Source: Takakia lepidozioides (taxonomy: Eukaryota > Plantae > Bryophyta). From it: a stretch of DNA of 64,000 nt. The notes below the pieces were generated by a model, which saw only the letters and a program-made list of their open reading frames with translations, was not told where the DNA came from and did not search any database. Both the position numbers and the translations under genes were made by a program. How positions within the stretch are numbered: position 1 is the stretch's first letter; every line of letters starts with the position of its first letter. Shown one piece after another: positions 1-64,000 of this stretch. The stretch is taken from assembly GCA_030704615.1 (NCBI GenBank), contig CM060732.1, positions 55,924,001 to 55,988,000 on the forward strand, in the 5' to 3' direction.

Positions 1-1166
1 TACCTTGGGCAGAGCCCACTTGTGTTTAATCAGATCTAGACCATCTTTTTGGGCACACATCATCTTGGCAGCATTTGCGCAAAAGCCCCCCATTCTCTTC
101 AGTTTGACTCATAAACCAACATGTTTCTTAACCCTTAAAAGACGAGGTAATTTTACCACTTTTGGGTCAAAACATTATATACCCTGATGTACCTAGCCAT
201 ATCTTCCCACCCCCATTCATCCACATGGATAAACCATATAAACTCATCCATACTGACAACATGAACCCTCTCGCAGAATCTAGGCAAAATTTATTACAAA
301 AAAGCAATGACATAACTTGGAACCTAGTTAAAACTTGCATCACAAATTTAATTTGACCAAGAAAATTCTGCAAGTAATTGCAAATTTTTCCTTGATGAAT
401 GCACTCCACATTCACAATTAGGGGCACATAGTAAGTATTATCTCAAAATTTCAGAGTGAAAGATCAAAATCTGCTTTGTATGTGAATTTAGGGAGGTAAA
501 ATATCCACATTTTCTCTACTAAGATCGACGCTCCTAAAATGTCCCATGATTTAACTAAGAATCCAATTTCTTGAGGTGAGTCTATGCTTTGCAAATATCT
601 AAACTACACCGCAAAAAGAAAATTTGAATTTATAGCAAAATGCCAAGTTGGATGAATAATTTGTGAATTTCTTGACCATTGGCAAATTAAGTGCGTGGCT
701 AGCGCCCGACCTACCACATGGCGGTCAACTTGCGGGGACATTCCCTTGCTCTACCAAAATCTTGGACCTCCTGACATTTCAAAAATTCTAGCGTGTAAGG
801 ATTTAATTATTTGTACACACCATTTGATGCAGCACGTAGAGGAGAACAGGGCCCGCATTTTTCATTCAGATTACACCTCCATCCGAGTTCATCCATGTAT
901 GATACCACGTGGATGAAAAATGATACGACCCATTTTGGGCAGTCCGGGCACGTTCTAAAAAATGACGATGATGATGTGGCACTAGGGCATCCTAGTCCTG
1001 CTCTATGCTAAAACTAGTCTCCGACCTTCAGTTGTCACTAGAACTAGGGCTGCGCATTGCTCCGCACTACTGGTGACGACTTCTGAGGACAATGTTTATT
1101 TTGATTGGGAATATATTTTATAGCCACCCATCCACCGGTCCGTCGGATAGTCTAGTCTGTTCTTGA

Positions 1167-1370
1167 GAGTCTGCTGGAGGGTCCACTCTGCAGTCTAGTC
1201 CACTTTACAAGTCCACTGGAGGGTCCAATATACATGCAGAGTCTAGTCCAGTACTGGTCTAGTCTACTCTGCAAGTCCGCTGGAGGGTCCACTCTACGTG
1301 CAGAGTGGACTGTGAGTCCACCTGCCCACTCCACTACAGGGTCTGCCCAGTCCGCTGGAAGGTCCGCCCC
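1167..1370. repeat. Degenerate tandem repeat (unit core GAGTC(T/C)GCTGGAGGGTCCACTCT)
   Basis: Core recurs at ~1167, ~1210, ~1274 and ~1348 with substitutions. Confidence 0.6.
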
Positions 1371-1900
1371 CGTAGAAGAACAAGAACTTTGAAAAAATTT
1401 AGAAAGAACCATTATACAAAATATATAATTAAGATCACACATTACCACAGCCCATTACCACCTGAACACCAAACCTCATGCTCATTATGGATTGCTCTTA
1501 ACCACCACACTACCCGCTGCTTTCTACAAACTTTGAAAATAACTTATATGTGCATTCCCAATACATGTTTTATGTGTTTTATGGGCCGCACATACCTGCT
1601 TGCCCGATAGACCCAACAGCAGACTGAGCCGCAGCAGGGCATACACAACCACAGCCTACATGCTATACATAACAACTTCAACACACCCACCACCACTATC
1701 CACCAATGTTTCAAAGCCATCAATTTCACGGCCATTGGATCCTCACCGCCATCATCACCAACAAACGCAAACACGAACACACATGCACTTAGATCCCCCT
1801 AGGCACTCCAGTGTCTACTGTACCCATATGGCCCACCCTTGAAATAGGGCAGTAGCCACAAGACGAAGTGGCTCTTAGTTATGCCGGCTTTGGCTGGAGT

Positions 1901-1927
1901 CTTCTTCTTCTTCTTCTTCTTCTTCTT
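1901..1927. repeat. (CTT)9 microsatellite
   Basis: Read directly; it produces the poly-Lys in spurious ORF 1799..2032. Confidence 0.95.
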
Positions 1928-2056
1928 GCCCCACCGTCTTCCATTCCACATGTTCCATTCCGTGTGTTTCATTCCACAGAAGGCCATGGGGCTTGTGTTC
2001 ACTACTTTCCTACAATTTAATGACGACATCATCCTATCTACTCTTTTAGGTATATA

Positions 2057-2840
2057 ATCAATATATGAAGCAAGCCGGTTTAATGTTTGTTTGTTTTGTC
2101 ACGTTGAGATCTCCCTACAAACCGCAGGCCCCAACCCGGGTGCGAGGTACGTACCATTGGAAAACCCTCGACGAGGAGGGGTACAACGGCTTGGTCTCAT
2201 GATTTTTGGACCTGCGGTGTGGCAGATGTGAAATTTCAAGTACTTTTGGTCATTGGAAATTCGTGAAAATTAGCAAAGTGGGCTTTCCTTGAGCAATGAT
2301 TGGCCCTTCATGTGGAAGATTTGGAATTTCAAGTACTTTTGGTCACTGGAAAAAAATAGCAAAGTGGATATTTCAATATATGAAGCCTCGACAGGGGATT
2401 GGAAAAATATAAGCAAAGTGGGCTTTCATTGGACAATGACTGGATAAAAAACTACTCAATCAATATATGAAGCGACATGTTTGTTGTGTTTTGTTTTGTT
2501 TGTTTTGTCACATTGAGATGTCCCCAACTATGGGGCCCAGCCCTGGTGTTTGGTATCATTGGAAAGCCCTCGATGAGAAGGGGTGCACCAGCTTGGTCTC
2601 ATAATTTTTGGACCTATGGTGTGTGGAGCTGTCGAATTTACTTTTGATCACTGAAAATTCGTGAAAAATAGCACAGTGGGCTGGAGCAATGATTGGCCCT
2701 TCATGTGGGAGATTTGGAATTTCAAGTATTTTTGGACGCTGGAAACTCACAAAAAATAACAAAGTGGATATATCAATATATGAAGCCTCGACCTGAGGGG
2801 AGATTGCAAAAATAGCAAAGTGGCTGGCAATGACATGGAA
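2057..2840 (+). repeat. Tandem copies of a dispersed non-coding repeat (possibly a non-autonomous Helitron head)
   Basis: Units begin (A)TCAATATATGAAGC and share GTTGAGAT..TTGGAAAGCCCTCG..GCTTGGTCTC..GCAATGATTGGCCCTTC (~2057, ~2459). Another copy lies at 8616-9040. The Helitron assignment is an inference from the TC start only. Confidence 0.55.
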
Positions 2841-4439
2841 ATATCCCAAACTGTAGGTCTTCAGATACATAGGGGATTGCACTTGGACTTAGATGATAGT
2901 GGACACTGGAGGTCACACTTGGGCCTCTACAGGGGAGAAGCACTTCAATACATAGGAGATTGCACTTGGGCTTAGATTTCAATTCTTCACATATGGGCCA
3001 GTGGCATAGGCCACCCTAGATCTCCCAAAACTGTAGGGTCTCTGGATACATAGGGGATTGCACTTGGACTTTAGATGACACTTGGGACACTTGGGCCAGC
3101 GGCACCGGCTATCCTAGGAGTCGCACTTGGGCCTCGACACCTAAAACAAGCACATTACTTCATAAAATAGTGAATGCCCTAAGGCACATTAATACATGGG
3201 TTAGTTTAATATTATAAGTCCATGGCAGTCTTTTACAACCTGGGACCAGATTTCATCCATGATGCTTAATTCCATTCATCAATCATTTGTGACCAACGGT
3301 CTTGATCATTCATCCTACGCCTTGGGACGCACCACGTGTTTGAAACTAATGTAAATTGTCACATAGTCCATGGATTTACATCCATCCACAATTAATGTGG
3401 GATCCGTTGGAGATTCATTTACAAAGCTGATCTCATAGTATCCACATTCATCCATAAATGGAACACATAAAGAACATCAATCACTACAACAGATCCCGGC
3501 TTTTACGTCTGCTATTTTCCAGTCGTATCAGCCTTTTATGACTGCATGACTACCTAGTCAGATAAACCCAGTCAGTTGTGACAAATGAGTCGTAAGTGTC
3601 ATAGAGTCGTATCTGCCAGTCGTGGAGCTCACTGTTGATGTGGCAACGGGGACATCTAATCATAGTCATTGATAAGACCATAGTAAATGACTGCGAATCC
3701 ATGTCAGCTTCACGTGGAACGGAAGGGATATGCCACGTGTCACGTCAAAGGGAATGCAACAGGGTCTTTACGACTGGCATATACGACTTCCGCAGATTAA
3801 CCCTAGGACAACACGTGGAGAAGACTGGACATGATACGTGGAGTCAAATTATGCAGGATGGGGATGGTCGTTATGACTGGAACATATTACTTCCATGGCG
3901 CACTCTAGATACTGTACGTGGCACGAGTATGGGCGAACACAAGGGATGAAAGTGGCATGTGGCGGAGGCTCTGTGGATGGGAGGTAGTCGTGTACATGAC
4001 CGTAGTCATGGGTCTAACTCTAGCAGCATTGACATATGAAAACACACGAAAACACCATTGAAACATGAAAGCACATTTGAAATTGGAACATCGATTCAAA
4101 TACAACGTGACTTAATGTTCAAAGATCTGTTCTATAATCTAATCCGGTGCTACTACAAAAATGCACAAAGCTGCAAAGTCTATGTAGACTTCCAAATGCT
4201 TGAGCAGAAGATGCATACACTGGCATCTCTCGAACTTCAGTAATCCACTACCTTCATTAGCAGTGCCTGATTTTATCAATTGTGCCGCTGCTACTGCGGC
4301 TTCCCAGTTGACCATCTACCCATGCTGGTTTCTTGTAGCTATCCTTCCACAGTGAATCATAGGTAATCTGGAGCTTGAGAATCCGGCCCTCTTGGATGAA
4401 TCTGCACCCACACTGTATCCCTGCTCCTTCAGCTATCCA

Positions 4440-5430
4440 TGCCCACAAGGGTATTGTTCAGAATCACATCTGGTACAATTCCAACTTTGGTGATGCAACC
4501 ATGTACCTCTTTGCATGTGCTTTCCAGGGCTGCCAGGCTTGTACACGCACACAAACATGATGTGGTCAAGCTTCATCCATTCCCCCATCATTTCCTTTCA
4601 GGTCTCTAAAGCCTTATCCCGCGCTCCTGCTCTGCATGCCCTCACCACAAGGGCATATTTCAGAACGACATCAATTCAATTCTAGCTTGGACAATGTCAC
4701 CACAAACCCGTCTTCACTCATTGCCTACTCTAGTTAAGTGCAATTATGGGCTAGGCTGATACCACATCTCATTCAGCCATATTATCAAACTGCATGCATT
4801 TGTATCCTTGTAGTTGTACCCAAACTTGGCATACATGTCCACTATGGCAATGTTGAGAATCACATCAGATACAATACCAGCTTTGAGGATATTACCGTGG
4901 ACCTCTGCACCTTTTTTCAGGGCTGCCAGGCTTGCATTTGACATACATATCCACCAAGGCAGTGTTTAGAGACATCTAATGGTACAATTCCAACTTTGAC
5001 AATGTCACCATGGACCTTTACGTCCTTTCCAGGGCTACCACGCTCGCATTTGACATACATGTACACCAATGAATGTTCAGAAGGACATCAGGTACAATTC
5101 CAGCTTTGATGATGTCACCATGAACCTCTTGGCCCCTTCCTAGGGCTTCTAGGCTCGCATATGCATATTACAAACACAAATGCACATGACCTCGTCTGGC
5201 TTCATTCTTTCCCACATCATTTGCTCTTAGGTTTCCAAAGCCTTAATCCCACACCCATGCTGCACATACCTTGCAATCATGGCACTCCACAACACCACAT
5301 CTCATTTAGCCATTTGTCAAACTCTCCCTTCGCATCAGGCTTGCTGCACCCACATTTGACATACATGTCCACCAGGGCAGTGTTCAGAATGACAACTAGT
5401 ACAATTTCAGCTTTGACGATGGCACATGGC
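4440..5430 (-). pseudogene. Degenerate PLS-class PPR fragments inside the Pack-CACTA
   Basis: Translations ASLAALKKGAEVHGNILKAGIVSDVILNIAIVDMYAKFG and LNTALVDMYVKCG..DAKGEFDK are L/S PPR motifs. Several tandem ~120-bp copies are broken by stops and frameshifts. Confidence 0.8.
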
Positions 5431-6262
5431 CAAGAGTTATCCCAATATCCAGCTACCAATAAGTTCAATGCATATCCTTGTCACATTGGCAGTATCATGT
5501 CAAAGTCACTCCAAACTAGATTCACTCAACAGCTATCTTGCAGAATTCAACATGAAAATTTAGGGCCAATGCTGATAAGAGGGGAAAACAGGGTGAAATG
5601 TGTTGAAGAAGGTACCTTCATTAGCATTGCCTGATTTTCAATTGTGCCATTGCTGCTGCGGCTTCCAGTTGACCATCTACCCATGCAGGGGTCATGTATC
5701 TATCCTTCCACAGGGAATCATAGGTAATGTGGAGCTTGAAATCCGGCCCTCTTGGATGAATCTGGACTCACACTCTATCCCTGCTCCTTCAGCTATCTAT
5801 GCCTCTGCACAAAATCATGCATACATCTTTGCCTTCCTGCTAGCAGCTGACAATGACAGCCTAGAATTGTTCCAGCAAACACCCCCAACCCTAATTATCA
5901 ACGAGCAACGTTTGAGCTAACTTACAGAATTCAATATGCATCTCAGGGCCAAGTCTGGTGAGAGGGCAAAATAGGTTGAAATAGGTCGAAGAACTAGGTG
6001 CCCTCACCACATTGTCCTTGACCTTGTGTCATGACCCAACTGAAGTGAATCACACAGCAAATCCCTGTAATGACATTGCCAAAGGAAGGAAAGTTATACG
6101 GGCCCAGGTTTCTGTGCAAGGAAGATTGTTACCGTGCGAAGCCCAACCACTTCAACTTCCTCGCCAACCTTAATTATCCCCTGTCCACACGCCCTGTGAC
6201 CACTATTCCACGCCCCTGTACATTCATATACCCACATGTAGACCAGCATCATCAGCATAACT

Positions 6263-6294
<32 letters not shown>

Positions 6295-7355
6295 GGGCTA
6301 TAAAATTAAAATCAATAACCCTACAACCGGGCTGTCGAGTTTGCAAGCGAAAAAGTGCCTATGTGAGTGCCTTAACGACAATTGCGGGAAAATAAGTTTA
6401 TACCAGCAGCTGAGTTGCAACAATAAGCTAATCTCGGGTGAGTGCGAACCCCAAAAATGAGTCAGGGAGGGTTAGTCCCAGGGGATTAATGGCGGTACAG
6501 CGATGGAATGCCAACTTTCACAGGGAATGGGAGTACATCCTCTCTCTATGTTTATGTCCAAACTGGCTACGGGGTCTATGGCCACAAGGCTGCGACAACA
6601 CAGACTTCTACCCACATACCATGGCTCATTGACTAATAGCGAGCTCCGAGCCATGGCTGGGAAACACCTATCGCTAAAATAGATGAAAAGAAGAGCATAT
6701 CTTCATCTGGAACCGTCCATAAAACTGAAGATTAAAAGAAGAGAAACCCTTCACCTAGAAACTGAACCAAGTGTTCCAGAATGAACTAAGGGTTGCCGCT
6801 CTTGAGAAACTGCGAGCCTAGCCTAGAATAGACAAATGCAGGATGGACAAACTTCTTCATATCGTACATCAAGAAAAAGCCACACCTTGCGATTGCGGTT
6901 GTCGCACCATCATGAAGGATCTTTAAAAAACTCATGCCAGCTCTGCTCCGTGCTGCGAATTCAGGGCCGAGTCTGATGAGAGGGCAAAATAGGCTGAAAT
7001 AGGTCGAAGAAGAAGGTGCCCTCACCACATTGTCCTCCACCTTGTGTCATGACCCATGGAGGATTCGACTGACCATGAACCCAAACGGACCTCTTGTGTG
7101 TGCTGCTTGTGTCTGTAGTCCGGTAATGTCGGATTGGTCCATGAGAACCACCACAGTGCAGCTGAGTGAGCAGAGATTGAAACACGACCTGCTAAGACCA
7201 AGCTGACTCTCCGAAGAACCTTGTAAACAGCAGGAAGAATACCAAATCATGGTACTAACAGTCGCGAAGAGCCCAGATTTGCAGGATGGACAAACTTCTT
7301 CACATCGTACATTGAGAAAAAGCCACACCTTCCGATTGCGGTTGTCCATCGTGAA

Positions 7356-7450
7356 GGTGGCTAGTCGCTTCCCATAGTAGTCAATGGCCACATCGTGCAC
7401 CACATCTTCATGCCCCGATTCTAGGGTTTTAGTCCCTGTCTGCCCCCCAT
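7356..7450 (-). pseudogene. SEC13: N-terminal fragment of SEC13 (WD40, COPII/nucleoporin) inside the Pack-CACTA
   Basis: KTLESGHEDVVHDVAIDYYGKRLAT matches the conserved SEC13 N-terminus (GHED.VHD...DYYGKRLAT); similarity stops abruptly after it. Confidence 0.8.
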
Positions 7451-8615
7451 CCCACCAACTCCACTCGTCGTCTCTCATGATCAGACTCGATCCTAAAACA
7501 AAACAAACATAGCTCCGCCCTATTCGACGTCTCTCATGATCAGACTCGACACTATAAGAAAGCAAACACAGCTCCGTCCTGTTTGTCGTCTCTAACAATC
7601 AAACTCGACACAAAGAAAACAAACAGATGGCAGGGGAGACAAAAAAACGCTAAGTCCCCTCTACTCATGACTGGATGGATGAATGTAGCGATAGATGGAT
7701 GGATTTTGGGTTTTCCATCAATACATCCATCCATTCATTTGTTTTTCCATTTTTTGGCCATTTTAATTTCATCCATTCATCCAAAATAAATCTTTAAATG
7801 AGTTTCACTGTCAGTTCATCCAATAGCTGCCAGCTCAGTGTTTGCATTATCATTTGTTCCTACGTTCATCCAATAGTTGCCAGCAAGGCGTTTGTTGTAT
7901 CATTCGTTCATACATTCATCCAGTGCACAAAAGTTATGTTTGATACGTTCATCCAATAGTTGCCAGCAAGGCGTTTGTGTATCATTCGTTGAGATAATAC
8001 AGTTGTTTTGTTTCACTAATCTTAACCAGCAGTCGATTAGTTTTACTATTAATCTGCTGGGTCAGTGAAACAATAGTTAAATATTTTTATTACTTATTAT
8101 CCTCATACTTAACACTGCGACCTAGCAACCCTAAATTCGAGCACATTCATCCTAATTCATCCTAGTTCACTCATCCTAATTCATCCTAATCATTCATTCA
8201 TTTCTTCATTCAGAGGGTGTGGCTTAGTGCCCGCGAGCAATGATATGTTGACACCTCATCATTTGCAATCACATCCTGCATCTGTTTCATCCATTTATGT
8301 TTGTATCGTCCACGTAGACACTCCTTGGGCAACCGACAATCGCCGCGTGCAGTCGTGACTACTGGCAGTCATACATTCTCATGCCCACGTCATCCTATTG
8401 CAGTTTTGGCCATGACTCCTAGTCGTATCTACCATCTTCCCCTATCTGGCCAAACGTGTTTGACCGCAGATCCTGACGTGGCGGAGGTACAAGGTGGCAT
8501 ATACGACTACTGGTGGTCACAATGGGCAACCAGGACTGCCCCCTTGCATTTTGTAGACATATATGCTACGACTGGGCAAATGTGGCAGACGTTAAAGCCG
8601 GGATCTGTTATAGTG

Positions 8616-9040
8616 AATATATGAAGCGAGGCGTTTATTTTGTTATGTTATGTTATGTTATGTTTTGTAGCGTTGTTGAGATCTCCCGAACCGCGAGGCC
8701 TCAACGCGGGTGCTTGGTGCTGTTGGAAAGCCCTCGGGGAGGAGGGGTGCACCGGCTTGGTCTCGTGATTTTTGGATCAGCAGTGTGGGAGATGTGGAAT
8801 TTCAAGTGCTCTGGGTCGCTAGAAATTCGGAAAAATAGCAAAGTGGGCTTTCCTGGAGCAATGATTGGCCCTTCTAGTAATTTCAAGTACTTTTGGTCTC
8901 TGGAAATTCGCAAAAAAATAGAAAAATGGGCATTCATGGACAATGGTTGGAGCCTCGACATGAGAGATATCAAGGGAAAGGTCTCCGGTTCAAATCTGGT
9001 CGTAGGCTGTGTGGAAAAAAAATGCATTTGGACTTAGATG
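8616..9040 (+). repeat. Copy of the 2057-2840 repeat family, interrupted at its head by the CACTA insertion
   Basis: Joining 3476-3481 (ATCAAT) to 8619 onward (ATATGAAGCG) restores the family head ATCAATATATGAAGC. Confidence 0.65.
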
Positions 9041-10306
9041 ACATTGGATATATTACTACTCAATAGATTCATGAAATTCGTATGTTTATGGATGAGCAGA
9101 ACTGGAGAAAAGGAAACGGAATGGATGGACATTCCTCCATGATACCAGTACCTCCCTGGTATCACAATTGGCCGGAGGCCTATATACCAGTACCAGCCTG
9201 GTGTGTTCAAAATACGATACTAGTCCAACGCTGGTGTGCACCTTATGTATAGGGTAATGCCCTGAGTGGAGGGCGTTCCCGGATTTAAGGGCCTGACGCC
9301 GAGGGCGGCAGCTTGAGGGGAAGGCCTGAAAATCCGGGAATGCCCGCCACTCAGGGCATTAACATGCGTAAAGAAATGCCAATTTTTTTTAAAAAAATCT
9401 AATGGCCGGTGCATTCTGCATTTCGGAATGCATTCAAGGGAGCCGATGGGGTGCATTCCCCGATGAATTCTGCTTTTTAACGACATGATATATACAAACA
9501 AATTTTTTTGGCAGTGCTTTACGGTGTACCCAAGGATTTTCATTGTTTTCCCTCTAATAATCTCAAATGAACCCTCATTTTAATAACAAATGCATGCAAT
9601 ACATGCAAGCCCTCCCTATGTTGTGGATGGAGCTTGTCTCATGCCTCAAAAACCGCCTAAAAATTCCCTTTGTTAAAATCGTTACCTCTCATTGAACAAT
9701 ATTAGCGTCTTGAATGCTCGCGCATGTGGCTGCGGCGGGGCCTGCGTCTGGTAGAGGGGTCGCGGTAGGTGGGTGCGTCCGTACCGGACCCGGCCAACTA
9801 GTCAGCTGGGTCCACAATATGCACATATAGCATTAGATATTTCAAGGATTGTAGAATGTGTGGGTAATGTGGTGGTTAAGAGTGATGAAGAATAAACATG
9901 AGGCTTGGTGATCAAATCTTGTTAGGTTGTATTGTGGTAGTAATATGTGTGTTATTAAATATATATTTTGTCGAAGGGTATGCTGGAGGGTGTGGCTAGT
10001 CTGGAGGGTCTCCGGTCCTCTCAAAGGTGGGAGTCGGTGTGTTGGAGGGTGTGCCAAGTCCGTTGTGTAGATGAACAAGGACTTAGAAAAATTTCAGAAT
10101 CTGGCGGACCCGGTGAAGGGCCTGTGGGCTTATGAGCTCACCCATGGGCCGTATTGGCGGGGCCATAGATGCATTGAAGACGCTAATATTAAAAAATGAG
10201 AGGCTACCTTATGCTCGGCGTAAGACCCTTAGGGCCCTTACAAAATTCCTAAGGTGACGGTTTTGGGGGGGGCATGAAGGGACACGTTGGTTGGTTTTTT
10301 AATGCC

Positions 10307-10402
10307 GGGGAAGGGCAGCTAATGAGGCCCTTCCATTGTTTTTGAACGTTATCGGCAGCCCGTTCAAAAACGGTGGAAGAGCCTCCTCAGCTGCCCTTCC
10401 CC
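10307..10402. repeat. Long imperfect inverted repeat (42-bp arms, 12-nt loop)
   Basis: GGGGAAGGGCAGCTAATGAGGCCCTTCCATTGTTTTTGAACG pairs with CGTTCAAAAACGGTGGAAGAGCCTCCTCAGCTGCCCTTCCCC with about 5 mismatches. Confidence 0.85.
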
Positions 10403-11303
10403 TACACAAAATGTAACACCTGAAAACCCATTACGGCATCAATATAAGAATACCTGACAGAACCCCAAATTTCCGTGCACTAATCCAAGTCGCACTTTCG
10501 TATACAAAGTCTCATGCGGGATGAAACCCTACACTTGTACCGTTGCTCAGTGTGTCTCTTTGCATAGTCTCACCTGTCAAACATGCACCAACTAACTTAC
10601 TGTATGAACTACATCCTGTTTACATGTTTCATCTATAAATACGTATGGAATATTCTATCTACTCACTGTCTTGAATTAATTGATTTTTTTTTGAAAGGGG
10701 AAGATTTTGCCAATTTTACTGCAGTCCAGAAACCTAAAAAAATAAAAAATAAAAATAAAAATAATAAAAAATGAAACCCTTATAACAATGGAAATACTAC
10801 CGAAAAAAAAATCAAAAAATACTACCGAATAAAAATACTACTACCGAGGAAGTTGCTGGGGCTGCCCTCAGAATTTCACTGGAAAAAAAAATACAAAGAA
10901 AAAACTTAGAGGGGGCAGTGAGTTGGCATATTTGAGGGATAAAGTAGCAGTAAAGACAGAGTAGCGAGAGCGATGGTGAAGGGGATCGGAGCTGGATTCT
11001 GAGAACGCGCTTTCACCATTCATCACACAATTGCTCGCACTCTGCACTCTGCACATCTCTGATCTGCCATCTCTACAATATCTGAAAACGCTTGCTGGGT
11101 ACTCCATTGCACATGATATTTCTTGTCTTTTTTTGCAGCAGAACATATTTGGAGCTGTGCTTGTGAGACGGGACAAAGCTCGAGTGTTCATTTCACATCA
11201 GGCCATCTCAGACATTTTTCAGTGTGAGGAGGAGATCACAGTGAAGTGGGTTTGCGAAGCAGGCCATAGGTGCATTTCTGGAATCTGCATTCAGTGAAGG
11301 AGA

Positions 11304-13456
11304 ATGTCGGAGGGCACCACAGTGTTTGGTCCGACCTTGGAGACAATGAGGTTTGTGAAGTCTCCAGAGGGGGAGCTGCTCGCGAAGCCGTTTCTTAACG
11401 TATGCCGCAATGTGCTGCCCGTCCTTGGTATGCCCCCATCTCTTTGGCGATCCGTCTGTGCTTTTCATTACTCATTGGCAGGAAGGAATGATGTCAATGC
11501 GGCCACAATTAATGAGGGAAACCTGTTGTTGCAGACAAGTTTGGAGCCGCTATGTCAATTGTGAAGAGTGATATCGGGGGCAATATCACGGTACTCTTCT
11601 CCTAAATTACCTTGTTGATGTTGGATTCACTTTTAAGACGTTTGGAAGGGCTGGCTCGATTCGGAACATGCGTAGGATGCACGTAGTCCTTGCAAATCGA
11701 TCTCTCTCCCAGCTTCACATGCAAGGCATGAAGATCTAACGCCAGACTCTGGCAGAGACTGGACGCCAAGTACGCGACGGATCCAGCGGCCTACGACTTG
11801 TTGTACGACATTGTGCGCAAAGAAGTTGCAGCGAAGACAGCCAAGGACTCGGCAAGCTGTAGCAATGGTCTGCTATGGCTGACTAGGTGCAGAGCCCTCA
11901 TAACCTCTGTTGTCATTGCACGTTCATGAACTATCGCTGGTAGTGTGTGGAATGCCTATATGATTCGCGTCTTTCTGCATTGTGCTGAATCGGGAGTTGT
12001 GAAAGCATCAAGCAGTAGTAGATGCCACTTAGCCCTTTGGAGGGTGATAGGTCTGGCCCTTGGTTGGTGAATCTTTCCACAGGAGGCCGTCATGCTAGGT
12101 CTGGGAGAGCTCAGGGGTAGTAGTAAGGAATGGCTTCTGATGCTGTGATGGAGGTCAGATCGTCATTGGCCGACCGGCTACTGTTGTGGCGGCTTATCCA
12201 TTCTCAGAAGTCTGATAGAGGTGGGCACTTGGTTTTCTGTGGACGTTTTAGCCAGTGGGGGGGAACTAGGCGCAGGTGGGAGTGATTGGGGTACAAGTCG
12301 TGCTTGTAAGCTGATCAGGTGCTAACATAACATTTGCTTCAGTTCGCCATTTGAACAGCAGGAAGAAATTGCTTGGAATTTGTTGCTTTACATTGACCAA
12401 ACGGTACTCTGTAATTCAGGGCCATGGATCTCTTGGTGTTGCTATTTCGCAATCTAATCGCGCATTCAGATTGGACCATGACCCAATGTGCCATTGAAGC
12501 CTACAATGCTACACTGAAAAAATATCATGGCTGGATCGCAAGCACTGCCTTTACAGTAAGAGCAGTTTCATGATGACACTCAGTAGGAGTTTATTCATTT
12601 CAACCTTGATGACAGATGGTCAAGATCATCGCAATTATGATCTACACATGTGCCTGTTTTTCTTGTGAGATTTAGTAGATTGGAAGTGCAAGCTTTCCTT
12701 ACCAAGTTGTGACTAGGCCAATGGGAAGAGTGAAAATCATTATACTTTGCAGGTGGCTATGAAGCTTGTACCAGACAGGAACAAGTTTTTGGAGCAGTTG
12801 GGTTCAGGGAACTTAACAGAAGATGTGGAGAACTTTGTGGCTGGCTTCTCACCTATACTGCAAGAAAATCATACGTTCTTGGTGAGTCTGGAGTTTGATT
12901 CATCTGTAGTTCAAGCAAAGGTTGTTTTTGCATCATATTTGGAATAAACTTTTGTCATTACTTTCTTAGACACATTGGAAGCTGCACTTTGATTAGACAG
13001 GTTCATGCACTCAGTGTCTACTAGTGTTCTTCGGTTATAATTTAAGGTGCTTAGCCAGAAGTAAGCCAAGAAAAATCTGTAGTTTTCTGCCTTCTCCGCC
13101 TCCCCCTGCCTCAGACGTAGTGAAGAGACATCATAAATAAATGTTGTACCATGATCATAACTTGTGTCTGGAGCAGCCAATAGGGGTCACTACCATCATC
13201 ATGATGGAGCAACCCACTTTTCAATGGAATTTCTGGTTGAAGGGATACACACCACAGGTTCAAAGAATTACCACAGCTGCCACTGTAAGAGTCCCAGCGG
13301 AAAATAAGTTAAATCTTTTAGTGATTAGATCTCCCTGCTCTTACATTACTTGCAAGTATTTCTGCACATCACATGTTTGAGTTTGATTCATCTGGTTTGG
13401 ATGTCTGATGAATGCCACAGAAAAGCGTTGGCCTGGATGACATGAAGGCATCGTGA
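11304..13456 (+). CDS. GLTP: Glycolipid transfer protein, 6 exons, 203 aa
   Basis: GT-AG exons 11304-11427, 11535-11590, 11756-11886, 12420-12555, 12753-12881, 13421-13456 join in frame. Motifs: DKFGAAMSIVKSDIGGNI, SCSNGLLWLTRAMD, AYNATLKKYHGWIAS, VGLDDMKAS*. Confidence 0.93.
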
Positions 13457-14513
13457 AGGCATTATGATTACTTGTCAAACAACAGGTTTTATGACCAACC
13501 TTAGCTGTTCAGATGAGGCAAGGCCAGAGGTATTCATGGACATTCAGCTTTCATACTGCTAGAGTGAATGGCTGATCAATCCTTGTTTTTGTGCCAACAA
13601 ATTGAAGCTCATCAGGGATGCTTGTCTGGTTGGGGAGGAGAGAGAGGAGAAAGGTACCAAAAATTAAGGTTGTCCATGGTGAGAGAGTGGAAAGGGTACT
13701 CATCTAGTCCCCACAGGAACCAAAACATATGTTAGTGTTGAATGCCTGGAGCTTAGCAACTGATGAAGACCAGCCAGTCAAATGGGTAGCATGGATCAGG
13801 TGAAGTGTGTTTGGAGAACTGTGCTCATCACTAAGCAAGGTGAGTTGATGTCTATTTTTCCTTAAGCACTTACATTACATTGAATTCAAATGATCATGGA
13901 TGCATTTTTTCAGCACCCCTGGGGGACTCATTGGCAGAGAGAATGTAATTTTAATTTATGACAATGCAAGCAGTGTCTCCTTAAAAAGCCAAGATACATG
14001 TCCTTCCATTTTCCACCAAATTGCATTCACTGCATAATAAGTGAAACTATTGTCTCCACAAAGGGTTGCAACCTTCGTCCAATTCTGTTTGGCCATTAGA
14101 GCTTGGAAGTCCTTAACATAGTCATCATACACTGCACACCAGAGAACACCACCCTTGTCTTTGTTCACTGCAGTCCTCACTTATCATAACAAAGACTATC
14201 ACAAAGGCATTTGTGAAGTACATATGAACTAGATATCATACACTGCACACCTGAGAACACCAACCTTGACCTTGTTCAGCATAGTCCTCGCTTATCATAA
14301 CAAAGGCTATTGTGAAACACAGATGAACTAGATATCTGCACAGAAAACAGACCAACTTTTTCTGCAACAGCCTTAAAAAGTGCAGAATGACTCTCAAAAA
14401 TCTGGAGTCCATTCCATTCCATCAATTATAAATGAAGTGACCAATTTGGTGACTAAATGTATTTTAGTGTGAATAATCTTCTCCAGCGACCCCCACATAA
14501 CTCCTGTCCTGCT

Positions 14514-16455
14514 TTAATTGAAAAGGCTGGGGTTTAGCCAATCCCTGTAGAGCCAAGCAAGAGAAGAACAAGTCAGTAAGTAGATTTCACAATGGGGCTG
14601 GGCAGTACTAGGGTTTATTTACCTTGGCCAATTATAGACAACCTTAAAGGCAATGGCAGGTCAGTATGGTATACAGAAAAGAGTAGCACAAAGAAACTGG
14701 AGCACTAAATGCACAGTCTCTCATCACATCACAGCCCCCCCAAAGTGGGTAAAGCAGAAACAAATGCAGCAACTGATAGGGAACCGTACTTGGAAATGTC
14801 ATCCAAGTGCTCATCAAAATCAACCACCAGTTGCTCCCGTTCCTCAGAGATGTAGTCGACCAAAATACTGTTGGCAGTGGCCTCCTTGAGCATCAACTCT
14901 GCAGATCCTGCTTGCCGCCAGGCCCGTGGTGCCTCCCGAATGTAGAGCTTCATACCACAGACCACAGCCAACATCATTTCTCACAGTTACAATCCTCAAT
15001 CATGCACGGAATCTTCCTTTTTGTCAGTCTTGAATTACCTCTTCAACATTGACCTCTACAAAATGCAAACAGACCACAGTGGAATCTTCAGAAATGGTGA
15101 TAATCAGTGCATCACTTACAAGTGCAAGTGAAAGTCTGAACTCACCTGAACCACAGCGCTCTTGCTGCTTCCTTTAGAAAGCGCTCCTAATCGTTTGTTG
15201 TCCAACTGCACAGACAATCTCCCCACCAAGCCGCTTCAAAATCTCAGAGTGACACTGGAGACAAAAACCAATGAAGAGACCAAAGGGGATATGGTACTAA
15301 ACAGTGTGAAGCAAAATGTTGTGTAGACCTCAATCAAGTAACCTCTGCAAGACACACCTTGTGTGCATCTGCAACTGAATGACCACAAGGACAGACCCCT
15401 TCCACAAGCCATGCAGAACCCAAAGCAGCAGCAAGACCCATGGGGGATATGTACCAAGACAACGCAAAATGTTGGGTAGACCTCAATCAAGTAACCTCTG
15501 CAAGAAACACCTTGTGTGCAGCTGCAACTGAATGACTACAAGGACAGACCCCTTCCACAAGCTGTGCAGAACCCAAAGCAGCAGCTAGACCCATGAGGGA
15601 TGAAGATAGATATGTACCAAGACAACGCCTGCATGCGGGAAATAGCGAGCAATATGGTCTCCAATCTTGTGGGCAACCGAGCTCAGATCGTAATCATCAA
15701 ACCGTTCATTGGCATGGTAATATCCTACAATCACTAAGCCCTCCTTCTCCGCTGCCAAATACTCATCCACCTGCAGACAACAGTGTGTTTGTAGCATTAA
15801 GCAGTTTCAACTGCAATAGCAACTTCAATATGTCTGTTGCACTCCACCTTTCAGCCCAAGTGAACACTCACAAGCTAAGTAACCCAATTCTGATCACACC
15901 AACTTCGCAATTGGACGCCCCACAGCAACTCGTCAAGTCCGCAACTCACAAGATGGAAGGAAAATGACTGGGATCCTCGCAAAATTTGAGATCCAGTCCC
16001 TAAACCTACCAGGTTTTGGAACCCAATCCCGAACTTGACACAGCTCATGAATTCGCACGACGGTCTGGTCAAAGGAGTTGCGGTCGGATTCAAGAGCACC
16101 CATGTAGATAGCATGATGCTGATTTAGCACTACTACTCTAGCACTCTACATCAGAAAGACAGCAAAACAGACAGAGAGATACCTGAGTGAGAGCAAGCTC
16201 AAACATGGGCAGGAGACCAAGTTGCCCGTGGAATAGAGGAATGGAATCGACGATTTCTACAGTCACACTCCCGCCCGCCGCGCCATTAGCTGCGGCAGGC
16301 CCAGTAGTAGATGACAGAGAGGCCGCGGATGATGGACCCCTGCTCACTCGCCCGATCAATACTCCATTCACCGCACTTGTCTTATGCTTCAGAGCATGGA
16401 GTACCAGCTTCACATACGCAGTTTGAGCCATCTCATACCTTACGCTTCCCACCAT
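14514..16455 (-). CDS. EMC8/9: ER membrane protein complex subunit 8/9 homolog (UPF0172), 5 exons, 224 aa
   Basis: Exons 16455-16183, 15770-15618, 15205-15146, 14947-14790, 14544-14514 join in frame. Motifs: AYVKLVLHALKH..AVNGVLIG, IVDSIPLFH, IVGYYHANER, VDFDEHLDDISKDWLNP. Confidence 0.93.
15312..15627. repeat. ~155-bp tandem duplication in EMC8/9 intron 2
   Basis: CAAAATGTTG(T/G)GTAGACCTCAATCAAGTAACCTCTGC...GATATGTACCAAGACAACG occurs twice head-to-tail. Confidence 0.85.
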
Positions 16456-16959
16456 CGCCCCAATTTGAAGTTCAAGATCGTTACCTCAACTTGAAAGGAT
16501 CTCTTCCAGGAAAGGCACGCTGAGCCTCCAATGACAACCCCCTAATTGGGTCTCCCGCATGCGCAACAAATCAAGAGCCTGGAACCCTACTCTTCAAAAG
16601 ATTGAGACGAAGTGAGAACGTGGCATCAAGGGACGAAATGAAATGTAGTAGAGCACACGATGAGGCATCACCCTAACAAAACACACGGAGACAGAATCCC
16701 TATATTAAAAAAGAATGAGACAAAGTGAGTACTTGGCAGAAAGGTACACAGTGCTGAAATGTTAAGAACCCTGTCAGGAATCTTTGTTTCTCACTACCTC
16801 ACACAAGCAATCGCAGGAGACTGCCTTGCAAGAATGATGATTTTGCTGTTGGGCAGACAAGAAAGAGAAGAGAGCCCATGGATGAATGCTTGGCTTGGAA
16901 GTGCGATGGAATAAATGTATTTGTACCACGTACTTTTACCTTGTGCGCATGGTATGTAT

Positions 16960-17653
16960 CAGTGTTGTTCTGGTATCAGTGTTAGGACATACCAGACTTG
17001 GTCCTGGTACCAGACGTATCACAAAAAATTTATACCAGTCTGGTCTATATAATGGTGGATGTATAATTCTCTACATACTGGTATGAGTATGAGTATCATG
17101 ACCACAATACCAGCTGGTACGAGATATCAATTCTGGTATCATTCCAAAGCCATCTTGAATTACAAGTTTATCACTAGCAAGTATCAAGTGAAAACAAATA
17201 CAATATAAATAAAGAAATAAATATACATAAGTACAAGTATGTAGGCATATATACACATAAATTAATATAGTATACATACCAGAGTAAATGAGGAAGACGG
17301 CGGGGAAGTACTGGTATTGAGGCTGGTATGAAAAAACTGATACCAGCCTGGTCTGGTATATGACCCAGTATTCTCCCAAATGATACCAGACTGGGTGGGT
17401 ACTGATCGCACATCGACCTGCCGGTCTGCGGTTCAATCCGTTGCCAAGCCTCAGTTTTGATTATTTGATTAAGACACAAATATATGAAGGCGGAGTACAT
17501 ACAGTACTCTACGGCCCTGTACTGTAAACCGTAAATATGAGGAGCCGCCATACGCGTGGTACGAAACTGGCGGGGAGGAGGTCTGGTATCTAATACCAGT
17601 GCATATACCAGTATTTTCTACCAGTCCTTCACCTATATACCACACCAACACTG
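16960..17653. mobile_element. hAT-family MITE
   Basis: Termini CAGTGTTG...CAACACTG; perfect 8-bp TSD GTATGTAT (16952-16959 and 17654-17661); many internal TGGTAT/ATACCA subterminal motifs. Confidence 0.85.
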
Positions 17654-17795
17654 GTATGTATACGTTTTCCCGCCAACTAGACTTGCCAGCATTTCTTCAA
17701 AACATTGCTGGCAGATACATCAGAATTTGATCCAAGGTGTAGAGTAGACAGGAGGAGTGGATTCTTTCTCTATCGCGTTCTGAGATTGTTGGACC

Positions 17796-20438
17796 ATGGC
17801 CACAGGTGTCAATGTCCAGAATGGACGGGAAAAAGTACAAGGGAGTGTGGGCGTGGTGCGTGGTAGTGAAGGGATTGCGGAGCTTCACCAAAAAGAGAGT
17901 GCAATTCACTTGCTTCCGTGTTGCATCAATCACACAGGTCCCGCTGCAGTCTCCGTGTATTTTAAACCCAAAGATGCTGGTAAGCCGTACATGATTTTTT
18001 CCCTTCCAGTGGTGGATCGTTTAATTGCCTGGTGGGTTGATTCACCCTAGATCTGTGAGGAACTTTGCAGCTGGACAGTATCATATGGAAAGTCGACAAA
18101 CGTTGTCCCCAAATTCAAGACATTGAGTTACCAGCAGGAAACTCTCGTGGACTAATCTGGTTGGGATATCTTTGTTGTTTGGCTCTTAGATAGGGCAATC
18201 CTGTCAGAGTGGGCCTGGTTGTCGTCGGAGCTTTAGTGTTCAGGTGTGGATGCTGTGCTTTCAGATTCAGCGGTACTCAAACATAATGAATTTAGGTTAG
18301 AAAGAAGGAAAGAAAGAAGTTTATTACATCCCCAAGGGACAGAGAACAGAAAGAGAACCAAAGAGGCCTCTTCTTTTGAGGATGAGAGAGAAAATTGCTG
18401 TCCTTTGTGCCCCACAGCGTGTTGACGTTAATCTAGAAGAGTTTCTCCAGACCTCCTACGTGGTCGCATTAAAAAGGATTGAGCTAAGTAGTGCTTAGTG
18501 CAAAATCACCTAGAAATAGGAATGGAGCCAACGGTTTGATCCCATGGGCATCGGTGCAGGGATCAGCGAGGAAGGCATCGAAATGAAGGAGGCAGCGTTT
18601 AGAGGAAGAAGATTGATGGGGTCTACTCTCAAAATTCCAGATGGTTACTCTGGTGCGCGTCAGTCTCTCAGTCTTCCAGTCTCTCTCTCTCCATTACCAA
18701 TTCTCCATTTCACACAGCAGATTGATGTTTGTGTGAAGGGATTTCTAGAGGATATCTGGAAAACTCGGATCAATTGTCTGTTTCAAGGTAAGTCATACTA
18801 CCAGCGTCAGCCCCTGACAAAGGTAGTTTCTGTCCCTTTGTATTCTGCTCAAACTGGTCGCGGATTCAATGGTCACAAGGCTACGGCAAACAATGTCCAT
18901 TATCAATTGCCAATTATATATTGAATGTTGCTGCACTTGTGCTCTGTCCACACAGAGAGCAATATATATGTCCAAGTTAGAAAGCAGGCAGCCCTAGAGC
19001 ATTTTGAGACAACCATAATAGGCCCTGCCCCCCGCAATCTGAATCCACTTCCAGGGTTTCCACCTACTTCAGCCAAGAGTTGCTAATGCAAGATTGGAGA
19101 TAATATCAGATAAGTCAACATATTCATTTGACTTGTCTGGCTATAATCTTGTGGCAATACATGAAAAAGGAGGACAGGAGGGAGGATAAATGGAGGAGAG
19201 CAGAATGAGACCCGTTAACTCCAGTTGATACCTGTAATCCTTGGTTGATTCGCGCCTTCCAGGGTTTTTTCTTTCAAGAAAGCTCTCACCATAGCATTCT
19301 GCCAAAATTAGGTCCTAAGGCATATTAGGTAACCTAAGAGAAGGAGAAAGAGGATGTAGTAAAAACAATGCTTCCTATTCCAGAGCCTGCAGAGAGCCCT
19401 GCTACATGTAACCTCTTCTAGTCAGGTGAGAGTCGCAATTTCATTCTGATTCCAATTGCATATCTAGGAAACATGCAGGGTTTGTAGTAAAGAAGGAACA
19501 GAATCGCGCCACAGAGGGACGGAGTGCGATGGCTAGTCATTCAGAGGAGGATGAGTTTGAAGAGTGGGAAGCGGACTTAGCCTTTCAAGACTTGACTTAC
19601 TGGAACCATGACACCCAGCCTACATCAGCTGATTTACTCCGCTCTACTTTTGATTGGCTCCCTCTTTCCACATCTGTGAGCTTTCCTCCCCTTCTCTTTC
19701 TGGCTTGTTCACCTTTGTCAGGTTTGATACTTGCATTGATTACCCTTTGCCAAAATTGTCTTCCTTTTCTGCCCTCCTTGTTCTAATGAAAAGGTGTCTG
19801 CCTTCAAAATGTATGCCCCAAATGACCGGGACTTCCGTGTTTTGGAATTCAAACTACAACAGTGAACGTCACTATGTTGTGGGCCTGGGGGGTTTTGGTG
19901 CTCTGACATCACCTTCTTCCCCTCGTTTTTTGTTTTAAGACGTTGCTTCCTATTGTTAGGTGCGTAGATTGCGGCATTCCACACACGTCATTTGAGGAAT
20001 TAATCTGAAGTGGCCCTAGGCATCATTGATCTTGAGTGTAACATGTTCATATAGTTTGACACTTAGGACCTTGTTAGGGTAGAATGTTGCTGAACTCAGA
20101 AGAACTGGAATGGTCCCCTTCCATGTCTAAGATCAAGAGAATGGGAGCGATGTAACAATCGATTACTTGCAACCTTTAGTTTTGCCAACATTACGAGGAT
20201 TTCATATGGCACCTCTCTGCACGTGCTTATGCACAATCTGACTGCAATTGTGGGCGCCAACCAGATCCATGGGAGCATTTCATCTGATGAAGTTCAAGTC
20301 ATGGGTGAAGAGCAAGGCATTTTACCAGGTAGCGCCTCATATGTTCCCACTAGCACAAATGCTTTCATTGGCTGTTTGTTACAACTAATGGGCTCAATAA
20401 CATCGTGGGGCCTCTCCCACGAACTCAGCCCAGAATAG
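17796..20438 (+). CDS. RNASEH2C: Ribonuclease H2 subunit C (3' end uncertain)
   Basis: Exons 17796-17979, 18560-18652, 19479-19675 and from 20265. Motifs: IHLLPCCINHTGPAAVSVYFKP, EAAFRGRRLMG..LKIPDGYSGFVV, FQDLTYWNHDTQPTSAD..FDWL, IHGSIS. The last exon either reads to the stop at 20438 or splices (~20328) to a short exon ending 20783. Confidence 0.85.
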
Positions 20439-22232
20439 TGAACTTCTCTGTCACAACCTATACCAATCAACTGAATCATATCAAATCAAATTAAATCAAA
20501 TGCATGATTCTCAATACCACTCTGCTCTCTGATTGTCCAGCTTCAGATAGCTGTCAAACAGTGTCTGAAACTTCAGCCTTTTATAGGGGCAGAGTCCTTG
20601 GTTGAGGAAGCATGGCGGTAAGGGTAGGTTGATATATGGCTCTACTCATGTTTCATCAGAGTGCCAGGATTAATTGCACAGATTTTTCAACTTCTGCTTA
20701 TTTGGAGTAAACTGACATTGGTGCAATTGGCCTGGGGTAGAGCAGCTGCGCAAGGAGCGAAGAGGAAATCAACTCTTGGCTGAGACTTACAAAGCTTTCA
20801 TATGCCTTTCAGAGCCAATGTTTGACCCTCTTTGTATCCCTCCTTGCTTCTTATGAATCCACCCATTTTCTTCCTTCCATTAAAGGAAGCTGCATTGCAT
20901 CTGTATGGCCAGAAGATGAAGGTTGGCTGACAATAGCAACACCTCTTCAGCCTACACCGACTTTAAGTTGATTTTGACCAAGCCAATCTATGAGGTTTAT
21001 TGAAAGTCACATTTAAGAATGACACCCGCCGACATTCTATTGCCCCAACATTTCAGGGCTCGTTTCAAGCAGCTGCTCGTAAGTGTAAACAAAGGCATTT
21101 TATTACCTCTCATTTGTGTCCCTGGAGAGAGGAGTATATTGGGTGTTATTAGGAGAGTACCGTAGTTTCCCCAAAAACTACATGCCAAGATGTCAGCGTG
21201 AAGGCCTATGCTGTTCTTATATACATACAGCCTTGCATGAAGTCTGAAGTTTACCCTCAGAGCTTGCAAAGCTGATTCTTATCAACTTGCATTGCCTTCT
21301 ACCCAAAGGACTGTGCCTTGATTCATTACTCAAACCCCCAACCCCCATCAGAGGTGCTGTTGGAGAGAACCACCTGATAGCATTCTGCCGAAACTGTTGA
21401 CTGATCAAACCAGACAAGAAATGGGATGATAAAGAAATAGTTGAGAGGAAATTGTTGCCTCACGCAATTTTCTACGCGGCAAGGCACAAACACCCATTTA
21501 TTGGGCGAGCTGTTGAATGAGGTCCGGGGGGATGACTAATTGAAGGCTCTGCTTCTCTTGCATTCATCTTTGACTCACTTGGACATGGGGTCTGTCTCCA
21601 CAGTTGTCGTCGATCTCTGGAAGCACAGAGATGATTCTGAGCTCGCAGGAGGGGACATACCAAAGGAAATTTCTTCTCCTTGCGTCAAAGGGGAGGGAAG
21701 CCCCACATCATGGAGCAGATTGTCGGAACCGGGTTTGGAGCTGAAATGGGAAGCCAGCTTAGGAATGCAGGGCCTCGTATTCTTGACAGGGATAAATATG
21801 ACGCCTTTCCAGCCTCGATCCCTCTTCATGTCCCCTGGATCTGTACGTGTATGGACAACACGGGTAGCGGAGAAAGGTATAATATGGGAATCTTTGCGTG
21901 TTTTTGGATTGGGTGTGTACAGAGTTTGAGCTTGCTCGATTTCTTCTTGAGGAGCAGTACAACCACATTTGTCGGGGAATTTTAGTCACGGTTGTATTGC
22001 ACGTGATGTGATACCGTTGTCCTCCTTCCACCCTCCCTGAGGATGAGCTGAAACTCCTGACATGTATATATTGCCTTTCCATCATTGCATGGCAGAGAGA
22101 CCGAGACAGATACTGGGTAACCTCTTTTACAGGGCACACTATACGGGATAATTGAAAAGGCCCTCATAAGCTTTGTAGGCAGCAATTCTCTTCTTCTCCG
22201 ACGGGCTATGTGAGATCTGCCCTCTAAACAAG

Positions 22233-25199
22233 ATGAAGGGCAGCAACATGTTTTCCCACGCAGAACACAAAATGCTGTACTCTAGACATTCTGCAAGCAA
22301 TCTATCGAACATGACGATGAAGTCTTGGGTTGGGATTCAAACCAAGATGCTGGTTGGGCAGAAGACTCTGGGGATGGATTTGAGTTTTAGCAGGGGCACG
22401 AGTGCCACTTCTTTTCATGGAGGGCAGCGACAAAGATCTCCAGAGAGTAAGGAAAACAGCAACTACAGTTGGGGGGATGTGAGCAAATTGGGCACGGAGG
22501 GACAATTGAAGGGGGCAGTGCACATTCTGGATCTCATGGAGCAACGAGGTTTTGGGGCATACTTAGATGCTTGTGCTCATCTCTTGCAGGGGTGTGCTAG
22601 GATACAATCCCTGGCAGCCGGGAAAGGGGTCCATGCCCACATAATTAAAAGTGGATTTGAGCCAGACATTTTCGTTGGAAATTGTCTTATCAGCATGTAT
22701 TGCAAGTGCAGGAGTATTGTGGATGCTTGGAAAGTGTTCGACAAAATGCCCAAAAGGAATGTTATCTCATGGAATTCGATGATTACAGGATTTGCTCAAC
22801 ATGGTCATGTTAAGCAGGCACTTGAACTATTTCAGAAAATGTTGGGGGAAGGTGTGAGGCCAAATAAGGTCACATTCATGAGCATCCTCAATGCATGTGC
22901 CAGCCCAATAGCTCTGGAACAGGGAAAATGTCTGCATGAAGGGATCGTCAATGCTGGATTTGAGTCAGATGTCAAAGTGGGGACTGCCCTAGTGAGCATG
23001 TATTGCAAGTGTGGGAGTGTGGCAGCTGCCCAACGAGTATTCTTCAAAATGCCTGAACGAAATGCGGTCTCATGGAATGCGATGATTGCTGGACTCGCTC
23101 AACAAGGGCACGCTGAGGAGGCATTCAAATTCTATGCGCAAATGCAAGGGGAAGGCGTGAAGCCAGACAAGGTCACTTTCATGAGCATTCTCAATGCATG
23201 TGCTAGCCCCACAGTCCTGGAACAGGGAAGATGGGTTCATGCCAGCATTGTCAACGCTGGATTGGAGTCAGATGGCCAATTAGGGAGTGCCCTTGTCAGC
23301 ATGTACAGCAAATGTGGAAGTGTGGTGGAGGGGCGCCAATGTTTTGACCAAATGCCCAAGCGAGATGTGATCTCATGGACTGCAATGATTACTGGATCTG
23401 CTCAGCATGGACAGGGAGAGGAGGCTTTTGAACTGTTTCGCCAAATGGAAAGACAAGGCATAAAGGCCGACAGGGTCACGTTTATCAGCATTATGCACGC
23501 CTGTGCCAGCCCATCAGCTTTGGAACAGGGCAAGTGGCTCCATGCTGGCATTGTCAATGCTGGATTTGAGTCAGATGTCCAGGTAGGGAATTCCCTTGTG
23601 AACATGTATTGCAAGTGCGGGAGTGTGGTGGATGCGCGGCAAGTGTTTGACAAAATGCCTTGTCGGGATTTGATCACATGGACTGCCATCATTGCTGGAT
23701 CTGCTCAATACGGTCAGGGTGAGGACGCATTGGAACTCTATTGGCAAATGCAAAGAGAAGGCATCAAGGCAGACAAAGTCACTTTCATCAGCATCCTCAA
23801 TGCATGTTCAAGCCCTGTAGCTCTGGAACAGGGCAAGTGTCTTCATGCTGACATCATCCAAGCTGGATTGGAGTCAGATGTCCGAGTGGGGACTGCCCTT
23901 GTCAGCATGTATTGCAAGTGTGGAAGTGTGGTAGGTGCACGCCAAGTCTTTGAAACAATGCCTGTTCGAGACGTCATCGTATGGAATGTGCTAATTGCTG
24001 GGTTAGCTGAGAATAGTCATGGTGAGGAGGCTTTGGAACTCTTTCAAACAATGCAAAGAGAAGGTGTGAAGCCCGATACAGTCACTTTCATCAGCATTCT
24101 CAGTGCATGCGCCAACCTAGCAGCCCTGGAAGAGGGCAAGTCAGTCCATGCACACATCATCAAATCTGGATCTCAGTCAGATATTTGCATGGGGACTGCC
24201 CTTGTGGACATGTATGCCAAGTGTGGAAGTTTGAAGGATGCACATGAAGTGTTTGACAAAATTGTAAAGCAAGACACAGTCTCATGGAATGCAATAATTA
24301 CAGGACATGCCCAGCATGGGCATGGTAAGGAGGCCCTCCAACTATTTGAGCAAATGCAATGGGAAGGGGTGAAACCAAACAGTGTCACATTTGTTGGTGT
24401 TCTCTCTGCTTGCACCCGTGTGGGCCTTGTGGATGAAGGCGATCATTACTTCCTCTCCATGGGAGAAGATCATGGCATCATACCCACACAGGAGCATTAT
24501 GGCTGTATGGTTGACCTTCTTGGCCGGGCTGGGAGATTGAGTGAGGCAGAGGAGTTCATAAACAAAATGCCACTTGAACCAGATGCTCGGGTGTGGGGCG
24601 CCTTGCTTGGTGCATGTAGAATCCATGGCAATGTTCAGCTAGCGGAACGAGCTGCAGAATATGTTCTCAAGTTAGAACCGGACAATGCCTCAGTGTATGT
24701 GCTGCTTTCGAACATCTATGCTGCATTTGGCAGGTGGGAAGCTGTAGCGAAGGTGAGAAAAGCAATGAATTACAGAGGTGTGACAAAGGAGCCAGGGCGC
24801 AGCTGGATTGAAGTCAATAACAGGCTACATACATTTGTTGTAGAAGATAGATCACACCCCACAGCAGATGAGATCTATGCAGAGTTGAAGAGCTTGACTC
24901 GGCAGATGAAGGAGGCGGGATATGTGCCAGACACAAGCTTTGTATTGCAGGATGTGGATCAGCAAACGAAAGAACGGTCTCTGTGCCACCACAGTGAGAA
25001 GCTGGCCATTTCTTTTGGGCTCATCAGCACACCCCCTGGGACACCTATCCGCATAAGCAAGAACCTCCGGGTCTGTGGTGATTGCCACACCGCCAGCAAG
25101 TTCATGTCTAAGATTGTTGGGCGAGAAATTGTTGCAAGGGACTCGAGCCGTTTTCATCACTTCAAGAATGGAGTGTGTTCTTGTGGGGATTTTTGGTGA
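22233..25199 (+). CDS. PLS-class pentatricopeptide repeat protein with E1/E2/DYW domain (organellar C-to-U editing factor), 988 aa
   Basis: Uninterrupted ORF of repeated L-S-P triplets, PG box KEPGRSWIEV, deaminase motifs HSEKLA and CGDCH, C-terminus CSCGDFW. The true start codon is uncertain. Confidence 0.95.
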   Translation: MKGSNMFSHAEHKMLYSRHSASNLSNMTMKSWVGIQTKMLVGQKTLGMDLSFSRGTSATSFHGGQRQRSPESKENSNYSWGDVSKLGTEGQLKGAVHILDLMEQRGFGAYLDACAHLLQGCARIQSLAAGKGVHAHIIKSGFEPDIFVGNCLISMYCKCRSIVDAWKVFDKMPKRNVISWNSMITGFAQHGHVKQALELFQKMLGEGVRPNKVTFMSILNACASPIALEQGKCLHEGIVNAGFESDVKVGTALVSMYCKCGSVAAAQRVFFKMPERNAVSWNAMIAGLAQQGHAEEAFKFYAQMQGEGVKPDKVTFMSILNACASPTVLEQGRWVHASIVNAGLESDGQLGSALVSMYSKCGSVVEGRQCFDQMPKRDVISWTAMITGSAQHGQGEEAFELFRQMERQGIKADRVTFISIMHACASPSALEQGKWLHAGIVNAGFESDVQVGNSLVNMYCKCGSVVDARQVFDKMPCRDLITWTAIIAGSAQYGQGEDALELYWQMQREGIKADKVTFISILNACSSPVALEQGKCLHADIIQAGLESDVRVGTALVSMYCKCGSVVGARQVFETMPVRDVIVWNVLIAGLAENSHGEEALELFQTMQREGVKPDTVTFISILSACANLAALEEGKSVHAHIIKSGSQSDICMGTALVDMYAKCGSLKDAHEVFDKIVKQDTVSWNAIITGHAQHGHGKEALQLFEQMQWEGVKPNSVTFVGVLSACTRVGLVDEGDHYFLSMGEDHGIIPTQEHYGCMVDLLGRAGRLSEAEEFINKMPLEPDARVWGALLGACRIHGNVQLAERAAEYVLKLEPDNASVYVLLSNIYAAFGRWEAVAKVRKAMNYRGVTKEPGRSWIEVNNRLHTFVVEDRSHPTADEIYAELKSLTRQMKEAGYVPDTSFVLQDVDQQTKERSLCHHSEKLAISFGLISTPPGTPIRISKNLRVCGDCHTASKFMSKIVGREIVARDSSRFHHFKNGVCSCGDFW

Positions 25200-27000
25200 T
25201 GATAACAGAAAGAGACTGTGGTTTGTCCCCTCTCATGTCCTCTCTCCTCCAGGATCACTCCTCTGTCCATTAAGCTCCAGTTTAAATTGGATCAAAGGGT
25301 CTCTCTGCTGCTCTCTCCCCCTCTCTAAGGCTACTGCAAACGTCTCATGAGTACGTTCTCCCCATCTCATTTTTTTGCTGTCCAACCTGTGGTGCTGCAG
25401 GGGCATTTACTAGGCATCGATAAGCTCTATCTTCCTCCAGGTTGCTAGATCAGCCCAAGAGTATGGGTCGGCATAAAATGGGAGGGAAATCCCAAGTATA
25501 GGGATAGGCTCAAAACCCCATACAGCTTGGTGCATTCATAACTATCCTCACATTTTCTTCAAAAACAGTGAGTGTTGGTGTGTGATTGGATTCAAGAGCC
25601 CAGCTGAGTCCAATGTGAGGTGCTGGTATTACTTGGCTTCATTGGAGCTTGAAGCAAGACTTACCTCCCAAAGTCCAGTAATGGTGCAATGGGATAGATG
25701 AAATTGAAGCCCTTGAAATATCTCAAGGCTGCACTTCCTGATTGAGCCAAAGTGTGGTAAGAACATTAGAAATTTGCTGAAAAGTGCATGCGCGGATTGC
25801 TTACAACTTTTGTTGAACAACTTGGTCTTGAGGATTACATAAGGGGCCTTCCCATGCTGGGCATGAGGCTCAAGTTCAAATGAAGAGAGAGGGTGCTACC
25901 TCTGCAGTGAACCCACTTGGGAAAGAGAATCCACATGCCTGATCTGTGGGTTTGCTGGTGAGGGCAGGTAACCTTCTCATGCACAGTAATGTGGACCCTT
26001 GTGCATGAGAGCCGGACCTCTTTGCAACAAAGATTGTCACTACAGATGATACATCATTCTTGGAAATCTGAAATTCAAAGATCAACTTCCATCAAGCATG
26101 TCCCAAAAGCTTTTCAAGGCTTTTGTTCAATTGGTGTTCATAAAAACTACTGCAAACCTCTAGTCCTGATCTTCTATCTTAACTACTGATCAGTGCAGTG
26201 CAGGAATTGTGCATGTTGACAGTTGTGAAGAAGAGATGTGCTAACCATAGCAGGCTTCAGTCATGGTTTTCCAGTTTGTGCCCCTTCATGATCAACCACT
26301 GGAAGACCTCCTACATCCAGCAAGGAGAAGAAGAATGAGGTTGGGGAGCTACAACGTAGCATTCTGACAGTCCTCTGATCAGCGGGCTTGGTCCACCTAC
26401 ACCTGCGTGGGATACTTAAAGCGGCGAGGAGGTGTCAATCGTGCATTGAGTATCGTTGGAGTCTTGAGAATTCTGGTCGCCCCATTCTTATCCTATGCAC
26501 ATCTGCACTTCATCCGTACTACTGTACATGTACTTCACATTGCATCGAAAGTTCATCTTCTTCCTTCAAGGTGCAGACACATATACATACTCTATCCTCT
26601 GCATGCATGTTGCGGTGTTGACACTTGCATGGTGGATCCCTGGGGCTGGATCGAGGCAGAGTCGACGCGATGCATCTCCTCTCGAACACTTGGCAAGCTT
26701 GTGAAGTTTGAGGTGCCACTTGGCCTTCTTCCTCTTGCATCCCTGGCCTTCGGCATAATCCCCCGCACTGAGACGCATATCCACCCTTTTCGATCACTAT
26801 ATCAACCCACTATTTCGCAGCTTTTCGACATACAGTACGTCTTACCGGGGTCTTAATAGCTTGTCTTGCTTCTTCGAATGTGGAAGTCCTGCGCTAAGCT
26901 CACTATCAGGAATTTTCACCTCTCGATCCTTAGAGCGTCATTGGATTTGACTTATATACTTTGAAATTGGACTAGGATCTCTTTCCACTGCAGCTTTAAT

Positions 27001-29143
27001 ATGGCGATGGCAGCTTCATACATATTGACAGCGAACAGTTCTGCGGCGTTGGCCCCTGCCGTCAAGGACTCTTCAAACCTCTCCTCTAGAGCTGCATTCC
27101 CTTCCACATTGGTGCAAGTAGCTCCGCTTCGGCCAGCTAACTTAAACAACAGAGTTGTCGTTGCCAGAGCTAGTCTGCCAGAGGTAAGATGAACTGCTCC
27201 CAGGAAGCATGGGAATAAAGGGGAGCTTGGTCGCTTCCGCAATGTTGTCCAGATTGATATTTATGCTTATCCTCGTACTAGTGGGACATGGAGATCTTTT
27301 GTAAGGCCTCCAATGTTGATATAAGGTGATGGCATCACCCAATCGCTTTTCTTGCTGTGTCTAGTGCTCAAGGTTAGAGATTTCAGCTCCTTTTTGTTGC
27401 ACGGAGGAAGAGCTACATTCAGTGACTTCCATCAAAGAAGTCCCGAGTTTCGTGTCTATAGCACATTTCTCCATGCCAAGACGAAGTGCATTGTGCTCAT
27501 GTCGGGTATTCGATCATTTGGCATTTACGTTTGCAGGAGCAAACGACAGTTCGGAGGAAAGTTTTGGCCGGCTTTCTGGCTGCTGGTGCTGCACTTGGTT
27601 TCTCTGGTCAGGCGTTCGCTGCAAACCCCGGTGGTGTGGTCAACGTTATATTTAAGGAGGCAGAAATTAAGAACAAAGCGTCTCCTCCCCGTGTTGGTGG
27701 GGCGGTCCAGGATGCCGGTCAGACAGCTCAAAAGTACGAAACCCCTCCCTTCCTCGCATTTACTAATGAGATACTGAGGATGTCGCTGAAGGAGGCAGAC
27801 TTGGGTTCTATATCTTATGGTGTAAATCAACATGTTATATCTCTTCAAACAACGGGAGGGAGTAGCCCCCGAGTTGCTCTTGGGGGTTGAAGTGACGCTA
27901 AGTTACTCTTGCTTTGGAAAGAGTCTTTCTTTTCTTTTCCCTTTTTTGTTTTTTGAAAGATGCAGAAAGATAGATCGAACGCTTGCAAAATCTCTTATGC
28001 GTCCTGCATGTGCTCGTGAGTTTAATGGCAGGGCTGGAAGTGGAGCTGTCAACAGCCTGCAGGGTTCCACTAGCGGTGTTGTGGACAAAGCCAAGGCCAA
28101 TGTGAACGAAACCAAGCGCAGGATTGATGGGATCTTCGGAAAGAACAAGGTTTGTTTGGTTTGTTGACTGAGAAGATAGTTAATCAGCAATTTGTTGATT
28201 TCCTGAAGACCCTCTAATATGCCGAGGGTGAGGTGACATCGAAGTTCTCTTTGTACTGTGCATGCATGATTTTAACCCGGCTTTTGCTGCAACACCTGCA
28301 CGAGTGTCCATGACTTTTTTTGGCTAGCAACCTTGTACGTGTATAAGATTTTTTTCCATCACATCTACTGTGTCGTTTCTTCCATGGATTTCCAAGTAAA
28401 AGTTATTGGAAAAAGAGGAAAGTACTCATGTTTGTGTTAAACCTGCTGTAGGGCTTTGGGAATGTTGGGAAGGAAATAGCCAGCAATGTGGAAGACGCAA
28501 CAGAGGGTGCGAAGAAGGGAGCAGAGAGTTTGTTTGATAAGGCAAAAGGCAAGACTGGAGAAATTGGCAATCTGGAAGATGCAGTTCAGAATGTAAAGAA
28601 GGGAGCTGGGAATCTGGTGGGAAAAACTCAAAGGTCTAGTGGGAAGAACATAGCCGACCAGGCCCAGAAGAAAGTGACCGAGGCCAGCAGCTCTGGCAAG
28701 GGACTTATTTCCAAAACCCAAAACAAGGCTAGTAGCGCTGGAATTGATGCACAAGGTGCTGTAGATCAAGCTAAAACCGCAGCTGATGACGTTCAAGGAA
28801 AAGGGAAAAGTCTACTTGATTCCATCCAAAATGGAGTAGAGGTACGTATTAATTCTTTGCGAGCTATTAGCTTACCGAAATACCCGCAGTGTAGCAGTGA
28901 GGTTGCCATCAGTGTGCAGTGTAGGTGAGAGGTAATATTTCTGTGAACAATAGAGAAAGTGCTGGCACTTTAGCACGCTTACAAATACATGGCGATGCAA
29001 ACAGAAACGACTCCTTGTACACTATCTGTGTGGTGGAATCGCTTAAAGTGTGCCTGATTTTTCTGCAGAGTGCGAAGGACAATCTCCTCTCACGTGTCGA
29101 TGAAGCCAAGAATGCTGCGAGTGACGTTGCAGGAAATTTTTGA
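27001..29143 (+). CDS. Chloroplast (predicted thylakoid-lumen, Tat signal) LEA-like protein, 5 exons, ~320 aa
   Basis: Exons 27001-27183, 27537-27733, 28032-28149, 28452-28841, 29069-29143 join in frame. Ser/Ala-rich transit peptide, then VRRKVLAGFLAAGAALGFSGQAFA (twin-Arg, hydrophobic core, AxA). Mature part has A/K/D/G/Q-rich LEA-like repeats (DQAKTAADDVQGK, DEAKNAASDVAG). Confidence 0.8.
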
Positions 29144-29869
29144 ACAGTAATTAAACCTCTCTTAATACCCGTCTCTGCTGAGGTTAGTGCAACTGTAGAG
29201 TTAGAAAATGTTCCGAATTTGTGGCATGGATAGGAGTGAAATCTCCAACGGAAGAAGTTCACTCACAAAGCGGTCTGCTGCCCACGAGTACGGGTACCTC
29301 TTGTAGACATAGTTACAACCAAAGTTTGATGGAGTTTCAGCAGCGAAAATGTACAAACTGAAGTTCATTCCCTTCAAAAGGATCATATGGCCATTGAAGA
29401 TGTAATCTGGATTCCGTTTTAACAGCGTAAGAATTACAATTGAGTAAGCAAGGTAAAGATCAATGTCATCGATAAGACGGTCGAATTGTCAATGCATTGA
29501 ACACACAGAAAAACAATCACTGTTTCGAAGCCATCGTTCAGTATATTTTAGCTTTTATAATACACAAATATTTAATAATGAATAATTATTTTTTTATTTT
29601 TAATATTATAGATAATAGTATTTCTCTAGCAAAACTATTTCAAAGGCTGTGCTCACGCCAGCAAAATGAGTTTCGTTGGCGAAACCAAAAAAAGAAAAAA
29701 TCAAAAAGATAGTTTTGATTGAGCACCCATTTTTCAAGGAAAAATAATAAAAAGACTTCAGTAAGATAATTTGGGCTCCGGGTTCTCCCATCATTCGTAA
29801 GATCAAATATAGATGACTCGTAACTTCATTTGGAAAGCGACATCGATCTCTACTGACAAGAGGCCTGGT

Positions 29870-31238
29870 TAGTTGGGCTCAGCTCTCTTTAACCGTGTGA
29901 GAGTTCTGCCTCCATCATATCCCCTGCTGTTGCAGCTCAAGGCTTTTCTGAGAAGAGAATTGCTCTTGGCTGGATTGTGGTTCTTGGGAGTCTCCCTCCT
30001 CGCTGAACTGACTTCTTATCGCAGCCCGAGAGCTTTGCTCTTCCCCGCGAGAGATTCAACACTATGAAGGTTCTATATTCTGGTTTTTCAAAGCTCCTAT
30101 TAAGCTCTTGCAATTCGACCCGACAGAGTGGTGTTGGATGAGTAAAAAACCATGATCATTTCTTCGCCTATACTGTTAACCTGGGATACTCCTTGCTCGT
30201 GACATGAAATGGTTGAGGAAGTGGGCTCACCTCTCGGAGCTACGAATCCTGTGGGAGCTTGTTTGGGCTGATGTATGGAAGAAGCATAGGCCTTCAAAAA
30301 TTTATGGCCTTCTCTGGAAAATTGTCAACAGGCCCCGTTCCTGTTGGAGCAGCCTTCTCTGACCTGCAGTCTCAGTGTGCAGTTTGTTATCAGAATTGCT
30401 TGGAAGACATTGAGCATTGTTTTGTGCTCTGCCCCTTTGCGCAGGCTGCTTGGTCTCATGCTTTTACTCTCTGCTCTTACTGGAACTCTAATCTTTCCTA
30501 CTCAACATCTGCTTTGCTGCTAAACGTCAAGGATGGTAACCTTTTTTGTTCATGTCCGATCTGGGAAACACTCAGAGGCATTTCGTTGTGGCATATTTGG
30601 AAAATTAGATGCTCTGTTGTCTTTCAGAAGGTCATGCCCTGTTTGTAGAGGCTCTTATCTTGGCTCACTCAGACATGTTGTCTGAGGCCCGCAAATCCTG
30701 AATGACGTGGTGACAGCTCTTCCCAAATGTGGGAGCAGAATGGGATGCCAGCTCCTTGCTGCCTTCGACAGTACATGGGGAAAGGGTGGGGTGTTCTGCA
30801 GAAGAGTATCGGACTCGAGAGTTATCTGGGAAGAAAGCCTCCCATCTTGTTGGCAGCTCAATTAACGCAAGGATTTCACCGCTGGGAGCGAGGAGGTGGA
30901 GATCAATTGGGGACACCAGAAGCATAGTCTTATAAAAGGTAAATCGAAAGCTCAGCTTTCGTTCGATGCCCCCAAAAAGAGAAGGGGCAGCTCTTGATTA
31001 GGCTTTCTTGGTAGTTCCAGTAATGACCGTATCTCTGGTGCTTAGTTGCCTTTTGTCTTTGGTTCTTTCATCTATTTCGAGTTTGTTTTTAGTTACTTAA
31101 GTTCTTCAGAACTTATCGGGATTTTGGCTTCTTTGGTTATTTGTGCTTTCTTCCTCTTCTGGCTGCCATAGTTCTAGTTTTTATCAGGGCTACAATCCCC
31201 TTGTTGATCCTTTATATATATATATATAAAAGAAAAAA
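29870..31238 (+). mobile_element. 5'-truncated, degenerate L1-type LINE 3' end
   Basis: zf-RVT motif CAVCYQNCLEDIEHCFVLCPFAQAAW and WETLRGISLWHIWKIRCSVVF (30259-30648); AT/A-rich tail at ~31210-31238. Confidence 0.75.
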
Positions 31239-31329
31239 GTAAGAACTTAATCCACACTAACCTCTGACAGGATGGTATGCCGGTTTCCGGCATGTCAAAT
31301 CTTCCCCACCCTCTCTTGATAGTGATATA

Positions 31330-31505
31330 ATAATGTTTGATGCCTCCCGAAGCGTAAAGGAAACATAAATTATGGAGTCTCTTCACCCCGAAGGATTACC
31401 ACCTTCCGCTAGGAAGGTGGACACCTTTGTGACACCAATCGGTTGATTGAACCCACAACCATTTTCGAGGTGGTATGTGCCAATAACCAGTGGGCTACAA
31501 CTTGG
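31330..31505 (-). mobile_element. Probable tRNA-derived SINE
   Basis: Minus strand has an A-box-like TAGCCCACTGG (31497-31487) and a B-box-like GGTTCAATCAACC (31453-31441) at tRNA-like spacing. No clean cloverleaf; 3' boundary approximate. Confidence 0.4.
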
Positions 31506-31846
31506 TTGTCCTTGAGAGTGACATAGAACCGTATTTTCAAAACCACTTGAGAACAAATATAGGGCGCAATTTATTTTTTTGAGGTAAATTTTAGAAATTT
31601 TTTACTTAGAAAATATGGTAAGGCAATATCATTTCACCCAATTTTTTAAGAAAAAAGGCAATAAAAAATCCAGAGTTTTACTTAAAAAGTTAATGTAATA
31701 AAGGGTTTTATCTACAATATAATGTATCCATCCTGGTGAAGTTTCTCATATTTCATCCAGCTCTAATCCATTAGGATGAAATCAGGTAGATGTCACCTGA
31801 AGTTCAAATATGATTCCAGTGAAACACAATAGGTTGACGTTGATAT

Positions 31847-32199
31847 TGTCAAGTTAAATAAGCACAGTGTGAAACTAACTAGAATAAAGCTAGTTATTTG
31901 TATTTAACACTTGGATTTAAGTCAACTGTTAAATCAGATGTCAAGTTTAGTTTTGATACCTGAACCGTCTTATCTTCATGAGAGCGTCAGTCCGCAGCTC
32001 ATCTCTCTCAAGTTGAGCCTGCGCGACCGAGCTCCTGCATGCGTTTAGAACTGAGTGTGTTTATGATGGGATGATAGGTTGTTGTGGGGTGGACTCTTCA
32101 TAGCTTGGGGTGCTCCTGGCTCGACTATTATCTTAAAGAGTGATAGCGATGGATTTCATGTTTCTTGTGTCAAGAGTGTGTTCTTTAGCTTTCTTATCA
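31847..32199 (+). repeat. Left terminal repeat segment A1 (353 bp)
   Basis: Matches 42391-42744 with ~16 substitutions and one indel by hand count (~95% identity). Confidence 0.95.
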
Positions 32200-32214
32200 C
32201 TCGAGAGAGATGAG
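32199..32214 (+). promoter_or_regulatory. Self-priming primer-binding site (Tf1-like)
   Basis: ACTCGAGAGAGATGAG at and immediately after the LTR end is the exact reverse complement of CTCATCTCTCTCGAGT inside the LTR (42543-42558; one mismatch in A1 at 31998-32013). No TGG-starting tRNA PBS is present. Confidence 0.75.
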
Positions 32215-33205
32215 GCTTGCATCTGTGAGTGCCAGAGGTGAGTTCAGTTTTAGCACTTGTGGTTTTTGTTTTAAAAGTGAGAGAAGCGATTTGTTGAAAG
32301 AAGGTGAGCAATGCTTGGAAGGGTGTGCAAGTGCAGGTGGGGTGAGACGATGCCATCTGTTTGCTTTTTGATGATTTGAGCCTATGAGGAGAGGCGGAGC
32401 TGCCGCTCTACTTGTGATCACCACTTAGCAACTTATGAACTCACGGGGGAAAACAGCTTGCTGGGGTGCGGCTATAGACACTGTGCCGTCATTGGCATTC
32501 ATGATTACGATTGTACAAGGCAGGGCCTGCGGGAGAAGTAGTTTGCTGCCAGATGATGGGCAGGAATTACGTTGAAGACTTTGCAGTGTGATATCCTACG
32601 CAACTAACGGACTGAGGGCCAGGCAAAGCAATCAGTTTATGACGATCAGAGATAACGACGGAGCATGTTGCCATCCCTCTGCCGTTCGGAGAGAAGGAAG
32701 AGGCAGCCTCTTTCACAAGATTCTTGGAGTTTGTGGGGCTCCCTTATCAAGTAATCAAAACCAGCAATGTGTTTCCTGCTAAAGTCTTTGATTGCAGTTC
32801 AGACTGGTAATCAATCAAGATAGAGCGAATGCGCGGCAGCTTCAATCAGTCACGACGTTTCTTGCCTGAGGTTTATTTGCCACCAAGGCGGTCGGTGTGG
32901 ATATGGAGGTGTCGGTTTGGCTGTGATCGGTCTGGATCCGGCTTTTCTCTTCACGGGTGTGTGATTTGACAGAAAGCGATTTGCAGCAGATGTTTATCGG
33001 TTTCAGAGAAAGGAGGAACATATTATACAAGTCCGCTGCAATGAAGGAGTGTCTGAAACTTGCGAAAGATCAATGCAATTAATCTGACCGTCTCGGAGGT
33101 TATTGGTGTCAACCACAGGAAGGCGAACTAAAGGCACTTCAAGGACGAGAATGGTGCTGAAAATGCATTCAACCTTTTCAAGGCTCCTGGAGTTCGAGAG
33201 AGGAT

Positions 33206-33457
33206 GTGGAGTCACATGTAGTAGACACCTCCTGCGAATCAGAAATTGATGCAGTTGTAACAGCCCGCATCCACTCAACCATGACCCGGGCCCTCTTTCG
33301 TGCCATATTGCCAGAGTCTGGTGAAGATCCGGCACAGACCACAATGCATGATTCTGACCGTACCTTCATTATGGGAAGCATTACTGACAGGTAGACGATG
33401 ATGTTTGTTGCCAACGAGGAAGGGAAACTTCTTGCACTGCGCCAGATCTTCAACCAG
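33206..33457 (+). pseudogene. Captured degenerate DEAD-box RNA helicase fragment (DDX52/ROK1-like) in the retroelement 5' region
   Basis: EIDAVVTARIHSTMTRALFRAILPESGEDPAQTTMHDSDR..*TMMFVANEEGKLLALRQIF resembles the motif III (LFSATLP..VEELAR..MHD) to KL.F.G.EEGKLLALRQ stretch of DDX52/ROK1 helicases as I recall it. An in-frame stop is present. Confidence 0.6.
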
Positions 33458-34359
33458 GTCTATGTGCTAAGCTCTTGTATCCCATGGTTGGGTGATTTGC
33501 ACAAGTCAGAGCCATTGCAAGTGAGTCCGGAAGATAGGGCTCCCAATGCTCCAGATACAGACCTCTTTCCTTGCGGTGCAGACCAGTTTGCTGCAACTCC
33601 GCTGTAGCGTGAAGGATGGTAGAGAGGTTGCCATCTGCGAATCGTTGCATGCGAAATGCTGATGTGAGGATGAGAGGCGGACTAAAGAGATAAGTAGGAA
33701 ATCGCAGCTTCACTGCTTCCCTGGAGATGCTTGCTCTAAGCCGAGTGTTGTGGTGTACTAGACTTCCAAGCATTCACTGGACATCCTGTGTGAGTGGAAC
33801 CAGCTTGAACCTCGTGAGCCTGAAGGGGAGCGAGGGCGATTTCTGGTTTTGAGTGTTGTGTACGACAAAGAGTAGGTAGCCGTGAGGACTGAGCAGAACT
33901 AGGAGCTGGTAGGAGCTGACGGGCATCTCTGCTGCATGGCTTGGAGATTGACGAGCATGCAAGCTGCTCATGTGCAACCCTTTGATCAGGTCTTTGATCG
34001 GCCAAATCGGCCAACACCCCGCACCACCTCCTTGTTCCTGCTTGCTCGCGCAGGCTTGGCCATCGCTGCCATCGTCTGCGTCCGTCTTGCCTCTCTCCCT
34101 TGAGCATACTGAGTGCGTGATTAATGTGAGGCCATTTCTTTCAGGACCAATTGGCCTTGCGGTTTATGAGTCCAAGGAATTCTTAGGGAACCAGGGAACA
34201 GGGAACCAAGACAAGTATTGAAAAAAAAACAAAAAAAATGACTCTGCTAAAAATCTATGGAATTTTTAGAATGTGAGTGTGCCGTGAAAGATCCACAATT
34301 TTGTTTCTAGAACCTGTTCTGGTCTATATGAGAGGCAAATCTGTGGATGTCCTCTTTGT

Positions 34360-35006
34360 ATGGCTGGAGGAAATGAGGACGTAATTGAAGGGCAGGTCTC
34401 TTCTCTTAGCCTGTGCACACAAGGGGACAGGATTTATGTTTCCCAAGGAACTCAGACTGATTTGAGTGGAGAACAGTTGGACGAGTTGATTGCATACTGG
34501 GAGTCAGGCATTAGCAGTAGACAACAGTCTGTTGTAGTTGGCGTTGAAGGCCTCAATATCGCTTTGGACAGTCAGAACTCTGTTGGAGCCAGCAGTTCTG
34601 CAGCTGTAAGTGAAATACCAAAGTGGGTGAAAGCTAGGCTTGGAACACAGCCAAAGACAGCCCCGGGTACCAAGGTGTTCAGCCACAAGGCCGTGGTGTA
34701 CTGGAGTAGAGGAGTAGGAGCTACACAAGTTTGTGCAATAAGACAGTTGCAAAGACGGACACGCTCTGCACAAGAAACCACGAGAGGGGGTTCATTAGAA
34801 AGGACAAAGTTTGTTTGTTGAAGAGATGCAAGTCATTCGCCAATGAGGAACACCCGCAACCGTCTCAAAGCTTTCGGTTGAGAGACTATCAGACCCTACC
34901 TTTGTTTTCTTTAGTGTTCAGTGAGCGGGAGATAGATGAGTATTGCTTTGTCTCTACCTGGCAGAAAGAGGAGGAGGGGTTGTTTGAGCGAGCTACTGTA
35001 CTGTAG
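34360..35006 (+). pseudogene. Extra ORF upstream of gag (frameshifted near 34720), unknown function
   Basis: ATG-initiated ORF 34360-34821 overlaps ORF 34731-35006 in another frame; together about 215 aa with a small Cys/His cluster. No family recognised. Confidence 0.35.
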
Positions 35007-35847
35007 CTTGGGACAAGGTTCGTGGCAGGTTTCTGGACATAGATATACCTCCTACACCTTATATGCAGGAGCGAGGCACTTTGAGAGAAGTCTGGCAGTT
35101 GATAGTATAGATCAGGATTAGATCTTGCTTGGTCGGGCTTCTATTCTTTCCCCCATCTCTGTACTATTTTCATTACCTTGTACTTGTAGTTGCCAAAGCC
35201 TCTTTGGTGGAGGCCAGTCAGTCTGGGGTTTGGGCTGGGATGGGGATATTCTGCAGGTCAGCACTGCAGATGGATTTTGGTGTGGGGGTGTTGATGTTTG
35301 ATTTCTTGTGTTTGGATCCCCCCCAACACCTGCATGCTTGACTGTGCGCCATGTTGGTTTTGTGTGGGCGCTTGCTTTCATAGGGATTAGGCCGGATTTG
35401 ATCACCGGTCAATCCTAGAGATGCTGTCGATGATCGGTGGTGAGGCTGGAGTGATGACCAGCAAGACCACCAGTGTTTCTTCTATGGTGAGACTGGGTTG
35501 ATGACAGCCAACCATATGAGTTCTTGCGGTGGATGCAGGTGCAGGTGCCCTGAGCCACTGGGATATGACCCTTTAAACTGCAACAGGTGCCCACCCGTGT
35601 CACTATTAGGATTAGTACTAGAGCCGTATAGTGTCAAGTGGGATCACGGAGTTACCCAAGGGTTTTGAGGGGAGTACGGATACAGGCAAGCAGTAATAAC
35701 AGTGAGAGTGGGTTCACAAGACGAGATATTCGGTTCAGACCACCTCACCTCCACCCTCAACTAGTGCAGAGTCAGACACGATTCGGAGGCTTCATCAATA
35801 GGGTGCAGTTTCATTCGCCATGTTGTGGGACGACATGGAGGAGATGT

Positions 35848-36910
35848 ATGGAGCTACAAGGGGCCTCGTAGGTACTCTGGAGCTGTGGGCACAATCGGTT
35901 GGATGACTTTATCCAGGAGTTCGACAGCTGGTGTGATTTGCAGCAGATGCGCAATCCACAGCTATTCACCCCATTCATGGCGTGGAAGAGACTATTCCAG
36001 CATTTGGAAGGCCCGCTTATGGACGATTACCACGAGTTCGGGCGAGGACATGAAGCAGAGATTGAGGAGTGGAGGATGTATTGTCACCTGACTACGTCTC
36101 CATTACTCGAGGCACGACGCGACCAGTAGTAGCTGCATCAGTACCAAATCTCCCACTGCCAGCACTAGTAGTGGAACAAGTAGTGCGGTACTTCTGCAGG
36201 TGGTACCAGTTCAAAAGTTGCTACTACTCCTCCTGCCACGACTACAACACATGTGCCTAGATTCAACCCGGTGGTGGAGTTCTTCCAGGAGTTGCGGAGG
36301 AAATACCAAGGTGTATGGACAGAGAAGCTGCGAAGTTTGCAAGACTTCCAGCGCAAACCCAGTGAGAGCTGCGAGAGCGTACACTCGTATGAGGCGCTTG
36401 ATAAGTGTGACCCAAGGGGTTACTGAAGCTCAGGCAATCCAGTTTTGGTATGGAATTGTTGGACAGGAGCTCAAGAGAAGGGTGCAGATGAACCCTCTTA
36501 CAAGCAACCCAACCCACATTAGCAGATGTGTTTCTGCTGGCTGAACGGATTGAGCTCAACATGGTGGAGGAGCGAGTGTTACCATTGATTTGGCAAGGAC
36601 ATGCCTGCACAAGGCGCAGCTGCTAGCCACAGGCACAAGGGACTGCCCAACAGCGTGGTCAGGGGGGGCAAGGTTTCCCAACCCAATTTCATGGAGCTTA
36701 CAGGGGACCTCAGGTACAAAGGCCCGTGGCATCTTTTGCAGGCCAAACAACCAGGGGTGATATGTTGGACATGTGGAGGAGGACCCCATGTCAAGAGAGA
36801 TTGCAAGAGAGTGCAAAAGGCGCGGCACAAGCACAGCCTGCACAGTTGCCAGTGTGGGCATTGTGGCAAGTATGGGCATGAGATGCCCAGTGTTATGACT
36901 TGCATCCTGA
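35848..36910 (+). pseudogene. gag: Retroelement gag (frameshifted) with zinc knuckles
   Basis: PRRYSG..LDDFIQEFDSWCD, EKLRSLQDFQRKPSES, and CWTCGGGPHVKRDC plus CGHCGKYGH knuckles. Confidence 0.75.
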
Positions 36911-37859
36911 GTGCGCTCAGGCCAGTTCCAAGGGAACAATGGTGGCCGGGGCCGAGGTGGACCAGCCCAGAGAGGACGAGGTGGTCGGGCACGAGGTGTA
37001 GGCCAAGGGCAAGCTCAACATGGCCAAGGACGCGAAGGTTAGGGTTTGTTGACCAAGGCATGGCCAAACGGCTTCAGCAGCTAGAGTGAGGCTCGCTGCC
37101 ATGGCCACAGCTCAGGTGGTACCGGCTCCCAGCGGGGGATGGTCCACCTCCTGCGCCTGAGGGAGGAGATATGGGAGGCATAGGATTCATGTGCGGAGAA
37201 GCGCTACCACTAGAGCAGGTGGAGTCTGCTGCAGCGTGACTCGAGGAGCAGGAGCATCACGAGTTCCTGAGCCACGAGGTGCAGAGGTGGAATGGATCCA
37301 CAAGCGTGGGGAGGCAAGCCGTCAGGCGAGGCTTCCTCAGTCATTCACATTGGCGGAGACTGTGTCGACGCCATCCATGGCACCTAGTTCTCGCCCGACT
37401 GTTACCAAGGCGGAGGTTACTGTACCATTGGGGAGAGCTACAAGTGCAGCACTGACACCTGCTGCCAAGGCTAGTGCAGCCGGTGTATTATTGGGGGCAG
37501 CCACCTCTGTGTGTCAAGCCCCACTGTTTCTCGGCAACCATGATTGCGACACCAGGGGTAAGACCAGCTGTAGTGTTCAGACTAGCAGCAAACACTCTGT
37601 GAGAGTGGGAGGTACTTCATCTTCTGCGGAGTTAGTAGTGGAAGGTGTAGTGCAGAGGGATCCTCGGATTTGAGGGTCAAGACTGCCACGGCTGCACCAT
37701 GGCAGCTAGCCTTTGAGCGCGCCATGGTGACACCTGGAGTTGTCTTGTTAGACAACCAGGATGGCATTTTCACTTTGAGTGCCTTTTAGTTTATATATAA
37801 GCTCTGGTGACCGGAAGAAGAGGCCAGTGAAAGAACCCTCAATTCCCAAGGTCACAGGC

Positions 37860-38170
37860 AAGAAGTACCGGCCACTTCGGGTCTTGTTGGACTCGGGAGC
37901 TCAGCCACTGATGTTGGGCAGAGCTGCTATTGCAGGTTTGGGCCTCATGGAGGCGGAATGGAGCCTTGTCCTTTCCAGATACAGACATCTTGGGAGGATC
38001 AGAGCAGGCTCGGGGCATGACACGGCATCAGTTAGCCATTAGACTGCAGCCGGATCATCCTAGAGATGGCTCGGTGATGCGAGCCAAGGCCATTGTGACA
38101 GACGCGGTCTCTACGATGTCATCGTTGGTGGGGTAGTGTGTTATACCCCATGGGCTTCACCTGGACTTCT
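37860..38170 (+). pseudogene. Retroelement aspartic protease
   Basis: RPLRVLLDSGAQPLMLGRAAIAGLGL carries the catalytic D-S-G; frameshifted downstream. Confidence 0.8.
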
Positions 38171-38598
38171 GGGAGGAGTCAGCATACTAAGGCCTGGATG
38201 GCAGTCAGGGGATGGTCGCCGTGCACAGCTCCTGTGACATTCATGGGGTGTATTGCGGCTGCCCAGCGGGGCAAGATGCCAACACTAGCCGCCTTTCAGC
38301 TGCAGTAGTTGGCCTGAAGAGTTGCTGGAAGGCAATGCCCATGCCGAGGATGTGCCGCCTCCAGCAGAGTAGGATGACATGCATGGTATGGCGGAGTTGC
38401 CTGCCATGGTTGCTCACATTCCATTGTGGGGTACGAGTAAGGAGTTGCAGCAGACTGCTGATGGACGGGTGCAACAAGCTGGGTAGAAAGCTTTCGTACC
38501 GTCAGGAGAGGAGGAGAGTGCGGTGATTGCACCAGGACCACCTCAGTTGTCTCCATTGGACACCACACCTATTGTGTGGCAGTGCCCGAATGAAGGAC

Positions 38599-39545
38599 TT
38601 GTTTGGCGGGGGGATCAGCACTGGATTGGCTGCAGTGCTGTGTAGGCAGATGTACGAGTTCGACGTCCTGTATGTGGAGAGGGATGGGACGGACTGACGA
38701 CGCGTCTCACTGCGCCATGTTGCTCAGATGGTGCAGCAGTACCCTGACTTGTTGCCGGTGTCTGCAGTTCGTGGATATCAGCAGGCCTTGCCAGTAGACA
38801 TTTCGTTGCTGGGGGCGTAGGATTTGGAGCAAGTTGGCTCCATTGATCTGGTAGTGGCAGGTTGGCCCTGCCAATGCATTATCAGCCGGGCTGCATGGCA
38901 ATGGATTGCGAGACTCGAGGACGGGTCTGTTTTGGGGAGATGGTGCGCATTTTGCGCCACTTGCAGCTTCATCAAGTGTATCTCCAGCATACATCTTGGA
39001 GAATGTGCCACTGATGGGTGATTCTCGGGCAGGGTGATGGCCAGTGTGCATCAAGTCCGGTCGTGGCTTAGCGTCAGCAGTGTTGCTGGATGCAGCTGCA
39101 GTGGGGTCACAAGCTCATCGTCCACGGCTTTGGTGGACTAACTTGATGCCACCCCCACTGCTCAAGCGTGCATTTGATGGGGTGCAGCGGCCAGCACACC
39201 TCACCGTGGATGGCATTTTGGACACAGGGAGGCAGTCTCAACGTGTGAGACACGCTGACCGTTCGCCTTTGGCCGTGGTCAACAGGGGTGGGTCAACACG
39301 AGCAGCATTACCTACACTGCTCAGACTTCCCAGGATCCAATGCTTTTCGGGATGGTGGACCTGGCCTCCTGTGGGATGCTCAGTTGCAGCAGTTAGTGGA
39401 GCCTAATGCCGACGAGCGAGAGCGGGCTATGGGGTTTTCCACTGGGACCACGGCGTGCCTTCTCTTTCTGAGGCATCACGTCGTCAGGTGTTGGGGTAAG
39501 CAATGGATCTCAATTGCTTGAACTGGATTATCAGCTTGGCTATGG
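38599..39545 (+). pseudogene. C5-cytosine DNA methyltransferase domain (DNMT3/DRM-like) embedded in pol
   Basis: Motifs in canonical order across frameshifts: I LFGG(G)ISTGLAAVL (38599); II YVERD; III/IV DISLL..IDLVVAGWPCQ (PC 38866-38871); LFWEMVRI; VI YILENVP (38999); VIII LDAAAVGSQAHRPRLWWTNL; IX EPNADERERAMGFSTGTT; X RRQVLG*AMDLNCL. Confidence 0.88.
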
Positions 39546-39959
39546 CTGAGCAACGTAGAGTGCGGAGTGCACTTCCCTTGCGTCTCTCTGCCTACCGAGA
39601 CGGTACAGGCAGCGAGTGGGGGGCGAGCCGGTGAGGACCACGGGGTGTAGACATCCATGGCACACGTGGGAGGTGCTCGAGGTTCAGAGGGAGTTGGCAG
39701 CCAAGGCAGCTGTGATGGATGAGGTTGGGGATTCTTCTCGGTTGATTGATGAGGTCATCAGGATGAGATGATGGGGCAGGATGAGGCTTTGTCATTGACT
39801 GAGCAGGCAGGGAGTACTGCTCAAGAGGTTGCGGCATAGCAACCACGGGACGCGTCTTCTACCTCTAAGCCTGCTGGACTCAAGGTTGCAGTCACGGAGG
39901 ATAATTGGGAGCCTGACATTGGACCCATTGTCACCGGAGGAGAGAGACGACGTATCGGC

Positions 39960-40410
39960 GGTTCCTGAGGGCTTACAGGAATTGCTTTGCCTTTAGTTTG
40001 AAGGACTTGGGAGCACTGAAGGGTCAAGAGATCCGTATTGAGTTGGCCACTGACACGCCAATCTTTCAGAGACCCTATAGATATAGTGACATGGAGAGGT
40101 CTTTGATTCAGATAAGGACTCAAGATCTCGGGAGGAGGTTGGTGGAGCTCTCTGGTGGAGAGTATGCTTCAGCCACAGTGATGCCAGCCAAGAAGGATGT
40201 CTATGGCAATAAGACGGAGAGACTATACGGCAATCTCTTCACCCTTGTCACGGATCACCAACCACTCAAGTGGTTGATGGAGTCAGACAAGCTTACGGGG
40301 AAGCTTGCACGGTGGGCACTCATCTTTCAAAAAAATATGACTTTCAGGTGGTGCATCGACCGGGTTTGGTCAATCGCAATGCAGATGGGTTGAGTCGCAA
40401 TCCATGTACG
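39960..40410 (+). pseudogene. RT N-terminus fused to RNase H C-terminus (RT core deleted)
   Basis: IRIELATDTPIFQRPYRYS..EYASATVMPAKKD runs directly (~40222) into LYGNLFTLVTDHQPLKWL..LTGKLARWAL..YDFQVVHRPGLVNRNADGLSR; no YxDD motif. Confidence 0.8.
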
Positions 40411-40599
40411 AGCCAGCGGGATGACACTGGAGCTCGGTGGCATGGTGAGACGGATGAGGAGATGGAGCCCGGATGGCATGCATCTACATTTTTGTGTATC
40501 TTGCAGCAGAAAGCCAGGTTGGACCTGCAACAGGGATGAACTGTAGATCAAGTGTCTGAGGACCCTGAGGCCAGCAATGAGCAAGGTGACGCCAAAGAT

Positions 40600-41850
40600 A
40601 TACATGAGGATTCAGTTGTGTTGGACTACCTCCGCACTGGAGACATGACAGCCACTGTGACTGCCAAGGAGAGGGATCGGATCCTACAAAGAGCCAAGAG
40701 GTTCAAGTGGGGGGGGACACACCTGCTCCGAGTGTGGGAGGATGGTCGAGTGAGGATTGTGCCTCACCCAACACAGCGGGCACGGTTAGTGCGGCAAATG
40801 CCCATGAGGAGTTGGGGCATTTTGGGATGCGACGCACTCATAGTCTATGCAGGGGCAAGTATGGTGGGTGGGTGGCGTGGTATGCACACAGAGGTATGCA
40901 ACAATTTGTGGCTAGGTGCATGGTGTGTGACAGGGTGCGTGCTTCATTCAATGCCCCTACTCCACAATTGCACCATCTTCCGATCATGGGATTGGGCTAC
41001 AGGTGGAGTCTTGACTTCGCAGGGCCGTTGCCACTGCCCATGCGCACAAAAGTACATGTTGGTGATGGTGGAGCACTTCTCCAAGTGGATTGAGTTGGTT
41101 CCATTGCCTGATAAGGCTAGTGAGGAGCTGCGTATGCATTCTTGGATTGTGGGCTTAGCCGATTCGGTGCTCCAGCTGAGGTACTCACGGACCAAGGGAG
41201 AGAGTTCTTGGGGAGGGGAGTTTCAGGCTTTGAGTGACAAGGCCTTGATAGACCACCGCACCACTTCTCGGGATCATCCTGAGGCCGATGGCTTGGCAGA
41301 GAGAGTTGTTCAGACAGTAAAGAGGGGTTTGCGCAAGTATGGCTTGCAGAAGGGACACCTAGGAGATTGGGACCTTCAGTTACCTTGGTTAGTCATGGGC
41401 TACAGGTTCAGCAAGCAAGCATCACTTGCCTCCTTCTCACCATACTCTTCGGCCGAGAGCCGGATTTGCCTACATCCATTCGCAGAGAAGCTGCTACAAT
41501 TCTTAACCTTGACGATCCGAACGTGTGGGCACGTGCATGTGAGCAGCGTGCAGAGTTGTTCAGAAAGTCATGCCCATGGCTTTCGAGAACCTTGCCATTG
41601 CACAACACCGTGATACGTTGAGGTATGCTACCATACGTGGTGGGGGCTATCGTCCTGGGGTTCGGAGATTCAACCCTGGTGACTATGTCTATCTGCAGCA
41701 GACTGCTCCTACGACCTTGGATGTGACTGCAGGACGTGTTATTTGAGGGTTCGAGAGGTCTTGCCCTCAGGCGTCTTGGTCTTGGAGGGTCGGGATGGCA
41801 TAACTTGGAAGGACCATGTGCGTAATTGTGCGCCATGTCACATTCCGAAT
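40600..41850 (+). pseudogene. DDE integrase (H2C2 zinc finger, rve core, C-terminal SH3-like region)
   Basis: AHEELGHFG..CMVCDR; WSLDFAGPLP; VMVEHFSKWIELVPL; LTDQGREF; HPEADGLAERVVQTVKRGL; RRFNPGDYVYL; several frameshifts. Confidence 0.9.
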
Positions 41851-41901
41851 GTCGATGGCAGGATTGACCCAAACCTGGCAGTGGTATCTGCAAGTTTGAG
41901 G

Positions 41902-42034
41902 TGCATGTTGTGTGGGTCTGCTAGAGGGGCAGCCACCATGCTGGTGTGTGATCGATGCTCTAGAGGTTGGATATGGGATGCTTGACTCCACCTCTGAGAT
42001 GGTTCCGGATGGGGATTGGTTATGTCCACAATGC
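41902..42034 (+). pseudogene. PHD finger at the integrase C-terminus
   Basis: CMLCGSARGAATMLVCDRCSRGW(H)MGCLTPPL..VPDGDWLCPQC has C4HC3 spacing with the conserved W; two 1-bp deletions, one in the His codon. Confidence 0.85.
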
Positions 42035-42292
42035 ATTGGATAGTGGGAGTGGATACAACCATGGGAGGCTAACAAGAAATGCAAGGCCAAGCTACTAGGA
42101 GACCTTGAACACACGAGAACCTGGCTCAAGTTCACAGATTGCAAGACGGCGACTAACGATGGGGCTACTCTTGTACCCGGGCTCTTGGTCTTTAGAGTTT
42201 GAGTACAATAGAGACAGTGATAGATGACTTAGTACGGTTGTGGCTATTACATCTTGTAGCTATCTGGAGTTAGAGGGACCTATCCACCAGCT

Positions 42293-42301
42293 AGGGGGGC
42301 G
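42293..42301 (+). promoter_or_regulatory. Polypurine tract
   Basis: AGGGGGGCG followed by AT and then TG of the full-length LTR copy. Confidence 0.65.
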
Positions 42302-42303
42302 AT

Positions 42304-42744
42304 TGTGGCAGACTACTTTATTGTGCATATATGTGTGATGTGGTTTGGACAGCAATGTAGTTGTGTAGCGATACGTATGCGCACGACAGCTGTCAAGTTA
42401 AATAAGCACAGTGTGAAACTAACTAGAATAAAGCTAGTTATTTGTATTTAACACTTGGATTTAGGTCAAGTGTTAAATCAGGTGTCAAGTTTAGTTTTGA
42501 CACCTGAACCGTCTTATCTTCACGAGAGCGTCAGTCGCGCAGCTCATCTCTCTCGAGTTGAGCCTGCGCGACCGAGCTCCTGCATGCATTTAGAACTGAG
42601 TGTGTTTATGATGGGAGAATAGGTAGTTGTGGGGTGGAGTCCCCATAGCTTGGGGTGCCTCTGGCTCGACTATTATCTTAAAGAGTGATAGCGATGGATT
42701 TCATGTTTCTTGTGTCAAGAGTGTGGTCTTTAGCTTTCTTATCA
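42304..42744 (+). repeat. Complete LTR unit (B1 + GC + A2), TG...CA
   Basis: Starts TGTGGCAG after the PPT, ends CTTATCA, and contains the palindrome GACAGCTGTC at 42385-42394. Confidence 0.85.
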
Positions 42745-42749
42745 CTCAT

Positions 42750-42834
42750 TGTGGCAGACTACTTTATTGTGCATATATGTGTGGTGTGGTTTGGACAGCG
42801 ATGTAGTTGTGTAGCGATACGTATGCGCACGACA
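42750..42834 (+). repeat. Terminal repeat segment B2 (85 bp)
   Basis: Copy of 42304-42388 with 2 substitutions; ends GACA next to the TSD. Confidence 0.95.
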
Positions 42835-43199
42835 ATATCATAATCTCAACATTGACTATGACATTTGAACCATCTCAAAACTTGTACTCTTTAGATCCAA
42901 GTGATGTTGCGGCTTTGAATGATTTCGTGGCTAATGAAAATTAAAAAAATTCTTGGGTCTGGCATTTGACTTATGTTATATGGAATGTACTTGTTTTTGT
43001 AGATGCTTTGAAATTTTATAATTATTCAAAATGACAATTTAAAATAGGGTCTAATTAATTGTTGCAAAAGAAAAATAGGGTGTTAAAAAACAAAGGGTTT
43101 TACAATATTACCTAAAGATAGGGTGGAAAAAAATGTTAAAAAAATATATAGCCTAGTATAAATATACCTTTGTATAAAAATAATACAATATAGTGACCT

Positions 43200-45770
43200 C
43201 TCCGTGACTGGGTGTATTTGGTCTCGAATGGATTGGGGTAATATTGGGTTACACGACGGGGTGTTTAACTCCACTCTGGGTTACATAGGATGGATGTAAC
43301 TCACATTTGGTCTCGAAATTTGATTAAGTCCAAATTGACGAAGTATTAAATGGACTATGAAGAGTTACATGACACACCGGGGTTACAGGGGTTACACCAA
43401 TTGGGATACCAATACCTAGGGTTATACTACAGTAGCCTCCCATGAAAAAGGGTTTCATGTTGTGGAGGGTAGCGTGTTGGTTAGGTGATTGTAGTGCAGG
43501 CGGCGATATTTTGGGTTCTTAAGTACTTAATAGTGAAACCAAAGGTAAGGGGAGGGAGGGGGGGGGGGGGGATTCGATAGGGGCCCCGCTGGAGGAAACA
43601 GGGCTGCCGGAATCCGGCAAAAGTACCGTCAAATAGCACGAGTGCATTAAGTTCTTACCTCATTTTATTATCTTCCTTTTTTAAGCAGTTTTGTAATTTT
43701 TTCGCGAGAGCATATTTTCATTTCACTGTAGCATAATCTCAAGATATTTCAGCAATCTATAGAATATTCTAATTTTCTGGGCGCTTGAGCATACTCAGAG
43801 TGACGTGAGTATATTCACATGCTACTACCCAACCTCCTTCTTGCTAGCTGCTAGAGTAAACCAGGATGGCAGAGGGCCATGATGCCATGACCAAAATGAG
43901 TCACTAGTTCAGAAGAGACTAAAACTGATCATTCCGGTAGAAAGATACACCCGAGTTGAATCAGCCACCATGTCACATAGCAATAGATAGTGGGCAGTAT
44001 CCTTGAGCTTTGCGCTCGGCGCCTCATAGCGAGGTTACTATGAAAGAGGTTATATCTATTCATTCCTGAAAGAAGTATCATTCCCTTATTGACATTTCTA
44101 TTCATTTGAAGATGGTTTCGGTTCCAAATTTTCATTTTTAACGGAGGCCATGCTTGCAAAGCCCACCAAAGTAAGGTGGAGGCGGGAACAACCCCTTAGA
44201 ACGTAGCCCTCACCTTTATATATTGTCTCAAGACCGTGGAGCCTTCAAAAAGGGGCCACCCCCTCATCCTACTTCGTTGGAATTCTTTGGAAAGCTCTAG
44301 AACTAGAAAGAGGACCCACTGTCTCACATATCCTATTCCTATGCTAGCCTCTATACGTCGCCTCTTATATCACTCTTTCCAACGTCCTTGCCTTCCCTCC
44401 CCATTGGCCGCTCTAATCATTTTTTTTTTTTTTGACCTTCAAGAATAGCCCTGGCGAAAATTTGGGACCCTTTATTTTCTCTTTTCACTATAATCAAGGA
44501 TCACTTTAGACTACGGTCAAAAACCAAGTCCAACTTAGAATGCAAGGTTTCTATTGGTCGAGGGCATTTTCTTGGATATATTTGGCTTTACACTACGGAC
44601 CAAGACCAACAAAGTTAGGAATGGCATGGCGTCTAAAGAGATCTTTGGTCTAGGGACCAAGAAAGGAATCCTTGTAGTTCGGAGGACCAATTATTTAACA
44701 TAATTATCTGACCCTAGACCAAGTATAGAAACATTAAACGAAAGAAGGAATATAGACCTGCGACCTATGACCTTCGGTTCGTTCTCTGAGTTGGAAATGA
44801 GCTAAAAAGGGAGGAGGAAAGAGGCCCTGGTGAACCATCATAAATGAACAAGTGTAAGCTTTGCTGCCCGACAGTATCAAGTACCAGGCCCACTGAGGGA
44901 CGGGCTAGGGGCAAGAACAAGGGGTACTTCCAGTGCAAAATTTGGTCTTGCACCGATCATCCCATGGACCAAACTATAATTTTCTTGAACAATCTTGACC
45001 GTCCGTTAGAATCAATCTTGAATGTCAAGTGGAAAGTGATGGAAGTTAATACACCTCTTTTTAAGTTTCTTAGTCTTGGTCCCGGTCCCGGTCCGCTTTA
45101 CACAGGGACCACTTTTGTCCCTAGGATATTCATATTTTAATATGCATCTAGGGACCAATATCTGAACGAAGCAAATTGGTCCAGAGGTTTCTTGGTCTTG
45201 GTCTTGGTTCATAGTCTACAGTGGCCCTAAGGGGCCTGATTTGTGAGTGGCAGCTCCAGAGTAATTCCCTTTAAAAACAAAAAACAAAAGTCTTTCAAAT
45301 TGGAGATAAGGTAAGAACTTAATGCACTCGCGCCATCTGACGGTACTTTTGGCCGATTCCAGCTGCTTGGGCTCCTCCGGCAAGGGGGCCTCTGTCAAAT
45401 CCTCCCCAACCCCTCTTACCTGGGTTCCACTATTAAATACTTAGGAATTCAAAAGGGTTTCGTGAACTGGTGTGCTGGTAAGGTGACTGTAGTGTAGCCT
45501 GCTTGGTTTTGGGTTTGGGAGGCTATTGTAACCCTTAGTAATGTAACCCAAGCTATTGTCACCCCAGCCGGTGCCACCCCGCAATAGTGTCATCTGTGTG
45601 TCTTTGTGTTACTCCTCGGTCCATTTTATACTTCGCCAAATTTCGAGACCAAGCGTGAGTTACACTCCATTCTGTGTAACCTGGAGTGGAGCTACAACCC
45701 CATCGTGTAACCCCACTGGAGTTTACCTCCAACCCATGTAACCCTCTGTCACACCGACTAGAGTTACACT
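43200..45770. repeat. Pair of diverged ~450-bp inverted repeat copies (43200-43650 and 45300-45770)
   Basis: Shared blocks TTTGGTCTCGAAATTTG, GTTACAC, GTACCGTCA..CGAGTGCATTAAGTTCTTACCT in opposite orientation. A related short block is also inverted between 31240-31320 and 45797-45870. Confidence 0.55.
44509..45216. mobile_element. MITE with TA flanks (Tc1/mariner-Stowaway-like)
   Basis: TA|GACTACGGTCAAAAACCAAG... and ...CTTGGTCTTGGTTCATAGTC|TA form imperfect TIRs; internal GACCAA/TTGGTC repeats. Confidence 0.5.
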
Positions 45771-47410
45771 CACTTCAGTTCCATCATCCATGCCACTCTC
45801 AAGAGAGGAGGGGAAGATTTGACATGCCAGAAACCAGCGTCCTGTCAGAGGTTGCACGTGTTAAGTTCTTACATTCCTAGTGCTCTCCCTTGCAATTGGC
45901 TACATTGTCTAGTTGGCACTACATAGTGTACAATTCTCAACTTTTTATGACCCTAAAATGAAGCGAGATGGGTGGATGCAAGCGTGTGGCCCACGTGAAA
46001 CACCCATGTGTCCTGCTACTTGGGATTGGAACCATTTTAAAAGCTAAGGATACCATTGGAACGCCTTGACCCACAAAAGGTCTGGGGCCCATCCTCATTT
46101 ACAGTCGCTTGATGATGATCTGCATTTTCATCCGCCACCCACCCTGAACCCTAAGCCCAAAATTTGGAAAGCAAGGGTAAGATGATTCATTCCTCTTTGG
46201 GTTTCCGGAAGGGGGTGCACCAGGGTGTACATGTACACCACAATGGGGCCGAGTGCCCTAACTTAGTATGTGTTTCGGCCTGCCCCTAGTGTGTGTATTG
46301 GGCCTTATGTGAAGGCCAAAACTGGCATTGTAGATATCACGGTGGCAAACTACTGGAACCCACATGCAGTGATGGGCCCATTCTGCTCTTATCTCGCTTC
46401 CCTCATGTCCGCAATCTCGATTCTCTGTCCAAATGCAGCGCAGAGCAGTGTATAAGCACAGGCTGTGAGTAATAAGTTGCCAGCAACAATCGTGGCAGCT
46501 CTGTTCCTGTCAAGGTAGGATTGTCTCGACAAAGTGGCTACATCAGATCCAAAACCTTCAAGATTGACATACCAAACTGCAAAGCAAAATTGTGTTCAAA
46601 GCAGTCCAAAAACCTTCTGCGCACAGTAGCATGGTATTGCTCTCGTGGTGGCACTACTGCTGGCTGGATTAGTGTACTTATCTAAATCTCGCAAATTGGC
46701 ATACACTGGCTAGGTTATGTCCACTGTGCAGTAGGAAAACGAATTAAAAACTTTCATCCTCATATCAATGGTATGGGGAACCTAGTCAAGAAGCAACAGA
46801 TTATTTCCCTTCCAGTGTGCTTAGTTGGTGTGTAAGAATACCTAACACCAAGAGCCTCAGTTCACAGTGTTTCTCAAAGGAGTCTGTTTTGAAGAATGAG
46901 TGGACCATGATATGCGATGCTAATCAGGTCGTAGCTCACACTCGAGAAGAGGGAAAAAAATCACTGCAAGCTAAAACAGAAGTAGCATTCTGCTCCACAA
47001 TACTTATGGTCGACAGTACTCTCCTTCTGGCTTCTATCAAGGACAAGTGATCATTCAGGGACCGAAGTTTCGTGTGAAGTTTTTTTCTTGAACCGCAACA
47101 GGTTTCATTTGTCATATGGTACATACTCTTTCCTTGTTGGAAAAGGAAAGGTAAAAGGGAACACGAGAGACTCTCATATCACCTTCCCTCCAGGTCGTCG
47201 AGTATAATTGATATTGGGGGTCACTAAAACAGTGCACCCCCCACTTTCCTCATAACTTCTGCCCAACTCTAAGTACCGAGACCTAATATACACATCAATG
47301 GGTATGGTCCTCACACAGACGTCATTATTCGTATGGGTTTCAAAGATTTTTTGTCAAATAGAAGCTGTTCTCCGTCATCCTTGCGATGTTTGAAGTGTGA
47401 GCTATTCATG

Positions 47411-48799
47411 TCAAGGAAGCATAAGGTCGGTCGAAGAATCGTCTTGAAGAATCTCCAGTTGAGCCCACAACAGAGGAGAAGCTCTGGGACCAGCGAGCTG
47501 TGGTGACATATTGAGAGATTCAGCAAGCATCTGAGTGACTCTCCGCATGGATGGCCTCTTAGAAGGCTTCAGTGATAGGCAGAGACTGATAATCTTACAG
47601 AGCCCCACGAGCTCATCATGATTGTGAGACTTCAACATTGGATCCACTATGTACCATACCATTTTTGGGTCAGAGAGATACTCGGTGGCCCAATCGACAA
47701 GAGAACCTTCCAATTCACTGTGAGGAGGTCGGCCAGTGATAGTTTCGAGTAAGAACACACCAAAACTGTACATGTTGCTCTCGAAATCGGGGCAGTGTCG
47801 ATCTGAGCCCTCTAGATCATTATAGCCGATTGCCCTTTGGCCCATCCAGTTTGCCCTCGGATGCCGTTCGCTTCTTATAACAGGCACCTTTGTCACCCCA
47901 AAATTTGCTATCTTGGCAGCATAGTCGTCCGTAAGATAAACTGCACTTGAATCAAAGTTCAAGTGGCTGGCAGGAGGGATCAGGTCATGGTGCATGTACT
48001 CCAGACCGTAGGCTGCTCCCATCACTACACGCATGCGTGCTTGCCAGTCTAAGTGCTCCGACTCCTTGTTATGAAGATGGTCAAAGAGGGTGCCATTGGA
48101 TGCATATTCGAAGATGAGCATGCGGGTAAAGGGATCCTCCTCTGCGCAATAGGCCACCAGATTGACCAAGTGCCCATGCTTCATCCGTGCCAGAGCTTCT
48201 ACAGTCCTCCGAAACGAGAGCTCCGCTTGAGGCGTCCAGTTTACTGCGCCAGACACCCGGATACTAGCGGCTGCAACCTCTGTCCCACTTGATAACGTCC
48301 CTTTGTACACAACGCTGTCGGCAGAAGAGCCAATGATGTTGCTGAAGTCCTCACATGCTTTCTCCATTTCCCCCCTACTTAGTGAAGGCACGGTCGTTTC
48401 AAACGCCTTCTGCAGGTGTCCACTCATGCCTGACTTCCAAGGGCTAACTGCAGTTGTTCTTCGTCTCTGACGAACGTATACGACAGCCAATACGACCAGA
48501 GCCGTGATCAACAGAACTCCAGCTCCACATCCCACTAGATAGACCCACAAATGGGACTTCACAGATTTAGAAGAGTCAGCCTTTGCCGGGCTCAGACCTC
48601 CAGCAGAAGGTTCTCCAACCCAAGCCTGAGCTTCCAGGCTGTCCGACTGCAGCATGCGAGAACCTGTAAACGAACGGCCGGCGCTACCAGACACAAACCC
48701 GAGAAACATCAAGCAAAGCACCATCCAGGAGAGCATATCCCTTGCACGGCACATCCTAATTCCACTTGCGCTGGAGTGAACCATCCTTAAACGTCCCAT
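47411..48799 (-). CDS. Single-pass receptor-like (pseudo)kinase, MDIS/At2g40270-like, intronless
   Basis: Continuous ORF with a signal-like hydrophobic stretch, TM helix, VSPWKSGMSGHLQKAF..ACEDFSNIIG, CAEEDPFTRMLIFEYASNGTLFDHLH and ASPLLWAQLEI. The catalytic Lys and HRD are absent (VAAASI, SHLNFDS). Confidence 0.9.
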   Translation of the reverse strand: MGRLRMVHSSASGIRMCRARDMLSWMVLCLMFLGFVSGSAGRSFTGSRMLQSDSLEAQAWVGEPSAGGLSPAKADSSKSVKSHLWVYLVGCGAGVLLITALVVLAVVYVRQRRRTTAVSPWKSGMSGHLQKAFETTVPSLSRGEMEKACEDFSNIIGSSADSVVYKGTLSSGTEVAAASIRVSGAVNWTPQAELSFRRTVEALARMKHGHLVNLVAYCAEEDPFTRMLIFEYASNGTLFDHLHNKESEHLDWQARMRVVMGAAYGLEYMHHDLIPPASHLNFDSSAVYLTDDYAAKIANFGVTKVPVIRSERHPRANWMGQRAIGYNDLEGSDRHCPDFESNMYSFGVFLLETITGRPPHSELEGSLVDWATEYLSDPKMVWYIVDPMLKSHNHDELVGLCKIISLCLSLKPSKRPSMRRVTQMLAESLNMSPQLAGPRASPLLWAQLEILQDDSSTDLMLP

Positions 48800-51387
48800 C
48801 CCACCCCTCCCCAAACTCCCTAATCTCAAATTCTACGAACAATAGTCTGCTATTTCTCCCCAACTGCGATGTGATGGTGAAAACTCAAGCACCGCTGTGC
48901 ACCTAGTCCTCACACGAACTCCCACACTACTTCCTTGTATTCGACGCTATCACAACTTGTCATCATTGGAAACCTGCAGCTCCCCGCCATATGCCACCAT
49001 ACCTCAAGCCCTCCGACTCCGAGCTCGGGGTAGAGACAATTACGAAACCCTGAAATCCAGAAACACCAAGCTCCCCTCCTATCGTCCTCGTAATCCCTAG
49101 CACGCATTTCCAGTTTCTTCAATCCCTCGGTTACACAAATTCTTCACTCCGAAGCCAGCAATTGACCATCGCGTAGCCTCCAGAACTCTCCAAGCCTAGG
49201 AATCCTCGTTCTCAATCCCAAACTGCTGTCTTGCAAACCTCGAGGCCACGTTCTTTGCAGAAAACAATCCTCCGTGACTTGTCTGCAGCCCCATAAGACC
49301 AATCGTTGCGCCCATCTCGCTGCTTCCTAGAACTCCCCGCCTCCAATGTTGACGCTGCCACCTCTGCCTCACAACTGAGCTTCCCGTGCCAGCAGCGAAC
49401 AAGGAAGCAACGCTGGCGGAGTACCACCTCTTGTAATGAAAACGAACCACCTCTACAGTTGCCCAGAACTTGCTGGCCATCCTTTTCCCCTTCCCACTAA
49501 ACCATGGTTTAAATCACCCGACGGCCGAGTCTCGTTAAGACAAGAATCGCCCCGATTTGATCGTGGCCTCTCGTATTACATCAATAATACGCGCCAGACT
49601 GGCCCAGCAGCAGCCCTTTCTAATATATATACATTTGGAGAAGACGTGCATGGGCAAACGTTATGGGACTAAAAATTTTAATGGAGCATTATTTCGGCCC
49701 CCCCCTCCTCGCCTCCTCGCTCTCGCTCGCCAGTGGATGTTAAAATAATACCCGACAGGCTCGCCGGAAGCAAAGGCCAGTTGGATGATGGTCTGAACTC
49801 GCGGCACAGCTAATGATGGGGTATCAGCTGGGCTGTCATTATGGACTGCGCTACTTACTAGGGCACCCCTGCCATAATTTGGGACCCTTTTGTGAGTCAC
49901 ATAAAAAACAAATGTGTGGCGGGTATTTATCCCATAATGTTTGCCCCAAACACCACACTGGGAAGGCATATATACGCCACCTCATGTGATGCATATCCTC
50001 GCGTGGGATGCGGCTGATCGTTAAGTAAGATTTGGATGGATGAAAGTTGCCTTGTCCAATGTAGAAGCTTCTTTGGACTCTTGCATTGCAAGGCTGATTG
50101 CTGTCCATGCAATGGTGTAGCGACATGTGGCGTGGCCCAACATCATATGCTTCATGTGCTTGGTCTTTGTGGGGGCCAACTTGTCTTTGGCATATATGGG
50201 GTACATGGGGTGAGAGGCTACCCCAGAGAAGTTCATGTACACAAAAAGGTGGTCAAGGGAAACATGCAAAGTGGGAAGCATTGATGAGGTGAGAGTTATG
50301 AGGGGACATCATCAGTGTCGCCCTATTATGATAATGCGAATGGGACACATACACACAAAGGTGGCAGGTCAAATCAGCTGAGGTTTTGTTATGTAATTTG
50401 TGGGTATCGTAAACGACGTTGTCATTTACGATACTCACAAATTGTATTCGGCGAAAACAGCCAAGTTTTGGTGCAAGTGATGAGCACACAAAGAGGCATC
50501 AAGGGGCCCGGCCATCCAAGGCCCAAAAGGAGTGCCCAAATACAAAGATGGCATCAAAGATAGAAAAATCAAGTGGGCCCCAAGAGTACTTAGTTGCAGT
50601 GTGTTGTTCGCTTGTGGAAGGGGATGTCCCCAAGACAGGGGTGCGTGCCGTCAAAGATGCGTCACGATTTGTGGTGTCATCCTCACCATCACCACATTTG
50701 TGAAGAACTAGTCTTTTATGATCATCAGGGCCTCCATGTTTTTGGTTGTTTGTTTACTCCACACAGGTGACGGGACCATGGTAGTGGTGTTGGATGCACG
50801 GTAGCATTATCGATGGCGGCGCCAACATTGTTGAAAAAATAAAGGAAGGAATCGTGCACACATCCTCTTCAAACCATGTAACAGAAACCCTGCTTTTTCC
50901 TGTTGACCATTAAAGGTGTCTGCACTGCAGATTACAAAAGCTGCAGTGCAAGAGCAGGACATGGCATGACATGACATGACATTCTTCAAGTGCGAGAGGC
51001 AGCACTGACATTACTCTTTCCCTGCATTCAAAACTCTATGAATTGCATTGAGACTCGAGAGTGATAACTTTCCAATTGAGAGAGAGAGAGAGAGCGAGAG
51101 AGGGAGAGAGGGCATCATCTCTCAACTGAAACCCATGTTTGCCTTGAAAACATTACTTCATGGATGAATGGATCGAGCGGCGGGTTCTTCATGGGGCTAA
51201 TGCACCTTGGTTGACCCATCTATAACACTCGCAGACAAAAAGGATTCCTTGTGAAAACAATAGAAAAGACAAGTCTTCCAGTTTTTCATTTCTTAATGGA
51301 AGACGGTTATTTTCTCCTCTCACTATTAAGGGGTGGTGAGCTGTCGCTCCCAGGTGTTTCCCTTTTCAAAAAAAAAAAAAAAAAGGA

Positions 51388-53360
51388 CGTACTGACCTAC
51401 TAGCTTATTAGGCACTTCCGTGCCTAATAATTAATAAAAATGGAATATTATTAGGCAGATTCGTTTTTATTATTTAGGCACCTCACCTAGGTAATTTCCA
51501 AACATTAGGCGTTTATTACAGTCGACCCTGGATAATAATGAACAATTGTTTTTTACCTCCCTCAAAAACTATTGTCAAGGTAATTTTCTTTTTAAGAAAC
51601 ATAATGGTCTTGAAAATAGATATTATCTCAACAATTATTTTTTACCTCCCTCAAAAACTATTTTTCTCTTTTAAAAAAAACATAATGTTTGATATGTGAT
51701 TGAGAGCATGAGCCAATGTCTTGCAAACATGCATATCGAGGATGATGATGTTAATGACAATATTCTCTCAGATTCAGAAGATTCACATGAGATAGGTGAT
51801 GAGACTTATGTATTAGGGAAGGGTCCTTCCCAAGGCCCTTCCTGAATTTGAGAGCACCAGCAACGAGGGCGGAGCCCGAGTTCCGGGTGCTCGAAAATTC
51901 AGGAAGGGCCATGGGAACTACCCTTCCCCAACGTGAAAAACTGGGAAATTTTTCTTTCCCGCTCCTTGCCCCGCAAATCGGGGGACCCTTCCACACGTGG
52001 AAGGTACTTCCCGCAAATTGGGGGACCCTTCCAAAAGCGGAAGGTACTTCCCCTAAATGGGGGAACCTTGCGGCCAGGGAGGCTCCTTGAATTACAAAGA
52101 AAAACATTTGCCAGTGTTTTATGAAGATGTAGTTGCATCAATGCAGGGCCCTTTGGAAGTTGTGTGGCCATGAAATTATAAATTGCATACATTTTTTTCC
52201 CTTTTTTGGACTTTAAATAATACAATTTAGACTTTTTTTCCAGTGTTGGACTGGTATCATGGTTTCTTGATACCACTAGGGTGAAGGTATTGGGGTACAG
52301 TTGAATTATTGAAACCAGTATGGTACTGGTATCAAATGATGTATAAATTTAATAGCCTGGTATGGTATATGGTAGGGTATCAAAGTGAAAATCTGACTAG
52401 TATGGTATTAAACAAAATTCTAAAAGTCATACCAGCCTCGTATGTGCCAGGGTCTGGTTTTTTTTTAAATTAAAAATTAGAAAAAAAGGATGGAGGCCCT
52501 TTAAATCATATTAAGATTTCAACTATTCACCTCCCTCAAAAACTATTGTTCAGGTAATTTTCTTTAAAAAATGGTTTTGAAAACAGATATTACCTCAACA
52601 ATTATTTTTGACCTCCCTCAAAAACTATTGTTGAGGTAATTTTCTTTAATAAAAAAACATAATGGTTTTGAAAACAGATATTACCTCAACAATTATTCTT
52701 GACCTCCCTCAAAAACTATTGTTGAGGTAATATCTGTTTTCAAAACAAAGCAACGCAAAGCAAAACAAAACAAAACAGCAGCAGATGCACATTTAAGAAG
52801 AGGAAATCTGACTGAAAACCCTACTAAACTTCTAGACATGAAGGCGTAGCCATGCAAAAATGCCTCCCCACAATCTCGTCAAATCTGCGCCTCCATCCTC
52901 ATTGAAGTGCCCTCTTGAAAACGCTCTATGTAGTTAGTATCCCTAATGAAAACTACCCTAAACCTACCCCTACATCCGGTCCCTCAACCGGCGCATGTAG
53001 GGTATTGGAGTGGTAGAGGAAGAAGACCAGACTGGTATGTTTTGCACCAGGGTTTTAGAAGTCCACGTATCCTACCCCACCAGGGTATTGCCGGGTTTTG
53101 CCCTTGTAGGTACCCGCCTGGTATGATCCTTCGTACCATTACCTTTACCCTAGTTGATACCCGCCCAAGAACTATATACCGGTCCAACACTGATTTTTTC
53201 CACATATTTGGACATTTTAGTGGTTTTCACAATTTTCGAGCAATTAAGCATTTCTTAAGAAATTTTTCCACATTTTAGGCACGTTTTTCAAAAAATATTC
53301 TAAATTTAATTAGGCACTTGATTTTTAATTAATTATTGCCTAATAAGCTAGGTGAGTACG
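51388..53360. mobile_element. TIR-bounded MITE complex with nested insertions and ~80-bp tandem repeats
   Basis: CGTACTGACCTACTAGCTTATTAGGCA (51388) pairs with TGCCTAATAAGCTAGGTGAGTACG (53360). Repeats ACCTCCCTCAAAAACTATTGTTGAGGTAAT at 51550-51670 and 52528-52735. Confidence 0.55.
52241..53192. mobile_element. hAT-family MITE (same terminal type as 16960-17653)
   Basis: TIR CAGTGTTGGACTGGTAT / ATACCGGTCCAACACTG; 8-bp flanks TTTTTTTC and ATTTTTTC (one mismatch). Confidence 0.7.
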
Positions 53361-53828
53361 GTACTCTACAGGCCAATTTTGATTATGTCTAGTAAGATGG
53401 CAGCTAGCATGTGACGAAAAATGTGAACTTGGGCCTCTGTTGGTCAACGTCAGAATAGGAATTTTCATCATAACAGCTTGTGGAACTGTTTCTCATGAAA
53501 GGAGGAGGTACGCATGTAGGAGTATTTGGGTTGAGCAGGCACTCATTCATCCATGACCAGGCCAGCTTTCCTGGCTCTCTTGCTAATAACTTCATGGTGC
53601 ATTTTGTGAAGTTCAAACCATGGCCCCCCAAAAAACAAACATGGCAGCTGACCACTCAGCGTCGTCGAAAGCTCCATATCCTGAAGCGACTTGTCCCAAT
53701 GTAGACCGGAGTGTTTCATTAAAAACTCAAGTAGGATTGGGCATAGAGATCTTGCAAAGTAGACTATCATTAGTCTAGCATGTGAAAACCTTATTACAGC
53801 CATCTCTGCTGCTTGCCTTAGCCTTGCA

Positions 53829-57050
<3,222 letters not shown>

Positions 57051-57799
57051 TCAACCAGAGGGGGCCAAGTGCGTTCACTTTCGGAGCAATTGTGCTGCTT
57101 TATCCCGACGATCTCCTGAACTTGGACAGCTCCCTCCCAAGAGCTCCGAAGAAAACTCTACCACATCACAAGTCCAGTCTGTGACGCTGGAGGCCTTTGC
57201 CTGGCTTCGCTATGGCAACAGTGAAGAAGACGAAGGAGTCTTTCAGTCTTTCAGTCTCTTTCTGTCTCTCCATCATGCAAGTTTAGTTGTATGGTTACAG
57301 ATTTAGATCCATCTTCTGGGGTGGGTGCATGTTGATAGTCTATTGTAAGCGGCTTGGATGATCTCAGAATACCATTTCCTCAATTGTGGGTGGCTGGAGT
57401 TCCAAGCCTCCATGTTAAGGGGCAATGAAAGTCTTGAGACCAATGACCAACAGCGAAAAGTGGCACTTCAAAAAAAAAAAAAAAAAGTGGCACTGTGAAG
57501 GCTATTAGCCCTGACATGCAGAGTGAGCCAAATTTGGACTGGTTCCTGGGTTGTGAATTGTGAGCTCAATCCATGTCGAAATTCTAGGGACGACCAAAGG
57601 TCGAGAGTCGAGAGCTACTTTAGCGTAGAGCAGATACGGGGTGCCATAGTGCCACGTCATGGTCAACTCATGCCGCCCTTCAAATTCAGTTTTAGCCAGA
57701 TACTATGCTCGTGCCTCAAACCCTTGTTGATAATTTCACAATTGACAAACAAGAAATCACGGACAAAGAATCCTACCCCTTTTTGGCCGCGCTTGGAGA

Positions 57800-58010
57800 G
57801 GCTGCCTTGAGAGTACACATCTTACCTGCCCATTTATAACCAATGACATCTCCAACCAGTTTATCCGACGTTTCCCATGTTTCTTGCCCAGCACAGATAT
57901 GAATATCATTAGTCCGAAGAACTTGTCCCACTTCAAGTTGTTTCCTTTGGTTGGTCAACCCTGAGAAGTTGAAAGTGGCCAGCCGCAAGCCAGCCCTTTG
58001 CGTGTGAATT
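57800..58010 (-). mobile_element. LINE AP-endonuclease N-terminal fragment
   Basis: LRLATFNFSGLTNQRKQLEVGQVLRTNDIHICAGQETW matches the APE motif (TxNxxGL...DIxxxQETW). Confidence 0.7.
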
Positions 58011-59049
58011 GTTTGTCGTCTAGGTAGCTTGTGATTGCTCCTGGACGGCCAACCGTTCTGCAAAGGGGGGACAGTTACCCCATGTGTAGATTTTGCTCGT
58101 CTCTCCCAAGAGAGAGAGAGAGAGAGAGAGAGAATGTACTCATAAGGCGTTGTGACCCTGGGCCCAGTTTGAGCGGAACACAAAGGGACAGAAACTACCT
58201 TTGTCAGCCCGTAGTATGACCTACCTTGGAGCATGCAATTGATCCGAGTTTTCCAGATATCTTCTAGAAATGCCTTCACACAAACATCAATCTGCTGTGT
58301 GTGATTTGCCCAATAACTAGACCCCAAAAGGACCTGGGCTTTTTGCCACAAGATTTTCAAAGTTGGTAAACAGAGGTACAGCAACAATTCCCTTGATGGA
58401 ATTAAAGAGGTGGTCTCCCTGGAGGTAGGCTACCCACCATGAGTTTGAATTTCAGTCTAGTGCCAAGAGTGGGTAAGGCCTTGAGGTCGTCCATGATGGC
58501 CTCACCCATGTCACAGACGAGAATGGGTTCAGGGAAGTTTTCAGACTCACTTCATTTTCAGAAGACAATTTCCTAGCAATAAACATGCCTTGGGAACTTC
58601 AGCCTCTAAGTCAGATCTATCCAGCAGGGTCATGGCTTTTGAATTCCGATCCTTGACTATCTCTTCTACCCTCTTCCGCCAGGACTCGAGTGTGACAGGG
58701 CGCTACTGCTTCCAAGTATAGAGTTAATTGACTTAGAATATCAGGTATTAGTCGTACGTTGCAGCTGACCCCACCATCTGACCTTGAGTTCATGGGAGCT
58801 TAATGGAGGAATGCCAAACTCACCACGAACAGCGATATTAGCTGTTTTGGAGCATGCTGACATGCACTCCTTGAGCACCCCCACTTGCATGGATTCTAGA
58901 GACTTAGCCTGGTTGACTCACACGGCAGATGCGTAGGCCCAATAACGCGGCAAAGAGTAGCTTCTCTTCAGAGTTAATCCCTCCCTCCGCAGTAGAAAAA
59001 TTTAGTGAGACCCAACGCTTTGCGCTTGCCAAATTGAATTTCATATATG

Positions 59050-59545
59050 CGCTTCCCAATTACAGATGGAGGAAAACGCCAAGGTATGTGTAGAAAGGGA
59101 GGACAGAATCTCTTGACACCCCCTTCCACTTGAGGTCGCCTCCTCCCTCCCCATGGTCGTTAAATGCTACCACGGCATTTATTGACATTAGCCTCTTAAG
59201 CCACCAAAGGTCAAAGTATCTATTCACGCAATCGATCAACTCCTGAAGATGGGATGGGGTCTCCCCTTTGCCTGCGAAATCATCCGCAGGCGTAAAGGCT
59301 GGTATGGTGGTATCACCCTTGACCCAAATCCCTCACTTTCCACATCCTCGAAAAGTTGATTGATGAAGACATTTAAAGAGCATAGGGGAGTGGTACATCC
59401 TTGAGCTACACCTTGGTCTATGTCAAAGAAGTTAGACTTCTGTCCATTAACAGTGACACAGCTTTTGGTGTGGGCATACAAGTTATGGACCACAGTCCAC
59501 ATCTTTCCCTTGATCCCAGATGACCAGAGTCGGGAGCCATAGACC
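59050..59545 (-). mobile_element. LINE reverse-transcriptase fragment
   Basis: RLWSSGIKGKMW..LYAHTKSCVTVNGQKSNFFDIDQGVAQGC..FINQL and a downstream YTYLGV; degenerate. Confidence 0.75.
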
Positions 59546-60133
59546 ATCTCTCTACACTGTGTCGTAAGAGAGAGAGAGAGAGAGAGAGAAATGAAAAGTC
59601 GTTTGCAATAGCCTTATGGGCCAATACAAGTAAGCATATCACTTACTACCATTGCATTTTGACCATGCTGAATACACTCCCCAAACAAGGCCCATTCAAC
59701 CAGAGGATTTGTTATGGAACCCTCCACATCATCACAAGGACGTGCTCGAAATCCAGAAACCAAGATCTGCCTTGGTAAGACGAATTCTGCCCCTCGTCAC
59801 TGAGATGATGCTTACAGGCTGACTCCCACTGTAACAAATCCTTCCACCCTTCCTCTACTTCATTGACGCCAGCTTAAATAAGAGCCTCTCTCATTTGTGG
59901 ATATTGCGGAAAAAATCCATGCATTACATCTGAGGATAAGCTTTCTGCTCTGAAAGTCTGGAATCAACTGAATCTTTCCAAGTCACACCACTAAATCGAG
60001 CCCCCCCTGCTTAACGAGAGTCCATGTTCCTCCCTCCCTTCTGCTCTAGGCATGTACATAAGATGTCCACACTACTTATGAGAACCATTGCTGTATCTCA
60101 CAGCTACTGTGAGATATCATCTTCAGGGTATTT

Positions 60134-61020
60134 TTAAAATATGTTGTGCTTCTTCTCACCACCCTCTTTCTCATCCTCCTTCTTTTCGTGGTGCTCGTGA
60201 ACGCCATATCCGACAGCGGCTGTGCCTGCCAACCCCGCCTCTTCCTCGTGGTGCTTGTGGTGTTTAGCAGCTTCGGCCTGCATTGCCCCAATTCAACAAG
60301 GAATTCAAATCAGCATTTCGAACGCCAGATTTCATTACATAAGACTGACTGTTAAGGGGCAATGCTATAAATGTATTTCAACGAATACTTATATTCATCT
60401 CGAGAGATCGAATATCCTTGCGAAAGTGTTCAGACCAGTCGCTGAGTACATCTCTTTCTGAGGCGACTATCGAAAGATCTGCATTACCCATGACACCGAC
60501 TAGCACTAACACTTCAATTTGATTGTACAACACATGGATAGCTGCAAAAGGAGTGCAGGATGTAGTTCCAACTATGTAACAACACACGATTTTCCTACTC
60601 TGGAAACTGCTAGTCTAAAGCAAAATCGATTCGATTGAACAGCGGAAGTTGAGAAACGTCAAGTTGTCAGTTGGTCACTGCATTTACATAGTCGGGGCGG
60701 GTCGAATTGTGCAGATCCAAGTAAACTTCAACGATTTTGTACTATACTGTACTTCCCATGTACTCAGATCTTCAGCACCGTGAACAACATTAGGAAGAGT
60801 AACTTCACATATAAATAAGGGGACCAACAGCAACTACGGGGAAGTATGAAACACGAGTGAAACACATGATCCTCTCAGCTGGATTTCATCAAGCAAATTA
60901 CAGAGGTCAATGCGAAAGGAGCGAGATATTCACAGTATTCGGCGCCGTTGTTCCAGTTGCAGTCTGAGCCGGGACCTCCTCCTTGTTGCCGAAGAGACGG
61001 TCGCCTAATCCGCTTGCCAT
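60134..61020 (-). CDS. Small ASR (ABA/WDS-induced)-like protein, 2 exons, ~76 aa
   Basis: Exon 61020-60934 (MASGLGDRLFGNKEEVPAQTATGTTAPNT, GT donor) plus exon 60277-60134 after TGCAG: AEAAKHHKHHEEEAGLAGTAAVGYGVHEHHEKKEDEKEGGEKKHNIF*. This matches the ASR signature EE.A...A.G...HEHHEKKE. TATA-like TATTTAA on the minus strand at ~61160. Confidence 0.75.
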
Positions 61021-62013
61021 GTTGACTGAGTTAAAGGAAGACCAAAAGTATGAAAGTGGAACTGTGTGGAAATCGGTGATGTGGCTGGTGCTCGAGTTCA
61101 CGAAAGTATGCAAGTGCTCTCTGGTATTGCTCCGCCTTCAGCGAGGGATGGGGAGGATTAAATAGTTGAGGGGAAGGCGAGAAACAGCTGCACACGCTGG
61201 AGGTGGTCGGTCAGTTGGGTAGATTCCAGGACGGTGGTATCTGCGTCGCTGGAACTGGCAATGAGTGTTACCAATCTGGCCAGATATCTTCAACCCACTG
61301 CCCATCTCCATCGATCAGCCTCTAAGTGCAGGATTGATAGTAAACAAACATCCGACGGCCACCCAGCGAAATTGAGTCTCATGAATTTGACTCGGATCCC
61401 CCTCATCTCAAGAAATCCTAGTTGCTGACTGTATGAAGCGAGTAGGACAGATGTTTCAAAGTCATTTCCGAGCCACATCCTCGATACATTGCATGCTGAT
61501 CCTTTTGCATGCAGGAAGAGCCTCTGCCACATGCCCGCCATAGCTCACTTGGAGCGAATTGTGAAGTACCACCTAATATATTCTAGAAGGTCGTTGCCTT
61601 ATATATATATGAGGGAAACACCTGGGAGCAACAGCTCACAAATCAGGCCCCTTGATAGATGATTCTGGGTCAATTCCTACTACTCGCCGGATGTGGTATA
61701 CCCTCCCCCCCTTCCCTTGGCGTGTCCCATTTCTACGCCTCCATGGTGCGGTTACTGTGAAAGAGGTTATTTTCTCCTCTCACTAACTAATAAATAAGGA
61801 TCCCAAATCCTCCGACGCGTTAATCAAGGTCAGAAAGACGAAGGCGAACGGCCCAGCCAATGTGGGAGGGCGGGCAATAACCCAAAGACATGTTATAAGA
61901 ACCAAACATGAGTTGGGGGGGATTTTGAAGGTTAGAAAATGAGAGACGATTGGAGCAACCAATAGGGATGTAGGAAAAAAGGGTGCAGTAGAGAAGAGCG
62001 GGAAGCCGATGGG

Positions 62014-62270
62014 ATGAAGACGTGTGTCCAGCCACGTCCACGCGCCCATTGTGGGAATGTGCCCAGGAGCCTCTATTGTATCGGTACTACAACTTTAGCT
62101 GAGGCCTACACTAGAACGTTGGGAACGCAGCTGCAGGAAGCTCTAAACGATGTTGGTAAACTGGGGAAGATTTATCAAGGCCTCCTTAAGCATGTCGCCT
62201 TGAAATTTGGTGGCTTAGCAAATTTACCGGCTATCAACCCCATTGCATGCACCTACTCTCTTATCACCAG
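62014..62270 (+). mobile_element. Possible non-LTR retrotransposon C-terminal fragment
   Basis: ORF with LAEAYTRTLGTQLQEALNDVGKLGKIYQGL abuts the truncated Gypsy element; the assignment is weak. Confidence 0.3.
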
Positions 62271-63976
62271 GACCCAAGGCGTCGCACCTGATTTTTCTTT
62301 CGGAGCACCGGGTGTCGTCTTGGCGTGTGAAGGCCCTCCCTTCGATTTCCACGTGCCATTGTCACCGCATGGCCTATCCCACTTCTTTTCCGGTTGAAAG
62401 GAGTCACCTTTCCGCCGGGTCTTCTTGTGGTTCAGCTCTTAGATGGGTTCGCCTCCAACTTCCGCCTGGCCCATGGGGCCAGTCCCGCCACAAAGTTGAA
62501 GATCATTTCTGGTTCTGTCATGTCCGCGACTTCAAGCAACAGCACATCGAAAGCCTGAACATATCCCCGAATGTCATCCGTTTGCTTCAAATTCATCATC
62601 TTGTCCCCGGCAGGCCAGGACGTGTTGAGGGGCACAAATTGTCTCTTTATCAGTTCCTTGAACCCACTCCAGTTCAAGGTTTCCGGGTTTGGACCTCGGT
62701 CGTGAAGGGGTTTTTTTTGCCACCATTGTTGAGCATAGCCCCTCAAATAGGTGGAAGTCACTTCCACCCGATCCTCGTCACTTAACTTGGCCGCCCGAAA
62801 GTACTGCTCTAGCTCCAAGAGCCAGGTGTTGAGTGCCTTCCGATTTCGGACGCCCTCGAAGGTGCCGGGTTCCTTAGGCTTCACCTTAAATTTTGCCTCA
62901 GTGGAAGTGACATTAGCCGCCTTCAACAAGTCTTTCAACGTCCTGCCAAACTGCGCCAACAACCCTTTCCAAAAGGTTGCTGGCATGGGAGACATCTGTT
63001 GGTGTGTCGAAGCTCTCAGGGATTCCTTGGGCTCCGACTCCTCAGATTCCTCCCATTCTTGAGCGGCCTCGTTTTAAAAAACATGCATCGCTTCCTCAAA
63101 TGGCCGCTTTGGTGACACGTCGCCCCCATCGGGCTCACCAGGATCCTCATCTTTCGAGTCGTTCCGCTTTCGCTTTGGCTTGCCCGACCCCATGATGAGG
63201 CCGATCCCAAGGACGATCGCGTACTGAACTCTAAGCTCTGATACCAAGTGTCGGGCACCTCACTTTGGTAAGCTCCCTTTCAAGTCATAGTTACTCGCTT
63301 TGATGCGCGCGCCTAACTCCCAACCTGGCCGCCGGGCCAACTCGGAGCTTTCGGCTGCTCACCGGGACATAACGGTCCCCCTTTACTCTTCCAAAAGACC
63401 CTCCACCAATTTGGGCCTAGTGGAAATTCCCTTTTGGTAGATGGCAGTCCGGAATAGCTCCCCACTCCTTGGTCGTTTTCCGGCTCGCTCGCTTACTCAC
63501 TAGTTTTTGGTCACCAACGGGCTTGCACCGTTCTCGGGGTTACTACTCCCTATATATACTTCTGTGACTGTCCGCGGGGGTTTCACAAACAACCATGCCA
63601 TTTTATGGCGAACCACCACGAAGACCCTCGACTCCCGGTGATGAGTCGCGGTGAGTCTTAGCCCACCCACCACGGCCCCATTGGACCGTGATGAGTCCCA
63701 AGACTCCCCATGATTCCCACCACAAGGTCTCCTCCCCATGGTGAGTCCTATGCCACCCCCACTAAGTCCCGCTAAGCTACCACCACCCCTTGTGGAGCCA
63801 CCCCCATTGCAACCCGGTGTGCGGGGCTCCACCTAGTGAGCGCCTCCGCTTCCTTGAGTGCCTTGGCACTCAAGGGTGCTTCAGGCCCCCCGTACCTATC
63901 GCTGCCACTGCCCCCACCACAGGGGCAGCCCCTCCTGCGTCCCGACCCCCTGCCCTCAAGGCAAAAGGCCGCGACA
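62270..63976 (-). mobile_element. 3'-truncated Ty3/Gypsy element: 5' LTR (63976-63249), tRNA-iMet PBS, gag
   Basis: Minus-strand LTR TGTCGCGG...GCCCGACA with a TATA-like run near 63555; PBS TGGTATCAGAGC (63246-63235); gag ORF 62995-62432 with KPKEPGTFEG, WLLELEQYF, YLRGYAQQWW, LKQTDDIRGYVQAF, FVAGL. Confidence 0.85.
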
Positions 63977-64000
63977 TATAGAGATGTGTAGATTTGGGAT

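What the first reader, a model, noticed from the sequence alone, without database searches (positions are those of the whole stretch)
31843..42838. Split LTRs: the provirus reads as a 2-LTR circle opened at an internal palindrome
Seen: structure is ATAT|A1...internal...PPT-AT-[B1-GC-A2]-CTC-AT-B2|ATAT. The conventional LTR is B+GC+A (TG at 42304 after the PPT; CA at 42744). The 5 nt between A2 and B2 (CTCAT) equal the 3 nt following the left LTR (CTC, 32200-32202) plus the 2 nt preceding the right LTR (AT, 42302-42303), as expected for a blunt ligation of unprocessed linear cDNA ends. The integrated ends instead fall at the LTR-internal palindrome GACA-GC-TGTC. The central GC is lost, the termini are clean TG/CA, and a 4-bp duplication sits in a palindromic target (TGATATCA). 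Knowledge: A...B-A-B split direct repeats are typical of tyrosine-recombinase elements (Ngaro/PAT), but this element has a DDE integrase. Inference: integration went through a circular intermediate cut at a secondary att site inside U3, either as a family-specific pathway or a rare accident.
Basis: partly seen in the sequence, partly recalled or inferred. Interest (0 to 1): 0.88.

Follow-up and report, generated by a model that had tools for sequence, protein, structure and literature searches.

The report
Gypsy retrotransposon integrating through internal palindrome
This is a dead copy of a plant jumping-gene family whose inserted copies all start and end in the middle of their terminal repeat, at a short palindrome, which likely means that its integrase opens a DNA copy whose two ends were first joined, a route long debated for retroviruses.

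Summary
It is not an accident. The element is a defective Ty3/Gypsy retrotransposon (DNMT3-like methylase, DDE integrase, PHD finger; its RT is mostly deleted) that likely self-primes. In 83 fetched related loci, all 19 distinct 5' ends begin at the palindrome half-site. Of 49 classifiable 3' ends, 27 are B-A-B and 22 are B alone. None is a conventional LTR end. 13 of 15 complete relatives have a 4-bp duplication (9 exact). The palindrome is conserved across five LTR families that otherwise share no detectable repeat sequence, so it is the family's normal attachment site. The A-to-B junction is the two reverse-transcription ends joined, likely anew in each cycle. The layout was noted once, in one figure-legend sentence on Klebsormidium KnitGypsy-Dnmt3, without a mechanism. 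Circle intermediates are inferred, not observed.

The parts
31843..31846 (.). Left copy of the 4-bp target-site duplication (ATAT)
31847..32202 (+). A1: LTR part downstream of the palindrome (rest of U3, R, U5, up to the inferred cDNA end); begins with the att half-site TGTCA
31998..32009 (+). Predicted transcript 5' end / 12-nt self-primer inside A1, exact reverse complement of 32203-32214
   Evidence: shuffle control 1 of 2000
32200..32214 (+). Primer-binding site; 15 of 15 nt complementary to 42543-42557 in A2
35850..37400 (+). Decayed gag region with zinc-knuckle-like motifs; many stops and frameshifts
   Evidence: tblastx/blastn to relatives; translation
37875..37910 (+). Aspartic protease active-site motif (LLDSGA)
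   Evidence: same motif in intact relative L081 within Pfam Asp_protease_2 hit
38596..39616 (+). Broken C5 DNA methyltransferase domain (DNMT3-like in the intact relative)
   Evidence: tblastn; Pfam PF00145; best solved relatives DNMT3A/3B
39917..40333 (+). Remnant of RT start running into the end of RNase H; roughly 290 codons of RT/RNase H are missing near 40220, so the copy is non-autonomous
   Evidence: query residues about 147-441 unmatched
40324..42030 (+). Integrase (zinc-binding, D-D35-E core) and PHD finger, frameshifted
42293..42301 (+). Polypurine tract
   Evidence: same position in relatives
42302..42388 (+). B1: first part of U3, from the PPT-defined cDNA end to the att half-site GACA
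42385..42394 (.). Intact internal palindrome GACA-GC-TGTC, the head-to-head pair of integrase attachment sites
   Evidence: conserved at 30 of 30 distinct B1/A2 joints (window included)
42391..42747 (+). A2: second copy of A, supplies the 3' R repeat needed for minus-strand transfer (inferred)
42745..42749 (+). Junction of the two cDNA ends (CTC|AT; join between 42747 and 42748)
42748..42834 (+). B2: second copy of B, supplies the right attachment end GACA
42835..42838 (.). Right copy of the 4-bp target-site duplication (ATAT)

Best explanation
This is a defective copy of a bryophyte-type Ty3/Gypsy family whose copies begin and end at the two halves of a palindrome inside the LTR; the family likely makes an ordinary two-LTR cDNA by self-primed reverse transcription, likely has its two ends joined, and its DDE integrase is predicted to open the joined molecule at the left LTR's palindrome and insert it with a 4-bp duplication. 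Shown by sequence: the layout, its family-wide use, the conserved palindrome, the 4-bp duplications, the PBS after A1 and PPT before B1, the junction made of both cDNA ends, B2 sharing its own B1's variants, a D-D35-E integrase and no tyrosine recombinase. Inferred: (1) a staggered cut after each CA leaves CA-3'OH ends with 2-nt 5' overhangs, the same chemistry as a 3'-processed retroviral end; (2) joining comes before integration; (3) the opening is directional. I think the likeliest cause is that the intermediate is not symmetric when cut: the plus strand, finished last, is joined or run on to the already finished left end, while the minus strand still carries its RNA self-primer. Only the left cut then yields an insert that is continuous on both strands; only this form has R at both ends and can replicate again. 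(4) The repeat-less A…B copies are dead-end products of the same enzyme acting on 1-LTR circles or on both palindromes of unjoined cDNA, with some made later by B1 x B2 recombination.
For: All 19 distinct 5' ends of relatives are flank|TGT-A with no B upstream. 3' ends: 27 distinct B-A-B, 22 distinct B-only, 0 conventional. 4-bp duplication in 13 of 15 complete relatives with at most 1 mismatch, 9 exact; mispaired controls gave 2 of 240 exact and 17 of 240 within 1 mismatch; 5 and 6 bp gave 0 exact. The palindrome is found at 30 of 30 distinct B1/A2 joints, and its core departs only by C>T or G>A. The five A/B families show no BLAST similarity to each other. The junction is a blunt join of both cDNA ends in 15 of 26 scoreable relatives (read by eye, allowing C>T/G>A); the rest have short deletions, extra letters or filler. 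The L012 filler copies 11 nt from about 30 nt upstream. Minority letters of B1 recur in the same element's B2 in 15/41 and 94/238 cases against 31/246 and 645/3570 for other elements' B2. Self-complementarity between A and the PBS was found in the window and in families F1, F2 and F4; in F2 a TATAAAA lies about 32 nt upstream. In the window's own host, 62 (X1) and 37 (X2, median loose length 255 nt, agreement 0.38) contigs leave B at 42834, and 12, 5 and 3 contigs bridge A end to B start. Precedent: HIV-1 integrase cuts the palindromic 2-LTR junction to CA-3' ends (PMC1905944 abstract; PMC4372172 passages). RTs including Tf1's can clamp onto acceptor strands (PMC3035444 passages).
Against: No circle or cDNA was observed; all evidence comes from old inserted copies. 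The same final sequence would arise if integration came first and the host then joined the two ends. Mostly perfectly blunt junctions and a templated filler look like host end-joining of double-stranded ends, which would tend to give a symmetric circle and does not explain the direction. Two complete relatives (L016, L062) have no duplication. Self-priming was weak in F3 (score 8). The 12-nt primer rule could be anchored only for the window and F2. B-only copies trend older than B-A-B copies (median end branch 0.098 vs 0.072, p = 0.18), so later recombination may make a good share of them. Relatives are the best 80 of 334 confirmed matches, are short-read metagenome contigs, and appear to come from few samples.
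Confidence: 0.6

Rival explanations
1. Integration first, joining second: integrase cuts linear cDNA at the left palindrome and inserts both half-sites, leaving a break between the A2 end and the B2 start that the host repairs, by end-joining (A…B-A-B) or by annealing B1 with B2 (A…B). No circle is needed.
For: It gives the same final sequence. It explains the host-type junction scars and the near 1:1 mix of the two forms, interleaved on the tree (13 changes, 480 of 500 shuffles as low).
Against: It needs a chromosomal double-strand break at every productive insertion and still needs a reason to choose the left palindrome. 15 of 26 junctions lost no letter.
Confidence: 0.2
2. One reading: a fully closed, symmetric 2-LTR circle made by host end-joining is opened at either palindrome at random, and the mirror product (A-B-A…B) is not seen because it collapses to A…B through its longer tandem A repeats.
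For: Blunt and filler junctions fit end-joining. 2-LTR circles of HIV form by NHEJ and can be cut and integrated (PMC4372172 passages). B-only copies make up about the missing half (22 vs 27).
Against: Collapse would have to be nearly complete (0 of 19 5' ends), while the equally tandem B repeats survive in 27 copies. Complete relatives are 7:0 (0.5^7 = 0.008; 8:0 with the window, p = 0.004).
Confidence: 0.14
3. A Ngaro/PAT-like cycle: the transcript carries B1-A2-B2, B2 is inherited, and a tyrosine recombinase (own or borrowed) integrates a circle.
For: The repeat order is identical to Ngaro/PAT (PMC7192593 passages; PMC5890265).
Against: No tyrosine recombinase among the 13 ORFs scanned from two intact relatives. 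4-bp duplications of varied sequence and loss of the central 2 nt are integrase marks. B2 tracks its own B1 with no position-fixed differences. The junction varies from copy to copy.
Confidence: 0.03
4. One-off accident, later rearrangement, or assembly artefact at this locus.
For: This copy's own junctions are not bridged by a listed contig.
Against: The same layout occurs in 7 complete and 27 3'-end relatives from other assemblies, and other copies in the same host end at B and join A to B.
Confidence: 0.03

Closest known systems
KnitGypsy-Dnmt3 of Klebsormidium nitens (de Mendoza et al. 2018, PMC5890265; I read section 9 with the Fig. 4 legend and search passages, not the figure)
   Same: Gypsy domain content, a DNMT3-related methylase in the polyprotein, and repeats 'the same as that of a DIRS retrotransposon' (A-coding-B-A-B).
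   Different: What I read gives no att palindrome, target duplication, junction anatomy, self-priming, repeat-less A…B copies or mechanism, and no land-plant range. I could not compare sequences; no Klebsormidium protein was named.
Tf1/Sushi and Tcn1 self-priming Ty3/Gypsy elements (PMC6317226 passages; PMC11042837 passages)
   Same: Gypsy order PR-RT-RH-IN; PBS complementary to the element's own R region; primer-derived letters at cDNA ends.
   Different: Those have two whole LTRs; here the LTR is permuted, a PHD finger follows the integrase, no chromodomain was found in the two intact relatives, and a DNMT sits between protease and RT.
Integrase cleavage of palindromic 2-LTR circle junctions in HIV-1 and foamy virus (PMC1905944 abstract; PMC4372172 passages; PMC1180852 search listing only)
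   Same: A DDE integrase opening a palindrome of two head-to-head att sites to give CA-3' ends.
   Different: There the palindrome is the end-to-end junction, cutting restores a normal provirus, and the route is minor. Here the palindrome is encoded inside U3, the true end junction is left intact inside the insert, and it appears to be the only route.
Ngaro / PAT-like tyrosine-recombinase retrotransposons (PMC7192593 passages)
   Same: Split direct repeats A1…B1-A2-B2; the internal B/A joint mirrors the joined termini.
   Different: They encode a tyrosine recombinase; this family has a DDE integrase, PBS, PPT and 4-bp duplications. The likeness is convergent.

Membership tests
Ty3/Gypsy LTR retrotransposon | Domain order PR-RT-RH-IN with Gypsy-type RT | tested here: met
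   Intact relatives L081 and L003: protease, DNMT, then RT-RH-IN-PHD; best solved match Ty3 Gag-Pol, E 7e-100; window follows the same order with RT mostly deleted
Ty3/Gypsy LTR retrotransposon | DDE integrase with D-D35-E spacing | tested here: met
   35-residue spacing in 5 of 5 relatives checked; motifs present in the window across frames
Ty3/Gypsy LTR retrotransposon | PBS after the 5' repeat and PPT before the 3' repeat | tested here: met
Ty3/Gypsy LTR retrotransposon | TG…CA termini and a short target-site duplication | tested here: met
   14 of 16 complete elements (window included) have a 4-bp duplication within 1 mismatch
Ty3/Gypsy LTR retrotransposon (canonical structure) | Two complete U3-R-U5 direct repeats at the ends | tested here: not met
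   0 of 19 5' ends and 0 of 49 3' ends of relatives are conventional; hence a variant, not a canonical member
KnitGypsy-Dnmt3-type elements | DNMT3-related methylase in a Gypsy polyprotein | tested here: met
   PF00145; top solved matches DNMT3A/3B/3C ahead of bacterial enzymes, E about 3e-8; window remnant 40% identical to L081
KnitGypsy-Dnmt3-type elements | A-coding-B-A-B repeats | tested here: met
   description
KnitGypsy-Dnmt3-type elements | RT/IN phylogeny in one clade with the Klebsormidium element | not tested
   No Klebsormidium sequence was returned under a name or 55
DIRS order (Ngaro/PAT) | Tyrosine recombinase | tested here: not met
   No such Pfam hit at E <= 0.05 in 13 ORFs of L081 and L003 (8 of 16 and 5 of 10 ORFs listed; overlapping frames left out), nor in 14 window ORFs
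DIRS order (Ngaro/PAT) | Split direct repeats | tested here: met
Tcn1 / Tf1-Sushi chromoviruses | Self-priming PBS | tested here: met
   15 of 15 nt complement; 1 of 2000 shuffles gave a 12-nt match; sequence prediction only
Tcn1 / Tf1-Sushi chromoviruses | Chromodomain after integrase | tested here: not met
   PHD, no chromodomain, in L081 and L003; PF00385 in only 2 of 56 distant hits

The most novel reading that the evidence does not exclude
A widespread green-plant Gypsy clade has moved its integrase attachment sites from the cDNA ends into a palindrome inside U3 and replicates obligatorily through an end-joined, circle-like cDNA that its DDE integrase opens directionally: the first natural retroelement lineage for which circles are the normal integration substrate of a retroviral-type integrase, and one that LTR-pair finders miss.
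Probability: 0.55. Interest if true: 0.85.

Novelty: new variant of a known kind. Interest (0 to 1): 0.72.

Why it matters
Whether circular cDNA can be a true substrate for retroviral-type integrases is an old question (recalled: raised for 2-LTR circles in the 1980s). In HIV it is at most a side route, studied in connection with integrase inhibitors. Here a whole natural family appears to depend on joined ends and a palindrome cut, and intact relatives exist (L081, L003), so the question becomes testable with a defined 10-16 bp substrate. It would also be a convergent arrival at the Ngaro/PAT layout with a different enzyme. Practically, plant LTR catalogues built on paired LTRs with TG/CA and a duplication (PMC6317226) cannot call these elements correctly, and about half of the copies have no repeat at all, so this clade is likely undercounted in bryophyte and algal genomes.

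Tried and rejected
No whole genome is held for this window, so no census of copies in the host was possible. An exact 22-nt B-end pattern found nothing in metagenome contigs. The protein scan of viral contigs found no relative. The left junction and A ends in the host's own runs remain unchecked against reads. Run X5 held only 0.18 of the words; its few contigs agree but carry little weight. Summed contig depths were not used as copy numbers. L003 and L081 read PPT-B-GC-A-PBS, and L081 has a 127-nt end overlap; I treat them as collapsed assemblies of a repeat, not as evidence for 1-LTR circles, and left them out of the end counts. Also left out as ambiguous: L020, L035, L047, L063, L064 (3' ends) and L010 (5' end cut by the contig). 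Fifteen loci had no same-strand A/B match: 10 end within about 210 nt of pol, and L021, L042, L074, L078 and L083 are interrupted or distant. A palindromic target preference was rejected. Four X4 contigs with loose letters before 42746 could look like conventional left LTRs, but their letters end like a diverged A; I did not count them either way. Differences between B1 and B2 in a 15-bp tandem unit (L028, L030, L041, L069) were rejected as mechanism evidence because L026 and L032, the same insertion, differ in it too. The age test of B-only against B-A-B copies was inconclusive. Literature searches for 'split LTR' + gypsy (0 papers), 'permuted LTR' (0 occurrences in the 15 listed), 'split direct repeats' + gypsy + integrase (8 papers, listing only suggests DIRS-type context) and Klebsormidium + Gypsy + DNMT3 (1 paper) found no mechanistic description. 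Subscription journals, Repbase Reports and bioRxiv supplements were not searchable, and Fig. 4c of PMC5890265 could not be seen as an image.
Full report
Observation. ATAT flanks the element at 31843-31846 and 42835-42838. A1 and A2 share 337 of 353 aligned letters and B1 and B2 share 83 of 85. GC separates B1 from A2, and CTCAT separates A2's CA from B2's TG. GACAGCTGTC is the longest perfect palindrome of the LTR. The divergences of A and B agree with one insertion event (p = 0.55).

What the element is. The inside holds decayed gag, a protease motif, a C5 DNA methyltransferase, a stub of RT running into the end of RNase H (about 290 codons missing), an integrase with all three catalytic motifs, and a PHD finger. 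Protein searches found 56 longer relatives of the integrase region and 37 of the methylase region. Named ones come from Calypogeia, Sphagnum, Pleodorina, Marchantia and Closterium. Two intact relatives have two long ORFs, gag-PR-DNMT and RT-RH-IN-PHD, with no tyrosine recombinase among 13 ORFs scanned. Their RT is closest to Ty3 among solved structures and their methylase to DNMT3. The 15 nt after A1's CA are the exact reverse complement of a stretch inside A2 (1 of 2000 shuffles reach 12 nt). This is the signature of Tf1-type self-priming described for Tcn1 elements (PMC6317226 passages). In family F2 a TATAAAA lies about 32 nt before the paired stretch. The host is a land plant (a PPR-DYW gene lies nearby); its nearest element relatives, about 70% identical in pol DNA, are family F1.

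Is it a family trait? Yes. I fetched 83 loci (the best 80 of 334 confirmed metagenome matches; 3 from genome bins). Sixty-eight had a same-strand A or B match. After removing repeats of the same insertion, 27 3' ends read PPT-B-NN-A-junction-B|flank and 22 read PPT-B|flank; 7 loci were ambiguous and 2 showed only the 5' part. None read B-GC-A|flank. All 19 distinct 5' ends (16 linked to pol, 3 from neighbouring copies on the other strand) read flank|TGT-A-PBS with no B before A. Fifteen relatives are complete: 7 are A…B-A-B and 8 are A…B. Nine have an exact 4-bp duplication and 4 more differ by one transition; L016 and L062 have none. Mispaired ends gave 2 of 240 exact. The A and B sequences fall into five families with no BLAST similarity to one another, yet all 30 distinct B1/A2 joints (window included) carry the palindrome, whose core departs only by C>T or G>A. 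The outer, reverse-transcription-defined ends are not conserved as TG…CA: F2 begins ATAC and F3 ends TTTG. In the window's own species, contigs of public runs show many other copies leaving B at the same base into long unlike sequence (37 contigs in X2, median 255 nt, agreement 0.38; 62 in X1). Some run from B back into GC-A, and 12, 5 and 3 contigs join A's end to B's start with a 4-nt shorter junction. No listed contig bridges this copy's own junctions.

The junction. In 15 of 26 scoreable relatives, read by eye, A's end meets B's start bluntly; the other 11 lack 1-7 nt, carry extra letters from the primer or PPT side, or hold filler. L012's filler repeats 11 nt from about 30 nt upstream, which from my own knowledge is typical of polymerase-theta-type end-joining. 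In the window and in F2 the usual A-side end is where a 12-nt self-primer would leave the cDNA end. B2 shares its own B1's rare letters about twice to three times as often as other elements' B2 do, with no fixed B1/B2 differences. So B2 and the junction are likely remade in each cycle from a normal two-LTR cDNA, not inherited.

How it likely works. Shown: the ends of inserts are the palindrome halves, the central two letters are lost, 4 bp are duplicated, and the joined cDNA ends lie inside. Inferred: a staggered cut after each CA gives two ends chemically like 3'-processed retroviral ends. HIV-1 integrase does this at the palindromic 2-LTR junction (PMC1905944 abstract; PMC4372172 passages). 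A two-LTR molecule with joined ends holds two palindromes. Opening the left one gives A…B-A-B, the only form with R at both ends. Opening the right one would give A-B-A…B, which I never saw (7:0 among complete relatives, p = 0.008; 0 of 19 5' ends). I favour an intermediate that is unequal when cut: the plus strand finishes last and can be joined or run on to the finished left end (RTs including Tf1's clamp onto acceptors, PMC3035444 passages; Tf1 cDNA ends carry primer copies, PMC11042837 passages), while the minus strand still ends in its RNA primer (recalled for Tf1). A nearer-palindrome preference (B is shorter than A in all five families) or a methylation mark from the element's DNMT could also give direction; neither was tested. 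A…B copies are mixed with A…B-A-B copies on the pol tree (13 changes among 32 rows, 480 of 500 shuffles as low) and are half of the youngest group (5 of 10). That suggests many arise at insertion, though the oldest group is 7 of 9 A…B and later B1 x B2 recombination cannot be excluded (p = 0.18). I put the family-level claim at about 0.95 and the full mechanism at 0.6; integration first with host repair of the break is the main rival (0.2).

What is known. De Mendoza et al. 2018 state in the legend of Fig. 4c that KnitGypsy-Dnmt3 of Klebsormidium has DIRS-like repeats with Gypsy domains (PMC5890265; section 9 read whole; passages; text supplements searched). What I read offers no mechanism. 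A 2026 preprint mentions streptophyte Gypsy-DNMT3 without the repeats in the passages seen (10.64898/2026.05.21.726589). Searches found no fuller account in the held library. Three earlier AI notes of this scan on other genomes describe the same layout; they are unchecked and were seen after my reading was formed.

Verdict. A real feature, a family-wide pathway, and a new variant of LTR retrotransposon integration whose layout was noticed once but, as far as my searches reach, not explained. Interest 0.72.

Noticed in passing
window 22179-25199 (+): Intact 1006-aa PPR protein with E, E+ and DYW domains (plant RNA-editing factor); its 303-bp tandem units explain the self-matches there.
   Followed up: partly
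window about 4200-8000: Short dispersed and tandem repeats (112-bp unit at 4826-5167) that by eye look like a decayed PPR gene on the minus strand; not translated.
   Followed up: no
window 47411-48832 (-): Protein kinase domain ORF, 473 aa.
   Followed up: no
window 62432-63073 (-): Gag of another, Ty3-capsid-like retrotransposon.
   Followed up: no
window 30217-30648 (+): zf-RVT fragment, likely a decayed LINE, just left of the element.
   Followed up: no
window 42835-43150: The right flank is itself a repeated sequence in the host's runs, so paralogous empty sites should exist.
   Followed up: no
window 32215-35850: Long 5' region with no match to relatives among the top BLAST rows; makes this copy 11 kb despite the RT deletion. 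Untranslated leader, extra ORF or insertion, unresolved.
   Followed up: partly
B1/A2 joints of 30 elements: The central GC of the palindrome is mutated to AC, GT or AT in many old copies, as expected from deamination of methylated CAG/CTG sites; the att site is a methylation target.
   Followed up: partly
Target duplications of 14 complete elements: Eight of 14 end in A on the left copy; a weak target preference is possible.
   Followed up: no
L081, L082, L083: Plant or algal retrotransposon contigs sit inside prokaryotic genome bins and carry a bacterial label in protein databases; likely binning contamination.
   Followed up: no
L081 3489-3491, L003 5083-5085: The two long ORFs are in frame and separated by a single stop codon, suggesting read-through for RT-RH-IN-PHD.
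   Followed up: no
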